A stretch of DNA of 64,000 nucleotides, from NCBI GenBank assembly GCA_041572755.1, contig JBFFRY010000002.1, positions 3,901 to 67,900 on the forward strand, written 5' to 3'. The position numbers were made by a program, and so were the translations under genes. The notes below the pieces were generated by a model. It saw nothing but the letters and a program-made list of their open reading frames with translations, was not told the DNA's origin and made no database searches. Numbering within the stretch: position 1 is the first letter of the stretch; each line of letters opens with the position of its first letter. Shown in pieces: positions 1-64,000 of the stretch. The DNA is from Acidimicrobiia bacterium (GTDB lineage Bacteria; Actinomycetota; Acidimicrobiia; Spongiisociales; UBA11373).

Positions 1-1371
1 CCTGCCATCGACCGCCACCTCCTCCCCCACGAACTCGGCGGGCACCAGCGTCGGCCAGAACATCGCCACCGGTGTCGCTGCGCCCGGCGGCGCCGTCATC
101 GTGAAGCCCGGATACCCGGCGAGTGCCAGTTCAACGGCCCGCGCTGAGAATGCCCTGCCCACAGAGGCGGGGTCGGAACCCCGGACGTTGACCCGGAGCA
201 TGGCGAACCCCTCGGCACTTCGCTCCGCACCCGGCCGATCACTCCGCACCAGATCGAACTCGATCTCGAGAGGAGCCAGCACCTGCCGCAAGCTGGTCTC
301 CGCCAACGCAGCCTTGGCTTCGACCTCCGGCGCCGGCACCAGCAGCGTCACCGAATTCCGGAACCCGCCGAGCACGTTCATGCCGACCTTGATCGTCGCC
401 GGGGCCGGTTCACCGCGCACCCCCCGGACGGCCACCCGATCCTCGTCTTCCCGGATGAGCTCGATCGTGTCGAAGCGGGCTACCACATCGGGGTGCAGGT
501 AGGACGGTCCCGCCACTTCGTAGAGCAGCTGCGCAGTCACGGTGCCGAGCGTGACGGCCCCTCCGGTCCCCGGGTGCTTGGTTATCACCGCCGATCCGTC
601 GGCGTGAACCTCAGCGATGGGGAAGCCGGGGTGCTCCAGACCTGGGATCTCGGCGAAGAAGGAGTAGTTCCCGCCGGTGCACTGGGCTCCACACTCCACA
701 ATGTGGCCCGCCACCACGGCGCCTGCCAGCGAATCCCAGTCGTCCGGCTCCCATCCGAATCGCCAGGCGGCCGGACCGGAGACCAGCGAGGCGTCGGCCA
801 CCCGGCCCGTCACCACCACATCGGCACCCGCCCCCAGAGCAGCGGCGATCCCCCATCCCCCGGTGTAGGCGTTGGCGGTCAGGACCCGCTCGGCCACCTC
901 AGAGAACGGCGCTCCGGTGTCGAGGTTCATCAGATCGGTGACACCGGAGATCTCGCCGAGTCGCGCCACCAGGTCGTCGCCGCTCACGACACCGATCGAA
1001 GGGGTAAGGCCCAGCCGATGCGCCAACTCTCCAAGCCGCTCCGCCAGACCGGCCGGATTGAGACCGCCGGCGTTGGCGATCACGCGCACCCCCCGGTCGA
1101 GGCAGGTCCCGAGCACCACCTCCATCTGCTGCAGGAAGGTAGAGGCATATCCCGCCGAGGGGTCATTGCTCCGGTTACGCCACAGGATCGCCATCGTGAG
1201 TTCAGCGAGGTAGTCGCCGGTCAACACATCGATCGGGCCGCCGGTGACCATCTCCTCGGCGGCTTCGAAACGGTCTCCGTAGAAGCCGGAACAGTTGGCG
1301 ACGATCAGCGGCTCGCCGTACCCCTGTGGTCCGGCGTCACCCCGAGTAGGTGAGGCACTGGGCGGCCCCAT
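1..1371 (-). CDS. AtuA-like protein (DUF1446, acyclic terpene utilisation AtuA family), partial. It runs off the window 5' end. The ATG at 1371..1369 overlaps the upstream peptidase gene by about 35 nt.
   Basis: Manual minus-strand translation gives MGPPSASPTRGDAGPQGYGEPLIVANCSGFYGDRFEAAEEMVTGGPIDVLTGDYLAELTMAILW..., matching the conserved AtuA N-terminus (R/LIxNCSGFYGDR ... LTGDYLAE). It is absent from the ORF track because there is no in-window stop. The + strand ORFs here (493..1353 etc.) are R/G/H-rich shadows. Confidence 0.7.
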   Translation of the reverse strand, partial: MGPPSASPTRGDAGPQGYGEPLIVANCSGFYGDRFEAAEEMVTGGPIDVLTGDYLAELTMAILWRNRSNDPSAGYASTFLQQMEVVLGTCLDRGVRVIANAGGLNPAGLAERLGELAHRLGLTPSIGVVSGDDLVARLGEISGVTDLMNLDTGAPFSEVAERVLTANAYTGGWGIAAALGAGADVVVTGRVADASLVSGPAAWRFGWEPDDWDSLAGAVVAGHIVECGAQCTGGNYSFFAEIPGLEHPGFPIAEVHADGSAVITKHPGTGGAVTLGTVTAQLLYEVAGPSYLHPDVVARFDTIELIREDEDRVAVRGVRGEPAPATIKVGMNVLGGFRNSVTLLVPAPEVEAKAALAETSLRQVLAPLEIEFDLVRSDRPGAERSAEGFAMLRVNVRGSDPASVGRAFSARAVELALAGYPGFTMTAPPGAATPVAMFWPTLVPAEFVGEEVAVDGR

Positions 1372-3007
1372 TGAAGAACCCGTCCTTGAAGGCGTTGAAC
1401 CGCTGGAATGCAGTGCCGCCGCTCGGCTCCCCGGTGGCGGGGTCGTCTCCGAATGCCAAGAATCCCGCCACCCCTTCGTCGAGGTCCCCGGCGGAGAGAA
1501 CCAGCCCCAACGGGTTGTCGAAAGGCACCATGTCGGCCGTCCACACCCCGGTCAGGCAATCGGCCTGCAATTCGGCGATGAGGCCCTCGGTGGGGAGTCC
1601 CGCTCGGGCCTGGATGCCGGTTGCCCATTCATGGGCGAGGACCATGCCGATGGCAAAGTCGCCGATCCGCTGGTAGAGCGCCGGGAACAGGTTCTCGTTG
1701 TCCCACGCCACGAAGTCGCCCGGAGGACAGTAGAAGGCGTTCCCCAGGTAGTCGTCGGGATTCGGCTCCCCCGGCCCACAGGGCGGCAGGAGCCCGGTCG
1801 AGGGGAGGTAGGGCCCGTAGTTGGTCATCGGTATGTAGTCGGTGCCGAAGAGCTGCGGGTACAGAAGCGACCAATACAACTCGAGGGCCTCGATCACCAG
1901 CGGCGCCACGTCGGCGAAGGGGAGGTCGCCGCCGGTCTGCAGATCCTCTTCGGTGAGGGCAACGTCCACCACGAGGAACTCGCCCTGCTCGTAGGCACGG
2001 CATTTCTCCGGACCGTTCAGGAACCCATCCTGGAAGGCGTTAACGCGATCGAAGGCGCTGCCGTGGGCCTGCGGATCGCCGGGATCGGTGCCCGGCGGGT
2101 CGCGGAACAGCAGATAGCCGGCCATCGCTTCCTCCAGGTCTCCCGACTCCAGAATCAGCAGATCACTCTCACCGGCATCGACCGCCCCGGCCCAAACCCC
2201 GGCGAAGCAATCGGCCTGCAGCTCCGTCATGATGGTGAGCCCGTCCACCGAAGCCCGGGCCTGCACGGCGTGGGCCCATTCGTGCGCGAGCACCAAGGCA
2301 ACGGCGAAATCGCCGAATTCGGTGTAGAGGCCGGGAATCAGCACCTCGGCATCCCAGGCGATGAAGTCGCCCGGGTGGCAATAGAAGGCGTTCTCCTGGT
2401 ACGCCTCTATGGGGAGCGGGTCTGGCCCACAGGGCGGCAGGTCCCCCTGGGACGGGAAGTAGGGGATGACGGCCGCGAGATCTTCATAGGCGACGCCGTA
2501 GAGGTCGGGAAGCGTCCCTCCCCAGAACGAAACCAGATCGTCCTGGGTGAGCACCAGCAGTTGCTCGAGGTCCAACGCGACCGGTTCGCCGTCCCCGACC
2601 ACCCCGGGTTCCTCCGGCCGACCGGCTTCCGCCAGGCAGAACTCGGTCACATCGAGGACCACATCCGCCCCGGCGGGGTCTCCTTGGCCCAGCGCCACGA
2701 ATTCGTCCAAGCTCAATAGCGCCTGGAACTCGGTGATCGTGCACCTGCAGAACTCCGCGTCACCGTTCTCGGTGCATCCTTCCATGTAGACGTCCACGAC
2801 GGCCTGCGGGTAATCACCCTCGAGCGCAGAGACAACGGTGGTATCCGGGGCGGTGGTCGTCTCCGGGGTCATGGTGGTGCCGGGAGTCGTGGTCGTCGGT
2901 GCCGATGTTGCCGCAACGGTGGTCGGGATGGTCAGGGCACCGTCGCCGTCGCCACAAGCTGCCGCCACCAAGGTCAACGCCGTCACCACCCCGAGCAGAC
3001 GCCTCAT
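1337..3007 (-). CDS. Secreted lipoprotein with two tandem YpfJ-like putative neutral zinc metallopeptidase domains. Domain 1 has HEWAH; domain 2 has a degenerate HEWAT.
   Basis: 556 aa. Signal peptide plus lipobox (LTLVAAAC). T/P-rich linker. Two repeats of the pattern NAFYC(H/P)PGDF(I/V)AWD...GDFA(V/I)..VLAHEWA(H/T)..QAR, which is the YpfJ family signature (AFYCP.D..IY.D..F...GDFA....AHE.GHHVQ) as I recall it. Confidence 0.75.
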   Translation of the reverse strand: MRRLLGVVTALTLVAAACGDGDGALTIPTTVAATSAPTTTTPGTTMTPETTTAPDTTVVSALEGDYPQAVVDVYMEGCTENGDAEFCRCTITEFQALLSLDEFVALGQGDPAGADVVLDVTEFCLAEAGRPEEPGVVGDGEPVALDLEQLLVLTQDDLVSFWGGTLPDLYGVAYEDLAAVIPYFPSQGDLPPCGPDPLPIEAYQENAFYCHPGDFIAWDAEVLIPGLYTEFGDFAVALVLAHEWAHAVQARASVDGLTIMTELQADCFAGVWAGAVDAGESDLLILESGDLEEAMAGYLLFRDPPGTDPGDPQAHGSAFDRVNAFQDGFLNGPEKCRAYEQGEFLVVDVALTEEDLQTGGDLPFADVAPLVIEALELYWSLLYPQLFGTDYIPMTNYGPYLPSTGLLPPCGPGEPNPDDYLGNAFYCPPGDFVAWDNENLFPALYQRIGDFAIGMVLAHEWATGIQARAGLPTEGLIAELQADCLTGVWTADMVPFDNPLGLVLSAGDLDEGVAGFLAFGDDPATGEPSGGTAFQRFNAFKDGFFNGAAQCLTYSG

Positions 3008-3408
3008 CCTTCCCCCTGGGTCCGTCCCCGCCAGCCAAGCCAGCCCCGCCAGGCACCCGGGCCCGGCCGAGTGTCGTAGACCCGTTCCGGGAACATCACC
3101 TCACCGTGAATCTCGGACAGCCGCCGCAACAGCCACTCGTCGAAGGGATCCGACGACCCCTCCAGGGCGGCAATTGCCGCGCCCGCCTCCGTGCCTTCGA
3201 ACAGGTAGATCGCGGAGCGCACCGGCGCCTCCAAGAGGAAGACGACTTCTCTTGTGATGCCTCTTCGCTTCTGTGATTGCGCCCACTCACCACGACGGGG
3301 TCCGGTCAGTTCGGCCTGGAACTCCCGCCAGGCAGAAACCTTGTCCGAGTCGAGCGAAGCGATGGCGATCGATGCGGTCACGGTGGCCCTCCGCGAGAAC
3401 GCGGTCAC
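3004..3408 (-). CDS. Hypothetical protein (134 aa). Its stop overlaps the peptidase start (ATGA-type coupling).
   Basis: Minus-strand ORF with protein-like composition (K/E/D/F/I/Y present). The + strand ORFs across it look like shadow frames. No family recognised. Confidence 0.4.
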   Translation of the reverse strand: MTAFSRRATVTASIAIASLDSDKVSAWREFQAELTGPRRGEWAQSQKRRGITREVVFLLEAPVRSAIYLFEGTEAGAAIAALEGSSDPFDEWLLRRLSEIHGEVMFPERVYDTRPGPGAWRGWLGWRGRTQGEG

Positions 3409-3414
3409 CCTAGT

Positions 3415-4566
3415 TCACGACCGCCGATTCGGTCCGAGGCCCAACACCTCTTCGTACAGGGTCCGGAGACGAGCCACCCACAGGCGCCCGTCGAACTCCC
3501 CCTCAAACCGTTCCCTGGCCCGTTTCCCCATCAGCCGGCGGGTTGCCGGATCCTCTGCGAGGCGCGAGACCTCCCGTGCCAGGATCTCGGCATCGCCCGA
3601 ATCGACGAGCGTCCCCGCCTGATCACCGACGATCTCCGGAATACCTCCCACCCGGGTCGCCACGATCGGCTTCCCGGCGGCCAACGCATGGATCAGGGCC
3701 GTCGGAAGGGCGTCGGCGCTGCTCGGCTGCACCACGATGTCGGCGCCCGCCAACACCCGGTCCACATCCTGCCGGAAGCCGGGGAAGAGCACCCGCTCCC
3801 CAAGGACCCCCAGTTCACCGGCCCTGGCGAGAAGCCGATCGTGTTCGGGACCGAGACCGACGAGTGCGAAGACCACAGGGGAGCCGCCCGGGAGGAGGGC
3901 GGCAGCCTCGACGACATCGTCGTGCCCCTTGCCGGGGCGCATGATCGCCACCATCACCACCAGCACCTGATCCTCACCCACGCCCCACTCGTCCCGCACC
4001 TCATCCCGATGGGCGGGCTCACTGCGACGATCGGCGATGCCGTTGCGGATGGTGACAACCGTCGTCGGGTCCGCCCGGTGGGATTCGAGGTACCAGCGGC
4101 GCACCGCATCCGACACGGCGATCGTCCGGGTTGCCGCCTTCCCTCGCGCCCGAACCGCCGCCCATCGCTTGAGCCGGCCGACCGGGCCCCTTGCGTCATC
4201 GAGGACGTGCAACGTCGACACCATCGGAATCCCCAGGCGATTGGCGGCCGACGCTCCCACGATGTCGGCGTGCCTGAGATGGGTGTGCACCACATCGGGC
4301 CGCCACCGGCGGAGGATTCGCACCGCTCGGCGGGCGGCCCGGGGATCCCACCGGGTCCGCAGCCCCAGCGTCCCGACCTCCACCCCGGCAGCCTTGAGGC
4401 TGCCGGCGACGGCACCGCTCCCTTCCGCCATCAGGCTGAGCACGGTCATCTCGAGTCCCACCGCGGGCGCCAACTCGGCGAGTTCGAGCAACAGGTGTTC
4501 GGCGCCGCCGCGGCGGAGATCATGAATTACGTGGCACACGCGCAGGGGCGAGGGCCGGCCTGTCAT
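3415..4566 (-). CDS. Glycosyltransferase family 4 (GT4, group 1). The start is probably the ATG at 4566 (MTGRPSPLRVCHVIHDL...) rather than the ORF-track ATG at 4629.
   Basis: N-terminal GT4 fold motifs (VCHVIHDLRRGGAEH, DVVHTH). C-terminal GT-B sugar-donor domain (GSPVVFALVGLGPE..., PSSADALPTALIHALAAGKPIVATRVGGIPEIV, E-x7-E region). Confidence 0.8.
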   Translation of the reverse strand: MTGRPSPLRVCHVIHDLRRGGAEHLLLELAELAPAVGLEMTVLSLMAEGSGAVAGSLKAAGVEVGTLGLRTRWDPRAARRAVRILRRWRPDVVHTHLRHADIVGASAANRLGIPMVSTLHVLDDARGPVGRLKRWAAVRARGKAATRTIAVSDAVRRWYLESHRADPTTVVTIRNGIADRRSEPAHRDEVRDEWGVGEDQVLVVMVAIMRPGKGHDDVVEAAALLPGGSPVVFALVGLGPEHDRLLARAGELGVLGERVLFPGFRQDVDRVLAGADIVVQPSSADALPTALIHALAAGKPIVATRVGGIPEIVGDQAGTLVDSGDAEILAREVSRLAEDPATRRLMGKRARERFEGEFDGRLWVARLRTLYEEVLGLGPNRRS

Positions 4567-4666
4567 CGGACTCCCGTTTCGCTGCTCATTCATCGGTTGA
4601 TGCGGGCCACCTCTGTAGGGGCGCCCCACGTAAGGATCGTGACGGGCCTAGCCTCGCGGAGGTCTC

Positions 4667-6115
4667 ATGCGAATCCTGGTCACCGGGGCAACCGGTTACA
4701 TCGGCGGCCGTCTCGTCCCCCGCCTCATCGAGGCCGGGCACGAGGTTCGCTGCGCGGTGCGCCGCCCCAGCAAGCTCGCCGGCCGGTCCTGGTTCGACGA
4801 CGTCGAGGTCGTAGAAGGTGACGTCCTCAACGCCCGTCAGGCAAAGGAGGCCGCCGCAGGCTGCGACGCCGCCTACTACCTGGTGCATTCGATGGCAGCG
4901 GGAAGCGATTTCGCCGAACAGGATCGGCAGGCCGCCCAAAACTTCCGGAAAGCCGCCGAGGCCGCTGGTCTGCGCCGCATCGTGTACCTCGGGGGTCTCG
5001 GCCCTGAGGACGCCCCCCTGTCCGCTCACCTCGCCAGCCGACGGGAGGTGGGCCGACTGCTCGCCGAGGGACCGACGCCGCTCACCGAACTCCGGGCGGC
5101 GGTCATCATCGGGTCCGGCTCCCTCTCCTTCGAGATGCTTCGGTACCTGACCGAAGTGCTGCCCGTCATGACGACCCCCAAGTGGGTACGGACACGCTGC
5201 CAGCCAATCGCCATCCGGGACGTTCTCGAGATCCTGGTGCGAGCGGTCGACGACGACGCTCCCATTGACCGGATCCTCGAAGTCGGCGGCCCCGACACGC
5301 TCTCCTACCAGCAGATGATGCAGGTCTATGCCGAGGAGGCCGGTCTGCGACGGCGGCTCATCATTCCGGTACCGCTTCTGACCCCACGGCTCTCATCGCT
5401 GTGGGTGGGCCTGGTGACACCGCTCCCCACCAGCGTTGCCCGTCCTCTGGTCGAGAGCCTGCGCAGCGAAGTGACAGTGGGGGACAGAGCGGCCGATGCT
5501 CTTCTCCCTCACCCACCGACGCCCTATCGCGAGTCCGTGCGCCGCGCCTTGATGAGCGAGGATGTCACCACCCGCTGGTACGACGCCGAGCCGAGCCCGG
5601 CCCTCCCGGTTCCCGGGGATCCCTCCTGGAGCGGCGGAACCGTCTTCGAAGACCGCCGGGTGGTGCCGACCGACGCTGCACCCCACCACGTCTTCTGGGC
5701 ATTCAGCCGGGTCGGTGGCGACGTCGGGTACTACGGCGTCAACTGGGCATGGCGGCTGCGCGGCCTTCTGGACCGGCTCGTTGGGGGCATCGGCCTGCGC
5801 CGCGGCCGGCGCCACCCCGAAGACGTTCGTGAGGGCGAGACCATTGACTTCTGGCGGGTTGAACGGGTGGTCTCCGATGAGACGCTCCGGTTGCGAGCCG
5901 AGATGCGGCTCCCCGGACAGGCGTGGCTCGAATGGAACATCGTGCCCACCGACGAGGGCTCCGATCTGGTGCAGGTCGCCCGCTTCAGGCCGCGGGGGCT
6001 CTTGGGGCGTCTCTACTGGTTCGTCATGGCCCCGTTTCACTCGGTGATCTTCCCCCGCATGGCATGCCGCATCGCGGCCACCGCCGAGGAGCGGGGCTAC
6101 TCCTGCGCTTCGTAG
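4667..6115 (+). CDS. NAD(P)-binding SDR/NmrA-like oxidoreductase fused to a C-terminal DUF2867 domain.
   Basis: MRILVTGATGYIGGRLVPRL (Rossmann GxxGxxG), with a C-terminal domain typical of DUF2867 fusions. 482 aa. Confidence 0.75.
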   Translation: MRILVTGATGYIGGRLVPRLIEAGHEVRCAVRRPSKLAGRSWFDDVEVVEGDVLNARQAKEAAAGCDAAYYLVHSMAAGSDFAEQDRQAAQNFRKAAEAAGLRRIVYLGGLGPEDAPLSAHLASRREVGRLLAEGPTPLTELRAAVIIGSGSLSFEMLRYLTEVLPVMTTPKWVRTRCQPIAIRDVLEILVRAVDDDAPIDRILEVGGPDTLSYQQMMQVYAEEAGLRRRLIIPVPLLTPRLSSLWVGLVTPLPTSVARPLVESLRSEVTVGDRAADALLPHPPTPYRESVRRALMSEDVTTRWYDAEPSPALPVPGDPSWSGGTVFEDRRVVPTDAAPHHVFWAFSRVGGDVGYYGVNWAWRLRGLLDRLVGGIGLRRGRRHPEDVREGETIDFWRVERVVSDETLRLRAEMRLPGQAWLEWNIVPTDEGSDLVQVARFRPRGLLGRLYWFVMAPFHSVIFPRMACRIAATAEERGYSCAS

Positions 6116-6901
6116 ATGTCCGGACTGCCTGAAGCGCTCACGACCGCCGCCATCGTCATCGTGGCATCGATGACGCTGCTGTGGATTGTGAGCGTCCTCG
6201 TGCGGGACGCCAGCATCGTCGACATCTTCTGGGGGCCGGGATTCGTCATCGTCGCCTGGACCGTCTTCGTCGTGGCCGACGGCACCGATTCTCGGCGCCT
6301 CTTGCTGGCGCTGTTGACCACCATCTGGGGTGTCCGCCTCGGTGCCTACCTGGCGTGGCGCAACCTCGGCAAGGGTGAGGACTACCGCTACCAAGCCTTC
6401 CGGCGTCGGTATGGTCCGCGGTACTGGCTGATCAGCCTGTTCCAGGTCTTCCTCCTCCAGGGCATGTTCATGTGGATCGTCTCGCTCCCCATCCAGGCGG
6501 GTCAGATCCCCAATATCCCGGAGGGCCTCGGATGGCTGGCATGGGTCGGCTCCGCCGTGTGGGCCGTTGGATTCCTCTTCGAGGCCGGCGGCGACCTCCA
6601 GTTGGCCCGATTCAAGGCGGACCCCACCAATCAAGGTGAGGTCATGGATCGGGGGCTGTGGCGCTACACCCGCCACCCCAACTACTTCGGCAACTTCCTC
6701 GTGTGGTGGGGACTCTTCGTCATTGCCTTGGAGGCCCGGGGAACGTGGTGGACGATCATCGGGCCACTGGTGATGTCCGTTCTCCTCTTGCGCGTCAGCG
6801 GCGTGGCGATGCTGGAGCGAACCATCACCAAACGGCGCAAGGGATACGAGGACTACGTGCGCCGCACCAACGCCTTCTTCCCCGGACCCCCCCGGGATTA
6901 G
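6116..6901 (+). CDS. DUF1295 family membrane protein (steroid 5-alpha-reductase / ICMT-like fold). Its start ATG abuts the stop of the upstream gene (TAGATG).
   Basis: 261 aa, multi-TM, with the RHPNYFGNFLVWWG motif characteristic of the DUF1295 / PEMT / ICMT superfamily. Confidence 0.75.
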   Translation: MSGLPEALTTAAIVIVASMTLLWIVSVLVRDASIVDIFWGPGFVIVAWTVFVVADGTDSRRLLLALLTTIWGVRLGAYLAWRNLGKGEDYRYQAFRRRYGPRYWLISLFQVFLLQGMFMWIVSLPIQAGQIPNIPEGLGWLAWVGSAVWAVGFLFEAGGDLQLARFKADPTNQGEVMDRGLWRYTRHPNYFGNFLVWWGLFVIALEARGTWWTIIGPLVMSVLLLRVSGVAMLERTITKRRKGYEDYVRRTNAFFPGPPRD

Positions 6902-8505
6902 CCCCGCCCTGCAATCAGGTCGCGGCGCTCGAAGAGCAGCACCGAGATCACGAGCAGCCCCCCGATGAGCGCAGCCAAGACTCCGGCGTGGCTCCAGCGG
7001 ATTCCGCTGTTGAGCGGGTCGCTGGTCAAGTAGTAGTAGAAGGGTGACCACTTGGCGAAGCCCGCCATGCGGTCGCTCAGCGGCAGAAATGCGTTCGCCA
7101 CGTAGAGGACGAGGGCGAGGCCGGCCATGCCGTACGACGCCAACCGGGGCCGGCCGGTGGCGGCACCGATCAGCATCGCAACCATCCCGAAGACCAAGGC
7201 GACCAGGACGGCCAGTAGGCACGTCGCGGCGATGTTGCCGAGGCTCATGCCGAGCCCGGCCATTCCCGATCCGAGCGCGGTCCCCACGAATGTGAGCAGA
7301 CCGGCCATGGTGGCGATCCCCACCATGGCCGCCGACTTCTCGGCGACCAATGCCCTGCGCCGGACGGGATTGGCGAGAAGCAAGCCGATGGTTCTCTCGG
7401 TCTCCTCCCCGGCCAACGCCCTCGATCCGACGACACCGGACACCACCAGCAAGGCAATCGGCACGGTCAGGCTGAAGATCTCTGTCTGGTACCACCCTTC
7501 GGCAGTGCCCATGTCGGCATACCCCACCATGGCGAGGATCGCCTCCGGAAACTGGCTCGAGAAGTCTCCGATCAGATCGTCGATCAGCAGATAGAACGGT
7601 CCGATGAAGGCACTCATCAGCAGTACCACGGAGCCGACGACGATCGTCACGGTCTGGTGGTCCGATGCCGTCTTGGTGGCGATGCGTGAGACCCGAGCGG
7701 ATCCCGCAATCTTCTCGATGACTCTCCTCGTCCGGGGGTTGGCCCGCAGGCGATCGACCAGGGTGACCGACACGCCCCGCTCCTTCAGGTCGCGGCGATT
7801 GGCTCCAACCACCGCCAGCGCCAGGAAGACGACGCTTGATGCAGCAAGGACGCCCAAGTGACCCCAATCGACGCCGTTGCGCACCGGCTGGCCGGCGTCG
7901 TAGTAGTGCCACGGGAAGACCTCGGACACCCACTCCCACCCTTCGATCAGAGGAAAGAGGCCCACTGCGACGAAGGACACCACCATGACGACGGCCGTCG
8001 CCCCCGAGGCCGCGCCACGATTGCCGGTCCAGGCGCCGACCATGGTGGCCACCGCACCAAAGAAGACCGACACGACGAACATGTGCAACACGAGCGCGCC
8101 GACCCGCATGTCCGCTATGTCGACGTTCAGGATCGCCGGCACAGCCCATCCGCTGAGGATCAAGATCAAGGAGCCGGCCGCCGTGAGCGCAACCATCGAA
8201 GCGGTCTTGGAGAGGAGCACGCCCGTCCGGCTCACGGGATTCCCCAACAGCAGTCCGAGGGTTCCCTTGCGCTCTTCTCCTGCGATCGAAGCCGCCCCCA
8301 TGGAGAGCGCCAGCGACGCCAACGTGAGCGCGCCGTAGGAACTGTAGATCGCGCCGTAGGCGAGGCCCGCGGAATCCGAGTCCTCGGCGATGTTCATGAG
8401 TGCCCGGAAGCCCTCGGGGAGGTCGGTATAGAACGACAGATCGATGTCCCGATAGACGAGCATCCCGAAGAGCAGCATCCCCGCAACGGCCGCCGCACCG
8501 ATCAC
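6898..8505 (-). CDS. ABC-2 family transporter permease, internally duplicated (two fused permease modules).
   Basis: 535 aa with many TM segments. Two copies of the ABC-2 hallmark GEE(R/T)..GT.GLLL.NPV(S/R)R...L.(S/E)K (aa ~75-100 and ~350-375). Followed by ATPase gene 8556..9458. Confidence 0.7.
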   Translation of the reverse strand: MIGAAAVAGMLLFGMLVYRDIDLSFYTDLPEGFRALMNIAEDSDSAGLAYGAIYSSYGALTLASLALSMGAASIAGEERKGTLGLLLGNPVSRTGVLLSKTASMVALTAAGSLILILSGWAVPAILNVDIADMRVGALVLHMFVVSVFFGAVATMVGAWTGNRGAASGATAVVMVVSFVAVGLFPLIEGWEWVSEVFPWHYYDAGQPVRNGVDWGHLGVLAASSVVFLALAVVGANRRDLKERGVSVTLVDRLRANPRTRRVIEKIAGSARVSRIATKTASDHQTVTIVVGSVVLLMSAFIGPFYLLIDDLIGDFSSQFPEAILAMVGYADMGTAEGWYQTEIFSLTVPIALLVVSGVVGSRALAGEETERTIGLLLANPVRRRALVAEKSAAMVGIATMAGLLTFVGTALGSGMAGLGMSLGNIAATCLLAVLVALVFGMVAMLIGAATGRPRLASYGMAGLALVLYVANAFLPLSDRMAGFAKWSPFYYYLTSDPLNSGIRWSHAGVLAALIGGLLVISVLLFERRDLIAGRG

Positions 8506-8555
8506 GACTCCCTTCCAGCGATCGAAGAGCGTCTTGGTGAAGATGGCGGCGAGGA

Positions 8556-9458
8556 TCAGCTGCTCCCCTCCTCATCCCGGTAGTAGGTGAGGAACACCTC
8601 CTCGAGATCGGCTTCATGGGTGACGATGTCGACGACGTCGTAGCGGCCGGCAATGGTGGTCAACACGGCGTCGATCGTCCCATCGAACGAGAGCACGACT
8701 CGATGGTCGGCGGCCTCGACGTCCCGCACCCCGTCCACCTCCCGGAAGACCCCGGGATCGACCGCGGAAGCGAATTCGAGTTCGATGCGACGCAGACCCT
8801 TCGACCGGAGTTCGGCAACCGCTTCGACCGCAACGAGAAATCCCCGCCGGATGATGCCCACTCGATCGGCCACCCTTTGGACCTCCGAGAGAGTGTGGCT
8901 GGAGAGAAACACGGTTCGGCCGTCCGCGGCGACTTCACGCACCATCGCCTGGAACTCCCTTTGCATGAGGGGGTCCAGGCCGGAGCTCGGCTCATCCATG
9001 ATGAGCAACTCGGGTCGATTCATGAATGCCTGTATCAAGCCCACCTTCTGACGATTGCCCGAGGAGAGATCACCGACTTTCTTGGAGAGATCGGCCTCGA
9101 GCCTCTCAGCGAGTTCGTCGACGTGTGACCAGTCGACGCCCCCCCGCAGATTGGCGAAGTACGTGATCGTGTCCTTCCCCGTCAGGTTCGGGTACATCGC
9201 CAAATCGCCCGGCACGTAGCCGATGTGGCGGCGGATCTCCACCGAATCGCGGTGTGTATCCAGCCCCAGGATCGCGGCGCTTCCTGCGGTGGGCCTGATC
9301 TCGTCCAGGATCGTGCGAATCGTGGTGGTCTTCCCGGCGCCGTTGGGCCCCAGGAAGCCGAAGACCTCGCCGGCCAGGACCTCCAGGTCGAGATCGACCA
9401 GCGCCTCGACGGTGCCGTAGTGCTTCGTCAAGCCCTCAGTGCGGATGACAGCGGTCAT
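8556..9458 (-). CDS. ABC transporter ATP-binding protein (partner of the ABC-2 permease).
   Basis: Walker A GPNGAGKTT, signature LSSGNRQKV, Walker B LLIMDEPSSGLD, H-loop SSH. Confidence 0.9.
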   Translation of the reverse strand: MTAVIRTEGLTKHYGTVEALVDLDLEVLAGEVFGFLGPNGAGKTTTIRTILDEIRPTAGSAAILGLDTHRDSVEIRRHIGYVPGDLAMYPNLTGKDTITYFANLRGGVDWSHVDELAERLEADLSKKVGDLSSGNRQKVGLIQAFMNRPELLIMDEPSSGLDPLMQREFQAMVREVAADGRTVFLSSHTLSEVQRVADRVGIIRRGFLVAVEAVAELRSKGLRRIELEFASAVDPGVFREVDGVRDVEAADHRVVLSFDGTIDAVLTTIAGRYDVVDIVTHEADLEEVFLTYYRDEEGSS

Positions 9459-9517
9459 CGGCTCCTCGATGGACCCCCCGATGCTAGAGCCGGTTCGATC
9501 TCGGTCGATGGCGTCCG

Positions 9518-10219
9518 CTAGCCGGGTCGCCGAGCCGTGATGGAAGCACCCACCACCGCCGGCGGAGCACCGACGAGCCGGCCCGTGATCTCGATCCCCG
9601 GACGCCGGAAGCCCGCATCGATCAACATCTGCAGGTACTCGTTTGCCTCCAGGGCACCCGCCACACAGCCAGTCCAGGCGGCCACGTCGGCGGCAACGTC
9701 TTCCGGCAGGGGGTGGAGCAGCACGATGTCGCTCACCGCGAAGGTTCCCCCGGGCCGGAGCACCCGGAATGCCTCTGCGAGGGCCCGGTCCTTCTCGGGT
9801 GACAGATTGATCACGCAGTTGCTGATGATCACGTCGATCGAGGCGTCGGGCAGCGGGATGTCTTCGAGGTCGCCCTTGAGGAACTCGACGTTGTCGATCC
9901 CGGCCTCGGCTTGGTTCTTCCTGGCCACGTCGAGCATCTCGTCGGTCATGTCGAGGCCGTAGACCTTTCCCGTCGCTCCGACTCGACGGGCCGCCAGGAA
10001 GGCATCGAGGCCCGCCCCGCTCCCCAGATCGAGCACGACCTGCCCCTCCGCCAGGTCGGCCATGGCAACCGGGTTACCGCAGCCGAGCGAAGCGTCTGCG
10101 GCGCCCTCCAGACCCTCGAGATTCTCGCCCGGGTAGAGGTCGGGAGCACAGCAGTCGGATGATGGGGCCGAAGCCAGTTGCGCGTACCGCTTCCTGACCG
10201 CCTCCTTGATACTCACCAT
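9518..10219 (-). CDS. arsM: Class I SAM-dependent methyltransferase, arsenite methyltransferase (ArsM/AS3MT)-like.
   Basis: SAM motif I VLDLGSGAGLD, plus conserved Cys clusters (SSDCCAPD, LGCGNP, TGCVAG) resembling ArsM catalytic cysteines. 233 aa, shorter than typical ArsM. Confidence 0.6.
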   Translation of the reverse strand: MVSIKEAVRKRYAQLASAPSSDCCAPDLYPGENLEGLEGAADASLGCGNPVAMADLAEGQVVLDLGSGAGLDAFLAARRVGATGKVYGLDMTDEMLDVARKNQAEAGIDNVEFLKGDLEDIPLPDASIDVIISNCVINLSPEKDRALAEAFRVLRPGGTFAVSDIVLLHPLPEDVAADVAAWTGCVAGALEANEYLQMLIDAGFRRPGIEITGRLVGAPPAVVGASITARRPG

Positions 10220-10227
10220 GGGTCCTC

Positions 10228-10264
10228 CTATCGACAGCCATCAATATATCGATAGTTGTCGATG
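10228..10264. promoter_or_regulatory. AT-rich imperfect palindrome in the arsM / lonN divergent intergenic region (candidate operator/promoter).
   Basis: CTATCGACA-gccatcaata-TATCGATA-gt-TGTCGATg. Centred on the TATCGATA self-palindrome, flanked by inverted CTATCGACA / TGTCGAT(A)G arms. The most AT-rich patch in the region. Confidence 0.3.
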
Positions 10265-10287
10265 TATGCAAGATAGAGTCGCCCCTG

Positions 10288-10905
10288 ATGGCAGAACTCC
10301 CGATGTTTCCGCTCGAGAACCCCGTCTTCCCCTACACCGCGATACCCCTCCACATCTTCGAGGAGCGGTACCGACGGATGATCCATGATCTGCTCGACGG
10401 CGACGGCAGGCTCGGAGTCGTGATGATCCAACGCGGCAGCGAGGTGGGGGGTGGCGACATACGAAGCGAGGTCGGCACCCTGTGCCGGATGGCCGATGCC
10501 GAAGAACTCGATGATGGGCGCTGGATCGCAATCGTGGTCGGCCTCGAACGGATTCGCGTGCGACGCTGGACGACCGAAGACCCCTATCCCAAGGCCGAAG
10601 TCGAACCGCACCCCGCCCTGCCGGGCATGGTTGGAGCCGAAGAACGCGAGGCCCTCGAGTCATCGGTCCGACGCCTTGCCGCCTTGCTCGCCGAACTCGA
10701 CGAGCCGGGCCCACCCGTCACCGTGGAGCTGGCCGCCGAGCCCATCGCCGCAGCATTCCAGGCCATCGTCGCCTCACCCATCGGCGCCCACGATGCACAG
10801 CGTCTCCTCGAGGTGCCCGGCGGCGACCAACTGGTGGCGGGTGTGCTCGAGGCGCTCGCCGACAAGGAGGATCTGGCCCGCCTCCGGCTCAGCACCGGTG
10901 GCTAA
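10288..10905 (+). CDS. Stand-alone Lon protease N-terminal (substrate-binding) domain protein.
   Basis: LPMFPLENPVFPYTAIPLHIFEERYRRMIHDLL matches the Lon N-domain start (LPLFPL..VLFPG..LPLHIFEPRY). No AAA+ or protease domain follows (205 aa). Confidence 0.75.
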   Translation: MAELPMFPLENPVFPYTAIPLHIFEERYRRMIHDLLDGDGRLGVVMIQRGSEVGGGDIRSEVGTLCRMADAEELDDGRWIAIVVGLERIRVRRWTTEDPYPKAEVEPHPALPGMVGAEEREALESSVRRLAALLAELDEPGPPVTVELAAEPIAAAFQAIVASPIGAHDAQRLLEVPGGDQLVAGVLEALADKEDLARLRLSTGG

Positions 10906-11750
10906 CGGGCGGCCGACCGCCACGCCTCCCGCAGACCCACTCTCCCGCTCCTCAAGAGGCCCCCGGAGTAGATGCGCTCGGCGGCCACTATCAATCCGTA
11001 TGCAGAGATCGCCATCAGGGCCACGGCGACCCCTACCTCCCAGGGCTGTGCGGATCCACGCACCATTCGGAGCGGCATGGTGACCGGGGCCAGAGGGGGA
11101 AGCAGGGAAGCCGTCCGGAGCACGACGTTGTCCGCTTCGCCATACGACGACGTCACACCGATGAGGTAGCCGATCACCAGCACGATGTTGATCGGACCGG
11201 CTGCATTGGCAGCGTTCTGGTGGCGGGCCACCAGAGAGCCCGCCGCGGCGTACACCACCGAGTAGAACGCGAAGCCGAGCACGAACCACGCGACCACGAT
11301 GCCAACCGTCTCCGGCGTTGCCGACGGCAGCTCAATACGATCCAACGCCGTCCCGACCAGCATCACGGTGAGACCCGTGACGGCCACCTCGAACAGCCCC
11401 AGAAGACCAATCGCGAGCACCTTGCCCATGAGGAGATGCCGTGGTCTCATCGCACCCAACACCACCTCGGCAACCCGGCTGTTCTTCTCCTCGGCAACAC
11501 CGAGCAGGATGACCTGGCCGGTCATGATGATCGCCATGAACAACACAACGACACCGACGAACCCAACGACCTGATCCGCTTCATCGGCTGCCAACCGAAT
11601 CGGATTCGGTCTCTCCGACCCGACGACCTGGAGAACCGCCAGGCCGGCCAGCGACGTCGCCACCAGAGCCCCCGTCACCATCACCGCGGCCTTCCTTCGC
11701 GCTCCGAGCTCCCGTTCGACCACCAAGAAGATCGTCTGCCACGGCTTCAT
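10902..11750 (-). CDS. ABC-2 family transporter permease. The start was re-assigned to the ATG at 11750 (MKPWQTIFLVVEREL...), which overlaps the upstream ATPase stop (ATGA).
   Basis: The ORF-track N-terminal 102 aa are G/R/P-rich junk overlapping the ATPase gene. Downstream are a 6-TM ABC-2 type permease and an ATGA overlap at 11747-11750. Confidence 0.7.
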   Translation of the reverse strand: MKPWQTIFLVVERELGARRKAAVMVTGALVATSLAGLAVLQVVGSERPNPIRLAADEADQVVGFVGVVVLFMAIIMTGQVILLGVAEEKNSRVAEVVLGAMRPRHLLMGKVLAIGLLGLFEVAVTGLTVMLVGTALDRIELPSATPETVGIVVAWFVLGFAFYSVVYAAAGSLVARHQNAANAAGPINIVLVIGYLIGVTSSYGEADNVVLRTASLLPPLAPVTMPLRMVRGSAQPWEVGVAVALMAISAYGLIVAAERIYSGGLLRSGRVGLREAWRSAAR

Positions 11751-12640
11751 GGCCCCGCCACCTCCGCGAAGACTTCCGAGAGGTCCGGGGGCCGAAGCGA
11801 GAACTCGAGGATCTCCCCGAGGTCGCCCGCCGCTCGGGCAACACTCTCCAGGTCGATGTGGCCCTCTATCACCATTCGAAGCCTTTCGGTGCCCACCTCC
11901 ACCGCTCTCCCCAGTTCCAGCAGGGGCGTCCAATCGACCCGAATCCCGGGACGCACCCCCACCTCCAAGTATCGACGCGGCAACGAGGCCCTGAGGTCGT
12001 CGACCCGGCCTTCGGCGACCACCCGCCCCCGGTGGAGGATCACCACCTCCTCGCACAGGTGCTCGACGAGATCGAGCTGGTGACTCGAGAACAAGACTGC
12101 GACGCCGCCCGCCGCCTTATCGCGAAGCACACCGGCGAGTAGCCCGGCCGCAACCGGATCGAGGCCCGAGAACGGCTCGTCGAGCACGAGCAGGTCGGGC
12201 TCATGCACCATGGCAACCGCCAGTTGCACCCGCTGCTGATTGCCGTGCGACAACTCGTCGACACGTGCCTCGATTCGATCACCGAGCCCGAACTCGGTGA
12301 GAAGCCGCTCCGCAGCCGCAACCGCAGCGGCACGCGACATCCCGTGGAGGCGCCCGAAGTAGGCGACCTGATCTCGCACCCTCATACGGGGGTAGAGGCC
12401 CCGCTCCTCGGGCATGTACCCGAAGCGAAGCCTCTCCTCCGGCCCGATCGGCCGTCCGTTCCACAACACGGCGCCGGCGTCGGGCGTCACGAGATCGAAG
12501 ATCGTTCGCATGGCGGTCGTCTTCCCGGCGCCGTTGGGACCGAGGAACCCGACCATCTGCCCACGCTCCACCGAGAGGCGGCACCCTTCGAGTGCCGCCA
12601 CCTCTCCAAAACGCTTCTTCAGTCGATCGAGCAGAAGCAT
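11747..12640 (-). CDS. ABC transporter ATP-binding protein.
   Basis: Walker A GPNGAGKTT, LSHGNQQRV signature, LLVLDEPFSGLD Walker B. Confidence 0.9.
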   Translation of the reverse strand: MLLLDRLKKRFGEVAALEGCRLSVERGQMVGFLGPNGAGKTTAMRTIFDLVTPDAGAVLWNGRPIGPEERLRFGYMPEERGLYPRMRVRDQVAYFGRLHGMSRAAAVAAAERLLTEFGLGDRIEARVDELSHGNQQRVQLAVAMVHEPDLLVLDEPFSGLDPVAAGLLAGVLRDKAAGGVAVLFSSHQLDLVEHLCEEVVILHRGRVVAEGRVDDLRASLPRRYLEVGVRPGIRVDWTPLLELGRAVEVGTERLRMVIEGHIDLESVARAAGDLGEILEFSLRPPDLSEVFAEVAGP

Positions 12641-12673
12641 GGACTCCCATCGTTGCCGGCGAAGCCCGGCCGA

Positions 12674-13936
12674 TCAGCCAAAATCGACGCAGCCGTCGGC
12701 CCCGGCACTCAAGTACCAGATCCTCTCCGTGAGCGGCTCCTCCGGCTCGTCGTCCTCGTCATCGGGAGCACGATCGATGCCGGCAACGAATCCCGGGGCG
12801 ATCTCGGCGAGCCCCCGATCGGGATCGAAGTAGGCGGGATCACCGTAGGCCGAGGAGAACTCCCCGATCGAACTGCCCAAGCTCACCCTCTCGGCCGTCC
12901 CCAGTCCCCGAGCCCCCACGTCCAGGACCTCCAGGTCGAACGACCGGTAGGCGTATTGCGCAAAGGACGGGTCGCTGAATCCCACGTCACTGAAATCGAT
13001 GAAGAGAACCGCCGGATGGGCGTCTCCCTCCTCGGCTTCCTGGACCACCCAGGTCACGTGACGATTGAAGCCCTCGCAAGTGCGGCCGGTGCTGACGCCG
13101 GCCTGCCAGCCGGTGTCCGTGGTCGGGGGACCGAGGATGAATCCGATCGTCTCCAACACCGAGGCAGGTTCATCGCCGAAGGTGAGGATGCCGAGACCAT
13201 CAGGTGCCAAGACCATCGGCCCGAAGTCGATGGTGACCGCCGCCGCCGCCCGCAGCTCGATACGGAGCGCGTACGAGGCGGTCTCATCGGAGATCACCCT
13301 GATGCGATAGACACCATCGGCCGGTAACTCCTGCGACCATGGCACCTCGTCGCCCGCCGCCTTGATCGTGGTTCCGTCAGACGTCTGGATCGTGATCTGC
13401 ACCGGCCCGTCGAGGATCTCGAGGCTGAGGTGTTGACCTCCCACCCCCTCGAGAAGGAATGAATCATCGTCGTTCGGGTCGACGTTTCCGGCCACCCGCA
13501 ACTCCGACTCACCTTCGGCGAACTCGACCGGGCGCTCGGCACCACACCGCCTGGCCAAGGCCGCAAAGGTGGCTTCGTCGGGCTCCCCGGTCGGCACGCG
13601 TCTCATCTCGGCCTGGGCGTAGGCCACGAGGCCCCCGGTGATCGGACCGAACACCCCATCGACGGTGACCCCCGGCTCGTCTTCACCCATCCGTTCATAT
13701 CCGGTGCAGATGAGGAGGAACTGCAACGCGGCGACGTACTCTCCCCGATCGCCGAGCCGGATGAACGGCTCGTCGTTCGGTACCAACTCCACCAGCCCGC
13801 TCGTCGTCGTCGTGGGCGCGAGAACGGTCGTCGTCGTCTCGGGGATGGTGGTCGTCGTCGTCGACACGGCGTCGTCGCCGCAGGCCGCCACGGCCACTGC
13901 AATGACCACTGCGATCGATGCGGATCTGCTCTTCAT
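12674..13936 (-). CDS. Secreted lipoprotein with a peptidoglycan-binding-like domain, a central domain of unknown function and a PPC (pre-peptidase C-terminal)-like beta-sandwich.
   Basis: Signal plus lipobox (VAVAAC). T-rich linker. LGDRGEYVAALQFLL...VDGVFGPITGGLVAYAQ (PG_binding_1-like). DDDSFLLEGVGGQHLSLEI...GVYRIRVISDETASYALRIEL (PPC-like). Confidence 0.6.
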   Translation of the reverse strand: MKSRSASIAVVIAVAVAACGDDAVSTTTTTIPETTTTVLAPTTTTSGLVELVPNDEPFIRLGDRGEYVAALQFLLICTGYERMGEDEPGVTVDGVFGPITGGLVAYAQAEMRRVPTGEPDEATFAALARRCGAERPVEFAEGESELRVAGNVDPNDDDSFLLEGVGGQHLSLEILDGPVQITIQTSDGTTIKAAGDEVPWSQELPADGVYRIRVISDETASYALRIELRAAAAVTIDFGPMVLAPDGLGILTFGDEPASVLETIGFILGPPTTDTGWQAGVSTGRTCEGFNRHVTWVVQEAEEGDAHPAVLFIDFSDVGFSDPSFAQYAYRSFDLEVLDVGARGLGTAERVSLGSSIGEFSSAYGDPAYFDPDRGLAEIAPGFVAGIDRAPDDEDDEPEEPLTERIWYLSAGADGCVDFG

Positions 13937-13991
13937 TGCTCCCGAGGTTACGCCGCCGGTCGGCGTCGAGGGGCTCGCTCGCCCCGGCCGT

Positions 13992-15392
13992 TCACTCCTC
14001 CCCCTGTGCCGCCCACCAGGAGCGAAGCAGCTCGAACGCCTCCTCCTCGGAGTACGGGCCGTGGTCCAAACGATGTTCCAACAGCATCGTCATGGCCTCC
14101 CCGACCCGGGGGCCGGGTTCGATACCCAAGGCCTCCATGACCCGGTGGCCGTCGATCGGCGGCCGCATCGCATCGAGCTCCTCGCGCTCCTTGAGGTCTT
14201 CGATCCGCTCCTCGAGCTCGTCGATACGCCGGGCGATCGTCCTCGCTCTCTTGGGATTGCCCGTCGTCACATCACACCTGACGAGAGCATTGAGCCGCTC
14301 GAGCAAGGGTCCGGCGTCCCGGACGTAGCGACGGACGGCGCGGTCGGTCCAACCCATCTTGAAGGTGTGCGGGCGCATGTGGAGGTAGACCAGGCGGGAC
14401 ACGTCGTCGACCTCCTCGTTCGAGAAGCGCAATGCCTGCAATCTCGCCCGAGTCAGGCGAGCGCCGACGACCTCGTGATGGTGGAAGCTCACCCCGCCCG
14501 GACCGAACGCCCTGGTATCCGGCTTGCCGATGTCGTGGAACAGTGCCGCGAGCCGCACCACCGGATCCGGAGGGCATTTCGCCACCACCGCAATCGTGTG
14601 GGCCAGCACGTCCTTGTGGCGGTGCAGCGGATCGTGCTGATTCGACAGAGCCGCCAACTCGGGGACGAAGACACCGGCCAGCCCCGAATCCACCAGGCCG
14701 CCGAGGGCCCGGGCCACGTGATCGCCGATGATCAGCTTGATCAGCTCGTCGCGGATTCGCTCCGCACTGATGATCCCCAGGCGCTCCCCCATGGAGCGAA
14801 CCGCGGCGTCCGACGACTCCTCGACCTCGAAACCCAATGTGGCGACGAACCGATAGAGCCGGAGCATCCGCAGCGGGTCGTCCCCAAAGGAGATCTCCGG
14901 GTCGAGTGGGGTGCGCAACACCCCTGCCCCCAGATCGACCAATCCCCCAAACGGGTCCACCATCTCGGGCTCGGGGAGCAGCCGGAGAGCCATGGCGTTC
15001 ACCGTGAAGTCCCGACGGGAGAGGTCCGTCTCGATGTCGTCGCTGAAGGTGACGACCGGCTTTCGCGAGTCCTCCCGATAGACGTCCCGTCGGAAGGTGG
15101 TGATCTCGTGAATGACGTGGTCGCGCCGGGCCGCCACCGTTCCATACTCGGCACCCACCGTGAAGACCGACTCTGCCCAAGGAGACAGGATTCCGACGAT
15201 CTCGTCGGGCCTGGCGTCGCTGGCGTAATCGAGATCGCCGAGATCGGGATCCCGCCCCATGAGTGCATCCCGCACACTGCCGCCGACGAGATACAACATC
15301 CGGCCTGCATCCGCAAAGCGTTGCGCGAGTTGCCGCGGGGCACCGTCGCCGCGCAGAAGATGTTGGAGCCGGGACGGGATCATTCCCGGCAT
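13992..15392 (-). CDS. CCA tRNA nucleotidyltransferase / poly(A) polymerase family protein with an HD domain.
   Basis: LYLVGGSVRDALMGR..DLDY (head domain GG.VRD...D.D), RRDFTVNAMA, and an HD domain (HDIGK). 466 aa. Confidence 0.85.
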   Translation of the reverse strand: MPGMIPSRLQHLLRGDGAPRQLAQRFADAGRMLYLVGGSVRDALMGRDPDLGDLDYASDARPDEIVGILSPWAESVFTVGAEYGTVAARRDHVIHEITTFRRDVYREDSRKPVVTFSDDIETDLSRRDFTVNAMALRLLPEPEMVDPFGGLVDLGAGVLRTPLDPEISFGDDPLRMLRLYRFVATLGFEVEESSDAAVRSMGERLGIISAERIRDELIKLIIGDHVARALGGLVDSGLAGVFVPELAALSNQHDPLHRHKDVLAHTIAVVAKCPPDPVVRLAALFHDIGKPDTRAFGPGGVSFHHHEVVGARLTRARLQALRFSNEEVDDVSRLVYLHMRPHTFKMGWTDRAVRRYVRDAGPLLERLNALVRCDVTTGNPKRARTIARRIDELEERIEDLKEREELDAMRPPIDGHRVMEALGIEPGPRVGEAMTMLLEHRLDHGPYSEEEAFELLRSWWAAQGEE

Positions 15393-15416
15393 CGTACCGG
15401 CAGGTCGACCGGCTTC

Positions 15417-16532
15417 TTAGGTGGGGGCCAGTCCCCGCCGCTGAGCCATCACCTTGAAGTCCGACGGGTTGGTGGCACTGCGCATGGCCTCGGGGTAGTC
15501 GACCTCCCCTCGCTCCAAGAGGGTGAGGATCGACTGATCGAACGTGACCATGCCGTAGTAGGAGCCTTCGGCGATCACGTCGGGCAGCGACGACGTCAGT
15601 TCCGGATCGGCGATTCGTTCCGCCGCCCGATCCGTGTTCACGAGCACCTCAACGGCGGGCACCCGGCCCGCTCCATCCACCTGCTGCAGGAGACGCTGGC
15701 TGACGATCCCTCGGAGGCTCCCGGCGAGGAGCAGACGCACCTGGCGTTGCAGCCCCGAGGGGAAGAAGTCGAGGACCCGGTTGATCGTCTCGGTGGCATC
15801 CAGCGTGTGAAGGGTGGAGAGCACCAGATGACCGGTCTCCGCCGCCTTCAGTGAGGCGTCGATCGTCTCCATGTCGCGCATCTCGCCCACCAGTATCACG
15901 TCGGGATCCTGGCGGAGAACCCGCCGCATGGCCTCGCCGAAACTGAAGGTGTCGACCCCGACCTCCCGCTGGCTCACCAGAGACAACTTGTCGGTATGCA
16001 GGATCTCGACGGGGTCCTCGATCGTCACGATGTTGGCCCGGCGGGTGCTGTTGATGGCATCGATCATCGCGGCCAGCGTTGTGGTCTTTCCCGAACCGGT
16101 CGGACCGGTGACCAGAATCAAGCCGCGAGGCTCCCGCGCCAGACGATCGATGACCGGGGGGAGCCCCAATTCCTCGATCGTGAAACCGGCCGGCGGCAGG
16201 GCGCGAAGCACGATCCCGATCTGACCCCGTTGCCGAAAGGCATTCACGCGGAACCGGCCGATGCGATCGTCCCCGTAGGCGAAATCCGCTTCATTCGTCT
16301 CTTTGAACGGAACCTCGAGACGCTCGGGCAGCAACGATCCCAGGTAGTACTCGAGATCCTCGGTGCGCAACGGGCCGACCGCCGACAGCCGCAAGTCGCC
16401 GTCCACGCGAATGGCAGGCTTGCTGCCGACCTTCAAGTGCAGATCGGAGGCGTTGGCCCCCACCGCCCAGGACAGCAACTCATCGATGGTGGGGAGGGAT
16501 TCGGACACCGCTTCCTTTCGACAGGATTGCAT
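15417..16532 (-). CDS. pilT: Type IV pilus retraction ATPase PilT (twitching motility protein).
   Basis: SDLHL...GLILVTGPTGSGKTTTLAAMID (Walker A), IVTIEDPVE, Asp and His boxes typical of PilT. 371 aa. Confidence 0.85.
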   Translation of the reverse strand: MQSCRKEAVSESLPTIDELLSWAVGANASDLHLKVGSKPAIRVDGDLRLSAVGPLRTEDLEYYLGSLLPERLEVPFKETNEADFAYGDDRIGRFRVNAFRQRGQIGIVLRALPPAGFTIEELGLPPVIDRLAREPRGLILVTGPTGSGKTTTLAAMIDAINSTRRANIVTIEDPVEILHTDKLSLVSQREVGVDTFSFGEAMRRVLRQDPDVILVGEMRDMETIDASLKAAETGHLVLSTLHTLDATETINRVLDFFPSGLQRQVRLLLAGSLRGIVSQRLLQQVDGAGRVPAVEVLVNTDRAAERIADPELTSSLPDVIAEGSYYGMVTFDQSILTLLERGEVDYPEAMRSATNPSDFKVMAQRRGLAPT

Positions 16533-16560
16533 GTCCTATCGGCCCCCGACCGGCCCCGCT

Positions 16561-17574
16561 TTACGACGACCCCCAGACGTCGGCAACTTGTGCTGCGACG
16601 AGATCGATGATCCGGAAGGCGCGCTCCGGGGACACGCCGTCGGGTGGCGTCACCGGGGCCTCCCCCGCCACCCCCCGAATGCTCTCTGCCACCGATGCCT
16701 CGATGGCGGCCAAGTCGTAGCCTCCCTCCAGGAAGAGAATCGTCCTCTGCGCCGGGACCTCCCCCACGGCGACGGCAGCCATCCGCCGGTAGTCGGCTGC
16801 AGTGAGCCGAAGGTCGGCGAGCGGATCGGCGACGTGAGCATCGAATCCGGCGCTCACCAGGAGCCAGTCCGGTTGGAAGCTCGTCAGCACCGGGCGAACC
16901 ACCCGCTCCATGGCTTCCTCGTATGCGTCGCCGGCGGTCCCGGCCGGCAGCGGCACGTTGACGATGTGTCCGGTGCCGTCCTGATCGCCGTTCTCATCGA
17001 TCCAGCCGGTGCCGGGGTAGAGGGGAAACTCGTGCATCGACAGATACACGACATCCCCCGACTCGTAGAACGAGTCCTGAGTTCCGTTGCCGTGATGCAC
17101 ATCCCAGTCGAGGATGGCCACCCGCTCCCCGGCCGCAACGATCGCCGCCGCCGCCACCGCGATGTTGTTGAACAAGCAAAAGCCCATCGCCCGCGCCGCG
17201 AGGGCGTGATGTCCCGGAGGGCGCACGGCGAGAAACGCGGCATCGGCGCCGCCTTCCCTGAGTTCGGCAACGGCCGCCGGTCCGGCGCCGGCGGCCCGCA
17301 ACGCTGCTTCCCACGACTCCGGCGAGGCAGCCGTGTCGTGGTCCAGTCGGCCTCCCCCATCCGCACAAAAGCGGCGTACCGACTCCACGTACTCAGGATC
17401 GTGGATCTCCGAGAGGAGCGCCAGATCCACTTCGGGAGGATCACGCTCGAGGATCTCGGCTCCCGACCCGCGGGTGCCGGCGATCGCCGCACGGAGCCGC
17501 TCCGGTCGCTCCGGATGCCCGGGCCCGGAATCGTGCCGGGAGAACGAGTCGTGGTGATACAGCAGCAGGCGCAC
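16561..17574 (-). CDS. Histone deacetylase-family protein (AcuC / acetylpolyamine amidohydrolase-like).
   Basis: HHGNGTQDSFY, HHALAARAMGFCLFNN, PLPAGTAGDAY. Classic class I/II HDAC-fold metal and catalytic residues. Confidence 0.85.
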   Translation of the reverse strand: MRLLLYHHDSFSRHDSGPGHPERPERLRAAIAGTRGSGAEILERDPPEVDLALLSEIHDPEYVESVRRFCADGGGRLDHDTAASPESWEAALRAAGAGPAAVAELREGGADAAFLAVRPPGHHALAARAMGFCLFNNIAVAAAAIVAAGERVAILDWDVHHGNGTQDSFYESGDVVYLSMHEFPLYPGTGWIDENGDQDGTGHIVNVPLPAGTAGDAYEEAMERVVRPVLTSFQPDWLLVSAGFDAHVADPLADLRLTAADYRRMAAVAVGEVPAQRTILFLEGGYDLAAIEASVAESIRGVAGEAPVTPPDGVSPERAFRIIDLVAAQVADVWGSS

Positions 17575-17659
17575 GAGGCCATCCTCGCGCGCTCCGGAGG
17601 CTTCGACACCCGGTCGTCATCTTGGCCCCGTTTCGAGGTCGTCGTACCATCCGCCAACG

Positions 17660-18376
17660 ATGTCAAAGGTCAAAGTCAGCGGCGAGTGGCCCGGCGCAAT
17701 CACCCTGCGCCGCGGGTGGGCGAGAGCCAACTCGCGACCCTGGAACGACACCGTGCTGCTGGCCCACCTGCGGATGCTGCGCGGCAGCGCCGCCTTCATC
17801 GAGGATTGCGTCGACACCTTGAAGGAACTGGGCGCTCCCGGTGTGCTCTCACCCCCGCTTCCGCAGGCCGCGCAACGAATCTGGAAGGAAGCCAACTTCG
17901 TCCATCACGCCGATCTGCTCCTGTTGCGGCTCGATCTGGACAGGGTCCCTCCGCCGAGTCACCTCGTCGTCACGGGGAGCACTTCGGATCTCCGGGAAGC
18001 CCTTCGCATCGATTCCGCTGCATTCGATGAGTTCTGGCGTTTCGATCGGTCGGCCATGCTCGAAGCGCTCGATTCGACCCGCACGTCGGTGATCCACGTG
18101 GTACGGAACGCCTCCGGTGGCCTGGCGGGGTTTGCGATCACCGGAGTCGGGGTGACCCTGGCCTACCTCCAGCGGGTCGCCGTCGATCCCGCCAACCAGG
18201 GCCGGGGCATCGGTCGCTCCCTCGTGCGGACCTCGGCACGATGGGCGCAGCGCAAGGGGGCCCACGCCCTGATGCTCAACACCCAGACCGACAACGAGCC
18301 CGCCCTCCAACTGTATGCGTCCGAGGGGTTTCGCACGCTCGACGAGCCGCTCGCTGTGCTTCGCGACACCGCCTGA
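17660..18376 (+). CDS. GNAT family N-acetyltransferase (the N-terminal ~110 aa are unassigned).
   Basis: C-terminal VAVDPANQGRGIGRSLV (acetyl-CoA binding Q/RxxGxG/A motif), LMLNTQTDNEPALQLYASEGF. Confidence 0.65.
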   Translation: MSKVKVSGEWPGAITLRRGWARANSRPWNDTVLLAHLRMLRGSAAFIEDCVDTLKELGAPGVLSPPLPQAAQRIWKEANFVHHADLLLLRLDLDRVPPPSHLVVTGSTSDLREALRIDSAAFDEFWRFDRSAMLEALDSTRTSVIHVVRNASGGLAGFAITGVGVTLAYLQRVAVDPANQGRGIGRSLVRTSARWAQRKGAHALMLNTQTDNEPALQLYASEGFRTLDEPLAVLRDTA

Positions 18377-18433
18377 CCGAGCGTCCGTCGATCCGGCCTG
18401 CCAGAGTGGGCCCCTCACCACGGAAGAGCCATC

Positions 18434-19264
18434 GTGATCAGGATCGTCACCGACTCGGCCTGCGACCTGCCGGAGCATTTGATCGAGCAACACCGGATCA
18501 CGGTCGTTCCTCTCACCATCCGGTTCGGTCCCGAGGAGTTCGCCGATCGGGAGGAACTCACCAACGAGCGCTTCTGGGAGCGGTTGACGACCGGCGAAGT
18601 CACCCCTGAGACGGCGGCGCCGTCGGTGGGACGATTCGAGTCCGCGTTCCGGCGCCTGGCCGAAGAAGGCGCGTCCGGCATCCTCACGATCTGTATCTCC
18701 TCGGAGGTCAGCGCCACCCATCAGTCTGCGGTCCTCGCCGCCGACGCATTCGAATCGGTGCCGGTTCGCGTCATCGACAGCCGACTCGTGTCGGCGGCCC
18801 TCGGACTGGCCGTCATCGAGGCGAGTGAGGCCGCTGCCGACGGCGGAACGATCGAAACGGTGGCCGCCGCCGCCAAAGAGGCCTCCGCGGCAACCCGTCT
18901 CTTGGCCGCTCTCGACACGCTCGAGTATCTCCGCCGTGGCGGTCGAATCGGGTCAGCGGCCGCCTTCTTCGGCGGTCTCCTCGACGTGAAGCCGCTCATC
19001 TCCTTCACCGACGGCGTGGTGACTGCGGCGGGCCGAGTGCGCACTCACCGCAAGGCGGTCGATGCCGTGGTCCAGCACGTCGCCGAGGTCGCCGACGGCA
19101 TCGCCTCGCTCGGCGTGATCCACTCCGACCCACCGGACCTCGATGCCTTCGTGGGGAAGGTCACGGCGGTCACAGGCCGAGAGCCGATTCTGTCGCGTCT
19201 CGGGCCGACGGTGGGCACCCACGTCGGGCCCGGCGCCGTCGGGGTGGTCTATCGCCTCGCCTGA
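18434..19264 (+). CDS. DegV family fatty-acid-binding protein.
   Basis: MIRIVTDSACDLP...ITVVPLT, SSEVSATHQSA, LEYLRRGGRIG. DegV/EDD fold signatures. Confidence 0.85.
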   Translation: MIRIVTDSACDLPEHLIEQHRITVVPLTIRFGPEEFADREELTNERFWERLTTGEVTPETAAPSVGRFESAFRRLAEEGASGILTICISSEVSATHQSAVLAADAFESVPVRVIDSRLVSAALGLAVIEASEAAADGGTIETVAAAAKEASAATRLLAALDTLEYLRRGGRIGSAAAFFGGLLDVKPLISFTDGVVTAAGRVRTHRKAVDAVVQHVAEVADGIASLGVIHSDPPDLDAFVGKVTAVTGREPILSRLGPTVGTHVGPGAVGVVYRLA

Positions 19265-19289
19265 ACGTCCTGAGGTGTAAGTTGCCTCC

Positions 19290-19871
19290 GTGACCGATCG
19301 CGCCGATCAGGATGCGCTCCTCGTCGAAAGGTATCTTCGCGGCGACGTTGCTGCGTTCGACGACTTGATGCTGGCGCATCAGGACCGGGTATTTGGGATT
19401 TGCCTCCGCATGCTCCGGGATCGCGAAGCGGCGCTCGATGCGGTCCAAGAGACGTTCATCACGGTCTTTCGCAAGGCGAATCAGTTCGCCGGTCGTTCTG
19501 CTTTCAGCACCTGGCTCTACCGGGTGGCGGTGAACACGTGTCACGACGCAGCCCGCCGTGGACTCCGTCGCCGAACCGAGCCGCTCCCCGAGACCAACGA
19601 TCCCCCGGACACCGCCGCCGGCGATCTCCTGGCATCGGTCGAGCTTCGGCCCGACATCGAGCGGGCACTCGACGCTCTCCCGGCTGAGTTTCGCACCGCC
19701 GTGGTTCTCGCCGACGTCGAGGGGCTCGCCCTCCAGACGGTGTCGGAGATCCTCGGCGTTCCCATCGGAACCGTGAAGTCTCGCGTCTTTCGCGGACGGA
19801 GACTTCTCGCCGAGCAGCTCGGGAACCTGCAGGCACCCTCAGACCCTCCAACAGAAGAGCACCATGCATAG
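19290..19871 (+). CDS. ECF (sigma-70 family group 4) RNA polymerase sigma factor; GTG start.
   Basis: Region 2 (FDDLMLAHQDRVFGICLRML, ETFITVFRK) and region 4 (TVKSRVFRGRRLL). Occupies the SigM position in the conserved origin-proximal block. Confidence 0.85.
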   Translation: MTDRADQDALLVERYLRGDVAAFDDLMLAHQDRVFGICLRMLRDREAALDAVQETFITVFRKANQFAGRSAFSTWLYRVAVNTCHDAARRGLRRRTEPLPETNDPPDTAAGDLLASVELRPDIERALDALPAEFRTAVVLADVEGLALQTVSEILGVPIGTVKSRVFRGRRLLAEQLGNLQAPSDPPTEEHHA

Positions 19872-20676
19872 TCACGATCTCGATCTCATCGCCGCCCTCG
19901 CCGAAGGCACGCTCGAGGCGAACGCGGCTGCATCCGCGGAGGCGGAGATCAACGCCTGTGCCCGTTGCTCGGCCGATCTGGCGGGGCATCGTACGGCGCT
20001 TGCGGCCATTGCCTCCGCCACGCCACTGGCCCTCACGGAACACGAGGCATCGACACTGCGCGCCGCAGTCGCCGATGCGATCGGTCTCGCCGCAGTTGCA
20101 GCTTCTTCACCGCCCCCGAAGCGGCGTATCCCCTGGGGCGCCATCGCCCTGGCCGGAGCCTCCCTGGCGGCCATCGTGGCCGCGGTTCCCTTGCTCGGGC
20201 TGCTCTCCACATCCGGAGACGGCGACACAGCGACCGACATCGTGGCCGCCACTCTCGAACCGGAACCCGAGCACCGTCTCGAGGCCGTCGAGGGATCACC
20301 CGGCGACGACTTCGACGCCGCGCCGGAGCCGGCCGAAGCCGTAGACGAGGGGGTGGCGGCCGCCCCCACCACGACTACCACTCCCACCACGACCATCGCC
20401 GCCGAGGAGATCGCCGCCGGTCGTGATCTGATGGCGCTCTGGGAGTCTCCGGGGGACCTCGAGACGACCCTGGAGGACCAATCCACGATCGAACGCGACG
20501 CTCAAGCGTGTGCCGACGCCGCACTCGAGATCTTGGGGCCGGACATGAAGTTCGTCGCCGGGCCGGTGATGTATGCCGAGATGCCCGTGGTGGCCTTCAT
20601 GGCAGATGTCGAGGGCACCGATCGCCTGGTCGCCTTCAATCCCGACGATTGCTCCCTGGTCCTCGTGCTCCCCTGA
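19864..20676 (+). CDS. Putative membrane-spanning anti-sigma factor (8-nt overlap with the sigma gene).
   Basis: Translationally coupled to the ECF sigma. N-terminal cytoplasmic segment with Cys pair (ACARCS). One TM (IALAGASLAAIVAAVPLLGLL). Extracytoplasmic C-domain. Confidence 0.55.
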   Translation: MHSHDLDLIAALAEGTLEANAAASAEAEINACARCSADLAGHRTALAAIASATPLALTEHEASTLRAAVADAIGLAAVAASSPPPKRRIPWGAIALAGASLAAIVAAVPLLGLLSTSGDGDTATDIVAATLEPEPEHRLEAVEGSPGDDFDAAPEPAEAVDEGVAAAPTTTTTPTTTIAAEEIAAGRDLMALWESPGDLETTLEDQSTIERDAQACADAALEILGPDMKFVAGPVMYAEMPVVAFMADVEGTDRLVAFNPDDCSLVLVLP

Positions 20677-20712
20677 GCGGGGACCCCGGACCGCCCGACT
20701 AACCTCCCCTCC

Positions 20713-21021
20713 GTGGAGGACTTGCCGACTCGCATTCCCGATTTCCTCGAGCGGGCAACCGAGCGCGTCCGTTCGATGACCGTCGATCGGGTGGCCCGAT
20801 TCATCAAGATCGCCACGCTCGGGATGGTGGCCGCGATGCTCGTACTCGTCGCCATTATCTTCTTCTTCATCGGCGTGTTCCGCATCCTCGGTGAACTGGT
20901 CGGCGACATGGAACTCGCCTACGCAATCGTTGGGGGATTATTCCTCTTGCTCGGAGCGTTCCTCTGGTTGATGAGGACCAGGACCGACAAGACCGAGGAG
21001 ACGGAGTGGCCGAGCGAGTAG
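20713..21021 (+). CDS. Small membrane protein (2 predicted TM helices), unknown function.
   Basis: 102 aa with hydrophobic segments [21 protein letters not shown] and [16 protein letters not shown]. Its 3' end overlaps the trxB GTG start. Confidence 0.45.
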
Positions 21022-21923
21022 TCATCATCGGTTCGGGCCCGGCCGGTTTGACCGCCGCCATCTACGCCGCCCGAGCCGATCTAGGCCCGGTCGTGATCGA
21101 AGGTTCCGCCCCGGGAGGGCAGCTGATGTTGACGACCGAGGTCGAAAACTACCCCGGGTTCCCCGACGGGATCATGGGGCCGGAGATGATGGAGCTCTTC
21201 CGGAAGCAAGCCGAGCGTTTTGAGGCTCGCTTCGTCACCAGCGACGTGACGTCCGTCGACTTCTCCTCTCGGCCTTTCTCGATCGCAGTCGGAGACGATG
21301 AGTTCTCCGCCGAGTCGGTCATCATCTCGACCGGCGCCTCGGCGCGGTGGCTGGGAGTGCCGGGCGAGGAACGGCTCCGCGGCTACGGTGTCTCCGCCTG
21401 CGCCACCTGCGACGGCTTCTTCTTCAAGGACCGCGCGATCGTGGTGGTCGGCGGGGGGGATACCGCGATGGAGGAGGCGCTCTTCCTCACGAAGTTCGCC
21501 TCCAACGTCACGATCATCCATCGACGCGACGAGTTCCGCGCCTCGAAGATCATGGCCACCCGGGCTCTCGACCACCCCAAGATCGACGTGCGGTGGAACG
21601 CGGTCGTCGAGGAGGTCCTCGGCGACGATGGGGTCACGGGCGTGAGGATCCGCGACGTGGTGACGGGCGAGGAAGAGGAGCTCCCGGCCGAAGGGATGTT
21701 CGTTGCCATCGGCCACGACCCTAATACCAAACTCTTCCAGGACCAGCTGGTGGTCACCGACCTGGGCTACCTGCAGACATTCGAGAACACCGCCACCTCG
21801 GTTCCCGGCGTGTTCGCCGCAGGTGACGTCGTCGACTACACGTATCGGCAAGCGGTCACCGCCGCCGGCATGGGATGTCAAGCCGCCATCGATGCCGAGC
21901 GGTGGTTGGAGAGTCAGGAATGA
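21006..21923 (+). CDS. trxB: Thioredoxin-disulfide reductase; GTG start.
   Basis: [19 protein letters not shown] (FAD), CATCDG redox centre, [13 protein letters not shown] (NADPH), GDV...AAG. Confidence 0.95.
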
Positions 21924-21956
21924 CGGCCGACGGGTCGTCGCAGAGAAGGAGGTGAA

Positions 21957-21973
21957 GGCCGCCGCCGGCGGCC
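21957..21973 (+). promoter_or_regulatory. GC hairpin (GGCCGCCG c CGGCGGCC) lying between a strong SD (GAAGGAGGTG, 21945-21954) and the trxA ATG (21981).
   Basis: Perfect inverted repeat read directly from the sequence. The SD-to-ATG distance is ~26 nt unless the hairpin folds. Confidence 0.3.
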
Positions 21974-21980
21974 TCATGAC

Positions 21981-22307
21981 ATGGCCGACAACATGATCAC
22001 CGCAACCGATCAGAGCTTTTCCGACCTGATCTCGGATGAGAAGCCCGTGCTGGTCGACTTCTGGGCCGAGTGGTGCGGTCCATGCCGCATGGTCGCCCCC
22101 ATCCTCGAGGAGATGGCGTCGGAGTACGCCGATCGGCTGACGATCGCCAAGCTGAATGTCGATGAGAACCCCCAGACTGCGATGTCCTACGACGTGATGA
22201 GCATCCCCACGATGATCCTCTACCAGGGAGGCGCCGAGAAGAAGCGCATCGTCGGCGCCCGACCCAAGCATGCTCTCGTCGCCGAACTGGGCGAGTTCCT
22301 GAGCTGA
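21981..22307 (+). CDS. trxA: Thioredoxin.
   Basis: WCGPC active site, 108 aa. Confidence 0.95.
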   Translation: MADNMITATDQSFSDLISDEKPVLVDFWAEWCGPCRMVAPILEEMASEYADRLTIAKLNVDENPQTAMSYDVMSIPTMILYQGGAEKKRIVGARPKHALVAELGEFLS

Positions 22308-22317
22308 ATCTGCCACG

Positions 22318-23286
22318 ATGGGACCCCTCGTGGCGCTCTACCGGAACGGTGATTCCGGGGAGCCGGTCCGCGATATCCAGGACCGGCTCTCCGCATTGGG
22401 GTTCTCCACGGAACCCGACGCGCCCGGTGTCTTCGGTGATGGGACGACGGCGGCCGTCCAAGCCTTCCAGCGGTCCCGCAATCTGACCGCCGATGGGTTG
22501 GTGGGCGAGGAGACTTGGCGCACCTTGGTCGACGCCGGCTTCCGCCTCGGCGACCGCCTCTTGTACTACCGGCTGCCCATGCTGCACGGGGACGACGTGG
22601 CCACGCTCCAGCAGGACCTGAACGCACTCGGCTTCGATGCGGGAATCGTCGACGGCATCTTCGGCCCCCACACGCTCCAGGCCCTGCTCGACTTCCAACA
22701 GAATCGTGAGATGGCCGAGGACGGGGTGGCGGGAACGCGCATCATCTCCGAACTCTCTTTGATGGTGCGGGCGACCCGCAAGATGGGTCGGCACGTCGTT
22801 CGGGAACGCGAGTGGCTCCGCCGGCTTCCCGGCAACGTGGCCGGACAGCGGATCTTCGTCGACCCTTTCTGTCGGGACGACCACGAGGCCGAAACGGCCT
22901 GGGACGCCGCCGGGGCGGCGGTGACCGTGCTCGCCGGCCTCGGGGCACATCCGGTCCTGTCACGCAGCGCAGACACCCGGCCCCCGGAACGACATCGGGC
23001 CCAGCACGCCAACGAGGTCGCCGCCGACATGGTGATCTCGTTTGCGCTCCCCCGTACCGACGTCCCCGGCGTCTTCTTCTTCGCCTCGACGCTCAGTCGG
23101 AGCGAGGCGGGCGAGGAGCTGGCCACCGAGATCGCCGGCCGTCTCGGGCTGCCACCGATTGGTCGCAGCATGCCCATTCTGCAGGGGACCCGGGCTCCGG
23201 CGATCGTGGTGGCCGTGCCCCGACTCGATGCTGCGTTGGGGGCTGCGGTGGCAAACGGCCTCCAGGCGTGGCTCGCCGACCGCTGA
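22318..23286 (+). CDS. cwlM: CwlM-like N-acetylmuramoyl-L-alanine amidase homolog (two PG-binding repeats plus an Amidase_3-like domain).
   Basis: Two PG_binding_1-like repeats (GDSGEPVRDIQDRLSALGF.., GDDVATLQQDLNALGF..) followed by an amidase_3-like domain. Position after trxA matches Mycobacterium cwlM (Rv3915). Confidence 0.8.
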   Translation: MGPLVALYRNGDSGEPVRDIQDRLSALGFSTEPDAPGVFGDGTTAAVQAFQRSRNLTADGLVGEETWRTLVDAGFRLGDRLLYYRLPMLHGDDVATLQQDLNALGFDAGIVDGIFGPHTLQALLDFQQNREMAEDGVAGTRIISELSLMVRATRKMGRHVVREREWLRRLPGNVAGQRIFVDPFCRDDHEAETAWDAAGAAVTVLAGLGAHPVLSRSADTRPPERHRAQHANEVAADMVISFALPRTDVPGVFFFASTLSRSEAGEELATEIAGRLGLPPIGRSMPILQGTRAPAIVVAVPRLDAALGAAVANGLQAWLADR

Positions 23287-24141
23287 TCACTCGGCAGCAA
23301 GCGCCCGATAGATCCGTTCCAAATCGTCGAGGCTGCCGAAACGAATCGAGAGGCGACCGCCTCCCCGTCGCCCGTAGTCGATGCGAACGGCGCTCCCGAG
23401 GCGATCGGCCAAGCGCTCTTCGAGGGCGATGATCTCGGCGGGGCGCTCCCGGCGGCTCTTGCGTGCCGGCGTTGGCTGCCCCGACCTGGCTCTCACAGCT
23501 TCTTCGACACGACGCACCGGCCACCCTTCTTCGGCGGCGCGTTTGGCAATGTGCTCGGCATACCGGGCATCCTCCAACCCCAGAAGCGGCCGACAGTGTC
23601 CGGCGCTCAACTCCCCCGACTCGAGCAACCGCTGGATCGTTGCCGGCAGCGCCAACAACCGGAGTGTGTTCGACACCGCACTACGACTCTTCCCGACCCG
23701 TTCGGCGATCGCCTCGTGCGTCATGCCAAAATCTTCCATGAGTTGCCGGTATGCGGCGGCCTCCTCGAGTGGGGTGAGGTCCTCCCGCTGCAGATTCTCG
23801 ACCAGGGCCTCGGTCAATCCCGACTCGTCGTCTCCCTGACGGATGATCGCCGGAATCTCGGTGAGGCCGACGAGGCGTGCGGCCCGCCAGCGCCGCTCTC
23901 CCGCCACCAGTCGATAGCTGCCCGGGGTGTCCGCTTCCCGAACCACGATGGGTTGCAGCACTCCGACCTGGCGAATCGACTCCGCCAACCCCTCGAGGGG
24001 CTCCTCTTCGAAGAGGGACCGGGGTTGTTGCGGGTTGGCAGTGATGTCGTCGATCGGTATGACGGCGAAGCCGGACTCTCCCCGCTCGGCCGGAAGCAGG
24101 GCATCGAGACCCCGACCCAACCCGGACTTACGCGCGCCCAT
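23287..24141 (-). CDS. parB: Chromosome partitioning protein ParB. The start was re-assigned to the ATG at 24141 (MGARKSGLGRGLDALL); the ORF-track start at 24225 gives a 28-aa extension.
   Basis: GLGRGLDAL, the ParB box IVVREADTPGSYRLVAGERRWRAA, and an HTH. 14-nt overlap with the parA stop. Confidence 0.9.
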   Translation of the reverse strand: MGARKSGLGRGLDALLPAERGESGFAVIPIDDITANPQQPRSLFEEEPLEGLAESIRQVGVLQPIVVREADTPGSYRLVAGERRWRAARLVGLTEIPAIIRQGDDESGLTEALVENLQREDLTPLEEAAAYRQLMEDFGMTHEAIAERVGKSRSAVSNTLRLLALPATIQRLLESGELSAGHCRPLLGLEDARYAEHIAKRAAEEGWPVRRVEEAVRARSGQPTPARKSRRERPAEIIALEERLADRLGSAVRIDYGRRGGGRLSIRFGSLDDLERIYRALAAE

Positions 24142-24913
24142 GTCTCCTCCTGAATTCGTCGGCGAGGGTCCGGTAGGCGATCGCCCCCCGGCTCGCCGGA
24201 TCAAACGACTCGATGGGCTCCCCAAACGAGGGGGCTTCCGCCAGTCGCACCGTACGGGGGATCACCGTCTTGTAAGCCTTGTCTCCGAAATGTTCCCGGA
24301 CCTGGAGCGCCACATCGGCCGCCAGGGTGGTGCGGCGATCGTACATAGTCAGCACGATACCCTCGATCTCCAGTGGAGGATTAAGGTTTTGCTGGATCAA
24401 GCCGATGTTGCGCAGCAGCTGGCTCAATCCTTCCAGGGCGTAGTACTCACACTGAATCGGTATCAACACTTCCCGGGCGGCGGTGAGCGCGTTGACGGTG
24501 ATCAACCCCAACGACGGAGGACAATCGATGAAGATGGCATCGAAGCGGCGGTCCAGGTCGGCAAACGCCCGTTCCAGTCGGCGCTCCCGCGACATCTGAT
24601 TGACCAACTCGATCTCGGCGCCGGCCAGGTCGATCGAGGAGGGGACCACAAAGAGGTCGCGCACGCTGGTGGGCTCGATGGCATCCTCGATGGGGACCTC
24701 GCCGACGATGACGTCGTACACCGAGGCCCGCACCCCGCCATGCTCTATACCGAGACCGGAAGTGGCGTTGGCCTGCGGGTCGGCATCGACGATGAGCACC
24801 CTTTCCCCCTGAAAGGCCAGGGCTGCTCCGAGATTGATGGCGGTGGTCGACTTGCCCACGCCGCCTTTCTGATTGGCGACGGCGACCACCAGTGAGCCGG
24901 ACGTGTCAAACAC
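24128..24913 (-). CDS. parA: Chromosome partitioning ATPase ParA (Soj); GTG start.
   Basis: Deviant Walker A ANQKGGVGKSTTAINLGAALA, DADPQANAT. Confidence 0.9.
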   Translation of the reverse strand: MFDTSGSLVVAVANQKGGVGKSTTAINLGAALAFQGERVLIVDADPQANATSGLGIEHGGVRASVYDVIVGEVPIEDAIEPTSVRDLFVVPSSIDLAGAEIELVNQMSRERRLERAFADLDRRFDAIFIDCPPSLGLITVNALTAAREVLIPIQCEYYALEGLSQLLRNIGLIQQNLNPPLEIEGIVLTMYDRRTTLAADVALQVREHFGDKAYKTVIPRTVRLAEAPSFGEPIESFDPASRGAIAYRTLADEFRRRHGRA

Positions 24914-25548
24914 TAGGAGCGCATGATAAGCAGCCAGGAGGGTCCGTCAAGGACCTCTTCGGGCACCCGACGTAACTCGGCCTCCAGGCCCAACGTCTCG
25001 GCCAACACCGTCAGCTCGGTGGCCCGGGTAGGGCGCTCCGATCGGCGGCTCACCCCCAACACCGCCGTACCCCCGGGGAGCAACAAGCGGGCAGTGAGGG
25101 CCACCGCTTCCGGGGCCCGTACCGAGCCCCGATAGGTGATCCCAGCCCATTCGTCGGCGACGGCGAACACGTCGCCCTGGGCGATCACCACATTGTCGAG
25201 CGCCAACATGCGCACCACCCGACGGAGGAGTCTGATTCTCCGGCCCCCCCGATCGAGGAGGGTGATCCGAGTGGCGGGCCACAGGATGGCCAGAGGGATC
25301 CCGGGAAGGCCCACCCCCGTTCCCACGTCGAGAATCTCCTCGGGGGGTTCCGGCCATCCGGTGGCGAAGGTGAGCGAGTCGCCCACATGGCGGGCTTCCA
25401 AGCGATCCCCCTCCCGAGGTCCCAACCCTCCGGCGGGGATGGCTTCGCAGCGCAGCCAATCGGCGTACTCGTCGAGAAGGTTGCGTTGTCGGGGCAGAAG
25501 AGGGTAACCGCTCCACTCAGCCGCCCGGTCGGCGGCCGTTGGCGTCAT
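24913..25548 (-). CDS. rsmG: 16S rRNA (guanine527-N7)-methyltransferase RsmG (GidB).
   Basis: ILDVGTGVGLPGIPLAI SAM motif, conserved position next to parA, 211 aa. Confidence 0.9.
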   Translation of the reverse strand: MTPTAADRAAEWSGYPLLPRQRNLLDEYADWLRCEAIPAGGLGPREGDRLEARHVGDSLTFATGWPEPPEEILDVGTGVGLPGIPLAILWPATRITLLDRGGRRIRLLRRVVRMLALDNVVIAQGDVFAVADEWAGITYRGSVRAPEAVALTARLLLPGGTAVLGVSRRSERPTRATELTVLAETLGLEAELRRVPEEVLDGPSWLLIMRS

Positions 25549-25588
25549 CGGGGTCGGCCCTGTTTCACGTGAAACAAGCGGGTCACCG

Positions 25589-26482
25589 CTATGCCTCGGC
25601 GGACACCACCACGGATCGCTCCGGTTCTTCGCCCTCGGAGTAGGAACGAACCCCGTCGATCTCGGCGACGGCGTCGTGGACCACCTTGCGGTCGGCGGGA
25701 TTCATCGGCTCCAGCATCACCTCGCCCCCATCGGCGAGAACCTGCTCGGCCAAGCGGGCCACGTAGATCCGCAACGCCTCTCGGCGGCGCTCGGCGTAGC
25801 CCCCGATGTCGAGGCGAAGTCGGGCGCCGGCTTGGGTCTTGCGGTGCACCACCGTCCGGGTCAGTTCCAGCAGCGCCTGCATCACCGAACCCTTAGGGCC
25901 GATGAGCGCCTCGCACTGATCCCCGGTCAACTCGACGTAGATAACATCCTCATCGACCCGGGTCTCAACGCCCCCCTCGAGCCCAAAGGCGTCGAGGAGG
26001 CCCTCGAGGAACTCCCTCACCACCTGTGCCTGCTCCTCGATCTCGACCGTCACCGCCGTCTCCTTCTTCTGTCGCACTCCTGCACCCTGGGAAGTCCGCT
26101 TCGGTCTCGGCTGCGATTGGGGCGGTCCCGCCGACCGAGTACCCCCGCCGGTATCCCGGCGAGTCTTTCCCCTTCCCCGCTGATCGGTACCTCGGCCCTT
26201 GCCGGAGCGGCGCTCGCCACCCTTGCCGCCCCGGGGCGACTCCCCTTTGTCGGAGCGGTCGTCGTCACCCTTGCCCCGGCCCCGCCGACGCCGCCGGCGG
26301 CGCTTGGGCTTGGCCTTGACCCGAACCAGGGCGCTGCGGCCGCCCATCCCGAGGAACCCTCCCTGGCGCTCCCGCAAGACTTCGATCTCGGCCGCCTCCG
26401 GGGAATCCAGCCCCAGCTCGGCGAGACCCGCTGCCACTGCGTCCTTGACCGTGCGGCCTTCGACCTCCACCCATTCCGTCAT
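25589..26482 (-). CDS. jag: Jag/KhpB-like RNA-binding protein (Jag_N, basic linker, KH and R3H domains).
   Basis: N-terminal Jag_N, Lys/Arg-rich low-complexity linker, C-terminal KH (LIGPKGSVMQAL) and R3H (MNPADRKVVHDAVAEIDGVRSYSEGEEPERSVVV). Confidence 0.85.
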   Translation of the reverse strand: MTEWVEVEGRTVKDAVAAGLAELGLDSPEAAEIEVLRERQGGFLGMGGRSALVRVKAKPKRRRRRRRGRGKGDDDRSDKGESPRGGKGGERRSGKGRGTDQRGRGKTRRDTGGGTRSAGPPQSQPRPKRTSQGAGVRQKKETAVTVEIEEQAQVVREFLEGLLDAFGLEGGVETRVDEDVIYVELTGDQCEALIGPKGSVMQALLELTRTVVHRKTQAGARLRLDIGGYAERRREALRIYVARLAEQVLADGGEVMLEPMNPADRKVVHDAVAEIDGVRSYSEGEEPERSVVVSAEA

Positions 26483-27345
26483 CGCCTTCTCCGCTTCTTG
26501 CCCCGCTTCTTCTTGGACCCCTGTGGCCGGCGTTGTCCGGTGGGACGGGCCGGCGGGGTGGTCGGCTTCGGTTCAGGATCCGGCTGGGAGACCTCGGGTC
26601 GGGTCGGCTCGGCGGCCGCTCTCCGATCATCGAGGTTGAGAATCAGTGCTTGCTGCCCGATTCGGAAGATCTGACTGGCGGCGAAATATACCACCAGACC
26701 GGCCGGCAGGGTGAACGAGATGAAGCCGAAGAAAAATGGAAAAATCTTCATGATGGCTTGGCCCGGCTGTTGTTGTTGGCCTTGCTGCTGGCTGCGCGCC
26801 ATCGTTTGTCGTTGCTGCCAGTAGGCGGTGGCCATGACCACGATAATGGTGATCAGGTAGGGAATGGCACTCACCATGCCGTCGTCTCCAAAGACCCGGG
26901 ACGGCGTTCGCGTCATGTCCATCCACAGGAAGTCGGTGTCTCGTACCACGAGCGCATCCGCCAGCCGACTTCCCTCGGGAACAAACCGTTCCGGGCTGGT
27001 GGCATCGGCAAACGACCGCAACACCTGGAACAGCGCAAACCAAATCGGCATCTGAAGCAGCAAGGGAAGACAACCGGCGGCGGGATTCACCCCCTTCTCC
27101 CGATAGAGCTCCATGGTCGCCTGCTGCAATGCCGGGCGATCGTGCTTGAGTTCCTTCTGCAGGCGCTTCAGCTCGGGCTGGATCTCCTGCATCGCCTTCA
27201 TCGACCGGGTCTGCTTCAACGTGAGGGGAAACATCACGATGCCCACCACGATGGTGAGCAGGATGATCGCCACCCCGAGGTTGGGAATCAGGTCGTAGAA
27301 GAACGACACGATGGTGCCGAGCAACTCGCGAAGTGCATCCCACAT
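26479..27345 (-). CDS. yidC: Membrane protein insertase YidC (short actinobacterial form).
   Basis: LKQTRSMKAMQEIQPELKRLQ, GCLPLLLQMPIWFALF, 288 aa. Confidence 0.9.
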   Translation of the reverse strand: MWDALRELLGTIVSFFYDLIPNLGVAIILLTIVVGIVMFPLTLKQTRSMKAMQEIQPELKRLQKELKHDRPALQQATMELYREKGVNPAAGCLPLLLQMPIWFALFQVLRSFADATSPERFVPEGSRLADALVVRDTDFLWMDMTRTPSRVFGDDGMVSAIPYLITIIVVMATAYWQQRQTMARSQQQGQQQQPGQAIMKIFPFFFGFISFTLPAGLVVYFAASQIFRIGQQALILNLDDRRAAAEPTRPEVSQPDPEPKPTTPPARPTGQRRPQGSKKKRGKKRRRR

Positions 27346-27603
27346 CTACTTGCCCTTCCTCGGTACGGGGTCGTAGCCGCCCTCCCGGAAGGGGTGGCAC
27401 CGACCGATCCGCCGCATCGCCAGCCACGAACCCCTCCAGGCGCCGTGTTCGCCGATCGCCTGGTAGGCGTACTCCGAGCAGGTCGGGAGGTAGCGGCACC
27501 GCCGGCCCATCACCGGCGACAGGACCTTGCGGTACCCGAGGATGCCGCGTTGCAGCCACCAGCCGGGTTGGTGCGCCCGCAGCGATGTCCTCGTCGTCTC
27601 CAC
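27346..27603 (-). CDS. yidD: Membrane protein insertion efficiency factor YidD.
   Basis: [15 protein letters not shown]...[15 protein letters not shown]. Canonical YidD motifs. Confidence 0.9.
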
Positions 27604-27608
27604 CTGGC

Positions 27609-27911
27609 CTATGCCTCCAATGCCTCGGTCACCCAGGCGATCAACTGGTGAAACGGCACCTCGTTGACCGCCGGATCGGCAATCAATATGTAATCCCGCT
27701 CGCCTCTCATCGGCGACCGGGCCGCCGCCTCTCGCAATCGGCGTTTGGCGCGGTTCCGAGCCACTGCGGTGCCCACCCGGCGACCGGCGATCACCGCGAG
27801 GCGCGGTGGACCGGGCACGCCGACGGCACTCACGACGACCACGCCACCGACCCGTCTTCGAGACCCGGCCCGGCGGACCCTTCGAAGATCGGAACGGTGG
27901 TGCAGCGACGT
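27609..27911 (-). CDS. rnpA: Ribonuclease P protein component RnpA. The 5' end is uncertain: the ORF-track ATG at 28037 lies inside rpmH, and the real start is probably a non-ATG codon near 27900-27940.
   Basis: [25 protein letters not shown] ... [15 protein letters not shown] matches the RnpA core (R/L-R-x-x-D-F ... NR.KRR.RE). The frame overlaps the rpmH 3' end. Confidence 0.7.
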
Positions 27912-27924
27912 GTAGGGCCGGCCT

Positions 27925-28059
27925 CTATGCAGAGAGACGGGCCCGACCCTTGGCGCGGCGCCGCTTGATGATCGCCCGGCCGGCGCGGGTGCGCATCCGA
28001 GCGCGAAAACCGTGCTTCCGCTTGCGGCGTCGAACATTCGGCTGATACGTGCGCTTCAT
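27925..28059 (-). CDS. rpmH: 50S ribosomal protein L34 (not in the ORF track; found by manual translation).
   Basis: [44 protein letters not shown] (44 aa). A near-exact match to the universal L34 sequence. Confidence 0.95.
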
Positions 28060-28520
28060 GAGAGTCCCGAGTAGGGAAGAGTACGCTGGCGCGACAGGTT
28101 ACGAACACCCGGAGAGCATGTCAAAGGTCGGAGGGTGGGTCGCGCCGTCATCCCAACCCGGATCGCGGAAAATGCATTTGACCCGCGAAACAATCCCTTC
28201 GGTGCTTTGGCGACTTCGTCGCCTTCTCAGCGACCGGGTCTGGCTCCCTTCTCGGGTCGATTCTCTTTGATTTTCAAGGGATTTCGCCCACTCGACCGGT
28301 CTGGGGTGCCACCGTGCAAGGTCGGATTTGTCGTTCTTGTGCGCCACTCGCCCTCTCCATAGACTCCGTCGTCGCCGGAGCTTCCGGCTGACTTCCCACA
28401 GAGACGGCAGGTCGGTGAGCAGCCGAAGTGGCGGCCCCCCCCGACCGTGGATCTTCTCCACAGATGTGGATAGGGCTGTGGAGAAGCGGGAGTGGTATCG
28501 GGAAGACGAGAGGCAGGGAC
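28060..28520. other. Candidate chromosomal replication origin (oriC) and dnaA promoter region: the rpmH-dnaA intergenic spacer with a DnaA-box cluster and an AT-rich patch.
   Basis: DnaA-box-like 9-mers: TTCCCACAG (28393-28401); palindromic arrangement TTCTCCACAG (28454-63) / ATGTGGATAG (28464-73, 8/9 to TTATCCACA on the complementary strand) / CTGTGGAGAA (28476-85). AT-rich stretch gattctctttgattttcaagggatttcg (~28258-28285). Confidence 0.55.
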
Positions 28521-29882
28521 GTGGAGGCGCACTCCGCCGCTGACAGCTGGGAGCGATTCAGGCAAGACCTCCGGGGCCGCGTCACCCCGATCACCTGGCA
28601 GACCTGGCTCGACGCACTCAAACCTCAAGCGGTAGACGCCGACGTCGTCCGCTTGCTGGCACCCAGTGAGTTTCACCTCCGCTGGGTCAACGACAAGTAC
28701 CGACCCGTCGTCGAGGATGCGGTGACTGCCGTGTTCGGTCCCAACGCCGAGTTGGTCATGGACGCCCGCCCCGAACCCATCTACACCCTGGAAGGTGCCG
28801 AGGAGGATTCCGGGCCCGACGCCTTCGTGCAAGAGCCGGATCCGGCGACCGACGGACGGCCCCGTCTTGCCCCCAAGTACACCTTCGAGAACTTCGTGGT
28901 GGGGCCCTCGAACCGCTTTGCCCACGCTGCGGCCATGGCCATCGCCGAGCATCCCGGGGGCCAGTACAACCCCCTGTTCGTGTATGGCGGCGCCGGCCTC
29001 GGCAAGACCCACCTCCTCCAGGCGGTCGGATTGCACAGCCGCGATCTCAATGCGCGCCTCGTCACTCGCTATGTGACATCTGAGCACTTCATCAACGACT
29101 TCATCGACGGTATCCGCCGCAAGCGCATGGACGAGTTCAAGGCCCGCTACCGGAGCGTCGACCTGTTCTTGTTGGATGACGTCCAATTTCTGGAAGGCAA
29201 GGAGCAGATCCTCGAGGAGTTCTTTCACACCTTCAACGCTCTCTACGAGACCGGCAAGCAGTTGGTCTTCTCGTCGGACCGGCCCCCGCGTGACCTCTCC
29301 ACGCTCGAAGACCGCATCAGAAGCCGCTTCGAATGGGGACTCACCACCGACATCCAGCCGCCGGACGTCGAAACCCGGTTGGCGATTCTTCGAAAGAACG
29401 CCGCCTTCGCTTCCCAGCCGGTACCCGAAGCCGTCCTGGAATTCATTGCCAATCGAGTCGTCGACAACATCCGCGAGCTCGAGGGTGCTCTCACCCGGGT
29501 CACGGCGTACGCGGCGTTGACCCATCAACCCATCGACCTCGACATGACTGCCGATGTCCTTCAAGACCTGGGACCGGAGCACACTTCGGCCCCCATCAGC
29601 ACGGGGCAGATCTTGGCCATGACGGCTTCTTCCTTTGGTTTCTCTATCGCAGACCTGGAGGGTCCGAGTCGGCGTCAGCCTCTCGCTCGAGCACGCCAGG
29701 TGGCGATGTACCTGTGCCGGGAACTCACCGATCTCTCTCTTCCCAAGATCGGCTCGCTCTTTGGCGGCCGCGACCACACGACGGCGCTCCACGGCATCAA
29801 CAACGTCAAGCGCCTGATTCAGACCGACCAGCAACTCTTCGATCAGGTCACCGCCCTGTTACAAAGCCTGAGGAATTCTTGA
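28521..29882 (+). CDS. dnaA: Chromosomal replication initiator DnaA. The start was re-assigned to the GTG at 28521 (VEAHSAADSWERFRQDL...); the ORF-track ATG at 28428 would translate through the DnaA-box cluster.
   Basis: AAA+ Walker A GGAGLGKTHLL, box VII/sensor motifs, C-terminal HTH DNA-binding domain (LTDLSLPKIGSLFGGRDHTTALHGI). RBS-like gaggcaggga before the GTG. Confidence 0.95.
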   Translation: MEAHSAADSWERFRQDLRGRVTPITWQTWLDALKPQAVDADVVRLLAPSEFHLRWVNDKYRPVVEDAVTAVFGPNAELVMDARPEPIYTLEGAEEDSGPDAFVQEPDPATDGRPRLAPKYTFENFVVGPSNRFAHAAAMAIAEHPGGQYNPLFVYGGAGLGKTHLLQAVGLHSRDLNARLVTRYVTSEHFINDFIDGIRRKRMDEFKARYRSVDLFLLDDVQFLEGKEQILEEFFHTFNALYETGKQLVFSSDRPPRDLSTLEDRIRSRFEWGLTTDIQPPDVETRLAILRKNAAFASQPVPEAVLEFIANRVVDNIRELEGALTRVTAYAALTHQPIDLDMTADVLQDLGPEHTSAPISTGQILAMTASSFGFSIADLEGPSRRQPLARARQVAMYLCRELTDLSLPKIGSLFGGRDHTTALHGINNVKRLIQTDQQLFDQVTALLQSLRNS

Positions 29883-30072
29883 AGCCTTTTCCCCAGCCCC
29901 TCCATCCCGTTGCACCCGCATGGGGAGAACTCGCGATTCGTCCTCAGCCGGTGTGCACGATCAATAGGGGCCTTAACCTGGGCTTTCGCAACGTTGCCCA
30001 CAATCCCCAACCCCTACGACTACAACTGTTCTTTGAATCCTTAGGAAAGAAACTCGTAGAAGGACAACAAAG

Positions 30073-31152
30073 GTGCGGATAAGAGCGGAGCGAGACGACC
30101 TCGCCGATGTCCTGGGTCGAGCGGGTCGTGCCATCGGGACCAGGTCGCCTTTGGCGATCGTTCAAGGACTGCTGCTCGAGGTGGAGGGGAAGACCCTCCG
30201 AGTGACGGGCACCGACCTGGACGTCACGATCAGAACGGAACTCGAGGTCGAGGTCATCAGGGAAGGACGAACTGTGATTCCCGCCCGCCTGGCGGGAGAG
30301 GCCGTTCGCAAACTCCCGCCGGGAGCGGTGGTGATCGAGGCTGGAGATGGCGAAGTCGAGATTGCAGGGGGAGGCCCGACCTTCCGGTTTCGTGAATTGC
30401 CCGTCGACGATTATCCGAAAGTTGCCGAACCGGATCTCGACGGGGCGATCGAGGTGGACGGGGAGGTCTTCGGGGATGCCCTGGTCCAGGTTGCCACCGC
30501 TGCCTCGACCGACGATGCCCGCCCCATCCTGACCGGCGTCTACTTCGAGAGCGAGGGAGGCAGCCTCCGCGTCGTGGCCACCGATTCCTACCGGCTGGCT
30601 GTTCGCGATCTCCCTCAGGTGGAAACCGACATTTCGGGGCTGGTTCCGGTCCGAGCGTTGCGTGAACTGCGGCGGACGATCGGGGCAGCGCGTCTCAAAG
30701 TTGCCATCGGAGCTCGGGAGGCAACCTTCCAATCAGAACGGGGAACATTGACGGCCCGATTGATCGAGGGCACGTTCCCCAACTATCGGCAGTTGATTCC
30801 GGAGGCCTATCCCAACCGGCTGACGATCGAGCGTGATGCGCTTCTCGAGGCGGTGGATCGCGCCGCTCTGGTGGCTGAGGATCACATCCCGATCCGTATG
30901 CGCGTGCAAGAAGGGGGCGTCGAGCTGAGCGTGACCCGGCAAGACGTCGGAGGCGAGACAGAGCACGTGACCGCCGATTATCAGGGCGAGGAGATGACTA
31001 TCGCCTTCAACTCGAGGTACTTGAACGATGGAGTCAGTGCGGTGGACTCCGACAACGTGGTACTCGACATGCTCGATCCTCTGAAGCCGGGGGTCATTCG
31101 GGGTGCGGGCGATGAGGACTTCCTCTATCTGCTGATGCCGGTCCGGCTCTGA
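30073..31152 (+). CDS. dnaN: DNA polymerase III beta sliding clamp; GTG start.
   Basis: Three-domain beta-clamp; MRIRAERDDLADVL..., LTGV.FE...L..VATDSYRLAV..., PLKPGVIR. 359 aa. Confidence 0.95.
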   Translation: MRIRAERDDLADVLGRAGRAIGTRSPLAIVQGLLLEVEGKTLRVTGTDLDVTIRTELEVEVIREGRTVIPARLAGEAVRKLPPGAVVIEAGDGEVEIAGGGPTFRFRELPVDDYPKVAEPDLDGAIEVDGEVFGDALVQVATAASTDDARPILTGVYFESEGGSLRVVATDSYRLAVRDLPQVETDISGLVPVRALRELRRTIGAARLKVAIGAREATFQSERGTLTARLIEGTFPNYRQLIPEAYPNRLTIERDALLEAVDRAALVAEDHIPIRMRVQEGGVELSVTRQDVGGETEHVTADYQGEEMTIAFNSRYLNDGVSAVDSDNVVLDMLDPLKPGVIRGAGDEDFLYLLMPVRL

Positions 31153-31159
31153 GCCGGCC

Positions 31160-32251
31160 GTGTATCTGGCCTGGCTCGACCTCAGGGACTTTCGGTGCCA
31201 CGAGTCGCTGGAGATCCGACCGGATCCGGCCGTCAACGTGTTCATCGGGAACAACGGCTCGGGCAAGACGAGCCTGTTGGAGGCCGTGGGCTACCTGGCC
31301 TCGCTGAAGTCGTTCCGGCGAGCTCCGGACGCTGCTTTGGTGCGGCAAGGGGCTGATGCGGCCGTGATCAGAGGTGAGTTCGGCGATGGTGAACGGACGA
31401 TTCGGGTCGAGATCGAGATTCCGGCCGAAGGACGGCGCCGTGTTCTCCTCAACGGCAAGAGACCCAAGAACCGGGCAGAAGTCGTTGCATCGATCCCCTT
31501 GGTCGCCTTTCTGCCCGACGATCTCGACCTCGTGAAGCGGGGCCCGGCCTATCGACGGGAGTACGTCGACGACGTTGCGGCCGCCCTGTGGCCCCAGGCC
31601 GGGGTCGAGCAACAGGAGTACGAGCGAGCCGTCAGACAGCGCAACGCGTTGCTTCGGCGCGAGGGGAGGCAGGCCGACCCGACCTCCCTGGACGTCTGGG
31701 ACGAGCGCCTGGTGCGGTTGGGGAGTGCAGTCGTCCGACGCCGGATTCGTTCGTTGGAACTGATTGGCAGCCGGCTCGAGGATCTCTATGCGGAGATGAC
31801 GGCCGTCGTCGAATCGTTCGCCTGGCGCTACGAGTCTGCTTCGGTGGGCGACGGCACGGGTTCCGTCGAACAGCGCCTCGCCGAGGCCGTGACCCTGGCC
31901 CGTTCCGTCGATGTGGAGCGGCGAGTCTCCACGGTCGGGCCCCATCGTGACGAGATAGGCTTTCACCTCTCCGGACGCGACGTGCGAACCAGAGCCAGCC
32001 AGGGGGAGCAGCGGGCGGTGGCGCTGAGTCTGCGGGTCGCCGCCTACGAAGTGCTGCGTCGCGAGCGCGGGGCAACGCCCCTGCTGGTCCTCGACGACGT
32101 CTTTTCCGAACTCGATGCCGAACGGAGTCGTCGCCTGGTCGGCAGGCTGCCGGACGGGCAGGTATTCGTCAGTTCGGCTCGCGAGGATGAAGTGCCGGTG
32201 AGGGGGATGCGCTGGACGGTGTCGGCGGGAGGAATCGATCGGCGTGAGTGA
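31160..32251 (+). CDS. recF: DNA replication/repair protein RecF; GTG start.
   Basis: L..L.L.DFRCHESL (RecF start), Walker A GNNGSGKTSLLEAV, SGEQRAVALSLR signature, LLVLDDVFSELD. Confidence 0.95.
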   Translation: MYLAWLDLRDFRCHESLEIRPDPAVNVFIGNNGSGKTSLLEAVGYLASLKSFRRAPDAALVRQGADAAVIRGEFGDGERTIRVEIEIPAEGRRRVLLNGKRPKNRAEVVASIPLVAFLPDDLDLVKRGPAYRREYVDDVAAALWPQAGVEQQEYERAVRQRNALLRREGRQADPTSLDVWDERLVRLGSAVVRRRIRSLELIGSRLEDLYAEMTAVVESFAWRYESASVGDGTGSVEQRLAEAVTLARSVDVERRVSTVGPHRDEIGFHLSGRDVRTRASQGEQRAVALSLRVAAYEVLRRERGATPLLVLDDVFSELDAERSRRLVGRLPDGQVFVSSAREDEVPVRGMRWTVSAGGIDRRE

Positions 32252-32552
32252 TCTCGAACACGTCGGTATGGGCCTCGATGGTCTGCTGCGGCGACTGGGC
32301 ATGCCCGACGCCGTGGACCTGGAGCGGCTCGTCAAGGACTGGGTGGAATTGGCCGGGGACCCGTGGGCCGACACGGCCACCCCGGTGGGCTGGCGGGACG
32401 GCGTCTTGGTGGTAGAAGTCGGTGACGGCACCACGGCGACCTTGCTCCGTTACGAGGCGGAGGCACTCATGAAGCGCCTGACAAAGGGTCTCGGGGGAGC
32501 GCTGGTCACAGCGATTCGCATCCGGGTGGCTCGCGGCAAAAAGGGCCTCTGA
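32244..32552 (+). CDS. dciA: DUF721 / DciA-like protein (homolog of the Rv0004 position between recF and gyrB); GTG start overlapping the recF end by 8 nt.
   Basis: 102 aa. The DWVELAGDPWADTATPVGWRDGVLVVEVGDGTTATLLRYEAEALMKRL pattern is typical of DUF721 (W..vvG..la.ht.P..l.dGvL.v.v.ssaWa.eLr...). Confidence 0.75.
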   Translation: MSDLEHVGMGLDGLLRRLGMPDAVDLERLVKDWVELAGDPWADTATPVGWRDGVLVVEVGDGTTATLLRYEAEALMKRLTKGLGGALVTAIRIRVARGKKGL

Positions 32553-32642
32553 CCTGGGGAAATGCCCCGACGAAGTCATCGTCTTAGGTCCTCCGGCGGC
32601 TATACTTACAGAGGTGTCACCCGGGGACCGTATCGTTCCTGA

Positions 32643-34598
<1,956 letters not shown>

Positions 34599-34608
34599 GA
34601 GGGGACAC

Positions 34609-37050
34609 ATGGCAGACGAGCCATCCGGAGAGGGCAGGGTCGAACTGATCGACATCGAGGCGGAGGTCAAGACCTCCTTCCTCGAGTACGCGATGTCGGT
34701 GATCGTGGCCCGGGCGCTGCCCGACGTGAGGGACGGTTTGAAGCCGGTACACCGCCGGATCCTCTTTGCGATGCACGACGCCGGCATCAGACCGGGTACC
34801 CCGTTCCGCAAGAGCGCCCGGGTGGTCGGCGACGTGATGGGATGGTTCCACCCGCACAGCAACGATGCCATCTACGACGCCCTGGTCCGGTTGGGTCAGG
34901 ACTTCGCCAGTCGCTACCCCCTCATCGAACCGCAGGGGAACTTCGGAACCGTCGACGACCCGCCGGCGGCCATGCGCTACACCGAGTGCCGTCTGGAGAA
35001 ACTGGCGGTCAACCTGCTCGATGGCCTGGACGAGGACACGGTCGACTACGAGGACAACTACAGCGGCGAGCGCCAAGAGCCGGTCGTCTTGCCGGCCCGC
35101 TTCCCGAACCTGCTCGCCAACGGCTCCACGGGCATCGCCGTCGGCATGGCCACCAATATCCCTCCCCACAACCTCGGTGAGGTGATCGAAGCCGCCCTCC
35201 ACATGATCGACAACCCCGACTGCAAGATCGAAGACCTCCTCGACTTCGTGAAGGGGCCCGATTTCCCGACCGGGGCCTACATCGTTGGAAACAAGGGCGT
35301 CAAGGATGCGCTCCAGACGGGCCGGGGCTCCGTGAAGATGCGAGCGGTCACCGAGATCGTCGAGGTCCGCAAGGGTAGAACGGCGATCGTGGTCACCGAG
35401 ATCCCGTATCAGGTGTCGCGCGACCGCATCATGGAGAAGATCGCCACGCTGGTACGCGAGAAGAAGCTCGACGGAATCGCAGACCTGCGCGACGAGAGCG
35501 ATCGCTCCGGCACCAGGCTGGTGATCGAGCTGAAGCGGGATGCGGTGCCGCAGATCGTGCTCAACCAGCTCTACAAGAACACCCAGCTGCAGGAGACGTT
35601 CGGCGTCAACATGGTCGCTCTGGTCGATGGGGTCCCCCGGACCCTCAATATCGCCGAGATGATCGGGCACTACATCGATCACCAGATGGAGGTGATCGAG
35701 CGACGCACCCGATTCCGGCTCGAGAAGGCGGAGGCCCGGGTCCACATCGTCGACGGCTTGATCATCGCGTTGGACAACATCGACGAGGTGGTGGAGATCA
35801 TCCGGTCCAGCGAGGACGTCGAAGCGGCGCGCGGTGCCCTGATGGAGCGCTTCGAGCTCTCCGAGGTCCAGGCGACCCACATCCTCGACATGCCGCTGCG
35901 GCGGCTCACCGCCCTCGAGACGTCCAAGCTCCGCGAGGAGCAGGCCGAGTTGGCCAAGCTCATCAAGCACCTCAAGTCGCTGCTGCGGAGTCCGGCAAAA
36001 CGGCGGGCGCTGATCGGAAGCGAGCTCAAGGAGATCAAGAAGCAGTACGCCGACCCCCGACGGAGCAGGATCATCCCCGACGACGGGGATCTCTCCCTCG
36101 AGGACTTGATCGCCGATGAGGAGCTCGTCGTCACGGTGACGGCTAACGGGTACTTGAAGTCGGTGAGTGCGGCGTCATACCGGCGCCAGGGGCGGGGAGG
36201 CCGCGGGGTGAAGGGGGCCGCCCTCCGCGAGGACGACGTGATCTCCCGGGTGCTGTTCACCACGGCGCATGCCTATCTCCTCTTCTTCACCAACCGGGGG
36301 AAGGTCTATCGGATCAAGGCACACGAGTTGCCGCGCAAGGACCGAACCGCCAAGGGGGTTCTGGCCCAGTCGGTGCTTCCTCTGGCCCCCGACGAGGCCA
36401 TAGAGGCGGTGGTGGACACCCGCGACTACGAGACGAGCAACTATCTCGTCATGGTGACCCGCAACGGGCAGGTCAAGAAGACCAAGATGTCCGACTACGA
36501 CTCCCGTCAGTCGGCCCTGATCGCCATCAGACTCCAGAAGGGTGACGAGTTGGTGGCGGTCCGCACGACCTCCGGGAAGAAGGACCTCATGATCTTCACG
36601 AACCAGGGTCAGGGGATCCGGTTCAAGGAGAGCGAGATCCGCCCGATGGGGCGGGACACGATGGGGGTCCGGGGGATGAGGCTCCGCGAGGGCGATTTCG
36701 TCGTGTCTGCAGCATCGAGCCAGGACGCCAGTGAGGTGATCCTCCTCACGTCCGGCGGGTATGGGAAGAGGACCAAGATCACCGATTTCCCGCTCCAGAA
36801 GAGGGGAGGTCTCGGCGTCAAGGCGATCAAGCTGACCAGGGTCCGCGGCAGCCTGGTGGCGGCCCGCAGCGTTCCGTCGGGGTCGGAGATCTTCGTGACC
36901 TCGACCGACGGAGTGGTGATTCGGATGGAGACCGACCCGATCAGCCGCCAGAGGCGTGACGCCAGCGGGGTCAAGGTGATGAATCTCGGCGAGGGGGCGT
37001 CGGTGTCGGCGTTCGATCTGGTACCCCAGGAGAACGGCGAGGAAACGTAA
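34609..37050 (+). CDS. gyrA: DNA gyrase subunit A. The start was re-assigned to the ATG at 34609 ([20 protein letters not shown]...), preceded by the RBS gagagggga. The ORF-track start 34573 lies inside the gyrB end.
   Basis: Catalytic Tyr region (AMRYTE), [20 protein letters not shown], GyrA-box-containing C-terminal beta-pinwheel repeats. Confidence 0.95.
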
Positions 37051-37108
37051 CCGGATCCGGAAGGTCACCGGTACACTACCCAGCGTTGTTGGTCGGCCCG
37101 GGAGGGTC

Positions 37109-37627
37109 ATGCCGGTACATCGAGTCCGGAGGGTGATTCGCAAGATCGACCCGTGGACGGTGCTCAAGGTCTCCCTTGTCTTCAACGCCATCATGGCGTT
37201 GGTGTTCGTGCTGGGCACCGTCATCTTCTGGTCGGTCTTCGTGAACGCCGGCATTCCCGACCGCATCAACGAGTTGGCCCTCCTCGTGGGCCTCGAGAAT
37301 GGGATCACCCTCGACGGGCCGGTCTATTTCCGGATGGTCGTATTGCTGGCGGTGATCGGCACGATCCTCATGACGGGCTTCTTCACTCTCGGTGCGGTGA
37401 TCTACAACCTCATCTCCGACCTGGTCGGTGGGATCGAGGTGGTGGTGCTGGAGGAGACCGCCGCAGTGCCGAGTGCGAGCCGACCCGGAGCCCCGCCGGC
37501 GACGGGCAAGACCTCTGAGGCCCCTAGCCGGGTGAGGCCGCTCCCAACCGTGAAGCCGATGATTCGGGCCACGAGTGCCAAGCCTCCGAGCGAGGGGGAG
37601 ACGGCGGTCAAACAGACTGGCAGCTAG
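37109..37627 (+). CDS. DUF3566 family transmembrane protein (the Rv0007 position downstream of gyrA).
   Basis: IDPWTVLKVSLVFNAIMALVFVLGTVIFW and a second TM, followed by a P/S/T-rich tail. Conserved synteny after gyrA in Actinobacteria. Confidence 0.7.
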   Translation: MPVHRVRRVIRKIDPWTVLKVSLVFNAIMALVFVLGTVIFWSVFVNAGIPDRINELALLVGLENGITLDGPVYFRMVVLLAVIGTILMTGFFTLGAVIYNLISDLVGGIEVVVLEETAAVPSASRPGAPPATGKTSEAPSRVRPLPTVKPMIRATSAKPPSEGETAVKQTGS

Positions 37628-38376
37628 CCGGAGCCCGAGTAGCCGGCCACCCCGAGACCGATCCTCACTGCTGCGGCGAGGTACGCCGATGCCGCGTCGG
37701 CCGGTTCGGCAACACCCGGTGGGTAGTGGTCCCCGACCACGGCCAGGGCACCGGCGGCGAGAGCGATCGCCGCCAGGTGTGATCCGTGATCGGCGACCCC
37801 GAGAATCAACTCCGAGCCGCCTTCGGTGATGCGCGCCAGGGCCCCCGCCCATGGTGGGGGTGCCGGGGCGATGAGACGGGTGACGGCACCTCCCCGGCGT
37901 GTCCGGCGACGCTTGTGTGCCCACCGGGGTCCCACGGGATCGGGGAACGGCACTGCGGTGCCGCGCCGCAGGGGGCGTCCTTCGGTGGTCCAGGCCACGA
38001 CCACCGAGGAAGCTGTCGTGGCGCGGGCACTTTCGTGGGCGGCCAGGGTTGCAGCGATACCCATGGCGAGATCGGCCGGCGCCAGGAGCGTCGTCCCGGC
38101 GGCCGCAAACCGGCGTCCCAGCGACCGGCCTCGAGGTCGGTTGGCCGTGACGCAGTGGAGACCGGATTCGGCGGCGAGCATTGCCGGGGACCCCGGCGAA
38201 GGGTCGTCGGACACGAAGACGTCGAAGCCGGCCAGTGAATCGATGGCCATCGTGCGACGGTCTTCGGTCCTCCCGGTCTGCCCGTAGAGGCCGAGGGCGG
38301 TGAGGTCCGGTTCGGCGAGCAGGATCCGCCCGGCCCGGGTTCCGACTTCACCGGTGGCGTGGAGAGCGACTCGCAC
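37624..38376 (-). CDS. Hypothetical protein (~250 aa), possibly Rossmann / DapB-like. A GTG start at 38376 is assumed; the upstream 200 aa of the ORF-track model (to 38967) look like a shadow frame that overlaps the riboswitch and btuF-like gene.
   Basis: VRVALHATGEVGTRAGRILL (GxxG-type dinucleotide loop) and FDVFVSDDPSPGSPAMLAAESGLHCVTANR, reminiscent of the DapB N-domain layout. Weak; no firm family call. Confidence 0.35.
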   Translation of the reverse strand: MRVALHATGEVGTRAGRILLAEPDLTALGLYGQTGRTEDRRTMAIDSLAGFDVFVSDDPSPGSPAMLAAESGLHCVTANRPRGRSLGRRFAAAGTTLLAPADLAMGIAATLAAHESARATTASSVVVAWTTEGRPLRRGTAVPFPDPVGPRWAHKRRRTRRGGAVTRLIAPAPPPWAGALARITEGGSELILGVADHGSHLAAIALAAGALAVVGDHYPPGVAEPADAASAYLAAAVRIGLGVAGYSGSG

Positions 38377-38378
38377 GC

Positions 38379-38495
38379 TCAGTCGATCGGCTGCCAGGAG
38401 CCGGCACGGTCGGGGGTCCGCACCGCCCGGCGGCGCAGGAGCATCATCCCGGTGAGGGTCACGGCGACGGCGACGAAGATACGCCGGAGGGTCAT
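38379..38495 (-). CDS. Small ORF (38 aa) with a signal-peptide-like hydrophobic core: MTLRRIFVAVAVTLTGMMLLRRRAVRTPDRAGSWQPID. It stops 2 nt before the GTG of the downstream hypothetical gene.
   Basis: Found by manual translation (below the 60-aa ORF-track cutoff). ATG at 38495..38493, TGA at 38381..38379. Confidence 0.3.
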   Translation of the reverse strand: MTLRRIFVAVAVTLTGMMLLRRRAVRTPDRAGSWQPID

Positions 38496-38539
38496 GGCGA
38501 CATCCTAGGGCGACCCATAGGGGGCCTATCATGAGGGGG

Positions 38540-38735
38540 CCCGGTACTCGTGGCCGGGTGGCTCGGTGGTTCCCACCGAGGGAGGCAAGAGCGAAGCCGG
38601 TTCGAATCCGGCGCTGTCCCGCAACTGTGAAGCCCCTGCGGGGGACAAGCCAGGTCGCCTGCCACCGGGCCGGAAGGACGCTCTCGGAGGAAGGGTGGCC
38701 GCTCCGGCGGAGGCCCCTCCTCCCCGACACAGAGA
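38540..38735 (+). promoter_or_regulatory. Cobalamin (AdoCbl) riboswitch in the 5' leader of the btuF-like ABC importer operon.
   Basis: Core GGTGGTTCCCACCGAGGGAGGCAAGAGCGAAGCCGGTTCGAATCCGGCGCTGTCCCGCAACTGTGAAGCCCC matches the cobalamin riboswitch consensus (...GGGAAG.C.GGTG.GAATCC..GCG.TCCCGCCACTGT.A..., B12-box GCCACTG here GCAACTG). Downstream CCGG/GG pairing segments precede the ATG at 38744. Confidence 0.85.
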
Positions 38736-38743
38736 GGGGTCTG

Positions 38744-39655
38744 ATGACCCGCCGGTCTTGCTGGGCGCTTCTCGCCCTGTCCCTCATGGCATCCGCATGC
38801 GGCGCCGACGGAGGAGTCGACACCACCTCGGCCCCTGCGGCACCGGACTTCCCGACGATTGTGCTGGGCGTGGAGATTCCATCCCGCCCCGAGCGAATCG
38901 TTTCGGCCTCCGCCTCCCACACCGAGATCCTGTATGCGATCGGCGCCGGGGAGGGGATCGTGGCCACCGACCTCTTCAGCGACTATCCGCCGGAGGCCGC
39001 TTCCACCGAGAAGATCGATGCGTTCAACCTCAACGTCGAAGCGGTGGCGGCCTTGGAACCGGACCTGGTGATCCTCGGTTTCGACCCGGGCGACGTCACC
39101 GCCGGTCTCGCCACCCTCGGCATCCCCGTATTGCTCTTCGATGCCCCGGCAGCGCTCGTCGACGTCTGGAACCAGGTGGAAGCCCTGGGTGCCGCGATCG
39201 GCCGGCCCGAGGAGGCGGCGACCTTGACCGCCGATATGCAGGCCTCGATCGATGAGTTGGCCGGGTCGGTGGGTGGGGGTGAGCCGACGAGCTACTACCA
39301 CGAGCTCGACCCGACGTATTTCACCATCACCTCGGAGACCTTCCTCGGGGAGCTCTACGGGTTGCTGGGCCTGCGCAGCATCGCGGATGAGGCGAGCGAT
39401 GCCGGGTTCGGCTACCCGCAACTGAACGCCGAGTTCATCATCGACGCAGACCCCGATTTCGTGTTCCTGGCCGACACCCTGTGCTGTGGTGCGACGGTGG
39501 ATTCACTCGCCGAGCGGCCCGGGTGGGATTCACTGAGCGCGGTGGCGGACGGCCGGGTCGTCGTGCTCGACGACTCGGTGGCTTCGCGATGGGGCCCGAG
39601 GATCGTCGAGTTCCTCGAGACCGTGGCGGAGGCAGTTTGGGAGGGCGCCGGGTGA
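38744..39655 (+). CDS. ABC transporter substrate-binding lipoprotein, BtuF / siderophore-binding (periplasmic binding protein class III) family. The start was re-assigned to the ATG at 38744; the ORF-track start 38531 lies inside the riboswitch.
   Basis: MTRRSCWALLALSLMASACG (lipobox), IVSASASHTEILYAIGAGEGIVATD, LEPDLVILG. A cobalamin riboswitch lies immediately upstream. Confidence 0.85.
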   Translation: MTRRSCWALLALSLMASACGADGGVDTTSAPAAPDFPTIVLGVEIPSRPERIVSASASHTEILYAIGAGEGIVATDLFSDYPPEAASTEKIDAFNLNVEAVAALEPDLVILGFDPGDVTAGLATLGIPVLLFDAPAALVDVWNQVEALGAAIGRPEEAATLTADMQASIDELAGSVGGGEPTSYYHELDPTYFTITSETFLGELYGLLGLRSIADEASDAGFGYPQLNAEFIIDADPDFVFLADTLCCGATVDSLAERPGWDSLSAVADGRVVVLDDSVASRWGPRIVEFLETVAEAVWEGAG

Positions 39656-40680
39656 CCGGGCAGTCCCGCCGCGCCGGGCCGGGCCGCCTGACCCTCATGT
39701 TGGGGGTCCTGCTGGGCGCCGTGGTGGCCGGCCTGCTCGTCGGGCCCGTCTCGCTCAATCCCTTGCGGGTACTCGCCGAAATCGTCGACCGGTTGCCTTT
39801 GGTCTCCGTCGACAGCGGGTTGACGGAACGCGAGGCCGCCATCGTCTGGGATCTCAGGTTGCCGCGGGTGGTGTTGGGGGCGATCGTTGGGGCGGTGCTC
39901 TCCGTGGCCGGTGGCGCCTATCAGGGCGTGTTTCGCAACCCCCTGGCAGATCCGTATCTCCTCGGAGTGGCGGCCGGTGCCGGTCTCGGGGCGACGCTGG
40001 CCATCGTGGGGGGCCAGTCGACCGGGGGTTTCGTGCCTCTGGCGGCCTTTGTCGGCGCCGTAGCCGCCGTGGCCGCCGCCTATGGGCTGGGGAGCGCCGG
40101 GGGAATGACGGGGTCGTCGCTGATCCTCGCCGGCGTGGCGGTGGCGGCCTTCTTCACGGCGGCACAGACCTATGTTCAGCAGCGCAACGCCGACACGATC
40201 CGGGAGGTCTTCGCCTGGATCCTGGGAAGGCTGGGGACGGCCGGATGGCACGAGGTGCGGCTGGTCATTCCCTATGCGTTCGTGTCGGTGGTCGTGATCC
40301 TGCTGCATCGCAGGCTGCTCGACGTGATGGCGGTGGGCGAGGACGAGGCCGGGACACTGGGCGTCGACCCGGCCCGGGTGCGGCTCACGGTGGTGCTCGC
40401 AGCAACGCTGGGGACGGCGGCGGTGGTGGCGGTGAGCGGCCTCATAGGCTTCGTCGGGATCATCGTGCCTCACACGATCCGCCTCATGTTCGGGGGTAGC
40501 TACCGCTCGATCCTTCCTTTGGCCGTGATCGGCGGAGCCGCGTTTCTGGTGCTCGCCGATCTCGCCGCCCGTACCGTGCTGGCACCCGCCGAGGTCCCGA
40601 TCGGTGTGGTGACTGCCTTCCTGGGTGCCCCGTTCTTCGGTGTGGTGCTTCGCAGTTCGGTGCGGAGGAGGACCTCATGA
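39652..40680 (+). CDS. FecCD-family ABC importer permease (BtuC-like). A GTG start at 39652 overlaps the binding-protein stop (GTGA).
   Basis: 10-TM FecCD signature (LRLPRVVLGAIVGAVLSVAGGAYQGVFRNPLADPYLLGV, MVAVGEDEAGTLGVD). The ORF-track N-terminus (from 39481) is junk overlapping the SBP gene. Confidence 0.85.
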   Translation: MTGQSRRAGPGRLTLMLGVLLGAVVAGLLVGPVSLNPLRVLAEIVDRLPLVSVDSGLTEREAAIVWDLRLPRVVLGAIVGAVLSVAGGAYQGVFRNPLADPYLLGVAAGAGLGATLAIVGGQSTGGFVPLAAFVGAVAAVAAAYGLGSAGGMTGSSLILAGVAVAAFFTAAQTYVQQRNADTIREVFAWILGRLGTAGWHEVRLVIPYAFVSVVVILLHRRLLDVMAVGEDEAGTLGVDPARVRLTVVLAATLGTAAVVAVSGLIGFVGIIVPHTIRLMFGGSYRSILPLAVIGGAAFLVLADLAARTVLAPAEVPIGVVTAFLGAPFFGVVLRSSVRRRTS

Positions 40681-41456
40681 GCGGAATCGCGACATCGGGC
40701 GTCACCGTGGCCTACAACGGGCGCGCCGTCCTCGACGGCGTCGACCTGCGCGTGGCCGGCGGTGAATGGGTGGCCGTCATCGGGCCCAACGGGGCCGGGA
40801 AGACGACGTTGTTGCGGGCGGTCTCCGGAACGGTGCCCTTTGGGGGGTCGGTGCTCATCGGCGGCGTGCCGATCGACTCGATGTCACGACGCGAGGCGTC
40901 CCGAGCGATCGCGGTCGTTCCCCAGCATCCGGTGATTCCCAGCGGGGCCACGGCCCTCGACTACGTCCTGCTCGGCCGGACCCCCTACATCGGCTATTGG
41001 GAGATGGAGCAGGCCGAGGACGTTCGCATCGCCCGCTCCGCGCTGGAGAGACTGGACTGTGGGGAACTCGCCCGGCGCCAGGTGGGCAGGTTGTCGGGAG
41101 GGGAACGGCAGCGGGTCGTACTGGCCCGAGCCCTCGCCCAGGATGCCGAGATCCTCCTGCTCGACGAGCCGACGACATCGCTCGACATCGGGCATCAACA
41201 GCAGGTGCTCGACCTCGTCGACGGTCTTCGTCGGGAGCGGGGGATCACCGTCCTGGCGGCCTTCCACGATCTCACGCTCGCCGCCCAATACGCGGATCGG
41301 ATGGCGCTGCTCGACGGGGGCGTGATCGTCGCCGACGGACCGCCCACAGAGGTGCTCACGGCCGACGTGCTGGCGCGGTTCTCGGGTGCGAGGGTAACGG
41401 TGCTGCGGAGCCCCGATGGTGATCCGATCGTTGTGCCCCTGAGGGATCAGGCGTAG
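40677..41456 (+). CDS. ABC transporter ATP-binding protein (BtuD/FecE-like).
   Basis: Walker A GPNGAGKTTLL, LSGGERQRV, LLLDEPTTSLD, H-loop. Confidence 0.9.
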   Translation: MSGIATSGVTVAYNGRAVLDGVDLRVAGGEWVAVIGPNGAGKTTLLRAVSGTVPFGGSVLIGGVPIDSMSRREASRAIAVVPQHPVIPSGATALDYVLLGRTPYIGYWEMEQAEDVRIARSALERLDCGELARRQVGRLSGGERQRVVLARALAQDAEILLLDEPTTSLDIGHQQQVLDLVDGLRRERGITVLAAFHDLTLAAQYADRMALLDGGVIVADGPPTEVLTADVLARFSGARVTVLRSPDGDPIVVPLRDQA

Positions 41457-42175
41457 TTGTTGTACAGCGAACCGATGGCGTAGGAGACCGCGGCCCCCCC
41501 GGCCGCCACGGCCATGTTCTCGAGTCCGGCGACGATCGGGTTCGTGTGGGTGGTGACGGTCTTCACGGCGCCGACCACGAACAGGGCGATCCCGCTGCCG
41601 GCGGCGGCCACCAGCAAGCCCATGCCGGTGTTTGTGATGAATGCGAAGGGGAGCACCGAGGGAAGCGATCCGGCGAGGAACAGCAGTCCGGACATGACCA
41701 TGGCGGTGATCGGCGAGCGCCGTTCGGTGTCGACGACCCCGAACTCCAGGGCCATCATCACCTTCAGGAAGGCCTCGTCGTCGGCATCGAGGATGGTGAC
41801 GATCCGCTCGATCTCATCGGCGGGGAACCCGAGATCGCCGAACATCTCCCTGATCTCGTCGCGTTCGACATCGCGATGGAACCGGAGGTGCTCCCGTTCC
41901 AACTCCATCTCCTTGTCGAAGACCTCTTCCTGGGACTTCGTCGCCATGTACTCACCGGCGGCCATCGACACCGCTCCGGCGACCGAGGCCGCCAGCGCCG
42001 CCAGCAGCACCTCCCGGTTGGCGAGGCCACCGCCGACGACCCCGACGACGAGCAGGAAGATCGAGACCAACCCGTCGTTGACCCCGAGGATGATGTCGCG
42101 GATGTATTGGCGGGCGACACCGCTGTGTTCACGGTAGGGAGGGGCCTCGACGGCGGTGTCCTTGGGCGTTGCCAT
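41447..42175 (-). CDS. VIT family (CCC1-like) metal transporter. The start was re-assigned to the ATG at 42175 (MATPKDTAVEAPPYREH...).
   Basis: ILGVNDGLVSIFLLVVGVVGG, the central EF-hand-like acidic loop (EMELEREHLRFHRDVERDEIREMF), C-terminal TM bundle. The ORF-track N-terminal 53 aa are unsupported. Confidence 0.8.
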   Translation of the reverse strand: MATPKDTAVEAPPYREHSGVARQYIRDIILGVNDGLVSIFLLVVGVVGGGLANREVLLAALAASVAGAVSMAAGEYMATKSQEEVFDKEMELEREHLRFHRDVERDEIREMFGDLGFPADEIERIVTILDADDEAFLKVMMALEFGVVDTERRSPITAMVMSGLLFLAGSLPSVLPFAFITNTGMGLLVAAAGSGIALFVVGAVKTVTTHTNPIVAGLENMAVAAGGAAVSYAIGSLYNNYA

Positions 42176-42272
42176 CGGGGAGGAGTGTATTCGTCGGATG
42201 AGCGGTGAACGCCCCCCCGGCGAGTCGGGGGCTCGATGGGTAGCCTCGCGGGGAGCAGTCGACGGAGGATCG

Positions 42273-43109
42273 GTGGCTGAGGAGATCACGGCAGAGGCGG
42301 CGGAGGTACCGCGGAACCGCAACAGCCGGGGCAAGTTGAAGCGGAGGTACTACGAGGACGAGTTGGCCAAGCTGCAGATCGAGTTGGCCAAGCTGCAGTC
42401 CTGGATCCGCCAGAAGGGGCTCAAGGTCGTGGTGATCTTCGAGGGCAGGGACGCCGCGGGGAAGGGCGGTGTGATCAAGAGGATCGCCGAAAGGCTCAAT
42501 CCCCGGGTGTGTCGGATCGTGGCGTTGGGAACCCCGACCGAGCGGGAGAAGACGCAGTGGTATTTCCAGCGTTACGTGGAGCGGCTTCCCGCATCCGGGG
42601 AGATGGTGCTGTTCGATCGCAGCTGGTACAACCGGGCGGGTGTGGAACGGGTGATGGGGTTCTGCGACGACGAGGAGTACTGGGAGTTCCTCCGATCGTG
42701 TCCGGAGTTCGAGCGGATGTTGGTGCGCTCCGGGATCACGCTGATCAAGTACTGGTTCTCGGTGAGCCTCGAAGAGCAGGAGCGGCGCTTTCAGGCCCGC
42801 ATGAAGGATCCCAAGAAGCGTTGGAAGCTCAGCGACATGGACCTGGAGTCGCGCATGCGGTGGCAGGAGTACTCCAAGGCGAAGGACGAGATGCTGGCTC
42901 ACACCGACATCAAGCAAGCGCCGTGGTACGTGGTGCCCGCCGACGACAAGAGGGCGGCCCGCCTCAACTGCATTGCCCACATGCTGACGCTCATCTCCTA
43001 CGAGGACCTCACCCGCCAGATGACGTCGCTGCCGGAGCGACCCGAGGAGCGGCGCGGCTACGTCCGGCCGCCGATGGAAGATCAGACGTTCATCGAGGAG
43101 CGGTTCTAG
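42273..43109 (+). CDS. ppk2: Polyphosphate kinase 2 (PPK2). The start is tentatively the GTG at 42273 after the RBS ggagga. Alternatives are the ATG at 42198 or the ORF-track start 42156, which would overlap the divergent VIT gene.
   Basis: YYEDELAKLQIELAKLQ, Walker A FEGRDAAGKGG, FDRSWYNRAGVERVMGF, lid KYWFSVSLEEQERRF. Confidence 0.85.
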   Translation: MAEEITAEAAEVPRNRNSRGKLKRRYYEDELAKLQIELAKLQSWIRQKGLKVVVIFEGRDAAGKGGVIKRIAERLNPRVCRIVALGTPTEREKTQWYFQRYVERLPASGEMVLFDRSWYNRAGVERVMGFCDDEEYWEFLRSCPEFERMLVRSGITLIKYWFSVSLEEQERRFQARMKDPKKRWKLSDMDLESRMRWQEYSKAKDEMLAHTDIKQAPWYVVPADDKRAARLNCIAHMLTLISYEDLTRQMTSLPERPEERRGYVRPPMEDQTFIEERF

Positions 43110-44578
43110 GCCCGCTCGGTGCGGCGGTTGAGGCCGTTGATGCGCTGCGAAAGGTCTCCGGTGAGGGCGTTCGGGCCGACACGCCAACACCAGTTTCCCC
43201 GCACGGTCGCCGGAGTGTTCATCCGGGCGGCGGTGTCGAGCCCGAGGAAGTCCTGGAGGGGGGCTATGGCCAGCCGGGCCCGGGAAGCCCACACGGCTTC
43301 GATCATCGCATCGACGACCTGTGAGCCGCTCACCCCCAGATAGCGGCGGGCCCGGCGTTGCTCGGCGTTGGAAGCCGACCGGTACCACCCGAGGGTGGTG
43401 TCGTTGTCGTGGGTTCCGGTGTAGGCGATGCAGTGCTCGGGATAGTGCTCGGGGAGGAAGGCATTGTCCGGGTCGCCATCGAAGGCGAACTGGAGGATCT
43501 TCATCCCCGGGAGGCCCAACTCGTCGCGCAGGGCGGGCACCGCGGGATGCAACTCACCGAGGTCTTCGGCGATGATGGGAAGCCCTCCGAGGGCGGCCTC
43601 GACGGCATCGAAGAACGGCCGTCCCGGACCGTCGACCCAGCGGCCCGTCTCGGCCGTCGGGGAACCCGCCGGTATCTCCCAGTAGTCGACGAAGCCCCGG
43701 AAATGGTCGATGCGGACCACGTCGACGAGCCGGCGGGCGCTGCGGAGGCGTTCGATCCACCAGGAGTAGCCGTCGGCGGCGTGAGCCGCCCAGGCGTAGA
43801 GCGGGTTGCCCCACAGTTGGCCGGTCTTCGAGAAGTAGTCCGGGGGGACGCCGGCCACGACGCTGGGCCGCCGCCGGTCGTCGAGTTCGAAGAGGTCCGG
43901 TCGGGCCCAGACCTCGACGCTGTCGAGGGCAACGAAGATCGGGATGTCGCCGATGATGCGGATTCCGGCTCGGCCGGCCCGCTCCCGGAGGAGCCCCAAC
44001 TGCCGGAAGAAGAGGAACTGGGTGAATGCGTGACGGTCGACGGAGGCGGCGTGCTTCCGCCGGTCGATGGCCCCGGGTTCGGCGAGACGGAGCTCCTCGG
44101 GCCACTCCCACCACGGCCTCGCCCCTTGTGCCTCCTTGAGGGCCATGAAGAGCGCGTAGTCACCGACCCAGGAGTTTTGGGCGCAGAACCCTTCGTAGTC
44201 GGTGCGAAGAGGATGGTCCGGTGAGTTGAGATGCGCCTCTTCGAGCAGCCGCTGTTTCCAGGGGATCACCGCGCCGAAATCGACGATGTCGTCGGGGAAT
44301 GAGGGGCGATCGTCGAGGCGAGCAGCGGGAACGAGTCCGTCCTCGACGAGCAGCTCGGGGGAGATGAGGTTCGGGTTCCCGGCGTGCGCCGAGAAGCTCT
44401 GATAGGGAGAGTCGCCGTACCCGGTCGGGCCGATCGGCAGGATCTGCCAGTGGCGGCAACCCGTACCTGCCAGCCAATCGATCCACCGGTGGGATTGGGG
44501 CCCGAGGTCGCCGATGCCGAAGGCACCCGGGAGCGAGGTCGGGTGAAGCAGGATGCCGGAGGAGCGGTCGGGGAACAT
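43106..44578 (-). CDS. malQ: 4-alpha-glucanotransferase (amylomaltase, GH77).
   Basis: SGILLHPTSLPG..GIGDLG, PIGPTGYGDSPYQSFSAHAGNP, GDIPIFVA, EDLG. Canonical GH77 catalytic motifs. Confidence 0.9.
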   Translation of the reverse strand: MFPDRSSGILLHPTSLPGAFGIGDLGPQSHRWIDWLAGTGCRHWQILPIGPTGYGDSPYQSFSAHAGNPNLISPELLVEDGLVPAARLDDRPSFPDDIVDFGAVIPWKQRLLEEAHLNSPDHPLRTDYEGFCAQNSWVGDYALFMALKEAQGARPWWEWPEELRLAEPGAIDRRKHAASVDRHAFTQFLFFRQLGLLRERAGRAGIRIIGDIPIFVALDSVEVWARPDLFELDDRRRPSVVAGVPPDYFSKTGQLWGNPLYAWAAHAADGYSWWIERLRSARRLVDVVRIDHFRGFVDYWEIPAGSPTAETGRWVDGPGRPFFDAVEAALGGLPIIAEDLGELHPAVPALRDELGLPGMKILQFAFDGDPDNAFLPEHYPEHCIAYTGTHDNDTTLGWYRSASNAEQRRARRYLGVSGSQVVDAMIEAVWASRARLAIAPLQDFLGLDTAARMNTPATVRGNWCWRVGPNALTGDLSQRINGLNRRTERA

Positions 44579-44625
44579 CGGGCCGGATCATGTTACGGCC
44601 GATAACCTCAACTGCGGAGGTCGTG

Positions 44626-45390
44626 ATGGCGGGCCGGAGATCCCGGGTGTATCGGGCCGACCGGGTGGCGCCGTTGCAGTGGGTGCTTTCGGTCGATGGA
44701 AGACCGCAGTCCGATCACCGGTCCTACCGAGCCGCGGTGCAGCACGCCCGGGCGGTGGAGCGTGGATTCAGGACGAGGCGAGCCGTGGTTCGCAACGGCA
44801 TCACCCTGCTCGTGTGCCTCATCGCTGTGGGTCTCGTCGTCGAATTCCGGCATGTCGCCAATCCGGACTACGACCCGGCGCGCGCCTTCGTCGAACGCAT
44901 GGAGGCAGAAGCCCGCGCCACGATCGCCGGATCGGTGGTGGAGCCCGACGGGGACATTCGGGCGGCGTCATTCCTGCTCGAGGTCGGCACCGCCGGAGAG
45001 CAGGAGGTTTGGGTGATCACCGGGGACTTCGGCGGAGACTGCTACTTGATCCGGTGGCGGCCGGGCGAAGCACCGTTTGTCGCCGTGCTTGCACCCCGTC
45101 ACCCGTGTGAGCCGGGACCGGCGGCTTTGTCCACAGCGGCCGATGGCTTCGAGCGGGTGGCGGTGCAACTGTTCGCCGACCGGCCGATCGACTGGGATCC
45201 GGTTCTCCCGGCGGAGGAGAACCTGGCGGTGTGGTTCTTCCCGGTCGTCTTCGTGACGGCCTTCCTGGTGCTTCGGACTCTGGTGAGCATTTCGATCATC
45301 GCCATACAACGGGGGGTTCCCACGCCGGCCATACCGGTGGAACGCCGTGAGCCCGGCGATCAGCGGCAGAGGTCGGTGACGAGCGGATAG
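44626..45390 (+). CDS. Hypothetical membrane-anchored protein (start at the ATG at 44626 or the ORF-track 44590).
   Basis: One N-terminal TM (ITLLVCLIAVGLVV) and one C-terminal TM (VWFFPVVFVTAFLVLRTLVSISIIAI). No family recognised. Confidence 0.4.
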   Translation: MAGRRSRVYRADRVAPLQWVLSVDGRPQSDHRSYRAAVQHARAVERGFRTRRAVVRNGITLLVCLIAVGLVVEFRHVANPDYDPARAFVERMEAEARATIAGSVVEPDGDIRAASFLLEVGTAGEQEVWVITGDFGGDCYLIRWRPGEAPFVAVLAPRHPCEPGPAALSTAADGFERVAVQLFADRPIDWDPVLPAEENLAVWFFPVVFVTAFLVLRTLVSISIIAIQRGVPTPAIPVERREPGDQRQRSVTSG

Positions 45391-46223
45391 GGGTCGACGA
45401 GGTAGTCGAGCCCGCCCCCGCGGGGCATCCAGCCGAGGTGGAGGTGCGGCGTGTCGGCGTTGCCGGTCACGCCCACCCAGCCGACGAGGTCGCCGGCCTC
45501 GACCGGATCACCGGGCCCGACCCCCGGGGCATATCCGGCGAGGTGGGCGTAGTAGTAGTCCTGGCCGGTGATTGCTCCGTGGATGTAGAGGCCCCAGCCG
45601 CCGGCCCAGTGCCAATCGGCCTGGGTTACGAAGCCGTCTTCGATGGCCACCAGGGGGGTGCCCCACTCGGCGAGAAGGTCGATGCCCTTGTGGGTCCGGC
45701 CCCAGGGGCGTCCTTCGCCCCAGTCGTGCTCGTAGTGGTGCCATCCCTCGACCGGGCAGACACGGCCGTGGAGGTCGAAGTCGAGACCGAGACGCCGGCC
45801 GACGGCGACCCGAACCTTTCGCGCCGTTGTGACGGCATCCTGATGCAGGACCCAAGCCCCGAGGAGGCGGCGGAGGGACTCCAGCCGATCCGGCTCGGCG
45901 CCGAGCATCTGCTTCATGATCTCGGTGGCGACCAGGCCTTCGTCGACCCGCCCGACGATGGGCAGCAGAACGGCCCCGGCCCCGGCCCGGGCCTCGTCGA
46001 GGGCCGCTTCCACGGAGGAGAGGCGCGCCCCGAGACGGGCGGTCTGATCGCCGCCGGCCAGCCACCGGTTGGATCGGGCGACCACCGTGACTTCGAGGCG
46101 GAGCCGCTGGGTGACGGCGGCCAGTTCGTCTTCGGGTGGTTGCTCCTGGGCTCCGGCGCCCGGAGCCGCGACGATCAAACTCGCGGCGAGAGCGGCAACG
46201 AAGGCACGCCGGGGGGGTCTCAT
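45360..46223 (-). CDS. Secreted M23 family metallopeptidase (LytM-like).
   Basis: Signal peptide. HxxxD / HxH motifs (HKGIDLLAEWGTPLVAIEDGFV...YYYAHLAGY...GNADTPHLHLGW). Confidence 0.8.
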   Translation of the reverse strand: MRPPRRAFVAALAASLIVAAPGAGAQEQPPEDELAAVTQRLRLEVTVVARSNRWLAGGDQTARLGARLSSVEAALDEARAGAGAVLLPIVGRVDEGLVATEIMKQMLGAEPDRLESLRRLLGAWVLHQDAVTTARKVRVAVGRRLGLDFDLHGRVCPVEGWHHYEHDWGEGRPWGRTHKGIDLLAEWGTPLVAIEDGFVTQADWHWAGGWGLYIHGAITGQDYYYAHLAGYAPGVGPGDPVEAGDLVGWVGVTGNADTPHLHLGWMPRGGGLDYLVDPYPLVTDLCR

Positions 46224-46247
46224 CAGCGCCGAGGGTAGCGAGGCGCC

Positions 46248-46508
46248 CTAACCGTGGAGTGCCACCAGCTCCAAGGCACGGTCGGTCACCAGGACCATGA
46301 GCTCCCGATCGATGCTGTCGGGGAGCATGGCCGGTGGGGCCTCCGGGTCGTAGGTGATGTTGGGCGCCTCGTCGTTGAGCCGGGTCCAGGGGGAGAGGCC
46401 TTCGGTGGCGGCATTGACCAGGACGACGGCGTGGGCGTTGTCGGGTTGGACGTGGTCGTGTTCGGTCTGAATGCGGAGATAGGGAACGGCGACGCCGCTC
46501 ATCGACAT
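46248..46508 (-). CDS. Small hypothetical protein (start uncertain; the ORF-track model to 46670 overlaps the surE 3' end).
   Basis: MSMSGVAVPYLRIQTEHDHVQPDNAHAVVLVNAATEGLSPW... protein-like composition. No family recognised. Confidence 0.3.
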   Translation of the reverse strand: MSMSGVAVPYLRIQTEHDHVQPDNAHAVVLVNAATEGLSPWTRLNDEAPNITYDPEAPPAMLPDSIDRELMVLVTDRALELVALHG

Positions 46509-46611
46509 CGAGGCCTCCCGCTCCGCCCAGTAGGCCTCGTCGTCGCAGGAGACCTCCCGGTTGAGCCACCCGACCTCGCCAATGCGGCGGCCAGAACGAT
46601 CGAGCGACCCG

Positions 46612-47424
46612 TCACGGCGCCCCATGTGCCTGCAGCCGGGCCGCCAACTCGGCGGCGGGAGCAACCGCATGGGTGCCGCGGAGCGGGGTGATGGCGACGA
46701 CTCCCTCCATGGCGGCCTCGATGTCGGTCCCCTGCAGCGTGTCCCGGTAGTGGACGCCGCCGCCGAAGTCGTGGACGTAGGTCCCGGGTGACTCCTCCCG
46801 AAAGAGGCGGTCGTAACCGATGTCGGCGATCGTGGTGATCCGCCGCTCCGTGTGGAGGTCGGCGTCGTCGGGAAGGTTGATGCTCACCGGCACGGCCGGG
46901 TCGGGATCGAGGAGGAGAGCCTCCGTGAGGTGGGCGGCGACGGCCGCAAGACGCTCCCACACCGGGCGCGACTCGGCGCTCTCGACCCACTGTCTCCACG
47001 GTCCCCACGGCTCCTTGGAACCGGTGGAGAACGCTACGGCGGCCACTCCGGCGATAGCCGCCTCGAGCGCGGCCCCGACCGTTCCGCTCGATTGGAGGAA
47101 GGCCGACCCGTGGTTGTAGCCGATGTTGATGCCCGACACGACCAAGGTGGGCGCCGAGTCGAAGAGAATGTGTACGCCCAGTTGGACGCAGTCGGCGGGG
47201 TAGCCGTCGACCGCCAGCATCGGGATCCCTTGGCGTTCGACCGGGGTGACGGTGACCGGCTCGAGTCTCGTGATCGCCTTGGCGACCCAACTCCGCTCGC
47301 GGGAGGGCACGACCACTCGAATGGGTGCCACCGCCGACAGGGCCGCTGCCAGCGGGGCGAGACCGGGGGCGTCGATGCCGTCGTCGTTGACGACCAGGAT
47401 CCAGGTCGACGCAGGCGACGTCAT
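46612..47424 (-). CDS. surE: 5'/3'-nucleotidase SurE.
   Basis: ILVVNDDGIDAPGL (DDG metal site), SGINIGYNHGSAFLQSSGTVGAALEA. Confidence 0.9.
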   Translation of the reverse strand: MTSPASTWILVVNDDGIDAPGLAPLAAALSAVAPIRVVVPSRERSWVAKAITRLEPVTVTPVERQGIPMLAVDGYPADCVQLGVHILFDSAPTLVVSGINIGYNHGSAFLQSSGTVGAALEAAIAGVAAVAFSTGSKEPWGPWRQWVESAESRPVWERLAAVAAHLTEALLLDPDPAVPVSINLPDDADLHTERRITTIADIGYDRLFREESPGTYVHDFGGGVHYRDTLQGTDIEAAMEGVVAITPLRGTHAVAPAAELAARLQAHGAP

Positions 47425-47795
47425 GGGTACCGGTGGCGATCGACGACGACCCGCACCACCGTTCCCCGGCTGATCTGCCGGTCACCCTCGAACGCCTCGA
47501 CCGTGAAGTGAAGGCGCCGGCCGTTCACCTCGTGGAGGGTGGCGATGGCGCGAATCTCGGCGCCGATGGGCGAGGCGGCGAGATGTTCGAGGTGGACCTC
47601 CACCCCGACCGTCGTCGCGGTGTCGGGGACTCGCTCGGAGACGGCGGCGACCGTGGCCGCTTCACAGAGGGCGATGAGTCGGGGAGTGGCGAGGACCTGG
47701 ACGTCGCCCGATCCGACCTCGACGGCGGTGTCCCTGCGCTGGACGGTGGCGATCACCTCGGCGCGGTCGCCGACGGCGGGGCCGATCGATGGCAT
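47421..47795 (-). CDS. Hotdog-fold thioesterase-like protein (FlK / 4HBT-like).
   Basis: 124 aa. The pattern GDRAEV...V...DT......GSGDV.VLATP.LIALCE.A is similar to the fluoroacetyl-CoA thioesterase family hotdog proteins. ATGA overlap with surE. Confidence 0.65.
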   Translation of the reverse strand: MPSIGPAVGDRAEVIATVQRRDTAVEVGSGDVQVLATPRLIALCEAATVAAVSERVPDTATTVGVEVHLEHLAASPIGAEIRAIATLHEVNGRRLHFTVEAFEGDRQISRGTVVRVVVDRHRYP

Positions 47796-47880
47796 GGTGT
47801 CACCGTATCACCGGCTCCCGGGTCTACCGTGGGAACCGGACGGTGGGTTGCCGTCGTCCCAGCGGGGACGAGGAGGCTAC

Positions 47881-50103
47881 ATGCGAAAACTGCTCACGTT
47901 CACCGTTGCTCTCGCCCTCACGGCGGTGAGCTGCAGCCAGTCGGAGGGGACCGCCACGACGACGTCGTTCCCGACGGCGACGACCACGGGAGGCACCTCG
48001 GCGATTGCCGAGCGGTTCGACCCCTCGTCGATCAGGTTCGAGGCTGCCCTGGAGCGCTTCGATCGTTGTGAGGGGGTGCTCGAGCACTTCATCGCCGAGG
48101 CGCTCGAACGGGTCGGTCCCTACGGACTGGACGGCGGTGGACCGGTAGTCATCATGGAGGACGGGGTCGCCTTCGCCGCCGAGGGAGACGAGGCGGCTGC
48201 TCCTATGACCACGATGGTCACCGACCTCGACCGACCAGGCGACGACTTCTCGGGCACGAACGTGCAGGTCGCCGGTGTCGACGAGCCGGATGTGATCAAG
48301 ACGGACGGTGATCGGATCGTCGCCATCGTCGAGCGGAAGCTCTACTACGTCGATGTGAGCGGATCGGTGCCCGAGTTGCTCGGATCGCTCTACCTGGGCG
48401 ATGCGTGGGGTCACACGATGTTCGTGAGTGGTGATCGGGCGTTCGTGTTCGCCACCGGCTACGGGATCGCCCCGCTTCCGGCTACGGCCGAATCCTCGGT
48501 GATCCCTTCCTACGGCGAGACGACCGTGATTCAGGAGATCGACCTCTCCGATCCCGAGGATCTCGAGGTGGTGCGGACCATGACGGTCGAGGGTCGTCTG
48601 CTGAGTGCCCGATCGATCGGGGACACCGGTCGGATAGTGCTCTCCTCGTACCCCGCCGAGCTCGCCTTCGTCTACCCGAGCGGGCCGGCGGCCGAGCCGA
48701 TCGCCGAGCAGACGAACCGCCAGATCGTGCAGAACAGCATGCTGGACGACTGGCTCCCCAACTACACGGTGACCGACGGCGACTCGATCGTGGATCAGGG
48801 CCTGCTGGTCGACTGTGACGGCGTGCATGCCCCCGCCGAGTTCGCCGGCTTCAACACCGTCTCGGTGGTCACCGTCGACTTCTCAGAGGGGCTGGGTTCT
48901 TCCGAGTCGGTCGGGGTGATCGCCAACGGCGAGACGATCTACGCCTCGACGGAGAGCCTCTATGTGGCGACCAACGTCTGGGTCCCCGGTGAATGGATCG
49001 GCGACACCAGCCTGGGCGACTTCGAGGAGGAGTACAGCACCGCCGTCCACAAGTTCGACATCTCCGGTGAAGGTCCCGCCGAGTACCGCGCCTCCGGCAG
49101 CGTGGACGGCCACCTGCTCAACCAGTTCTCCATGGACGAGTACGAAGGCAGGCTCCGGATCGCCACCACCGACGGCCCCCCGTGGGGCTTCGGCGACGAA
49201 TCGGAGTCGTTCGTGGTCGTGCTGGAGGAAGACGGCGACCGTTTGGTCGAGGTCGGCCGGGTCGGCGACATGGGCCGCGGTGAGCGGATCTTCTCGGTGC
49301 GCTTCATCGGTGAGGTCGGCTACGTGGTGACGTTCCGACAGACCGATCCCCTGTATGTGGTGGACCTGCGCGACCCGGGGAACCCCACCGTCACGGGCGA
49401 GCTGAAGATCCCCGGATATTCGGCCTACCTGCATCCGATCGGCGACGGCCGGCTGATCGGCGTGGGCCAGGAAGCCACCGACGAGGGCTTCACGATCGGG
49501 GCCAAGGTGTCGCTGTTCGACGTTTCGGATCCGACCGATCCACGCGAGGTGGACACCTGGGTGCTCGAAGGCGGCTACACCGAGGTGGAGTGGGATCACC
49601 ACGCGTTCCTCTACTGGGCGCCGGAGAACCTCGCCGTGCTCCCGCTCCAGGACTGGTCGACCGGTTTCTTCGGCGGGGTGGCGTTGCGGACCGACGACGG
49701 TCTGCGCGAGTTCGGTCGCATCACCCACGAGCTCGGATCCGTGCAGGGAGCGTCGGACTGCCGTGAGGTCGAGATACCGGAGGAGTACTACGAACCGGGC
49801 CTGATCGTGCAGGTCTGTGGAACGGACGACGTCGGCGGCTACGGGGCTCACGACTGCGAGGTGATTCCCGCCGAAGAGGCCCGGTTGTACTCCGAGGACT
49901 TCGACGTGATCGGGTACGACGTCGACGAGTTGATGGGCGACGACGATCGGTTGGAGATCTGCTTCCCGCCGTACGATGAGAGCCGGGCGGCGATCCAACG
50001 GTCCCTGGTGATCGGAGACTCGCTGTGGACGCTCTCGTGGCGGGCTCTCCAGGCCAACGCCCTCGACAGCCTCGAGGTGGAGCACACGATCCCGTTGGGA
50101 TAG
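47881..50103 (+). CDS. Large secreted lipoprotein of the beta-propeller-domain family (Beta_propel-like). The start was re-assigned to the ATG at 47881 (MRKLLTFTVALALTAVSCS).
   Basis: Lipobox. T-rich linker. The C-terminal region YVVDL.DP..P...GEL.IPGYS.YLHP..DG.L.G.G...... then V.LFDVSDP..P.....W matches my recollection of the archaeal/bacterial beta-propeller domain family. The ORF-track N-terminal 114 aa are a shadow of the thioesterase gene. Confidence 0.7.
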   Translation: MRKLLTFTVALALTAVSCSQSEGTATTTSFPTATTTGGTSAIAERFDPSSIRFEAALERFDRCEGVLEHFIAEALERVGPYGLDGGGPVVIMEDGVAFAAEGDEAAAPMTTMVTDLDRPGDDFSGTNVQVAGVDEPDVIKTDGDRIVAIVERKLYYVDVSGSVPELLGSLYLGDAWGHTMFVSGDRAFVFATGYGIAPLPATAESSVIPSYGETTVIQEIDLSDPEDLEVVRTMTVEGRLLSARSIGDTGRIVLSSYPAELAFVYPSGPAAEPIAEQTNRQIVQNSMLDDWLPNYTVTDGDSIVDQGLLVDCDGVHAPAEFAGFNTVSVVTVDFSEGLGSSESVGVIANGETIYASTESLYVATNVWVPGEWIGDTSLGDFEEEYSTAVHKFDISGEGPAEYRASGSVDGHLLNQFSMDEYEGRLRIATTDGPPWGFGDESESFVVVLEEDGDRLVEVGRVGDMGRGERIFSVRFIGEVGYVVTFRQTDPLYVVDLRDPGNPTVTGELKIPGYSAYLHPIGDGRLIGVGQEATDEGFTIGAKVSLFDVSDPTDPREVDTWVLEGGYTEVEWDHHAFLYWAPENLAVLPLQDWSTGFFGGVALRTDDGLREFGRITHELGSVQGASDCREVEIPEEYYEPGLIVQVCGTDDVGGYGAHDCEVIPAEEARLYSEDFDVIGYDVDELMGDDDRLEICFPPYDESRAAIQRSLVIGDSLWTLSWRALQANALDSLEVEHTIPLG

Positions 50104-50130
50104 GAGCGCGGGGCGGCGGATAATCGTCGC

Positions 50131-51066
50131 ATGAAGCTGCAGATCGGTGTCTCGGAATGCCTGCTGGGCCGGAAGGTGCGCCACGACGGAGGCCACAAGC
50201 ACGATCGGTTCCTGACGGAAACGCTGAGCACCTGGGTCGATTGGGTACCCGTGTGTCCCGAGGTCGAGATCGGCCTCGGGACACCGCGTCCGGCGATGCG
50301 GCTCGTGGCCGAGGGCACCGGGGCTCGCCTGGTGGTCCGCAGCACCGGCGAGGACCTCACCGAGCGCATGCGAACGTGGGCCGAGCAACGCCTCCCCGGT
50401 TTCGCCGCTCTCCACGGCTTTGTGCTGAAGAAGGACTCACCGTCGTGCGGCATGGAGCGGGTGAAGCGTTACACCGACGACGGAAACCTGGTGGGGAAGG
50501 ATGGGGCGGGCATCTTCGCCGCCGCTCTGACGGAGGGGTATCCGCTCCTTCCCGTGGAGGAGGAAGGCCGGCTCAACGACCCGGTGCTCCGGGAGAACTT
50601 CATCGAGCGGGTGTTCGCCTATCGCCGCTGGGGTGAGTTCCTCGACACCGAGCCGGGACCCGGGGGTCTGGTGGCGTTTCACACGGCGAACAAGATGACC
50701 CTGCTGTCGCACCATCCGCAGAAGTACCGGGAACTGGGCCGGTGGGTGGCGGAGGCGGGCCGGCGACGGGGGGCCGTCGCCGAGTACGGGGCCGCCTACA
50801 TGGACATATTGAGGCATCGGGCGACGCGCAGCCGGCATCGCAACGTGCTGCAGCACCTGATCGGGCACTTGAAGAAGGTGCTCGACGGGGACGATCGCCG
50901 GGAGCTCGTCGAGGTCATCGACGACTACGGAAGGGGCGAGGTGCCGCTGGTCGTGCCGCTGACCTTGTTCCGGCACCATTTTCGGCGCCACGGCACCGAC
51001 TGGGTGTTGGCTCAGACCTATCTCGATCCGTATCCGTCGGAGCTGATGCTCCGCAACCACGTCTAG
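50131..51066 (+). CDS. DUF523 (TudS-like 2-thiouracil desulfidase fold) fused to DUF1722 (YbgA-like).
   Basis: IGVSECLLGRKVRHDGG ... CPEVEIGLGTPRP (DUF523 Cys ligands), then a C-terminal YbgA-like helical domain. Confidence 0.7.
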   Translation: MKLQIGVSECLLGRKVRHDGGHKHDRFLTETLSTWVDWVPVCPEVEIGLGTPRPAMRLVAEGTGARLVVRSTGEDLTERMRTWAEQRLPGFAALHGFVLKKDSPSCGMERVKRYTDDGNLVGKDGAGIFAAALTEGYPLLPVEEEGRLNDPVLRENFIERVFAYRRWGEFLDTEPGPGGLVAFHTANKMTLLSHHPQKYRELGRWVAEAGRRRGAVAEYGAAYMDILRHRATRSRHRNVLQHLIGHLKKVLDGDDRRELVEVIDDYGRGEVPLVVPLTLFRHHFRRHGTDWVLAQTYLDPYPSELMLRNHV

Positions 51067-51070
51067 GACC

Positions 51071-51436
51071 ATGAACCCGGCCATTCGTCAGGCATTGAAC
51101 ACCGACCGGACCATCGACATCACCACCCGCGGCCGTCACAGCGGTGCCGAGCGGCGCCTGGAGATGTGGTTTCACAACGTCGACGGCCGGATCTTCATCA
51201 CCGGGATGCCCGGTCGCCGCGACTGGTACGCCAATCTGGTGGCGAACCCGGAGTTCACGTTCCATCTCAAGGAGAGCGTCGCCGCCGATCTGGCGGCGGT
51301 GGCGGTTCCCGTCACCGACCCCGAACATCGACGGCCGATCCTCGCCGAGATCACCGGCCGGCTGGGGCACGCCGACCGCCTCGACACCTGGGTGGAGCGG
51401 AGCCCGCTGGTCGAGGTCCACTTCGAGGATGGATAG
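51071..51436 (+). CDS. Nitroreductase-family deazaflavin (F420)-dependent oxidoreductase (DUF385).
   Basis: ITTRGRHSGAERRLEMWFHNVDGRIFITG...DWYANLVANPEFTF. The DUF385 signature (TTtGRKSG.pR..pL........vvas.GG...p.Wy.NL.A.P.v). Confidence 0.7.
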   Translation: MNPAIRQALNTDRTIDITTRGRHSGAERRLEMWFHNVDGRIFITGMPGRRDWYANLVANPEFTFHLKESVAADLAAVAVPVTDPEHRRPILAEITGRLGHADRLDTWVERSPLVEVHFEDG

Positions 51437-52172
51437 GATCCCGGCCGTGGGTCGGGGTCGCTTCCTGTACGTCTTCATGCACCTGCCCAAGACGGGCGGC
51501 ACCACCATCAACGGCCATTTCTACGACCACATGGACTGGGACGTCGACGTGGTCCACCTCGGCAAGTGGGGGGATCGCTACCGAACTCGGGAACGGCGCC
51601 CTTCACTGCAGGAGCGATCGGCCGAGGAGCGGGCGCGCATTCGGGTGCTCACCGGGCACGGCACCTACTACGGGATCCACGGGTTGATCGAAGGCACCAC
51701 CCCGCGCTACCTCACGATCGTGCGGGACCCGGCCGATCGCATCGTCTCCACCTACAACTTCCGGGCCGCCCGGGGTGAGGTCGGTGACTTCTGGTCCTGG
51801 TACGCCGGGTTCCCTCGGAACGCCGGAGTGAAGTGGCTGCGGAAGCGCCTCGGGGGCCCCCGGTCGTTGAAGGAGATCACCGAGGCCCTGCGCGGGTTCT
51901 GGTTCGTCGGTGTCACCGAGCGCCTCGACGAGGACCTGCCCCGGGTGTTCGGGGCGCTCGGGCTCCCGCCCGGGTTCCGCACGAGGCGGGTGGCGGGGGC
52001 CGAGCGGGATCTCGAAGGACTGGACCATCCGGATGAGGAACGGCGCGTTCAGCGCCGGATGGTCGTCGACCACGAGATGCGGGCCCGCCTCCATGAGGAG
52101 AACCCCAGAGACCTTCGCCTGTATGAGTTTGCGGTGGGTCGTCGAGACCACCTGCGGGATTCGCTTCAGTAG
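51429..52172 (+). CDS. Sulfotransferase, family-2-like (carbohydrate sulfotransferase type). Its start overlaps the DUF385 stop by 8 nt.
   Basis: FMHLPKTGGTT (5'-PSB of Sulfotransfer_2-type enzymes, h-h-H-hPKTGGTS), 247 aa. The ORF-track N-terminal 95 aa are a shadow of the DUF385 gene. Confidence 0.65.
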   Translation: MDRIPAVGRGRFLYVFMHLPKTGGTTINGHFYDHMDWDVDVVHLGKWGDRYRTRERRPSLQERSAEERARIRVLTGHGTYYGIHGLIEGTTPRYLTIVRDPADRIVSTYNFRAARGEVGDFWSWYAGFPRNAGVKWLRKRLGGPRSLKEITEALRGFWFVGVTERLDEDLPRVFGALGLPPGFRTRRVAGAERDLEGLDHPDEERRVQRRMVVDHEMRARLHEENPRDLRLYEFAVGRRDHLRDSLQ

Positions 52173-53088
52173 CCGAGCTCGGAGAGGAGATCACCGATCT
52201 CTCGCCGAAGGAGCTCGGCGTCGTGTGCCTCGAGTTCGGCTTCCCAGCGCCCCTGCCGGTCGTCCCGGGCTTCGTTGAAGACGTCGAGGGCCGCGGCGCG
52301 GGATCCGGTCGGGACCCCGAGGAACTCGAGGACGGCGTTGCCGGTGGCCTGGGGATCGGCGACGAGCGCCTCGTAGCGAACCTCGAGGTAGCGGTCGGCG
52401 GGCATCAGCGACCCGGCTTCCCGCGCCGCGGTGACATGGCGACGCCAGCCCCACGCACAGCGGTGGACCGTGGTGGTTTGCTCGAACTCGGCGGCGCGGC
52501 CCGGCTCGACCCAGAAACGGGCGAAGGGGCCGTGGCGGTACCCGCCGGGTTCGTGGCGGCCCAGCTCGGCTCCGGCGGGATCGAGCCAGGGCCGCCGGCT
52601 CCACGACATCGCGGCGTCCCGTCCGTCCCGGATGATGTGCACGAACCGGGCATCGGGGAATGCAGTGGAGAGGAAGCCCAAGATCATGGCGTTGCGGGGC
52701 GTCTTGTCCACCTGACGGAGGTCGCCGTCGCAGCGGAAGCGGGCCAGCCACCGATAGGTGCGCCGGTAGAAGGAGGCGGCTCTCTCGGTGCTCCACAGCC
52801 CGGCGTAGACGTAGGGGGCGGCCGCCTTGGTGAGGACCGGTTCGAAGTGGTACGAGAACTCGGGAACCGCAGCCAGGGCTCTTCCCAGGAAGGTGGTGCC
52901 CGATCGGGGCGCCCCCACGATGAACACCATGTCGCCCAGGACGGGAGCGAGCGACGCCCGGAGGCGGTGGAGGGACCGGCGCCGCCGATGACCGGGCGAG
53001 TAGCGGAGGTCGGCGGCGATCGTCTTGGCGGCGAGCAGGGGCATCCGCCACCACCGCAGAGGCCGGTGGGGGAGGGGGACGGCCGTCA
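52166..53088 (-). CDS. Sulfotransferase (Sulfotransfer_1/3-like, PAPS-dependent). The start ATG overlaps the GT4 stop (ATGA).
   Basis: 5'-PSB IVGAPRSGTTFL and 3'-PB IIRDGRDAAMS; 307 aa. Extracted from the 714-aa ORF-track model 52166..54310, whose upstream part is a shadow frame. Confidence 0.75.
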
Positions 53089-54156
53089 TCGCTTGCCCCC
53101 CAGTCTTGCGACCGCGGCGGCGACCTCGGTCCAGGGGGTGTGGGACGCCGCGGCGCCCCGGGCCAGCGCCTCCAACCCGTCGAGGGCCCGCTCGATCGCA
53201 TCGGCGTATGCATCGGCGTCTCCGGGCGGCGCCAACGTTCCGTTGACGCCTTCCGTGATGCGTTCCGCCAGACCGCCGGCCGTGGTGGAGACGACCGGGC
53301 GGCCGGCGGCGAAGGCGAGGGGAACGATCCCCGACTGGGTGGCGGCCCGATACGGGGTGGCCACCAGGTGGTGGCGTTGCAACAGGTCGGCCACCTGGTC
53401 GTCCCCGGCATACCCGGGGTGCAGCGTCACCAGATCGCCCACACCCAGGGCGTCGATCTGTCGGGTGTAGGCGGCGACTGGGTCCCAGAACTCCCCGGCA
53501 ACGGTCAGGCGGACCGGTCGCTTCCGGTCGCGCAGCTTGGCGATCGCCTCGATGGCCACATCGACGCCTTTGTAGTGGCGCACGAAGCCGAGGAAGAGGA
53601 TCCCCGGAGGTTCGGTCGCCGGGAGTGGCGTGGGGTGGAGATCCAGGTTGGGCGGATGGGGCACAACCTCGACCCGGGGGACCTCGATCACGGTTGCCAG
53701 GTCGGCGGCGACCGCGGCGGCGTGGACGACGACGGCGTCGACCCGGCGTAGAGCTGCCCGGGTGAGCGACCGGGAGAACGGCAGCCGTTCGTGGGGAATC
53801 GCATTGTGGACGACCGCCACCGCCGGTCGGCGGGCGGTGCCGAGCACCCGGCGCAACGGAAGACCGTGGAAGGGGGTGATCCACTGGACGACGACGAGAT
53901 CGGCGGACCGCAGGTCCCGGCCGGCTCGGTGCCACGACAGTGGGTTCCACCATCGGAGCAGGAAGCGAACCCGGGTGTCGTCGGCTGCGGAGGTGTCGAT
54001 CCGGGCACCCTTGTAGAGGAGCGGCGGATACTGGGAGCGCCACGAGACCACGGAGACGTCGTGGCCGAGATCGTCGAGTGCGGCGGCGAGCCGGGCGGTG
54101 TGCTGGGCCACCCCTCCGCGCAGGGGAGGGAACGGACCCACCAGGGAGATGCGCAC
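53086..54156 (-). CDS. Glycosyltransferase family 4 (GT4); GTG start.
   Basis: MRISLVGPFPPLRGGVAQHT (GT4 N-domain), C-domain GILFLGFVRHYKGVDVAIEA...PYRAATQSGIVPLAFAAGRPVVSTTAGGLAE. 356 aa. Confidence 0.85.
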   Translation of the reverse strand: MRISLVGPFPPLRGGVAQHTARLAAALDDLGHDVSVVSWRSQYPPLLYKGARIDTSAADDTRVRFLLRWWNPLSWHRAGRDLRSADLVVVQWITPFHGLPLRRVLGTARRPAVAVVHNAIPHERLPFSRSLTRAALRRVDAVVVHAAAVAADLATVIEVPRVEVVPHPPNLDLHPTPLPATEPPGILFLGFVRHYKGVDVAIEAIAKLRDRKRPVRLTVAGEFWDPVAAYTRQIDALGVGDLVTLHPGYAGDDQVADLLQRHHLVATPYRAATQSGIVPLAFAAGRPVVSTTAGGLAERITEGVNGTLAPPGDADAYADAIERALDGLEALARGAAASHTPWTEVAAAVARLGGKR

Positions 54157-54200
54157 GCGGCGACCCTACCAGCGGCCGGCCCGGCGTCGCCTCCGTATAC

Positions 54201-55131
54201 TGCGCGGCCGATGACCCCCAAGCCGACCCAGGTGCTCTTCGTCGTCGGGAAGGGCCGCAGCGGTACCACCCTTCTCGGGAACCTCCTCGGCCGGGCCGAG
54301 GGTTTCGCATCGGTCGGGGAGTTGTGGCGCCTGTGGCAGGACGACCCTGCAGTCACCCTTTGCGGATGCGGGAGGCTGCTCACCGAGTGTGAGGTCTGGG
54401 CGACCGTGATCGATCGACTGGGGATCACCGCGGAGGTCCGGAGCGAGATGCTCGACCACCAACGGAGGGTGATTTCCTGGCCGGCGGCCCCGGCCATGTT
54501 GTGGGGGCGGCTGAGGAGCCGCCGCTTCGGGCGTGCCCTGACGGCCTACGGGGTCGCCATGGCATCGGTGTACCGCACGGTGGCCGAGTCGACCGGTGCG
54601 GAGGTGGTCATCGATTCGTCGAAGTGGCCGCTGGATCCGGGCCTGGTTGCGGCGGTCGAGGGGGTGGAGGGTTTCGGGGTCCATCTGGTGCGTGACCCCC
54701 GAGCGGTGGCCTACTCGTGGCGGCGCCAGAAGCGCTATCCGGAGGGCGGGGAGATGCCTCGCTTCTCGCCCCTCTATTCGGCCCTCAGCTGGTCGGCTCG
54801 CAACCTTCTGGCCGAACGAGCTCGACATCGGGCCGGTCCCCGATGGCTGCGGGTCCGCTACGAGGACCTGGTGGAGGATCCCGACGAGGCTCTCGCCGGG
54901 ATCGTGAGCCTGGTGGGGCGGACGAACGAGGTCTTGGCGTCCTCGGTGGCCGGGGGGGCGGTGAGCCATACGGTGGCCGGTAATCCGGACCGCATGGCGA
55001 CCGGGCCGATCGAGATTCGCGGTGATGAGGCGTGGAGATCCACCAGCGGCGTTTTCGCCAATTCCGTCGTGACTGCCGTGTGCTTCCCCTGGATGCTGCG
55101 CTACGGCTATCCGCTGCGCCGTCCCACCTAG
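54201..55131 (+). CDS. Sulfotransferase (Sulfotransfer_3 / Stf0-like family). The start was re-assigned to the ATG at 54201.
   Basis: 5'-PSB VVGKGRSGTTLL, SSKWP, 3'-PB HLVRDPRAVAYSW; 310 aa. The ORF-track N-terminal 136 aa (from 53791) are antisense to the GT4 gene. Confidence 0.75.
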
Positions 55132-57215
55132 GGACGGGGCTCGGGCACCGTCACCCACAGCTCCCCGGAGCCGACCCACACGTTGCCGACCGCGTCGAAT
55201 CCGAGCCTGATGAAGACCCGCTGGATCCCGTCTTCGGGGACCGCGCACATGAAGTCGACGGGACCGAAGGCCCGGGGCGTGGTGAAGTTGGATGCGGCCT
55301 CGACCAACCGCCGCTCGCCGGTTTCGTCCTCGAAGCGGCAGGTGATCTTGGGGCTCTTCTGGAGCGGTGTCATGGCGGCCAGATCGAGGCGCGCCGTCAG
55401 GTATGAGCCGGGGGGCACTTCGACGGCTCTGCCGATGGGGGGGCTGTCGAGGCGGACCGGGTCGGTCTCGGCGTCGGTGGCGAACTGGATGGGCGCGGCG
55501 ACGGCCGGGTCGAGTTGGTCCCCGGGCTGCAGGTCGCCGAACGTGAACTGGCGGACGACCCAGGGATGATCGGTCACGCCGAGAGGTCCGGTACTCCACT
55601 CGTCGCGGGTCGGCGCGTTGGTGAGAACGGCGATGCGGCCGTCTCGGGTCACGTGGAGGAGGGACCAACCGGGGGGCCGGGTCACGAGGTAGTCGGGGAT
55701 CTGTTGTTCGGCGCCGGCGAATCTCCACCCGTCGGTGTCGTAGAGGATGATCGAGCCGGTGGGAAGCGCTTCGGGGGGCATGAGCCACTCGTCGCCGAGC
55801 CCTCTGCCGGGGAGGAAGCGGTTGGTGACTGTGGGAGCGAGGCTCTTGAGGTCGCCTTCCCACAAGCCGCCACCGAAGCTGGTGCGGGAGTACATGTCGG
55901 CGAGGCGGAGGCTGTTGGTGTCGGACCAGATGGTGTCATACCCCTGGGCCTCTTCGGCCAGCCAGGTGCGGATCTCGCGGTAGCCGTTGTCGCGGTTGAG
56001 GAAGTAGTTGTCGTCGCCGACGGTGGCCGATGCGGTGAACCCGACGAAGACCGCGGCAAAGACGAGCGGGACGGCCAGGGTGATGGGGCGCCACCGGATT
56101 GCCGTGAACCGTTTGGCGGCCTCGGTGATGGCGGCAATGCCGCCGATGAAGAGCGCCGGCAGGACCGGGAACCAGTAGCGGTCCTTGTCGAGGCGAAGGA
56201 CTCGGCCTCCACCGGGCTTCTCGAACCAGCCGATGGCAGAGAACACCACCCACAGGCCGAACAGCCACAGGGCCATGATGAGGAACCGTCGGGAACGCTC
56301 GACGGACGTCCAGAGGGCGGCCATGGCGGCCAGGCCGAGAAACAGCCACCCTCCCGTCTCCCGGAGCAGCAGTCGCGGCAGCGCGGTGATTGCCTTGAGG
56401 AACGTTCCCTGGAATTCGCGAGCCGAGACCTGCCGCACCACGTCTCCCTTGGAGGTACCGACCCGGCCGAGGAGCACTTCGATCCGGGTGAAGGGGTCAC
56501 CGAACGCCACCCAGTTCCAGGCGAGTTCCGCCGCCAGGACCGCCAGTCCGGCTCCGGCCAGCCACCAGATCTTGCGCCACGGAAGGCGGTACCGCCACCA
56601 GACGAAGAGCACCAGTGGAGCAAGGAAGACGACGACTTCCTTGGAGAGGTAGGCGCCGCCGAACAGCAGCCCGGATCCGATGAGCATGACGTGGGTGGCT
56701 CGCGTCCAGGGCCGGCCCTCCTCGATGCGGACGGCGGTTGCGATGAGCAGCGCCATGCCGCCGGTGAGGAGTGCGGTGGCGGGGAGGTCCGGCCAGACCT
56801 GGCTCGATCGGGTGAGGACGAACGGGTTGAAGAAGACCAGGACGGCGGCCGTGACGCCGACGAGGCGGCCGAACAGGAGCCGCCCGAGGTAGTAGGTGGC
56901 GATGACGAGGAGGCCGCCGACGATGAACGGCACGGCGTAGAACGCCGCCTCGGAGTAGCCGAACGCTCGCTGTGCCAGCCAGACCGGCAACAGCAGCCCG
57001 ATGCGGGTGGTCTTGTGCTCCGGCTCCAGATCGAGGGGATGGTCGGCGGCATCGAAGTAGAAGAAGGGGTCGCGGCGGAACGGGGCCTCGAGGAAGACGA
57101 TCTGGAGGACCAGGTAACCGGCGGCCAGCAGCGCTGCCACCGCCCAGTCGGGGAGCCGTCGGAGGCGCGCCGCCGCAGAGCCGAGGAGAGCGGCGGCTCG
57201 GCTGCTACTCGTCAC
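55128..57215 (-). CDS. GT-C superfamily glycosyltransferase (PMT/ArnT-like, GT39/GT83-type) with a ~290-aa C-terminal extracytoplasmic domain of unknown function.
   Basis: 695 aa, about 11 TM helices. Acidic first-loop motif RRDPFFYFDAADH. Polytopic N-terminal ~400 aa typical of polyprenyl-phosphate-sugar-dependent GT-C enzymes. Soluble C-terminal domain. Confidence 0.7.
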   Translation of the reverse strand: MTSSSRAAALLGSAAARLRRLPDWAVAALLAAGYLVLQIVFLEAPFRRDPFFYFDAADHPLDLEPEHKTTRIGLLLPVWLAQRAFGYSEAAFYAVPFIVGGLLVIATYYLGRLLFGRLVGVTAAVLVFFNPFVLTRSSQVWPDLPATALLTGGMALLIATAVRIEEGRPWTRATHVMLIGSGLLFGGAYLSKEVVVFLAPLVLFVWWRYRLPWRKIWWLAGAGLAVLAAELAWNWVAFGDPFTRIEVLLGRVGTSKGDVVRQVSAREFQGTFLKAITALPRLLLRETGGWLFLGLAAMAALWTSVERSRRFLIMALWLFGLWVVFSAIGWFEKPGGGRVLRLDKDRYWFPVLPALFIGGIAAITEAAKRFTAIRWRPITLAVPLVFAAVFVGFTASATVGDDNYFLNRDNGYREIRTWLAEEAQGYDTIWSDTNSLRLADMYSRTSFGGGLWEGDLKSLAPTVTNRFLPGRGLGDEWLMPPEALPTGSIILYDTDGWRFAGAEQQIPDYLVTRPPGWSLLHVTRDGRIAVLTNAPTRDEWSTGPLGVTDHPWVVRQFTFGDLQPGDQLDPAVAAPIQFATDAETDPVRLDSPPIGRAVEVPPGSYLTARLDLAAMTPLQKSPKITCRFEDETGERRLVEAASNFTTPRAFGPVDFMCAVPEDGIQRVFIRLGFDAVGNVWVGSGELWVTVPEPRP

Positions 57216-58080
57216 GGCGCGCCAGGCGCGCCATCAGGTCGGCGATCAGCCCGATGGCCACGATCTGGAGCGACACGATGGTGAGGATGATCGCGTTGCT
57301 GGTGATCCGAAGGTTCTTGTCGAAGGCGTCGTAGCCGACTTTGGCGGCCGCCATCACCAACAGGAGCATGCCCAGCGGCATGAACACCCGGAGCGGATTG
57401 AACGTCATGATCATGCGTACCACTTGCATGAAGTAGTTGGCGGTGTCGCGGCGCCAATGGAACTTCGACTTGCCGGCTCTGGGGTGGTATTCGATGGGCA
57501 CGTACTTGACGGGGTGGCCTCGTGACAGGAACGCCATGGATATGGTGCTGACACAGGAGAACCCGTTGGGCAGCAGGTAGAGGTAGGGGAGCGCCACGGT
57601 CCTGCGAAAGGCCCGGAACCCGGTGTTGAGGTCCGGGATCTTCTTGCGCACCAGATACGAGGCCAGTCTGCGGATGAACCACTTTGCCGGGACCCGCGCC
57701 CAGCGATGGGTCCCCTCCTCGGTGCGGCGGGCCCCGATCACCTGGTCGTATCCGGGGGTCAACTCGTCGACCAGGTCGGCGATCTTGTCGTTCGGGTACG
57801 ACATGTCGGCGTCCGACCACACCACGATGCTCCCCCGGGCGGCCCGCGTCCCCTGCTTGCGGGCGTAACCCGAGCCCTGATTCTCGGCCACCTCGATCAA
57901 CTTGATCCCGTCGATCCCCCGCAGGATCTCGGTGGACCCATCGGTGGAAGCGTCGTCGACCACGATGATCTCGTAGGCGTAGGGGGAGCCGTCGAGACCC
58001 TTGCGGATGCGCGTGATCTCGTCGGTGAGGTGACCCGCCTCGTTGTGGACGGGCAGGACGACGCTGACGTCGATGGACAC
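57205..58080 (-). CDS. GT2 polyprenyl-phosphate glycosyltransferase (Dpm1/Ppm1/ArnC/GtrB-like) with a C-terminal TM anchor; 11-nt overlap with the GT-C gene.
   Basis: VSVVLPVHNEAGHL, VVDDASTDGS, DADMSYP (DxD), a QXXRW-less short GT2 core, C-terminal TM helices. 291 aa. Confidence 0.9.
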   Translation of the reverse strand: MSIDVSVVLPVHNEAGHLTDEITRIRKGLDGSPYAYEIIVVDDASTDGSTEILRGIDGIKLIEVAENQGSGYARKQGTRAARGSIVVWSDADMSYPNDKIADLVDELTPGYDQVIGARRTEEGTHRWARVPAKWFIRRLASYLVRKKIPDLNTGFRAFRRTVALPYLYLLPNGFSCVSTISMAFLSRGHPVKYVPIEYHPRAGKSKFHWRRDTANYFMQVVRMIMTFNPLRVFMPLGMLLLVMAAAKVGYDAFDKNLRITSNAIILTIVSLQIVAIGLIADLMARLARRDE

Positions 58081-58198
58081 GGCTTCCTCTCGGGTGGATG
58101 CCGACCGAAGGGTAGCGCCAGGTGGTCCCGGCGGGATCAGGGAGCGGTTTCCATTTCGCGGCCGCGAGCGGCGGCGGTGGCGACGTCAGCGGTAGGGG

Positions 58199-58585
58199 TT
58201 ACTCCCAGAAGGCGTCGGCGGCGTATTGGTCCTGGAACGAGATCCAGGCTTCGGTGACCTTGCCGTCGGCGACGTGGAAAGTGATGACCTGCTGCAACGT
58301 CACGGTGTTGCCCTTGCGGGTCATCGTGACGTCGACGAGGGCCACCGCGTGGTCGTCGTCGGCGAGGACGGCATGGAGATCCTGATTGAAGGATTCGACC
58401 TCGGAGGCGAAGCGGCCGAAATTGGCGAACACCGCTTCCTTGCCCTCGAAGGTGCCGGCCATCATGCTCTTGCCGGACGAATGCCACACGGCGTCGTCGC
58501 TGAACAGTGCATCCATGGCGGCCATGTCTCCGCTGGCGAAGGCAGCGAACCCTTTGCGCACCAGATCGGTGTTGGGATGCGACAT
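58199..58585 (-). CDS. NTF2-like (SnoaL / ketosteroid-isomerase-like) superfamily protein.
   Basis: 128 aa; NTDLVRKGFAAFASGDMAAMDALFSDDAVWH is the typical SnoaL-like N-terminus. Confidence 0.75.
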   Translation of the reverse strand: MSHPNTDLVRKGFAAFASGDMAAMDALFSDDAVWHSSGKSMMAGTFEGKEAVFANFGRFASEVESFNQDLHAVLADDDHAVALVDVTMTRKGNTVTLQQVITFHVADGKVTEAWISFQDQYAADAFWE

Positions 58586-58732
58586 CGTTCCTCACTCCCC
58601 TTTCGTTGTGCCCGCCGCGCTGGGCGGCGGGTACCCCCTCCTGTTGAGCGTCGCTCAGATCGGCCCGGACTCTAGACAAGGGTCGGGCTTGTGCACAATC
58701 GCACAAAGTTCCGGGAGTCGAGGGGTGGCTGG

Positions 58733-58779
58733 TGGGCCCGGCTGGGTTCGAACCAGCGACCTCGTCCTTATCAGGGACG
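58733..58779 (-). pseudogene. Partial tRNA-Ile: a 47-nt copy of the 3' half of the nearby tRNA-Ile(GAU) (anticodon arm, variable loop, T arm, 3' acceptor strand, plus an encoded CCA). Candidate att-site direct repeat.
   Basis: 58733-58779 tgggcccggctgggttcgaaccagcgacctcgtccttatcagggacg vs 60790-60836 tgggcccggctggattcgaaccagcgacctcatccttatcagggatg (44/47 identical). Upstream sequence diverges; there is no D-arm or 5' acceptor strand. Confidence 0.65.
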
Positions 58780-59184
58780 AGAGGGGTGTTTCGTTGACCC
58801 GGGGTCGTGCCCGAAACCCCATAGGTGACAACAACTTCCACCCGGCACTCCGGTGCGCCTCGGTGCACTGCTTCGCGGGGCCGCGCGGACTCCATGCGGA
58901 CTCCACAAGACAACCAAACAGGTGGTTGGGCTGCAGCTTGGTTTTGGGGTGCCCATGCACAAGAGGAGGCCGCCCCCCTTGGGGACGGGGAACACATGCC
59001 GCACTTCCCCCGCGCAAATGCACCGGCTCCAGGACATGGCCCAATGCGGGATCATCCGGCAGGAACCTCGTTCGAGGCGCGATGGTGCGGATTGCCCCGA
59101 CGGCTAACCCATCCGGTCGCTACAGTGACCGTTCCGCACGGCCACTCTGGACCGGAGTGGCCGTCTGTCCGTTCAAGGAGAGCC

Positions 59185-60636
59185 ATGGGCAACAACCGGA
59201 TGATCCGTCGACTGGTGCTGGTGATGGCGCTCGTGGTCGTTGCGTGTGGCGACTCGACGGGCACGTCGACCACAACGGGTCCGGGCTCCTCCTCATCGAC
59301 GGAGGGGACGGCGGCTCCATCCACCTCTGCCCCAACCACCACGACCAGCCTCGCCTCAGAGGGAACCGCGGGCTCGTCGACCACGATCGCCGGTGGCTTC
59401 GACGTCGCCGTCGGCGAGTTCTGTGTGACCGGGACCGCTTCCGACGACACGCTCAATCTGCGGGCGGGGCCCGGAACCGAGTTCGAGGACATCGGGGACC
59501 TGGCGTTCGATGCCACGGGCGTCCGCAACACGGGTGCCGGGGCCTACGACCAGCAGGGTCGGCCGTGGTTCGAAGTCGCCGTCGGTGACGGCACGGCATG
59601 GGTTGCATCGTGGTTCTTGATCGCCGCTCCCTGTGAAGCGTCGTCGGGGTTGGTCGAGCCCGACGACGTGGGCGACGATCGGAGGATCGCGGCCCAGTTC
59701 GTGGTCCTGGGCCACAACGGTTTCAGCGTGGGCGATGCGTTCTTCCCGCTGGGATTCGGGCACGGTGTGGACGACGACGAGGTCGTCGCCGTGATGACGG
59801 ACTGGTTGTGGCCTCCCGTCTTCGACTCCGGATGGGAGCCAGACCCGAACACCCCCGGTGCCGAACGGCGTCGGGTGGTGTGGGGCGACGTCACCGAAGG
59901 GGTGCGGACCCCGGGCTCGGGATTCACCCTCTACTTCTCCAACGACGTGGGCAAGCTCGATACGACACCCGGTGGGCTCCTGTGCGACCCGGTGTGCTTG
60001 AACGGGTTCTCCTTTGGCGGGCAACCCGGCGGTATCGCGACGGTGATGCCGGGTATCACGGTCGGCAGCACGATCGGTGAGGTGACGGCGGCCGTGAGCG
60101 TATACCGGCCCGACGTCGGGCTGAACCTCTTCGAGTGGGTCGAGGGGGCGTGGTGGCAACTCGAGGCGGGCAACGGAGAGTTCGGGATCCTGTGCTTCGC
60201 CACCGGCCCCTCCGGCTTCCAGCCTCCCGACACCGCAGTGGTTCGCCACATCGGTGCCGGGTTTGGGCCGGGCTGCTCGCCGGACGGTGACGTCGCCACC
60301 GACCCGAGGGCCTATTACCTGGTCGAAGCCCTGGCCCCTGAGCTGGGAGGTTTCGCCGTGGCCCGCGACGGCGCCATCGTGCGGGGCACCCAGGACGCCT
60401 ACGTCGTCGACTACCGGTCGTGCTGCAAGGGCGACACGCTGTACGCCACCATCAGCTCACCCGAAGGCAACGCAGTGTTCTCGGTCTACGGGCCCGGGGG
60501 CGAGCTGCTGGCGAGCGAGGCAACGACGGTCGATCTCGAACTCGAGGCGGGCGGCGAATACTGGATCACAGTTGGGTCGACGCGCGGGAACGCCTCGTAC
60601 AGCATCGAGATCGGCCTCAGCGAAGACGCCTCCTGA
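59185..60636 (+). CDS. Secreted lipoprotein with an SH3b-like domain, a central unknown domain and a C-terminal PPC-like domain. The start was re-assigned to the ATG at 59185 after the RBS aaggagag.
   Basis: MGNNRMIRRLVLVMALVVVACG (lipobox). S/T-rich linker. LNLRAGPGTEFEDIG...WFEV..GTAWVASWFL (SH3b-like). C-terminal TLYATISSPEGNAVFSVYGPGGELL...GEYWITVGSTRGNASYSIEI (PPC-like). The ORF-track N-terminal 120 aa cross the tRNA fragment and are not credible. Confidence 0.65.
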   Translation: MGNNRMIRRLVLVMALVVVACGDSTGTSTTTGPGSSSSTEGTAAPSTSAPTTTTSLASEGTAGSSTTIAGGFDVAVGEFCVTGTASDDTLNLRAGPGTEFEDIGDLAFDATGVRNTGAGAYDQQGRPWFEVAVGDGTAWVASWFLIAAPCEASSGLVEPDDVGDDRRIAAQFVVLGHNGFSVGDAFFPLGFGHGVDDDEVVAVMTDWLWPPVFDSGWEPDPNTPGAERRRVVWGDVTEGVRTPGSGFTLYFSNDVGKLDTTPGGLLCDPVCLNGFSFGGQPGGIATVMPGITVGSTIGEVTAAVSVYRPDVGLNLFEWVEGAWWQLEAGNGEFGILCFATGPSGFQPPDTAVVRHIGAGFGPGCSPDGDVATDPRAYYLVEALAPELGGFAVARDGAIVRGTQDAYVVDYRSCCKGDTLYATISSPEGNAVFSVYGPGGELLASEATTVDLELEAGGEYWITVGSTRGNASYSIEIGLSEDAS

Positions 60637-60712
60637 CGCCACCTACCGGATCCGAACACGACAGAGCCCCCGGGACACCCCGGAGTTCAAGCTCCGAGGC
60701 CCGTTTCTCTCT

Positions 60713-60743
60713 TTCGGGTGGGGGTGTCACTCACCCACCCGAA
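60713..60743. terminator. 10-bp GC-rich hairpin (TTCGGGTGGG ... CCCACCCGAA) between the convergent lipoprotein gene and tRNA-Ile; terminator-like.
   Basis: Inverted repeat read directly. It lacks a clean U-tract on either strand (aaaaccc / aaagagag follow), so it would be a factor-assisted or weak intrinsic terminator. Confidence 0.35.
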
Positions 60744-60789
60744 AACCCAACCTATCCAGACCCCCCGCAAGTCATGGAGTCCTGAGGAG

Positions 60790-60864
60790 TGGGCCCGGCT
60801 GGATTCGAACCAGCGACCTCATCCTTATCAGGGATGCGCTCTAACCGGGCTGAGCTACGGGCCC
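60790..60864 (-). tRNA. tRNA-Ile (anticodon GAU), 75 nt, CCA not encoded.
   Basis: The minus-strand transcript GGGCCCGTAGCTCAGCCCGGTTAGAGCGCATCCCTGATAAGGATGAGGTCGCTGGTTCGAATCCAGCCGGGCCCA folds as a cloverleaf: 7-bp acceptor, D-arm GCTC/GAGC, anticodon loop CTGATAA, T-arm GCTGG/CCAGC with TTCGAAT loop. Confidence 0.9.
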
Positions 60865-60935
60865 CCGCGGCGCGCGAGTGTACCAAAGGCGACCGCGCTG
60901 CCTTCCGGGCCGTCCCGTCTCGAGGCGAGCGCCCT

Positions 60936-62099
60936 CTACCCCGCCCCGTTGGCCCTCCGGAACACCGCGGCGGCACCCATGCCGCCGCCGATGCACATGC
61001 TCACGACGCCGTACTCCACCGCCCGCCGCTGCATCTCGTGGAGCAGCGTGGCGGTCAGCTTGGCCCCGGTGCACCCGAGCGGGTGGCCGAGGGCGATGGC
61101 GCCGCCGTTGACGTTCACGATCTCGGGATCGAGCCCCAGTTCCCGGATGCAGTAGAGCGCCTGGCTGGCGAACGCCTCGTTGAGCTCGACGAGTCCCACG
61201 TCGGCGAGCGTGATGCCGGCCGCGTCGACCGCCTTGGGAATAGCCACCGAAGGCCCGATACCCATCTCGTCCGGGTGGACCCCGGCCACCTGGAAGGTGA
61301 TCAGCTCGGCGAGCGGCTCGAAGCCCAGCTCGGCTGCCTTCTCCCTCTTCATCAGCAGCTCGATCGCCGCCCCGTCGGACATCTGCGAGGAGTTGCCCGC
61401 AGTCGAGGCGCCATCGGCCTTGAAGGCGGGCCGCAGCTTGGCCAGGCCCTCGAGTGTGCTCTCCCGCGGCCCCTCGTCGGTGTCGACGACGATGTCCCGC
61501 CCGTTCAGCCGCGTCTCGATGGGGATGATCTCCTCCTTGAAGCGCCCCTCGCGCAGGGCGGCGACGGCCCGGTTCTGCGATTCGAGCGCAAAGGCGTCCT
61601 GCTCCTCGCGGGTCACGTTGTAGCGGGCGGCCACGTTCTCGCTGGTGATGCCCATCGACTCGTAGGCGGTGGTGAAGTTCTCCGCCAGCCACGGGTTCGG
61701 CGACGGCTTCTGACCCCCCATCGGAACCATCGTCATCGACTCGACGCCGCCGCTGAGGACGACGTCGGAGAATCCGGCGCTGATCTGGGCGGCTCCGGTG
61801 GCGAGCGTCTGCAGCCCGGAGGAGCAGAAGCGGTTCATCGTCATTCCCGGCACCTCGACCGGCAGTCCGGCCCGCAGCGAAGCGATGCGGGCCACGTTCA
61901 TGCCCTGCTCGGCTTCCGGCATCGCACAACCGACGATCACGTCGTCGATCACGGCAGGATCCAGTTCGGGAACCTGCTTGAGGAACCCCTCGATGAGCAG
62001 ACCCAACAGTTCGTCGGGGCGCGTCTGGCTGAAAGCGCCCCGCTGTGCCTTCCCCACCGCGGTGCGGTAGGCGTGAGTCACCACGACTCCTGTACTCAT
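60936..62099 (-). CDS. fadA: Acetyl-CoA C-acyltransferase (3-ketoacyl-CoA thiolase). The start was re-assigned to the ATG at 62099 ([18 protein letters not shown]...).
   Basis: Active-site Cys (NRFCSSGL), [28 protein letters not shown]. The ORF-track N-terminal 54 aa overlap the fadB end. Confidence 0.9.
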
Positions 62100-62110
62100 T
62101 GGTGTGCTCC

Positions 62111-64000
62111 TTAGTTCCGCAACGGCTTGCCGGTTTCCAACATGTGCATGATGCGAGCCATCGTCTTCTCCTCGCCGCACAGGCTCAGGAAGGCCTCGCG
62201 TTCGAGGTCCAGGAAGTCCTGCTCGGTCCTGCGGGTGCCGCTCGGCACCGAGCCGCCGCACAGCACGGTGGCGAGTTTCCTGCCGATGTGCTCGTCGTAC
62301 TCGCTGATGTACTCGCCCTCGCGCATGCCGTGGATCGCCACCGTGAGCGCAGCGATGCCGCCGTCACCGGGGACCGGTACGGTGCTCGGCATCGGGGGCT
62401 TGAAGCCCATCGCCCCCATCGCCAGGACGTCGGCCTTGGCATCCGCCAGTACGGCGTCGGCGTTCAGGGTGATGCGATCGGTGGGCTTGAGGAACCCGAG
62501 GTCGCGGGCTTCCTCGGCGCTGGTCGACACCGTCGCCGAGCCGATCGTGGTGAAGATCTTTTCCATGAACGGGAAGGTGTCGGCCTTCACTCCCGGCGGG
62601 ATGCTCCCGTAGAAGCGGAAGGCCATCTCCTTGCATCCGCCGCCGGCCGGGATCACCCCCACACCCAGCTCCACCAGCCCGATGTAGCTCTCGGCGGAAG
62701 CCCGTACCGCGTTGCCGTGCATCACGATCTCGCAGCCGCCGCCCAGGGCCATGCCGCGGGGAGCGACCACGACCGGGCCGTCGCAGTACTTCATCCTCAT
62801 GACGACTCGCTGGAGTTCGACGAGGGCCTCGTCGATCTGATCCCACTGCTGGTTCATGGCCGCCATGGCGATCAGGCCCACGTTGGCCCCCACCGAGAAG
62901 TTGGGCGCCTCGTTTCCCACCACCAGGCCGACCAGTTCTCCCGCGTCGACCAGGTCGCAGCCCTTGTCGAGCATCTCGGAGATCGAAGGATCGAGGGAGT
63001 TCATCTTGGTGTGGAACTCCACGCAACCCACCCCGTCGCCCATGTCGTAGAGGGTGGCCCCTTCGTTGCGGTCGATGATCATCTCCCGATCGGCGAGCGA
63101 TGGGAGGAAGATGAGCCGTTCGGCCACCGGCTCCGGCACATAGTCCTCCTCGACCACGTCCCAGTAGTACCGGACGCCGTCGCGGGTCACGTACCAGGAG
63201 CCTTGGCCCCGCTTGAGCAGGTGCTCGACGACATCGGGGACGTCCATGCCCTCCTCACGCATCCGCTGCACCGAGGCTTCGAGGCCGATGGCGTCCCAGG
63301 TCTCGAAGGGACCCAGCTCGAAGCCGAACCCCCACCGCAGCGCCCGGTCGACGTTGATGATGTCGTCGGCGATCTCACCGAGCAGCTGTGCCGAGTAGAT
63401 GCAGTTCTCGGCGGTGACCTTCCACGCCATGCGGCCGTGGTCGTCGTCGAACCACACCATCTCCTTGATCATCTCGGCGGTGGTGTCCTTCACCCGAGCC
63501 GCCCCAATGGACGGCAGCTTGGCCGGGGGCTGCTCGACGTAATCCATGGTGTCGAAGTCGAGGGCGAGAATCTGCGTCTTGCCCTCGGCGTCCTTCGACT
63601 TCTTGTAGAAGCCGGCCCCGGTCTTTGCCCCAAGCCGGCCTTCCTCGACGAGGGTGGCGAACGGCCCCGGCAGCACGAAGCGATCGATCCACGGGTCGTC
63701 GGGGCAGCCCTCGGCGATCGTGTTGAGCACGTGTGCCATCGTGTCCAACCCGACGACGTCGGCGGTCCGGAAGATCGCCGACTTGGGGCGGCCCATGGCC
63801 GAGCCGAACACCTTGTCGGTCTCGGTCACCCCGATGCCGAACTCGGACATCCAGTGGAAGACCGACGTCATCCCGAAGGTGCCGATGCGATTGGCGATGA
63901 AGTTGGGGGTGTCCTTGACGTAGACGATCCCCTTGCCGAGGACGTTCTCGCCGAAGTCGGCCATCGCCGCAAACAGTTCCGGATCCGTCTCCGGGAGCGG
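62111..64000 (-). CDS. fadB: Fatty-acid oxidation multifunctional protein (3-hydroxyacyl-CoA dehydrogenase / enoyl-CoA hydratase, FadB/FadJ-like), 3' portion. The gene continues beyond the window end (the frame stays open through 64000).
   Basis: 3HCDH C-terminal domain followed by the crotonase fold (GGGCEIVMHGNAVRASAESYIGLVELGVGVIPAGGGC...). The last 36 nt of the window translate in frame (…PLPETDPELFAAMADF…). Confidence 0.85.
   Translation of the reverse strand, partial: PLPETDPELFAAMADFGENVLGKGIVYVKDTPNFIANRIGTFGMTSVFHWMSEFGIGVTETDKVFGSAMGRPKSAIFRTADVVGLDTMAHVLNTIAEGCPDDPWIDRFVLPGPFATLVEEGRLGAKTGAGFYKKSKDAEGKTQILALDFDTMDYVEQPPAKLPSIGAARVKDTTAEMIKEMVWFDDDHGRMAWKVTAENCIYSAQLLGEIADDIINVDRALRWGFGFELGPFETWDAIGLEASVQRMREEGMDVPDVVEHLLKRGQGSWYVTRDGVRYYWDVVEEDYVPEPVAERLIFLPSLADREMIIDRNEGATLYDMGDGVGCVEFHTKMNSLDPSISEMLDKGCDLVDAGELVGLVVGNEAPNFSVGANVGLIAMAAMNQQWDQIDEALVELQRVVMRMKYCDGPVVVAPRGMALGGGCEIVMHGNAVRASAESYIGLVELGVGVIPAGGGCKEMAFRFYGSIPPGVKADTFPFMEKIFTTIGSATVSTSAEEARDLGFLKPTDRITLNADAVLADAKADVLAMGAMGFKPPMPSTVPVPGDGGIAALTVAIHGMREGEYISEYDEHIGRKLATVLCGGSVPSGTRRTEQDFLDLEREAFLSLCGEEKTMARIMHMLETGKPLRN

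Follow-up and report, generated by a model that had tools for sequence, protein, structure and literature searches.

The gene analysed here encodes a putative lipoprotein in which an intact metallopeptidase module of the PF04228 family is followed by a second module that is inactivated and conserved. We found that this combination, a live module 1 and an inactivated, conserved module 2, is how the proteins of a large actinobacterial family are normally built, and that the gene of the window (i.e., the whole stretch of 64,000 nucleotides of Acidimicrobiia DNA that was analysed) is a typical member of this tandem PF04228 family and not an oddity. In the literature, no description of such a live/dead tandem layout was found for PF04228. 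The features of the gene are the following, in the order of the encoded protein:

1337..3007, (-) strand: whole gene, tandem PF04228 lipoprotein metallopeptidase of 556 aa (ORF list; Pfam, two stretches)
2954..3007, (-) strand: signal peptide with lipobox, MRRLLGVVTALTLVAAAC (sequence; Cys18 probably lipidated)
2819..2953, (-) strand: Thr/Pro-rich disordered linker, residues 19-63 (AF2, conservation, dN/dS)
2618..2818, (-) strand: N-terminal four-helix 4-Cys domain, residues 64-130 (AF2, conservation)
1982..2569, (-) strand: module 1, intact PF04228 gluzincin domain, residues 147-342 (Pfam, alone)
2270..2284, (-) strand: HEWAH of module 1 (H242, E243, H246), predicted two zinc ligands and catalytic base
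2210..2224, (-) strand: E262-L-Q-A-D266, ExxxD on the next helix (258-277 in the AF2 model), invariant in 120/120 homologues
2063..2065, (-) strand: H315 (AHGS), family-invariant His aligned with the THGT His of YpfJ
1919..1981, (-) strand: inter-module connector, residues 343-363, with a conserved GGDLP (pLDDT 95-96; conservation)
1340..1918, (-) strand: module 2, conserved pseudo-peptidase copy, residues 364-556 (identity to module 1)
1619..1633, (-) strand: HEWAT of module 2 (H459, E460, T463), degenerate HExxH with Thr instead of the second zinc-ligand His
1559..1573, (-) strand: E479-L-Q-A-D483, ExxxD still present in module 2 (sequence)
1337-1339, (-) strand: stop codon

The Tandem Layout and Its Distribution

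Pfam recovers PF04228 twice in the protein (78.8 bits for the whole chain in two stretches, E 6.6e-22), and each module taken separately also passes the gathering cutoff of 23.2 bits, with 50.5 bits for module 1 and 38.6 bits for module 2. Aligned with each other, the two modules are 48% identical over 189 residues (E 2e-57), a repeat that is far beyond chance. A first-pass annotation, made from the sequence alone, had described a tandem-duplicated lipoprotein with HEWAH and then HEWAT, and both the duplication and the two motifs that it quoted are present in the 556-aa ORF. The motif segments read NAFYCHPGDFIAWD...GDFAVALVLAHEWAHAVQ in module 1 and NAFYCPPGDFVAWD...GDFAIGMVLAHEWATGIQ in module 2.

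The asymmetry between the two modules extends across the family. Among 118 close tandem homologues, an eight-residue signature, HEHEDDHR, is complete in module 1 of 118/118 proteins and in module 2 of 4/118, and the HExxH and ExxxD motifs are fully intact in module 2 of seven; the module 1 sequences share a mean pairwise identity of 59%, and those of module 2 one of 56%. The same pattern was observed with 149 tandem representatives (one per cluster at 50% identity), where all 145 complete ones have an intact module 1, against two out of 149 for module 2. Hence, the catalytic plus pseudo-enzyme pair proposed in the annotation finds support at the level of the family, while the part of that proposal that makes module 2 substrate-binding is a matter of interpretation, discussed below. 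Clustering at 50% identity places the tandem layout in no fewer than 149 clusters, from independent assemblies that include complete Mycolicibacterium genomes, and the duplication is indeed seen in the other actinobacterial homologues that the annotation had named as a place to look. We also considered a recurrent independent duplication, since a first NJ tree (BLOSUM distances) paired the module 2 of the clade with its own module 1. This idea was dropped, as that grouping obtained 2 of 200 bootstrap replicates versus 124 of 200 for the monophyly of all first modules.

Module 1, an Intact Gluzincin Domain

Module 1 contains all the motifs of PF04228 (HExxH, ELQADC, GDLEE, HG(S/T)..R, and the C-terminal Cys) and all the family-invariant active-site residues (H242, E243, H246, E262, D266, H315, and R321), and it keeps every residue that the protein has in common with E. 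coli YpfJ. H242, E243, and H246 are invariant in 120/120 homologues and align with H167, E168, and H171 of YpfJ. The zincin fold, with its active-site helix followed by a "glutamate helix," is that of a gluzincin. From these residues, we infer that zinc is held by H242, H246, and E262, the latter being the probable third ligand; E243 would be the general base and D266 the Asp that orients a His ligand. By analogy with H231 of thermolysin and H711 of neprilysin, H315 may act as a transition-state stabiliser, and H315 and R321 would together help substrate binding or stabilisation.

Protease activity in PF04228 goes back to one in vitro casein assay of a single-domain member that is only distantly related (about 32% identical). 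KPN_02809 carries a single zinc ion, breaks down casein, and responds to metalloprotease inhibitors, and its H171S substitution causes zinc to be lost or its binding to be crippled. The effect of H171S upholds the premise, on which the annotation had made its reading depend, that the HExxH histidines are the metal ligands.

Module 2, a Degenerate Copy under Purifying Selection

The annotation had noticed that the second zinc His is absent from module 2, and T463 is indeed found at this position. It had missed another loss: aligned with YpfJ, module 2 has a Gly at the position equivalent to H315. Over 120 homologues, the module 2 columns are variable where those of module 1 are fixed, with H, N, T, or D at 459; E or Q at 460; R, T, H, or E at 463; and Q (56/120) or E (38/120) at 479, D483 being kept in 117/120. 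In the protein of the window, the retained H459, E460, E479, and D483 may allow a weak binding of metal by module 2.

On the other hand, the module as a whole is maintained. In three pairwise comparisons, dN/dS was 0.041, 0.085, and 0.115 for module 2 and 0.076, 0.078, and 0.131 for module 1, so that purifying selection on module 2 is as strong as on module 1, and 22 positions of module 2 are invariant across 100 sequences. In the whole-protein AF2 model (pLDDT 87.9, pTM 0.77), the connector is well predicted, and this pTM together with the high-confidence connector suggests a fixed arrangement of the two modules.

Export Signal and N-Terminal Domain

The N-terminus of the protein, made of MRR, a hydrophobic core, and VAAAC, follows the Gram-positive lipobox pattern (LVAAAC, Cys18), and a G-rich Shine-Dalgarno-like run lies just 5' of the ATG. 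Its first residues, MRRLL, might belong to a Tat signal. Cys18 is kept in 111/120 homologues and a lipobox-like pattern in 106/120; export of the tandem peptidase and its lipidation at Cys18 are thus predicted. All 13 Cys of the protein are conserved in the homologue alignment, which fits an exported, disulfide-bonded protein. The region that follows is of another kind, since residues 8-62 have a pLDDT below 50 in AF2 and the Thr/Pro linker is gap-rich and poorly conserved among the homologues (dN/dS 0.35-0.69).

The Cys-rich segment CTENGDAEFCRCTITEF (residues 78-94) had been read as an additional small module, which the AF2 model bears out as a domain of four helices (68-81, 84-97, 100-108, and 115-127; pLDDT about 80-96) with four Cys (C78, C87, C89, and C124). 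Each of these Cys is kept in 97-98/120 homologues and the four-Cys pattern in 96/120. The domain has no match in Pfam, and the matches of an HMM of it are confined to the tandem peptidases of this clade. It is absent from 6/7 proteins with an intact module 2, but also from 18 with a degenerate one; the link between this domain and the inactivation of module 2 is weak.

A Non-Catalytic Partner Lobe?

We consider it probable that the protein is a membrane-anchored extracytoplasmic gluzincin whose dead C-terminal copy is a non-catalytic partner lobe. The lipidated Cys18 and the flexible Thr/Pro stalk would tether the peptidase to the outer face of the cytoplasmic membrane, and catalysis would be ensured by module 1 only. 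Module 2 would be an old internal duplicate, having lost catalysis and retaining its fold, its disulfide cysteines, the strand that lines the cleft (NAFYC / AWD), and a conserved Arg, R536. As it keeps all these elements and would be rigidly joined to module 1, its most likely role is that of a partner lobe, which might bind or position the polypeptide substrate, or regulate access to the cleft of module 1.

This reading has to be weighed against one in which both modules are active, module 2 binding zinc or another metal with H459, E479, and a third ligand that has escaped recognition, and cleaving peptides, maybe with another specificity. Enzymes with two active sites do exist in the family (7/118 close homologues and 2/149 representatives), and in the subclade of the window protein, defined by HEWA[T/V/A/R] in module 2 (n = 27), H459, E460, D483, and, mostly, E479 are kept. 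However, T463 cannot ligate zinc and its position varies between T, V, A, and R in this subclade, the Glu of the third ligand (479 equivalent) is replaced by Ser in 8/27 of its members, and the equivalent of the invariant H315 is missing. We searched the 27 proteins for a compensating ligand, by listing the His, Asp, Glu, Cys, Asn, and Gln residues kept in at least 85% of the module 2 sequences, and none was found: every such residue is also conserved in the same column of module 1, so that no His, Asp, Glu, or Cys is conserved specifically in module 2 of the subclade. The absence of a compensating ligand, on which the annotation had also made its reading depend, is thus upheld. The single H171S change already cripples zinc binding in KPN_02809. 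On all these grounds, we regard two active sites in this protein as quite improbable.

Nor do we believe that module 2 is a mere leftover of the duplication with no function, or that the tandem results from an assembly or gene-fusion artefact. A loss of catalytic residues is what is expected of a decaying copy, but the dN/dS of module 2 (0.04-0.12) is equal to or below that of the active module, and its 22 invariant positions point the same way. As for an artefact, the clusters, independent assemblies, and complete genomes described above share the layout, and the identical protein was called on 10 other contigs from different samples. Selection and distribution data refute this explanation, to which we give practically no credit. 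That a domain devoid of catalysis is under strong purifying selection, and that the connector is rigid and conserved, would also suit an intramolecular regulator, either autoinhibitory or chaperone-like and blocking or shaping the cleft of module 1 pending its release by a signal or partner, or a docking domain for another envelope protein, and pseudopeptidases often work by protein–protein interaction or regulation (PMC11266112). The conserved cleft strand and R536 fit peptide binding at least as well, and we rate the regulator or docking role as rather unlikely, the substrate-handling partner lobe being our preferred reading.

Comparison with Known Systems

The protein of the window shares its Pfam domain with YpfJ and KPN_02809 (PF04228, Zn_peptidase; NCBIfam NF050010, "Zn_HExGHH_YpfJ"), as well as the invariants HExxH, ELQADC, GDLEE, (T/A)HG(T/S)..R, and F..GF..G...C. 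YpfJ (about 287 aa) has just one module, a Gly-rich N-terminal segment, and the motif HExGHH, whereas the window protein is a lipoprotein of two modules with an extra N-terminal domain and the motif HEWAHA; YpfJ is about 32–34% identical to either module. With 89.6 bits against the NF050010 equivalog cutoff of 250, the window protein is not a YpfJ orthologue. The label "YpfJ-type" of the annotation thus holds for membership of PF04228 and not for orthology.

Among gluzincins with solved structures, the fold matches M13 (neprilysin, ECE-1, PepO, and Zmp1 of M. tuberculosis), M4 (thermolysin and LasB), and M48 (BepA), with only 12–20% identity over 118–174 aligned residues; the module of the window protein, about 195 aa, is much smaller. 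Foldseek and sequence searches of the PDB gave no match.

An inactive homologous domain is also found in the M16A/C pitrilysins (insulin-degrading enzyme type), in MPP alpha/beta, and in domain III of carboxypeptidase D (PMC11266112). In such enzymes, one copy holds the metal site and the other has lost it, yet is essential or conserved (PMC11266112). M16 peptidases, carboxypeptidase D, and the window protein have the same live/dead duplication layout, and it is with the M16, MPP, and carboxypeptidase D pairs that module 2 would best be compared in function. The resemblance is one of layout, as the folds and motifs of M16 (HxxEH inverzincins) and of the M14 carboxypeptidases are unrelated to those of the window protein.

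Lipoproteins with the PF04228 tandem and a dead module 2 occur widely in Mycobacterium and Mycolicibacterium; these proteins, of about 450 aa, are 37–41% identical to the window protein and do not have the 4-Cys domain. In two look-ups, the clusters bore a generic name, "neutral zinc metallopeptidase" only. LpqM (Rv0419 / MSMEG_4913 / MAB_1470c), a mycobacterial lipoprotein metalloproteinase of about 500 aa that has a lipobox and for which one HExxH is annotated, may be a member of this family. More broadly, the tandem PF04228 proteins, LpqM included, could form a distinct, ancient, and undescribed class of lipoprotein peptidases of the actinobacterial envelope, in which the active lobe has the dead one as its obligatory substrate-capture or gating partner, i.e., a gluzincin version of the M16 clamshell; this is a proposal that we hold only tentatively. 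A remote likeness, by description, is that of FP0506 of Flavobacterium psychrophilum, an elastin-degrading cell-surface lipoprotein and putative gluzincin for which HHpred gives PF04228 as the top match (PMC6414381); the reported kinship is at the profile level, and neither a tandem nor a pseudo-domain is described for it.

Significance

PF04228 is a very large and barely characterised family, studied in vitro once and still lacking a solved structure. In Actinomycetota, it mostly occurs as a fixed pair, with an always-intact N-module and a nearly always inactivated, conserved C-module, and this gives a testable handle on function, namely, what the dead lobe binds. Metallopeptidases that carry a pseudo-enzyme domain within their own chain are few, and a bacterial gluzincin now joins them. 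If the class of partner-lobe enzymes is real, module 2 would decide what these proteases cut. Should LpqM belong to it, the class would include proteins needed for conjugal DNA transfer and intramacrophage survival, and known phenotypes of M. smegmatis and M. abscessus would be among those on which the pseudo-domain has a bearing. The annotation of the window gene can be improved to a lipoprotein with one active site, one pseudo-domain, and, here, a clade-specific 4-Cys domain.

Gene Context

The neighbours of the peptidase gene are the following:

1..1371, (-) strand: downstream AtuA-family gene, running off the window (Pfam AtuA 521 bits, E 2.3e-156; gene calls)
3004..3408, (-) strand: upstream small ORF, 134 aa from a GTG at 3408, translationally coupled to the peptidase gene

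No second PF04228 gene was found elsewhere in the window, and none of the neighbouring genes (glycosyltransferase, epimerase, AtuA, and prenyltransferase) indicates a substrate. The AtuA gene starts at an ATG at 1371 and shares 35 nt with the peptidase gene, as first noted from the sequence; Pfam agrees on the AtuA family, and genes called independently on six other contigs show the same overlap. The ATGA coupling noted with the small ORF is likewise legible in the sequence, where the ATG of the peptidase gene and the stop codon of the ORF overlap. This ORF, which other pipelines start at 3381 (125 aa), has neither a signal peptide nor a family match, and its single-sequence AF2 model has a pLDDT of 57.5. 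A homologue of it, 38–46% identical, lies directly upstream of the peptidase in loci L008–L011, and one is also found immediately 5' of the peptidase in loci L089 and L090.

Gene and Domain Organization

The peptidase gene has a GC content of about 66%, like its surroundings. A G-rich, Shine-Dalgarno-like run stands before its ATG at 3007, which shares bases with the upstream ORF's TGA (ATGA). At its other end, where the stop codon is at 1337-1339, it overlaps the following gene, a member of the AtuA family, by 35 nt. The same genes were called by independent callers on six other contigs carrying an identical protein, one of them from GCA_041571455.1. Both the 35-nt AtuA overlap and the ATGA coupling to a small ORF, proposed in the first-pass annotation, are thus borne out, and all the sequence strings quoted there are found in the window.

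1-1371, minus strand: AtuA-family gene, start ATG 1371 (Pfam E 2.3e-156)
1337-3007, minus strand: peptidase ORF, uninterrupted, 556 codons
Peptidase residues 64-130: four-helix domain (C78, C87, C89, C124)
Peptidase residues 147-342: module 1
Between the modules: short, conserved, confidently modelled connector
Peptidase residues 364-556: module 2

The two modules share 48% identity across 189 residues (E 2e-57), and each of them alone passes the PF04228 cutoff of 23.2 bits (50.5 bits for module 1 and 38.6 bits for module 2), which establishes the tandem duplication suspected from the sequence. The peptidase is hence a member of Pfam PF04228; as a YpfJ orthologue it was rejected (89.6 bits vs a cutoff of 250), so that its initial designation as "YpfJ-type" holds for the family and not for orthology. 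The AlphaFold2 model has a mean pLDDT of 87.9 and a pTM of 0.77. Each module contains four conserved cysteines, as would be expected for an exported, disulfide-bonded protein.

The signal peptide ends in a lipobox (MRRLLGVVTALTLVAAAC), whose Cys18 is kept in 111 of 120 homologues. It is followed by a Thr/Pro-rich stretch, disordered in the model and fast-evolving (dN/dS 0.35-0.69), and by the four-helix domain, in which each of the four Cys is kept in 97-98 of the 120 homologues and the complete pattern in 96. This domain, without Pfam match and, among all sequences examined, restricted to the tandem peptidases of the window's clade, corresponds to the Cys-rich segment first described as an additional small module. 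The protein opens with MRR (residues 1-3; window 2999-3007, minus strand) ahead of a hydrophobic stretch, a beginning that the family consensus largely shares. A twin-arginine (Tat) signal is conceivable here in place of a Sec signal; if so, export of a folded, zinc-loaded peptidase would be implied.

Probably One Active Site and One Conserved Dead Lobe

Both modules were aligned with E. coli YpfJ taken from NC_000913. The invariant set of PF04228 comprises HExxH (YpfJ H167, E168, H171), ELQADC, GDLEE, the C-terminal Cys, and the His of (T/A)HG(T/S) followed by an Arg. The family's one biochemical study found that the single-domain member KPN_02809 bound one zinc, was inhibited by metalloprotease inhibitors, and retained only about 0.4 zinc upon H171S substitution (PMC3269727). 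This zinc loss and the invariance of HExxH agree with the initial premise that its histidines are metal ligands. In the AlphaFold2 model, E262-L-Q-A-D266 is carried by a helix (258-277) directly behind the HExxH helix (233-251); because of this succession, E262 would be the third zinc ligand, D266 the His-orienting Asp, and H315 an auxiliary His. The eight-residue signature HEHEDDHR (H242, E243, H246, E262, D266, D303, H315, R321) is present in module 1 of all 118 full-length tandem homologues aligned with MAFFT.

Module 2 of the peptidase reads H459-E460-W-A-T463, confirming the loss of the second zinc-binding His (HEWAT) that had been noticed; the H315 equivalent is also gone, replaced by Gly, and E479, D483, and R536 are retained. 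In the MAFFT alignment, only 4 of the 118 homologues keep the full signature in module 2, and 7 keep the five core residues. The degenerate states are diverse, including NERQ (the commonest), HET(E/S), TQ(H/E)(Q/T), and LQRE. Within the peptidase's own subclade of 27 members, T, V, A, or R stands in place of the second His, and eight members have Ser for the third-ligand Glu. A compensating ligand, which the first-pass annotation had named as evidence against its reading, was sought in this subclade: every conserved His, Asp, Glu, Cys, Asn, or Gln of module 2 is also conserved at the module 1 column, so none is seen at the sequence level. Judging from its residues, module 2 is catalytically dead yet conserved. 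In the commonest state, N-E-x-x-R ... Q at columns 459, 463, and 479, the second zinc-binding His has given way to an Arg whose guanidinium could fill the former metal position.

Module 2 is not in decay. Among the 118 homologues, the mean pairwise identity is 56% for module 2 and 59% for module 1; 22 positions of module 2 are the same in all of 100 sequences, and its dN/dS is as low as that of module 1 against three relatives.

dN/dS of the two modules against three relatives (protein identity in brackets)
L088 (83%): module 2 0.041, module 1 0.076
L089 (76%): module 2 0.085, module 1 0.078
L090 (63%): module 2 0.115, module 1 0.131

Among the positions that module 2 conserves are the strand motifs NAFYC and AWD as well as R536; in a zincin fold, positions of this kind would be expected to line the substrate cleft.

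We propose that the peptidase would be a lipid-anchored extracytoplasmic gluzincin in which only module 1 would hydrolyze peptide bonds, module 2 being a conserved, rigidly attached pseudo-peptidase lobe whose likeliest task is to bind or position the substrate, or to control access to the active site. We hold this reading, a single active site joined to a functional dead lobe of whichever non-catalytic role, to be probable. A purely regulatory or docking role for module 2 is unlikely. That module 2 would still be active seems very improbable, and a relic or an artefact hardly credible. Mechanistically, such a lobe is best compared with the inactive homologous half found in M16 peptidases and with carboxypeptidase D domain III, both of unrelated fold (PMC11266112).

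Distribution and History of the Tandem Form

Module 2 alone, used as HMMER query against the full set of 1.84 billion cluster representatives, gave 1987 matches at E <= 1e-3, including 227 at E <= 1e-30. Among the best 150 of these 1987 matches, 149 have two modules. All 145 complete tandem proteins of this set have an intact HEHED core in module 1, and in two proteins the core of module 2 is intact; reversed polarity (module 1 dead, module 2 intact) was not found among the best 150. With one genome per species, tandem forms occur in Acidimicrobiia, Mycobacterium and Mycobacteriales, Kribbellaceae, and other actinobacteria; Streptomyces, Actinomadura, Chloroflexota, and Proteobacteria have single-module forms. 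In Mycobacterium and Mycolicibacterium genomes, tandem lipoproteins of about 450 aa whose second module is fully degenerate are frequent; their only database name is "neutral zinc metallopeptidase".

In the tree of modules, the module 1 and module 2 subtrees of the window's clade mirror each other (subclade bootstraps of 99-100% and 62-68%, respectively); therefore, the halves co-diverged since one duplication. All first modules group together as one clade in 62% of bootstraps, deeper relationships being poorly resolved; an independent duplication in the window's clade appears in only 1%. Members with an intact module 2 are scattered over different subclades; if this scattering is real, catalysis by module 2 was lost several times, by different substitutions. 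Two rare tandem relatives from the scan of cluster representatives, P0277 (498 aa) and P0071 (485 aa), have the HExxH + ExxxD core in each module. P0277, whose module 2 is devoid of the H315 equivalent, has a YpfJ-like Gly-rich N-terminus, with a membrane anchor in place of the lipobox; it may resemble the ancestral form with two active sites.

Tandem proteins of this type already number in the thousands in databases, where their name is generic, and we found no description of the tandem organization or of a PF04228 pseudo-domain in the searchable literature. What is new is a tandem pseudo-enzyme domain in a family where none was described before; the peptidase gene itself is a typical family member. 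LpqM, a mycobacterial lipoprotein metalloproteinase with a lipobox and a single HExxH, may belong to this tandem family, which its size presumably fits.

Genomic Neighbourhood

3004-3408, minus strand: small ORF, 125-134 aa, conserved
3415-4629, minus strand: GT4 glycosyltransferase, 404 aa (50% identity in L008, an Acidimicrobiia locus)
4667-6115, plus strand: NAD-binding epimerase fused to DUF2867, 482 aa (70% identity in L008)

The order epimerase/DUF2867, GT4 glycosyltransferase, small ORF, and peptidase is kept in four other Acidimicrobiia genomes, and also on contigs L089 and L090. The small ORF, 38-46% identical in L008-L011, is always directly upstream of the peptidase in Acidimicrobiia relatives and translationally coupled to it; it lacks a signal peptide and matches no Pfam or NCBIfam family, and its single-sequence AlphaFold2 model is mostly helical, with low confidence (pLDDT 57.5). 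Genes for a glycosyltransferase and for polyprenyl synthesis lend the neighbourhood a cell-envelope character, without a pointer to a substrate.

The arrangement of AtuA and the prenyltransferase was compared at L001 11637-13475, L088 1713-3200, and L089 4598-5395 vs L090 4721-5503. AtuA, again with a 35-nt overlap, is confined to the closest relatives (L001-L006, L088, L089); L008 and L009 lack it. In L090, whose peptidase is 63% identical, a cis-prenyltransferase (PF01255) directly follows the peptidase; in the window's lineage it comes after AtuA. On these grounds, AtuA looks like a recent insertion between peptidase and prenyltransferase, with its start codon within the peptidase 3' end, and does not look like a functional partner of the peptidase.

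Follow-up and report, generated by a model that had tools for sequence, protein, structure and literature searches.

The locus analysed here raises the question of where the chromosome opens for replication: in the spacer upstream of dnaA, which holds a tight group of DnaA boxes, or in the spacer between dnaA and dnaN. The window, i.e. the whole stretch of 64 kb that was analysed, has the classical gene order parB-parA-rsmG-jag-yidC-yidD-rnpA-rpmH <> dnaA-dnaN-recF-dciA-gyrB-gyrA and gene orientation diverges at the rpmH-dnaA spacer. As part of the best explanation, we take it to cover the origin region of the chromosome in an uncultured Acidimicrobiia bacterium (Actinomycetota). A literature search for experimental work on an Acidimicrobiia origin found nothing specific. 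An earlier sequence-only reading had placed oriC upstream of dnaA rather than in the dnaA-dnaN spacer. Its boxes turned out to be genuine, conserved and non-coding and its dnaA start at GTG 28521 held, whereas its placement of the origin was not supported. Judged by sequence comparison, the locus probably has a Bacillus-like two-cluster layout, in which an upstream operator or accessory cluster is combined with unwinding downstream in the dnaA-dnaN spacer; we assign this reading a probability of roughly 0.7. The genes that frame the two spacers are the following:

27925-28059, - strand: rpmH (ribosomal protein L34; Pfam Ribosomal_L34, E = 1.7e-22, full length), the left edge of the upstream spacer
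28521-29882, + strand: dnaA, 453 aa (Pfam DnaA_N, Bac_DnaA, Bac_DnaA_C)
30073-31152, + strand: dnaN, beta clamp (Pfam DNA_pol3_beta domains 1-3)
32244-32552, + strand: dciA, helicase operator (Pfam DciA, E = 4.4e-16), context for helicase loading at the origin

The dnaA start codon

Whether the upstream boxes are coding depends on the start of dnaA. Two features are needed here:

28435-28442: poly-C tract, its length differing among near-identical strains
28508-28523, + strand: Shine-Dalgarno sequence GAGAGG (28508-28513) and start codon GTG (28521-28523); a GGAGG-like block before the start is kept in relatives

Translation of dnaA starts at GTG 28521 and the boxes are thus non-coding. The sequence-only reading was right about this codon, which GAGAGG precedes. 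The start is not new, as public annotation already uses it: the NCBI/JGI gene call is the exact 453-aa DnaA, and the 484- and 472-aa versions are absent. A start further upstream, at GTG 28428 or ATG 28464, would turn the boxes into coding sequence, and the reading frame is indeed open from 28428 (the codon there had been taken for an ATG, but it is a GTG and the first in-frame ATG is at 28464). We regard the probability of such a start as practically negligible. Pfam DnaA_N begins at about residue 9 counted from GTG 28521, neither of the two upstream codons has a Shine-Dalgarno sequence 5' of it, and in loci L001 and L003 the homologous stretch between the boxes and the dnaA start contains in-frame stops. 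The extension also changes between near-identical strains through an indel in the poly-C tract. Mechanically called dnaA reading frames in these strains are 484, 472 and 525 aa long because the length of the tract varies (L081 has one additional C; L082 has a shorter tract with a T), and the strains that differ in the upstream extension otherwise have near-identical DnaA.

DnaA boxes and probable promoters of the rpmH-dnaA spacer

The spacer upstream of dnaA contains the following elements:

28096-28124, - strand: probable rpmH promoter (-35 TTGACA 28124-28119, 17 nt, -10 TAACCT 28101-28096), as read from the sequence
28164-28191, + strand: direct repeat CGCG(G)AAA ... CGCGAAA, 20-21 bp apart, a clade-specific conserved element
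28256-28285: AT-rich patch, 37% GC, the unwinding element of the earlier reading and unsupported in that role
28337-28365, + strand: probable dnaA promoter (-35 TTGTGC 28337-28342, 17 nt, -10 TAGACT 28360-28365), from a conserved alignment
28454-28462, + strand: DnaA box 1, TTCTCCACA, aligned with a box in eight of eight genomes
28465-28473, - strand: DnaA box 2, CTATCCACA, its centre 11 bp from that of box 1
28477-28485, - strand: DnaA box 3, TTCTCCACA, its centre 12 bp from that of box 2

The coordinates given earlier for the three boxes (28454-28485) are correct, with the sequences read directly. Each box is one mismatch away from consensus and all three fall within 32 bp; they make up three of the five matches to TTATCCACA that we found in 64 kb when allowing at most one mismatch. 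For TTNTCCACA, again with at most one mismatch, the rpmH-dnaA spacer shows three matches where 0.16 were expected (P = 6e-4), which confirms the predicted enrichment of boxes in 28060-28520 over the background. Three boxes in 40 bp were seen in none of 200 Markov-1 random sequences. We also compared the boxes across eight genomes, whose DnaA identity is just 55-63%. The CA of box 1 is invariant in all eight and the remaining core is retained in seven of them, while the TGTGGA of boxes 2 and 3 is invariant throughout with divergent flanks. A sister strain carries about 25 substitutions over the spacer and none within 28445-28520.

About 33 of 81 loci share the forward-reverse-reverse arrangement upstream of dnaA; they belong to several phyla and include Acidimicrobiia, Gaiellales, Bacillota and others. 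Its gaps are mostly 2-3 bp, and there are 35 matches in one orientation compared to two in the opposite one. In the window the trio lies 36-67 bp before the GTG start, with the end of box 3 about 35-36 bp from the GTG. The protein encoded next to it is suited to reading such 9-mers: domain IV matches Bac_DnaA_C (E = 2e-25) and the residues that read the box (R, P, D-H-T and H; list: PMC7561715) all occur in ARARQVAMYL...LPKIG...GRDHTTALHG. By their conservation the trio boxes are genuine DnaA sites outside the coding sequence, and DnaA is predicted to bind them. A further box had been proposed at 28393-28401 (TTCCCACAG). We rejected this candidate; relatives align a conserved CACTTCCCC block and have no DnaA box at that site.

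The probable dnaA promoter aligns with a TCTTGAC-N17/18-nAtACT block in six relatives and A2 and T6 of its -10 element are kept in all of them. From this -10 element to box 1 the distance is about 90 bp (89), the promoter lying upstream. For the rpmH promoter, AGGTTAC and TGTCAAAG blocks are kept in several relatives. A generic sigma-70 scan of 27900-30200 returned 0 promoter matches; we did not take this as absence because both conserved promoters are below its thresholds (3/6 matches in one hexamer). The direct repeat is conserved in the window and in loci L001, L003-L007 and L081-L083, always on the + strand, and is unique in 64 kb. A terminator-like hairpin at 28237-28258 was dismissed as chance, two such hairpins having been found compared to 2.0 expected.

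Because a conserved sigma-70-type promoter lies about 90 bp upstream, the trio appears to sit in the 5' untranslated leader of dnaA; the promoter is deduced from its conservation and the leader position of the trio is consequently a deduction of the same kind. Given this promoter, the boxes lie between promoter and start codon as an operator should. DnaA represses dnaA via boxes downstream of the promoter in E. coli, B. subtilis, S. lividans and mycobacteria (PMC2533591; PMC8203912). By analogy, the trio would be a high-affinity DnaA-binding module for autorepression of dnaA: three DnaA monomers bound to the leader trio, spaced by 11-12 bp along the same face of the helix, would block transcription from the dnaA promoter when DnaA is abundant.

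Alternatively, the palindrome could act in the leader as an RNA hairpin that controls mRNA stability or translation instead of binding DnaA. Boxes 1 and 3 would form a stem of 10-11 bp, which the minimum-free-energy fold of the window's leader predicts, as does the centroid fold. The leader folds no better than shuffled sequences, however (z = 0.31), the alignment fold has an unfavourable covariation term (+0.83), and the six core pairs are either invariant or, in one genome, broken without a compensatory change. Furthermore, the conserved letters always correspond to the DnaA-box consensus across phyla, including those of box 2 in the 'loop'. We consider a hairpin function extremely unlikely. 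An Rfam scan at E <= 1 gave as its only match AsdA inside the dnaA coding sequence, below threshold (34.6 compared to 52 bits), which we discounted because it reflects dnaA coding conservation and no spacer RNA.

Boxes, trios and stability of the dnaA-dnaN spacer

The second spacer contains the following elements:

29887-29960: degenerate boxes by mismatch count, TTTTCCCCA at 29887 (+), TTCTCCCCA at 29921 (-), TCGTCCTCA at 29938 (+) and TCGTGCACA at 29952 (-)
29994-30009, + strand: tandem boxes of a module resembling the basal unwinding system (BUS), TTGCCCACA (29994-30002) and ATCCCCA (30003-30009), aligned with tnTCCACA-ATCCACA in relatives
30010-30034, - strand: GC spacer ACCC (30010-30013) and DnaA-trio array from 30014, from the alignment with relatives
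30014-30073: probable DNA unwinding region, AT-rich (40% GC), the least stable 60-mer

According to the sequence-only reading there was no box cluster between dnaA and dnaN. The count by which that reading was to be judged says otherwise, with four matches of at most one mismatch in 200 bp compared to 0.07 expected (P = 7e-7). At up to two mismatches there are six sites, most of which coincide with consensus or near-consensus boxes of relatives. At the positions of 29887 and 29921 most relatives carry TATCCACA- and GTGGATAA-type boxes, whereas the site at 29952 aligns with GTGGAC in two relatives only (L001 and L002). One of the four matches, TTATCCGCA at 30074 on the - strand, was rejected as a DnaA box: it is probably coding or chance, as it runs into the dnaN start codon and is replaced by GAGAATCC in relatives. 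All downstream boxes are off consensus in the window strain (CCCCA or GCCCACA cores); several relatives carry consensus boxes in this spacer. Counting consensus boxes alone is misleading at this locus because the probable origin boxes are degenerate and are revealed only by comparative alignment.

The tandem boxes agree with the box rule of the BUS, which allows at most two mismatches in the box and at most four in an optional second tandem box: TTGCCCACA has two mismatches to TTATCCACA and one to the actinobacterial TTGTCCACA, and the second box (cAATCCCCA/ATCCCCA), which follows directly, has three. The first trio follows the first box after 11 nt including ACCC, within the permitted 16 bp; a GC-rich gap of about 4 bp is typical of the BUS. 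A spacing of 11 nt is also seen in L001, L007 and further Acidimicrobiia loci (L010, L012, L055 and L077); in L002 and L004-L006 the spacing is 5-13 nt.

The trio array itself reads CTA CGA CTA CAA CTG TTC TTT on the top strand and 3'-GAT GCT GAT GTT GAC AAG AAA-5' on the bottom strand. It is the best conserved non-coding block of the dnaA-dnaN spacer, and relatives show CTA CTA CnA CTA CTA (GAT GAT GnT GAT GAT). The published BUS rule asks for at least three consecutive 3'-NAN-5' trios (consensus 3'-GAT-5') adjoining the box, on the strand that runs 3'->5' away from the boxes. The array of the window fails this rule because its trios 2 and 4 are GCT and GTT. The first run of three NAN trios does not begin before trio 5, at a distance of 16 nt from the second box, and the array is below the threshold of our own BUS scan. 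Read against its relatives the array is degenerate in the window strain; the strict rule holds only in the sister strain L082, where CTA CTA CTA gives three canonical trios, GAT GAT GAT. Across loci the scan detected the module in 42 of 72 dnaA-dnaN spacers in + orientation and in 0 of 72 in - orientation. For the spacers upstream of dnaA the corresponding values were 1 of 68 (+) and 0 of 68 (-).

No other 60-mer in the 64 kb is less stable than 30014-30073 (z = 4.86). The cumulative G-C curve reaches its minimum at 30040 and the change point was placed at 30045 (2-lnL range 29909-30180), at the limited resolution that 64 kb provide. The GC-skew switch expected at the rpmH-dnaA spacer is thus found elsewhere, in the dnaA-dnaN spacer, and the curve is nearly flat over 26.5-28.8 kb. 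Seven of seven relatives show negative skew in dnaA and positive skew in dnaN, and their cumulative minimum falls within or beside the dnaA-dnaN spacer. Much of the minimum in the window stems from dnaA, whose own negative skew could be a gene-specific composition effect.

Under the two-cluster reading the duplex would most likely open in this spacer, 1.5 kb away from the upstream trio. DnaA would bind the weak tandem boxes at 29994-30009, and a filament of ATP-DnaA would then form on the bottom-strand trinucleotide repeats from 30014. The AT-rich stretch would melt up to the dnaN start, and DnaB would subsequently be loaded with DciA. The upstream trio may in addition loop out dnaA and so act as 'oriC1', one half of a Bacillus-like bipartite origin.

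Competing origin models and known systems

The model of a wholly upstream origin holds that the rpmH-dnaA spacer is the functional oriC including its unwinding site: DnaA assembles on the trio, the AT-rich patch (28258-28285) unwinds and the dnaA-dnaN spacer plays no role. The model can point to the divergence of gene orientation at this spacer and to its boxes, which are the only ones within 14 kb with an intact TCCACA core. The patch does exist and ranks fourth among the least stable 30-mers of the window (z = 3.8). At 60 bp, however, its rank is >340; it is absent from the least stable 60- and 100-mers and its sequence is not conserved in relatives. It also lies about 170 bp from the trio with the conserved dnaA promoter between them, and within 16 bp of a box in the rpmH-dnaA spacer of the window we found no DnaA-trio array. 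The skew change point, the least stable 60-mer, the conserved BUS-like module and the denser box-like sites are all in the dnaA-dnaN spacer. On this evidence a wholly upstream origin is very unlikely.

In a true bipartite origin the trio would be needed in cis: as a high-affinity anchor it would loop out dnaA and help load DnaA on the weak downstream boxes, besides or in place of autoregulation; B. subtilis, C. difficile and H. pylori provide the precedents. The sequence-only reading had named a bipartite origin as its fallback, and this is compatible with the sequence. The clusters at 28454-28485 and 29887-30009 flank dnaA and the second adjoins an AT-rich stretch, which is the sequence definition of such an origin (PMC4285127). 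In known bipartite origins unwinding takes place in the dnaA-dnaN part (PMC6669920; PMC7561715; PMC4285127), and a distal DnaA box of B. subtilis can work through a loop across hundreds of bp (PMC6669920). The upstream boxes of the window strain are strong and the downstream ones all degenerate, and the same trio is present in Bacillota, where oriC1 is needed. On the other hand, the relatives with consensus boxes downstream have no evident need for a remote anchor. In Streptomyces and Mycobacterium the origin is located in the dnaA-dnaN spacer. It is described as continuous (PMC4285127), and the upstream boxes of these genera are described as autoregulatory (PMC8203912; PMC2533591). Overall we consider a true bipartite origin possible but unlikely. 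Going further, the trio might be an ancestral, phylum-spanning 'oriC1' module of Terrabacteria that is required in cis here as a dnaA-looping anchor because degeneracy affects all boxes and several of the trios in the dnaA-dnaN spacer of this lineage. We hold this to be improbable; if the trio were required in cis, Actinomycetota would have their first bipartite origin.

On the preferred two-cluster reading, this uncultured Acidimicrobiia bacterium probably unwinds its chromosome at 30014-30073 and not upstream of dnaA. Beyond annotation the significance of this is small. The rigid forward-reverse-reverse trio, common to Actinomycetota, Bacillota and other phyla, could aid origin-prediction tools and inform thinking on an ancestral dnaA operator or oriC1. 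We found no name for it in the literature searched and do not claim that it is undescribed.

Streptomyces and Mycobacterium share phylum and gene order with the window, and S. coelicolor has a BUS string of the same form, TTATCCACG GTATCCACA GGCC CTACTACTACTG. The dnaA-dnaN spacer of Streptomyces, however, measures about 800-1000 bp and has many boxes compared to 190 bp with about six weak sites here, and its inverted box pairs lie inside that spacer, whereas ours lie upstream of dnaA. H. pylori and C. difficile (oriC1-dnaA-oriC2, unwinding in oriC2) resemble the window in having box clusters on both sides of dnaA, and the part that is AT-rich or bears trios follows dnaA (PMC4285127; PMC7561715). 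P1 nuclease and binding assays established those origins, whereas the reading of the window comes from sequence comparison. The BUS (Richardson et al. 2016/2019; Pelliciari et al. 2021) is matched in order, orientation and spacing: a box with at most two mismatches, a second tandem box, 11 nt between the first box and a first trio 3'-GAT-5', and AT-rich DNA beyond. The differences are the lack of a central adenine in trios 2 and 4 of the window and a third trio that is variable (GnT) clade-wide.

The oriC of B. subtilis consists of oriC1/incAB upstream with the dnaA promoter and oriC2/incC between dnaA and dnaN, the latter with DnaA-boxes 6/7, DnaA-trios and the unwinding element (PMC6669920). 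The window differs from it in several respects. B. subtilis has 12 predicted sites compared to three upstream here, and the trio of Bacillota lies about 160-350 bp from the start codon compared to 36-67 bp. The downstream boxes and trios of the window are degenerate, and DnaI/DnaD/DnaB-type loaders are replaced by the helicase operator DciA. The forward-reverse-reverse trio is also present in the Bacillaceae loci L016 and L020. B. subtilis incB reportedly contains TTATCCACA-AAG-TGTGGATAA-GT-TGTGGATTG, for which these two loci provide indirect support. The likeness extends to the gene context, to box clusters on both sides of dnaA and to the tie between the upstream cluster and the dnaA promoter. 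In both cases the downstream cluster ends with tandem boxes, a 4-bp GC spacer, trios of the 3'-GAT-5' type and an AT-rich stretch, and the B. subtilis tandem boxes TTATCCACA-AATCCACA have the layout found at 29994-30009 of the window.

Gene neighbourhood and the start of dnaA

The minus strand carries the origin-proximal set parB, parA, rsmG, jag, yidC, yidD, rnpA and rpmH, and the plus strand carries dnaA, dnaN, recF, dciA, gyrB and gyrA. The dciA gene sits between recF and gyrB with an 8-nt overlap with the recF stop.

27925-28059, minus strand: rpmH
30073-31152, plus strand: dnaN
32244-32552, plus strand: dciA, DciA-family helicase operator (Pfam DciA, E = 4e-16)

Among species-representative genomes the nearest DnaA relatives come from uncultured Acidimicrobiia/Actinomycetota MAGs (L001-L007, 55-63% identity), and the rpmH <> dnaA > dnaN layout is common to all of them. 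Public assemblies also contain near-identical strains (L081-L083). The mechanical rnpA ORF (27609-28059, minus strand) encodes 142 aa from the ATG at 28037 and overlaps rpmH. In the gene tables of L081-L083 the RNase P protein has only 74-77 aa and rpmH or rnpA is often left out, so the rnpA start is uncertain.

The start of dnaA is the GTG at 28521, as the sequence-only reading proposed; the upstream alternative at 28428 is a GTG and not the ATG it reported. Pfam DnaA_N begins about nine residues past 28521, and the relatives conserve a GGAGG-like Shine-Dalgarno sequence with a GTG or TTG after it. For L001 and L003 we found in-frame stop codons separating the homologous DnaA boxes from the start. 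A poly-C tract (C8, 28435-42) is longer or shorter in strains whose DnaA is identical or 97% identical: L081 has one additional C and L082 a shorter tract with a T. This variation in the dnaA leader may come from assembly or sequencing errors or reflect a hypervariable tract. Because of it the mechanical ORFs begin at different points and run to 484, 472 or 525 aa; the 453-aa protein does not change. Exactly this 453-aa sequence stands in the NCBI and JGI gene calls, and neither the 484- nor the 472-aa version occurs in a collection of 15 billion proteins. As public calls already use 453 aa, only the mechanical ORF list is corrected and not the existing annotation. Inside the Walker-A region of dnaA there is a sub-threshold match (28983-29038, minus strand; 34.6 bits, gathering threshold 52) to Rfam AsdA, the antisense RNA of Salmonella dnaA mRNA, which most likely reflects coding conservation.

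The rpmH-dnaA spacer and its box trio

The whole spacer was aligned from seven genomes, and its motifs suggest that a divergent promoter region accounts for most of it.

28124-28096, minus strand: candidate rpmH promoter TTGACA-N17-TAACCT, before rpmH
28164-28191, plus strand: clade-specific direct repeat CGCG(G)AAA-N-CGCGAAA
28256-85: AT patch, not conserved in the alignment
28337-42 and 28360-65, plus strand: candidate dnaA promoter, TTGTGC and TAGACT (conserved TCTTGAC-N17/18-nAtACT in the alignment)
28454-62, plus strand: DnaA box 1, TTCTCCACA
28465-73, minus strand: DnaA box 2, CTATCCACA
28477-85, minus strand: DnaA box 3, TTCTCCACA

The repeat lies between the divergent promoters, about 40-70 bp upstream of the rpmH -35, and looks like a regulator binding site. 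Two helical turns (20-21 bp) separate its halves, no second copy occurs in the 64 kb, and it is kept in L001, L003-L007 and L081-L083, always in the same orientation. Downstream of the candidate dnaA promoter follow, in order, a CACTTCCC block, the poly-C tract, the box trio, the Shine-Dalgarno sequence and the GTG. From this order the trio would occupy roughly positions +82 to +113 of the dnaA transcript predicted from the candidate promoter, with 35 bp between its end and the start codon.

All three boxes were found where the sequence-only reading had placed them. At up to one mismatch, TTATCCACA has only five matches in the 64 kb, and the trio boxes are three of these. When position 3 is left free (TTNTCCACA, up to one mismatch), the spacer holds three sites compared to 0.16 expected (P = 6e-4), and none of 200 Markov-1 randomisations contained a three-site cluster within 40 bp. 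A further proposed box, TTCCCACAG, aligns with a conserved CACTTCCCC block that is no DnaA box in the relatives. Boxes 2 and 3 in their cores, and box 1 at its 3' end, hold nearly all of the non-coding bases that are invariant across eight genomes, and the sister strain L082 shows ~25 substitutions across the spacer, none of them in 28445-28520. The upstream boxes are real, conserved, non-coding DnaA sites. We rejected an RNA-hairpin reading of the palindrome: shuffled leaders fold about as well as the real one (z = 0.31), the covariation term of the alignment fold is unfavourable, and no compensatory change was seen in the six core pairs.

We scanned the window and the dnaA loci L001-L080 for one forward and two reverse boxes in that order, with 0-4 nt between the first two, 0-6 nt between the last two and up to two mismatches per box. 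Upstream of dnaA there were 35 matches in dnaA orientation versus two in the opposite one; the first gap is nearly always 2-3 bp and the second 3 bp. They come from Acidimicrobiia, Gaiellales, Bacillaceae, Paenibacillaceae, Clostridia, a Sumerlaeota MAG and others, and lie 50-90 bp from the start codon in Acidimicrobiia compared to 160-350 bp in Bacillota. This rigid geometry across phyla is mildly notable; our literature searches found no paper naming a forward-reverse-reverse trio upstream of dnaA. The distribution suggests an old, widespread module that may be ancestral. Elsewhere, an isolated box TTGTCCACA (45127-45135, plus strand), the window's only perfect match to the actinobacterial consensus, lies in a stretch of overlapping mechanical ORFs, close to where a plus-strand ORF ends.

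The dnaA-dnaN spacer

Of all 60-mers in the window, 30014-30073 is the least stable (z = 4.86). The AT-rich patch noted upstream is present and ranks fourth among 30-mers for instability, but it is ordinary at 60-100 bp as well as unconserved. The least stable 30-mer belongs to a 68-bp divergent intergenic region (10220-10287) with operator-like repeats CTATCGACAGCC, ATATCGATAG and TTGTCGATG, flanked by a minus-strand ORF whose end is at 10219 and a plus-strand ORF that begins at 10288.

Within the 64-kb window the cumulative G-C minimum falls at 30040, in the dnaA-dnaN spacer and not upstream, though the curve is almost flat at 26.5-28.8 kb and gene-specific composition could contribute. A two-segment likelihood put the change point at 30045 (2-lnL range 29909-30180). 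In all seven genomes the GC skew of dnaA is negative (third positions -0.17 to -0.27), that of dnaN overall is non-negative, and the local cumulative minimum lies in or just past this spacer.

Nor is the spacer poor in boxes, as had been supposed: four sites with at most one mismatch occur in 200 bp compared to 0.07 expected (P = 7e-7), and six box-like sites with at most two. One of the four, at 30074, shares bases with the dnaN start and probably reflects coding sequence or chance. In the eight-genome alignment conserved boxes stand directly after the dnaA stop and ~35 nt further on; the best-conserved block reads tnTCCACA-ATCCACA-(G/C)4-CTA CTA CnA CTA CTA, followed by AT-rich DNA.

29887: degenerate box TTTTCCCCA, window version of the conserved box after the dnaA stop
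29921: degenerate box TTCTCCCCA, window version of the second
29994-30002, 30003-09, 30010-13, 30014-34: TTGCCCACA, ATCCCCA, ACCC and CTA CGA CTA CAA CTG TTC TTT, together the window's block resembling a basal unwinding system (BUS)

For B. subtilis, whose BUS was defined by experiment, the supplement of Pelliciari et al. 2021 gives 3'-AATAGGTGT TTAGGTGT CCGG GATGATAATGAAGATGAT-5', and for S. coelicolor a predicted BUS, AATAGGTGC CATAGGTGT CCGG GATGATGATGAC; as top strand these read TTATCCACA AATCCACA GGCC CTACTA... (Pelliciari et al. 2021). The clade block is like both in order, orientation and spacing. A simple BUS scan called modules in 42/72 dnaA-dnaN spacers in forward and 0/72 in reverse orientation; for upstream spacers the two orientations gave 1/68 and 0/68. 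It called no module in the window's own dnaA-dnaN spacer. At the homologous position trios 2 and 4 of the window read GCT and GTT, so the published run of at least three consecutive NAN DnaA-trios (trinucleotide repeats) is not reached. L082, in its segment 2420-2640, has T for G at window position 30018, which yields CTA CTA CTA, three canonical GAT trios; the window, L081 and L083 share the G and its non-canonical second trio. Several downstream boxes of the window carry the same CCACA-to-CCCCA change. This degeneration of boxes and DnaA-trios in the window strain is mildly notable.

A probable two-part origin region

The proposal that the origin lies upstream of dnaA and not in the dnaA-dnaN spacer finds no support, as stability, skew and the BUS-like module all point downstream. 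The most economical reading has two parts, an upstream DnaA operator and a downstream unwinding module. DnaA would bind the operator in the dnaA leader and repress its own gene, and the upstream trio could also serve as an accessory, oriC1-like cluster. Unwinding would take place in the dnaA-dnaN spacer, and helicase loading would be assisted by DciA.

In B. subtilis the box cluster of the promoter region doubles as the oriC1 half of a bipartite origin (PMC6669920, PMC2533591). The same two-part arrangement, a leader operator or oriC1-like cluster together with a dnaA-dnaN unwinding module, has been described in Bacillus; with Streptomyces and Mycobacterium the likeness concerns the unwinding part, which is likewise located in the dnaA-dnaN spacer. 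On this reading the origin region described here would be a further instance of an arrangement already known.

Follow-up and report, generated by a model that had tools for sequence, protein, structure and literature searches.

Three sulfotransferases and three glycosyltransferases form a compact candidate sulfated-glycoconjugate block in an Acidimicrobiia bacterium

A six-gene block near the replication origin

The window analysed here is a 64,000-nucleotide stretch from the genome of an uncultured Acidimicrobiia bacterium (contig JBFFRY010000002.1). A block at 51429-58080 holds three sulfotransferase and three glycosyltransferase genes, all with intact open reading frames. The window also carries parB, parA, jag, dnaA, dnaN, recF, gyrB, and gyrA, in keeping with the replication-origin setting originally predicted, and its GC skew changes sign near 30 kb. 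The features of the block are:

51429-52172, plus strand: ST-A, 247 aa, soluble PAPS-type sulfotransferase (Pfam Sulfotransfer_2, 1.9e-8)
52166-53089, minus strand: ST-B, 307 aa, soluble sulfotransferase (Pfam Sulfotransfer_3, 1.2e-28)
53086-54156, minus strand: GT4, 356 aa, GT-B glycosyltransferase (Pfam Glycos_transf_1, Glyco_trans_1_4, and Glyco_transf_4)
54157-54210, no strand: divergent intergenic region of 54 nt between the GT4 and ST-C starts
54211-55131, plus strand: ST-C, 306 aa, soluble sulfotransferase (Pfam Sulfotransfer_3, 9.6e-13)
55128-57215, minus strand: GT-C, 695 aa, membrane glycosyltransferase (Pfam PMT_2, 3.3e-7)
57205-58080, minus strand: GT2, 291 aa, glycosyltransferase (Pfam Glycos_transf_2, 1.4e-27)

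An ORF check and Pfam searches recovered all six genes with the strands and domain types assigned in the original prediction, and all six proteins lie above the Pfam gathering score. The block stands as first drawn apart from two coordinates. ST-B had been ended at 53088, a range that is not a multiple of three and translates with stop codons, and was therefore corrected to the range given above; ST-C had been started at 54201, which is out of frame, and its true start is the ATG at 54211. The junctions were as described: ST-A and ST-B converge with a 7-nt overlap, the GT4 stop and ST-B start overlap as ATGA, ST-C and GT-C converge over 4 nt (CTAG), and the GT2 stop overlaps the GTG start of GT-C by 11 nt. 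A further overlap of 8 nt, overlooked earlier, is found between the ATG of ST-A and the stop of an upstream F420H2_quin_red-like gene.

Four or more transcription units, using both strands, make up the block, and the GC3 of its genes (0.84-0.91) matches that of the remaining genes in the window. A sigma-70 consensus scan located no site within the divergent 54 nt, so a bidirectional promoter is only presumed there. As had been noted for PAPS-synthesis genes, a Pfam scan of 49 of the 60 genes called in the window detected none. Within the window, the cluster also has no neighbouring gene for a flippase, an initiating phosphoglycosyltransferase, a polymerase, or an exporter.

The arrangement is conserved in close relatives

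Gene order, orientation, and overlaps (11, 4, 4, and 7 nt) recur in five related Acidimicrobiia lineages, and every gene is under purifying selection relative to four relatives (dN/dS 0.09-0.30 for the block, 0.12-0.23 for ST-A, and 0.09-0.12 for GT2). Together, this recurrence and selection indicate that the arrangement goes beyond chance. In line with the original prediction, all six genes stay together in five lineages. The exact arrangement, however, is limited to a single narrow clade with overall synteny, and its conservation by itself is a weak sign of coupling. The six genes stay contiguous while, at the block edges, the DUF523/F420 genes and an MFS gene are present in some lineages and absent from others. 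The MFS gene adjoins GT2 in three relatives and is missing from the window lineage and from L001; another relative, L068, is without the DUF523 and F420 genes and keeps ST-A. The ST-C gene appears to be frameshifted in L001 and L064, which means either that ST-C may be dispensable or that these two assemblies are poor.

Three sulfotransferases from two families

The sulfotransferases had been assigned to three distinct families, and only two Pfam families are represented. All three look active, as judged from their complete PAPS-binding and catalytic residues, and family conservation bears out the claim that their PAPS-binding motifs are intact. The expected 5'-PSB lysine is present in ST-A only; ST-B and ST-C have arginine at this position, as do TPST and CurM-ST. 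No transmembrane segments were predicted in any of the three, so these soluble enzymes must act in the cytoplasm.

The ST-A model (AF2, pLDDT 91.9) had as its top Foldseek matches in the PDB HS2ST (4ndz, 3.7e-8) and HS6ST (5t03), and its predicted fold resembles that of the heparan-sulfate 2-O and 6-O sulfotransferases. Residues H18, T22-G24, G76, R99, P101, and S107 are invariant in the family, while K21, T25, T26, and H77 are nearly so. ST-B has PDB sequence matches to TPST1/2 and invariant residues R62-S63-G64-T65, E83, K129, R154-D-G-R-D158, and S162. Their spacing fits that of the TPST2 residues R78/E99/K158 and the 3'-PB site, which suggests a TPST-like catalytic set. ST-B is also about 50% identical to cyanobacterial sulfotransferases from glycosyltransferase-rich loci, and its ATGA overlap with GT4 predicts translational coupling of the two genes.

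The closest PDB relatives of ST-C are the OLS/CurM sulfotransferase domains (4gox, 2.4e-6, and 4gbm), and no match to PF09037 was obtained at E<=0.01; the earlier description of this protein as Stf0-like was therefore dropped. Its profile is homologous to that of ST-B across the full length (hhalign 98.5%, E 2e-15), making it a distant paralog of ST-B within Sulfotransfer_3. The family is very large (8957 representatives), with invariant R16-S17-G18, E37, R161-D162, R164, S169, and H253 and near-invariant K138 and P163. A conserved cluster of cysteines (C51/C53/C60), likewise invariant, was also observed.

These relationships raise the question of whether the target is a carbohydrate at all. 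The sulfotransferases could instead act on tyrosine in a peptide or protein, on a lipid, or on a small metabolite, their position among glycosyltransferase genes being incidental. Sulfotransfer_3 is functionally broad, the best solved structures related to ST-B belong to tyrosylprotein sulfotransferases and those related to ST-C to polyketide-offloading sulfotransferase domains, and ST-A is co-transcribed in the window with genes for a DUF523/DUF1722 protein and an F420-type reductase-like protein. However, the PDB matches span the shared PAPS-binding core only, ST-A folds like carbohydrate sulfotransferases, ST-A and ST-B homologs lie mostly in glycosyltransferase-rich loci, the ATGA coupling of ST-B to GT4 is common to all relatives, and ST-A persists in L068 without the DUF523 and F420 genes. 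We regard a non-carbohydrate target as improbable.

A polyprenyl-phosphate glycosyltransferase, a GT-C enzyme, and a PimA-like GT4

GT2 matches GtrB (5ekp, 3.3e-18), ArnC (1.4e-17), and DPMS (5mlz, 5.7e-15) over its full length (residues 2-286), an alignment that takes in the transmembrane hairpin formed by two C-terminal helices (~224-248 and ~264-282). The DDAS and DAD motifs are visible in its sequence, and its best NCBIfam matches are AglJ (2.2e-29), Dol-P hexose transferase, PgfS, and ArnC, all below the equivalog cut-offs. GT2 is thus predicted to be a polyprenyl-phosphate glycosyltransferase of the GtrB/ArnC/DPMS/AglJ class.

GT-C scored 31.1 bits against PMT_2 (cut-off 26.1), while both PMT (PF02366) and STT3 fell under their Pfam cut-offs, so the protein is not placed in the PMT family as had been suggested. 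It has about 10 transmembrane helices in residues 24-399 and a beta-rich, extracytoplasmic C-terminal domain of ~295 aa. Its AF2 model is poor (pLDDT 59.7) and matches exclusively GT-C folds (AglB/STT3, ALG9/12, ArnT, Pmt4, and AftD). Only seven homologs were found among 5.8 billion proteins; D49 (in the first outside loop), R71, P142-D143, E193, E230, and R346-Y-W-x-P are conserved family-wide. The proposed pairing of a polyprenyl-phosphate-sugar synthase with a membrane transferase is supported by these results. GT4 matches PimA over its full length, and also MshA, and is probably a PimA/MshA-like enzyme using a cytoplasmic nucleotide-sugar donor.

Distant loci connect the two halves of the block

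In L003, a GT4 ortholog (46% identical) adjoins GT2 (57%) and GT-C (32%), with methyltransferases where the sulfotransferases would be. Actinopolymorpha alba likewise groups GT2 and GT-C with a methyltransferase and a GT4-like gene. The glycosyltransferase and sulfotransferase halves are therefore linked, through GT4 and ST-B here and through GT4 with GT2 and GT-C in L003.

The same linkage bears on a soluble product, such as a sulfotrehalose-like disaccharide osmolyte made by GT4 and modified by the sulfotransferases, with GT2 and GT-C unrelated. Haloalkaliphilic archaea use sulfated trehalose as an osmolyte, and in mycobacteria it is the compound that Stf0 makes. Some GT4 enzymes are soluble disaccharide synthases, and the PDB matches of GT4 include sucrose-phosphate synthase; in addition, an MFS transporter adjoins the block in relatives. 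Yet GT4 is tied to GT2 and GT-C in L003, ST-C is not Stf0-like, the MFS gene is missing in the window lineage and L001, and three different sulfotransferases for one solute are hard to justify, making this explanation very improbable.

Sulfation genes accompany a neighbouring GT-C clade of six loci in Gaiellaceae and other Actinomycetota MAGs (L010, L017, L021, L023, L031, and L032). Here, sulfate-activation genes and a Sulfotransfer_2-domain gene adjoin GT-C. CysH, APS kinase, and ATP sulfurylase are all present in five of the six, L021 beginning inside its ATP-sulfurylase gene, and three (L010, L017, and L032) have an additional Sulfotransfer_3 gene. Sulfate-activation and sulfotransferase genes of these kinds were absent from ~44 other loci. 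The GT-C family is thus linked to sulfation elsewhere, which strengthens the reading of the block as a candidate sulfated-glycoconjugate pathway; that overall reading from the original prediction holds. Loci of the L017 type differ in GT2 architecture and have Wzx-type flippases, and may therefore operate in another way.

Multiple sulfotransferases amid glycosyltransferases had been considered unusual for bacteria, a view countered by a Nodosilinea locus with an ST-B relative (at least six sulfotransferase and at least nine glycosyltransferase genes) and by 14 of 41 metagenomic ST-A-like loci (each at least 5 kb) with two or more sulfotransferases. GT2/GT4-like genes lie within 3 kb of the ST-A relative in 22 of the 41. 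Cyanobacteria and metagenomes commonly have glycan loci of this multi-sulfotransferase kind, and only the pairing with GT2/GT-C is new.

A proposed route to a sulfated envelope glycan

We consider it somewhat better than even (about 0.55) that the six genes constitute a single compact pathway, or tailoring island, which makes a small sulfated cell-envelope glycan. Judging from the encoded proteins, the best reading is that a lipid-linked sugar or short glycan is sulfated in the cytoplasm and then transferred outside the membrane by GT-C. We infer the following order. GT2 would make a polyprenyl-phosphate sugar at the inner membrane face, and GT4 would add a further sugar to it or to another lipid-linked acceptor. 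Different hydroxyls would be sulfated by ST-A, ST-B, and ST-C, with PAPS presumably supplied from elsewhere in the genome. A flippase encoded outside the cluster would move the product outward; the MFS protein encoded beside GT2 in three relatives could do so. GT-C, with its large outer domain, would then pass the sugar or short glycan on to an acceptor outside the cytoplasm, for example a wall polymer, a lipoglycan, or a Ser/Thr-rich lipoprotein. If true, this would be a biosynthetic route so far undescribed in bacteria; sulfated or oligosaccharide polyprenyl-monophosphate donors are not known from any bacterial three-component system.

The block could also comprise two separate modules that share only a target polymer or a neighbourhood, which we hold to be possible but rather unlikely. 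GT2 and GT-C would then be a classical three-component system that attaches a single side-chain sugar, unsulfated, on the outer side of the membrane. GT4 and the sulfotransferases would either lengthen and sulfate a lipid-linked repeat unit in the cytoplasm, with genes elsewhere supplying its core machinery (priming transferase and Wzx/Wzy or ABC exporter), or make a distinct sulfated glycolipid. Consistent with this, GT4 is similar to PimA, an enzyme that glycosylates a membrane lipid; the cluster's GT-C family occurs in none of the 41 metagenomic ST-A-like loci; in L065 and L067, ST-A paralogs have GT1-family glycosyltransferases and a NodI-like ABC-2 exporter beside them but no GT-C; and the Wzx-like flippases and polytopic proteins of the L017-type loci point the same way. 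Characterised bacterial GT2/GT-C systems, moreover, all transfer a single sugar, unmodified or lightly tailored (PMC11127046). Against it, GT4 (in L003) and a GT4-like gene (in L053) accompany GT2 and GT-C, the GT-C family is repeatedly associated with sulfation genes, and the six genes stay contiguous despite changing flanks. Two modules would still give a sulfated glycoconjugate, the difference from a single pathway being one of wiring only.

For the single pathway, there are precedents in three-component systems with on-lipid tailoring of the donor (PMC11127046) and in a Dol-P-based glycan pathway with two acting sulfotransferases (PMC11980604). The proposed sulfation before flipping would parallel polyprenyl-phosphate-sugar tailoring such as ArnD deformylation and DPR-to-DPA epimerisation, as well as the sulfated dolichyl-phosphate glycans of Halobacterium. 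The cluster is without a PKS, acyltransferase, or MmpL and so, as previously stated, is not an SL-1-type locus. Points against the single pathway are the spread of the genes over several transcription units, the lack of flippase, priming, polymerase, exporter, and PAPS-synthesis genes noted above, the apparent frameshifts of ST-C in L001 and L064, the differing make-up of the L017-type loci, and the low confidence of the GT-C model. Also on this side, a screen of GT-C for sulfation-specific basic residues returned K215 and R281 only.

Six genes form a compact and conserved block

The three sulfotransferase genes and three glycosyltransferase genes at 51429-58080 form a locus that is coherent and conserved, encoding a pathway that is entirely predicted, in hosts that are uncultured. 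The coordinates below are from the ORF listing and were checked by re-translation.

Genes of the block (window coordinates, strand, product)
51429-52172, plus strand: ST-A, sulfotransferase, 247 aa
52166-53089, minus strand: ST-B, sulfotransferase, 307 aa
53086-54156, minus strand: GT4, glycosyltransferase, 356 aa
54211-55131, plus strand: ST-C, sulfotransferase, 306 aa
55128-57215, minus strand: GT-C, glycosyltransferase, 695 aa
57205-58080, minus strand: GT2, glycosyltransferase, 291 aa

The block exists as originally predicted, with two coordinates corrected: the range first proposed for ST-B was one base short and produced in-frame stops (the correct end is 53089), and 54201, proposed as the first base of ST-C, does not lie in its frame; the gene begins with the ATG at 54211. 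The tight packing described for these genes was confirmed. The convergent ST-A and ST-B genes overlap by 7 nt, GT4 ends and ST-B begins on a shared ATGA, ST-C and GT-C converge on a CTAG (4-nt overlap), and the GT2 stop lies 11 nt within the GT-C start. One overlap had been missed: the ST-A ATG overlaps the stop of an upstream F420H2_quin_red-like gene by 8 nt, which makes ST-A the last gene of a plus-strand unit that starts with a DUF523/DUF1722 gene. A promoter scan placed a promoter-like site at 50095-50124, upstream of the DUF523/DUF1722 gene; within the block, promoter and terminator scans returned nothing usable. Third-position GC is 0.84-0.91 in all six genes, like that of the remaining window genes.

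The predicted location near the replication origin also held, with parB, parA, jag, dnaA (28464-29882), dnaN, recF, gyrB and gyrA present in the window and a change in the sign of GC skew near 30 kb. As had been stated, there is no sulfate-activation gene among the 49 window genes scanned against Pfam (60 were called), and the scanned genes in or near the block include no PKS, acyltransferase or MmpL.

The same gene order and orientation recur in related Acidimicrobiia lineages. The closest genome is an Acidimicrobiia MAG, L004.

Related lineages carrying the block
L001: GT-C 96% identical to that of the window
L002/L004: GT-C 85% identical
L062/L063: GT-C 78% identical
L064: GT-C 76% identical; contig ends within ST-B, ST-A uncovered
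L068: at a similar distance from the window; ST-B 71% identical

The 11-, 4-, 4- and 7-nt overlaps are retained wherever gene calls permit comparison, and pairwise dN/dS is 0.09-0.30 for all six genes. The DUF523/DUF1722 and F420-like genes were considered as members of the system and rejected, since both are missing in L068, which keeps the six genes and has ST-A directly after a beta-propeller lipoprotein gene. The genes at the edges thus vary while the six stay, so the block is more stable than its surroundings; as all genomes with the six genes are close relatives, this stability is modest evidence. The ST-C ortholog is apparently frameshifted in two of the five related lineages (L001:6444-7089 and L064:4698-5863). 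The DUF523 gene of L001 is broken as well, which makes an assembly or sequencing error likely for the ST-C of that lineage, and real decay of ST-C may have occurred in L001 and L064.

Upstream of the block, the window encodes a beta-propeller (PF09826) lipoprotein (window:47890-50103) with a lipobox and a Thr-rich linker, SCSQSEGTATTTSFPTATTTGGTS. Its gene is found upstream of ST-A on the same strand in L001, L002, L062/L063 and L068, the relatives whose contigs reach that far. A role for this lipoprotein as the glycan acceptor is pure speculation.

Three sulfotransferase subfamilies with intact PAPS-binding motifs

The proposal that the block encodes three PAPS-dependent sulfotransferases was upheld by profile searches, in which all three exceeded the Pfam gathering score, and by inspection of the PAPS-binding residues, with the 5′-phosphosulfate loop and the 3′-phosphate motif intact in each. 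Judged from their residues, the predicted enzymes look active. ST-A passes the Sulfotransfer_2 threshold, and its fold, the only one of the three examined by model, was predicted by AlphaFold from 32 homologs with a pLDDT of 91.9. The solved structures closest to it are those of heparan-sulfate 2-O- and 6-O-sulfotransferases (4ndz, 3.7e-8; 5t03). In its 5′ loop, LPKTGGTT, T22-G24 are invariant and K21, T25 and T26 nearly invariant across the family; H18, G76, R99, P101 and S107 are also invariant, and H77 nearly so. G76-H77 contains a candidate His base, which we take to correspond to that of HS2ST/HS6ST, and R99, P101 and S107 form the 3′-phosphate motif.

ST-B is a strong member of Sulfotransfer_3 (1.2e-28), and its solved relatives by sequence are only tyrosylprotein sulfotransferases (TPSTs) and the OLS sulfotransferase domain. 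Its family-invariant residues are R62-S63-G64-T65 (loop APRSGTT), E83, K129, R154-D-G-R-D158 and S162, of which K129 aligns with the TPST Lys; the spacing presumably reproduces R78, E99, K158 and the 3′-PB motif of TPST2. ST-C is a weaker Sulfotransfer_3 member (9.6e-13) whose closest solved relatives are the OLS and CurM sulfotransferase domains. Its loop, GKGRSGTT, has invariant R16-G18, its 3′-phosphate motif consists of invariant R161-D162, R164 and S169, and E37 and K138 are also kept. A candidate catalytic base lies 21 residues past the loop Arg in both proteins (E83 in ST-B, E37 in ST-C), an Arg-Glu pair that we assume to be equivalent to R78/E99 of TPST2. Non-carbohydrate substrates for the sulfotransferases are the less likely reading of these relationships; ST-B is also about 50% identical to cyanobacterial sulfotransferases from sulfated polysaccharide loci.

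The family assignments in the original prediction had to be changed in two respects. ST-C had been called Stf0-like, and it has no PF09037 match at E<=0.01, only Sulfotransfer_3 and Sulfotransfer_1 matches, with OLS and CurM as its best PDB relatives. The enzymes had also been assigned to three distinct families. The profiles of ST-B and ST-C are homologous over their full length (hhalign 98.5%, E 2e-15), and ST-A has the 3′-PB motif alone in common with them, so the set represents two Pfam families, divided into three subfamilies. All three proteins lack hydrophobic segments and are cytoplasmic, where PAPS is found.

The ST-C family also has three invariant cysteines, C51, C53 and C60 (CGCG...C..W; window:54361-54390, residues 51-60), together with an invariant H253. 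The conservation of this cluster suggests a structural metal site, for which no counterpart is known to us among characterised sulfotransferases.

A polyprenyl-phosphate sugar synthase is coupled to a GT-C

Residues 2-286 of the 291-residue GT2 align with GtrB (5ekp, 3.3e-18), and the protein also matches ArnC and archaeal DPMS. The alignment takes in the C-terminal TM hairpin (helices ~224-248 and 264-282), and a DAD (DxD) motif is visible in the sequence. With its GT-A domain, DxD motif and TM hairpin, GT2 fits the polyprenyl-phosphate glycosyltransferases of the GT2 family. Its top NCBIfam matches (AglJ, Dol-P hexose transferase, PgfS and ArnC) are all under their equivalog cut-offs, the best being AglJ at 102.8 bits against a cut-off of 325, so that there is no equivalog-level match. 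GT2 is a polyprenyl-phosphate sugar synthase coupled to the GT-C gene, and GT4, a GT-B enzyme, is coupled to a sulfotransferase. The view that such a synthase and a GT-C are encoded together was corroborated by their 11-nt overlap, which is conserved in the relatives. GT4 is a generic GT-B enzyme with PimA and MshA as its nearest relatives.

GT-C has about 10 TM helices in residues 24-399, followed by a beta-rich C-terminal domain of ~295 residues, and passes the PMT_2 threshold in Pfam. The PMT-like identity suggested for it was not recovered (PF02366/GT39, 20.9 bits vs a cut-off of 22.7). An STT3/AglB/PglB oligosaccharyltransferase was also considered and rejected (PF02516, 18.7 bits vs 24.5, over residues 88-137 only), and no WWDxG-like motif was seen on reading the sequence of the C-terminal domain. 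CBM-like matches to that domain were weak and non-significant and were disregarded. Foldseek matches to a weak model (8 sequences, pLDDT 59.7) were exclusively GT-C enzymes, at TM-scores of 0.3-0.4 that cannot separate ArnT, PMT and OST types. Conserved residues across 64 family members are D49, which lies in the first outside loop and is kept by 98% of them, R71, P142-D143, E193, E230 and R346-Y-W-x-P. The polytopic N-terminal domain, the acidic first-loop residue and the structural similarity (from the weak model) are those of the GT-C fold. This family is rare and uncharacterised, with seven homologs in a set of 5.8 billion proteins; an exact-sequence look-up gave no match, and relatives were reached by homolog search.

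No dedicated small flippase (GtrA, SMR or MATE) is encoded in or beside the block. In three relatives an MFS gene lies between a SnoaL-like gene and GT2 (L002:7895-9043, L064:469-1680 and L068:603-1814); it is absent from the window, which has a 118-nt spacer, and from L001. This MFS transporter could be the exporter or flippase of the pathway, or unrelated to it.

The GT-C family is linked to sulfation genes in distant lineages

A functional link between the sulfotransferases and glycosyltransferases of the block is supported by three sets of findings from outside its close relatives. In the first, two distant loci combine the glycosyltransferases with other tailoring genes. L003, an ENA contig, encodes a GT-C (32% identical) beside a GT2 (57%) and a GT4 (46%). 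It also has genes for methyltransferases (FkbM-type and C-methyltransferase), NDP-sugar epimerases/dehydratases and a flippase-like LPG_synthase_TM protein, but lacks a sulfotransferase gene. In Actinopolymorpha alba (L053), the GT2 gene (51%) is divergent from the GT-C gene, and a GT4-like gene and a methyltransferase are nearby. The three glycosyltransferases are thus a core to which different cytoplasmic tailoring enzymes can be joined, and in the window the physical coupling to ST-B is through GT4.

We then surveyed 57 more distant GT-C loci from species-representative genomes for sulfation genes. Six (L010, L017, L021, L023, L031 and L032), from Gaiellaceae and other Actinomycetota MAGs, form one clade, which a rough NJ tree places alongside the window clade. 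Beside GT-C, all six encode ATP sulfurylase and a large Sulfotransfer_2-domain protein, and five a CysH-like PAPS reductase and APS kinase (L021 begins within the ATP-sulfurylase gene). A Sulfotransfer_3 gene is additionally present in L010, L017 and L032; in L017 it follows the ATP-sulfurylase gene, with 40 nt between the two and both on one strand. Most of the six continue with a type I phosphodiesterase, a Wzx-like flippase, an epimerase and a DUF2304-GT2 fusion, and L032 has a sulfatase as well. None of the clade's sulfation genes was found at the ~44 Streptosporangiales-type GT-C loci. Several uncultured actinobacterial lineages thus connect the GT-C family with genes for sulfate activation and for sulfotransferases, a recurrent association of which we found no description in the literature. 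A positively charged pocket would be expected for a sulfated substrate; on this premise, the only basic residues shared by the sulfation-linked GT-Cs and absent from the others are K215 and R281.

Like the window, the L017-type loci have a GT-C of the same family (33-41% identity), a Sulfotransfer_2-domain gene and a GT2. They differ in also encoding CysH, APS kinase, ATP sulfurylase, a Wzx-like flippase, LPG_synthase_TM, DUF6077 and a type I phosphodiesterase, in the N-terminal DUF2304 membrane domain of their GT2, unlike that of the window, and in having no GT4 ortholog. The larger locus (L017:1402-20057; also in L010, L021, L023, L031, L032 and L056) encodes, in L017, ComA (phosphosulfolactate synthase), the CysH-like PAPS reductase, APS kinase, ATP sulfurylase and the Sulfotransfer_3 protein. 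Its L017 version further includes the big Sulfotransfer_2-domain protein, DUF6077, GT-C, the type I phosphodiesterase, the Wzx-like flippase and an epimerase, together with the DUF2304-GT2 fusion, an 11-TM protein without assignment, LPG_synthase_TM and a methyltransferase. It appears to be uncharacterised, and no description of DUF6077 was found in the literature.

The sulfotransferase families, too, tend to occur with glycosyltransferases. Of 41 metagenomic loci with an ST-A-like gene and a length of 5 kb or more, 22 have a GT2- or GT4-like gene no further than 3 kb from it, and 14 carry two or more sulfotransferases; these GT2, GT4 and sulfotransferase counts are from home-made local HMMs and are approximate. 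Another locus rich in sulfotransferases (L065:2905-11919) has four ST-A paralogs, which are 36-49% identical to ST-A, beside a NodI-like ABC-2 exporter (one ATPase, two permeases). It also holds a Sulfotransfer_3 gene and two glycosyltransferases of the GT1 family, and adjoins cytochrome oxidase genes. The L067 contig breaks off after the exporter, three or four ST-A paralogs and a single glycosyltransferase. The ST-B homolog of Nodosilinea nodulosa belongs to a locus with six or more sulfotransferase and nine or more glycosyltransferase genes. A Nitriliruptorales MAG (L007:3222-15669) encodes a GT-C homolog (33% identical) near an SLH-domain protein and after an ABC-2 transporter, a methyltransferase-glycosyltransferase fusion and multidomain GT4 proteins, which suggests that the GT-C family is also used in ABC-transporter-dependent glycan pathways.

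A proposed pathway for sulfation of a lipid-linked glycan

We propose, with a probability of roughly 55%, that a lipid-linked sugar or short glycan is sulfated in the cytoplasm and then transferred by GT-C outside. GT2 would charge polyprenyl phosphate, GT4 would attach a sugar to a lipid-linked acceptor, and the three sulfotransferases would modify distinct positions at the cytoplasmic face. A flippase encoded away from the block would export the product, and GT-C would hand it to an acceptor outside. A soluble sulfated sugar as the product is less likely.

The closest parallels for the GT2/GT-C pair are three-component systems (GtrB/GtrA/Gtr*, ArnC/ArnD/ArnEF/ArnT, CsbB/GtcA/YfhO and polyprenyl-phosphoribose synthase/MATE/GT136), which also have a GT2 with a TM hairpin and a polytopic GT-C with an outside domain. 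In the window, likewise, GT2 is gene-coupled to a polytopic GT-C with an outside domain; the block differs in having no GtrA, SMR or MATE gene and in adding a GT4 and three sulfotransferases. We know of no member of these systems with a sulfated donor. The main alternative is that GT2/GT-C adds a plain side-chain sugar, and that GT4 and the sulfotransferases separately modify the main chain of a polymer made elsewhere. The known systems fit this arrangement at least as well, and it departs from our proposal in wiring only; we regard it as possible, if somewhat unlikely. Tailoring of polyprenyl-phosphate-sugar donors at the cytoplasmic face, as proposed here for sulfation, has precedents in ArnD and in the epimerisation of DPR/UndP-Ribf, from ribose to arabinose or from ribose to xylose (PMC11127046).

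A glycosylation locus with three sulfotransferases of distinct families had been thought unusual for bacteria, a view that does not stand, sulfotransferases among glycosyltransferases being the norm in cyanobacterial sulfated-polysaccharide loci. According to the authors of the synechan study, most sulfotransferase genes of cyanobacteria fall within putative polysaccharide clusters (PMC8205485). Marine Vibrio and Cobetia have the same sulfotransferase/glycosyltransferase pattern at their sulfated capsule loci (PMC11641403, PMC11766843), and a sulfated polysaccharide is predicted for a Wzx/Wzy cluster of the actinomycete Actinoplanes missouriensis (wps-1, PMC13390465). Together, these precedents make the interleaving ordinary. 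Loci of this kind (Synechocystis xss/synechan, the Vibrio and Cobetia capsules, wps-1) have sulfotransferase subfamilies amid GT2 and GT4 genes, as does the block. However, they encode many glycosyltransferases with Wzx/Wzy/PCP or ABC exporters and make polymers, whereas the block has two cytoplasmic-face glycosyltransferases only and a GT-C instead of a polymerase or exporter. No priming phosphoglycosyltransferase, polymerase/co-polymerase or ABC exporter was found within 51-58 kb or in the flanking genes, and the nearest ABC-2 transporters are ~40 kb away, at 6.9-12.6 kb. We found no description in the literature of a set of sulfotransferases that is combined with a GtrB-type GT2/GT-C pair in the absence of a polymerase or exporter.

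In Halobacterium salinarum, an N-glycan is built on dolichyl phosphate, its sugars are modified by two different sulfotransferases, Agl30 and Agl31, and the glycan is flipped and then transferred by a GT-C (Agl25-29, AglB; PMC11980604). Sulfated dolichyl-monophosphate tetrasaccharides have been isolated from this organism, according to work cited in that paper, which indicates that sulfation precedes transfer. The proposed pathway follows the same logic, and AglJ is the best NCBIfam match of GT2, at a score far below the equivalog cut-off. Unlike the haloarchaeal system, the block is in a bacterial host, and its GT-C is not STT3/AglB. A full bacterial counterpart, in which an oligosaccharide primed by GT2 and extended by GT4 on polyprenyl monophosphate would be multiply sulfated on the lipid by the three sulfotransferases and transferred en bloc by GT-C, as a new family acting as an oligosaccharyltransferase, is an improbable reading. 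Candidate acceptors under it would be Ser/Thr-rich envelope lipoproteins, such as the beta-propeller lipoprotein encoded upstream of ST-A, or a wall polymer. If it were true, the block and the PAPS-gene-linked loci of Gaiellaceae and other MAGs would represent an unrecognised sulfated-glycan system across Actinomycetota.

Animals, algae, cyanobacteria and haloarchaea are established sources of sulfated glycans, and to our knowledge those of Actinomycetota are essentially mycobacterial sulfolipids. The mycobacterial SL-1 locus (stf0, pks2, papA1/2, mmpL8) resembles the block in directing a PAPS-dependent sulfated glycoconjugate of the actinobacterial envelope, predicted in the case of the block, which differs in having no Stf0-family protein, PKS, acyltransferase or MmpL. 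Even a predicted sulfated polysaccharide in an actinomycete was counted noteworthy in 2026 (PMC13390465). If the block works as we propose, it would be the first case of bacterial sulfation coupled to a polyprenyl-phosphate-sugar/GT-C route, with sulfate on the lipid-linked donor or on the glycan receiving it, and a rare GT-C family would gain a function. With only six genes in 6.6 kb, the block is small enough for heterologous reconstitution, and position-defined carbohydrate sulfotransferases are of practical interest for making sulfated sugars.

Other features of the window

A mobile island was rejected as an explanation for the cluster, as the nearby tRNA-Ile repeat brackets another 2-kb insert. 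A 46-nt copy of the 3′ end of tRNA-Ile(GAT) (58732-58777) lies 2 kb from the intact tRNA gene (60789-60864), and the 2,011 bp between the two hold a gene (59185-60636) whose 483-aa lipoprotein-like product has a long Ser/Thr/Pro-rich linker but matches no Pfam domain. The 96%-identical L001 lacks the segment, and its junction coincides exactly with the repeat; L002 has the segment. It has no integrase and looks like the remnant of a tRNA-targeted insertion beside the cluster.

A second glycan-related neighbourhood (window:3415-12601), ~40 kb from the cluster, encodes another GT4 (3415-4539), an NAD-dependent epimerase-like/DUF2867 protein, DUF1295, a methyltransferase and two ABC-2 transporter pairs (6898-9458 and 10902-12601). 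Finally, a cobalamin riboswitch (window:38550-38680; Rfam RF00174, 52.3 bits) lies upstream of an operon at 38627-41456 that encodes a Peripla_BP_2/FecCD/ABC ATPase importer, probably for B12 uptake.
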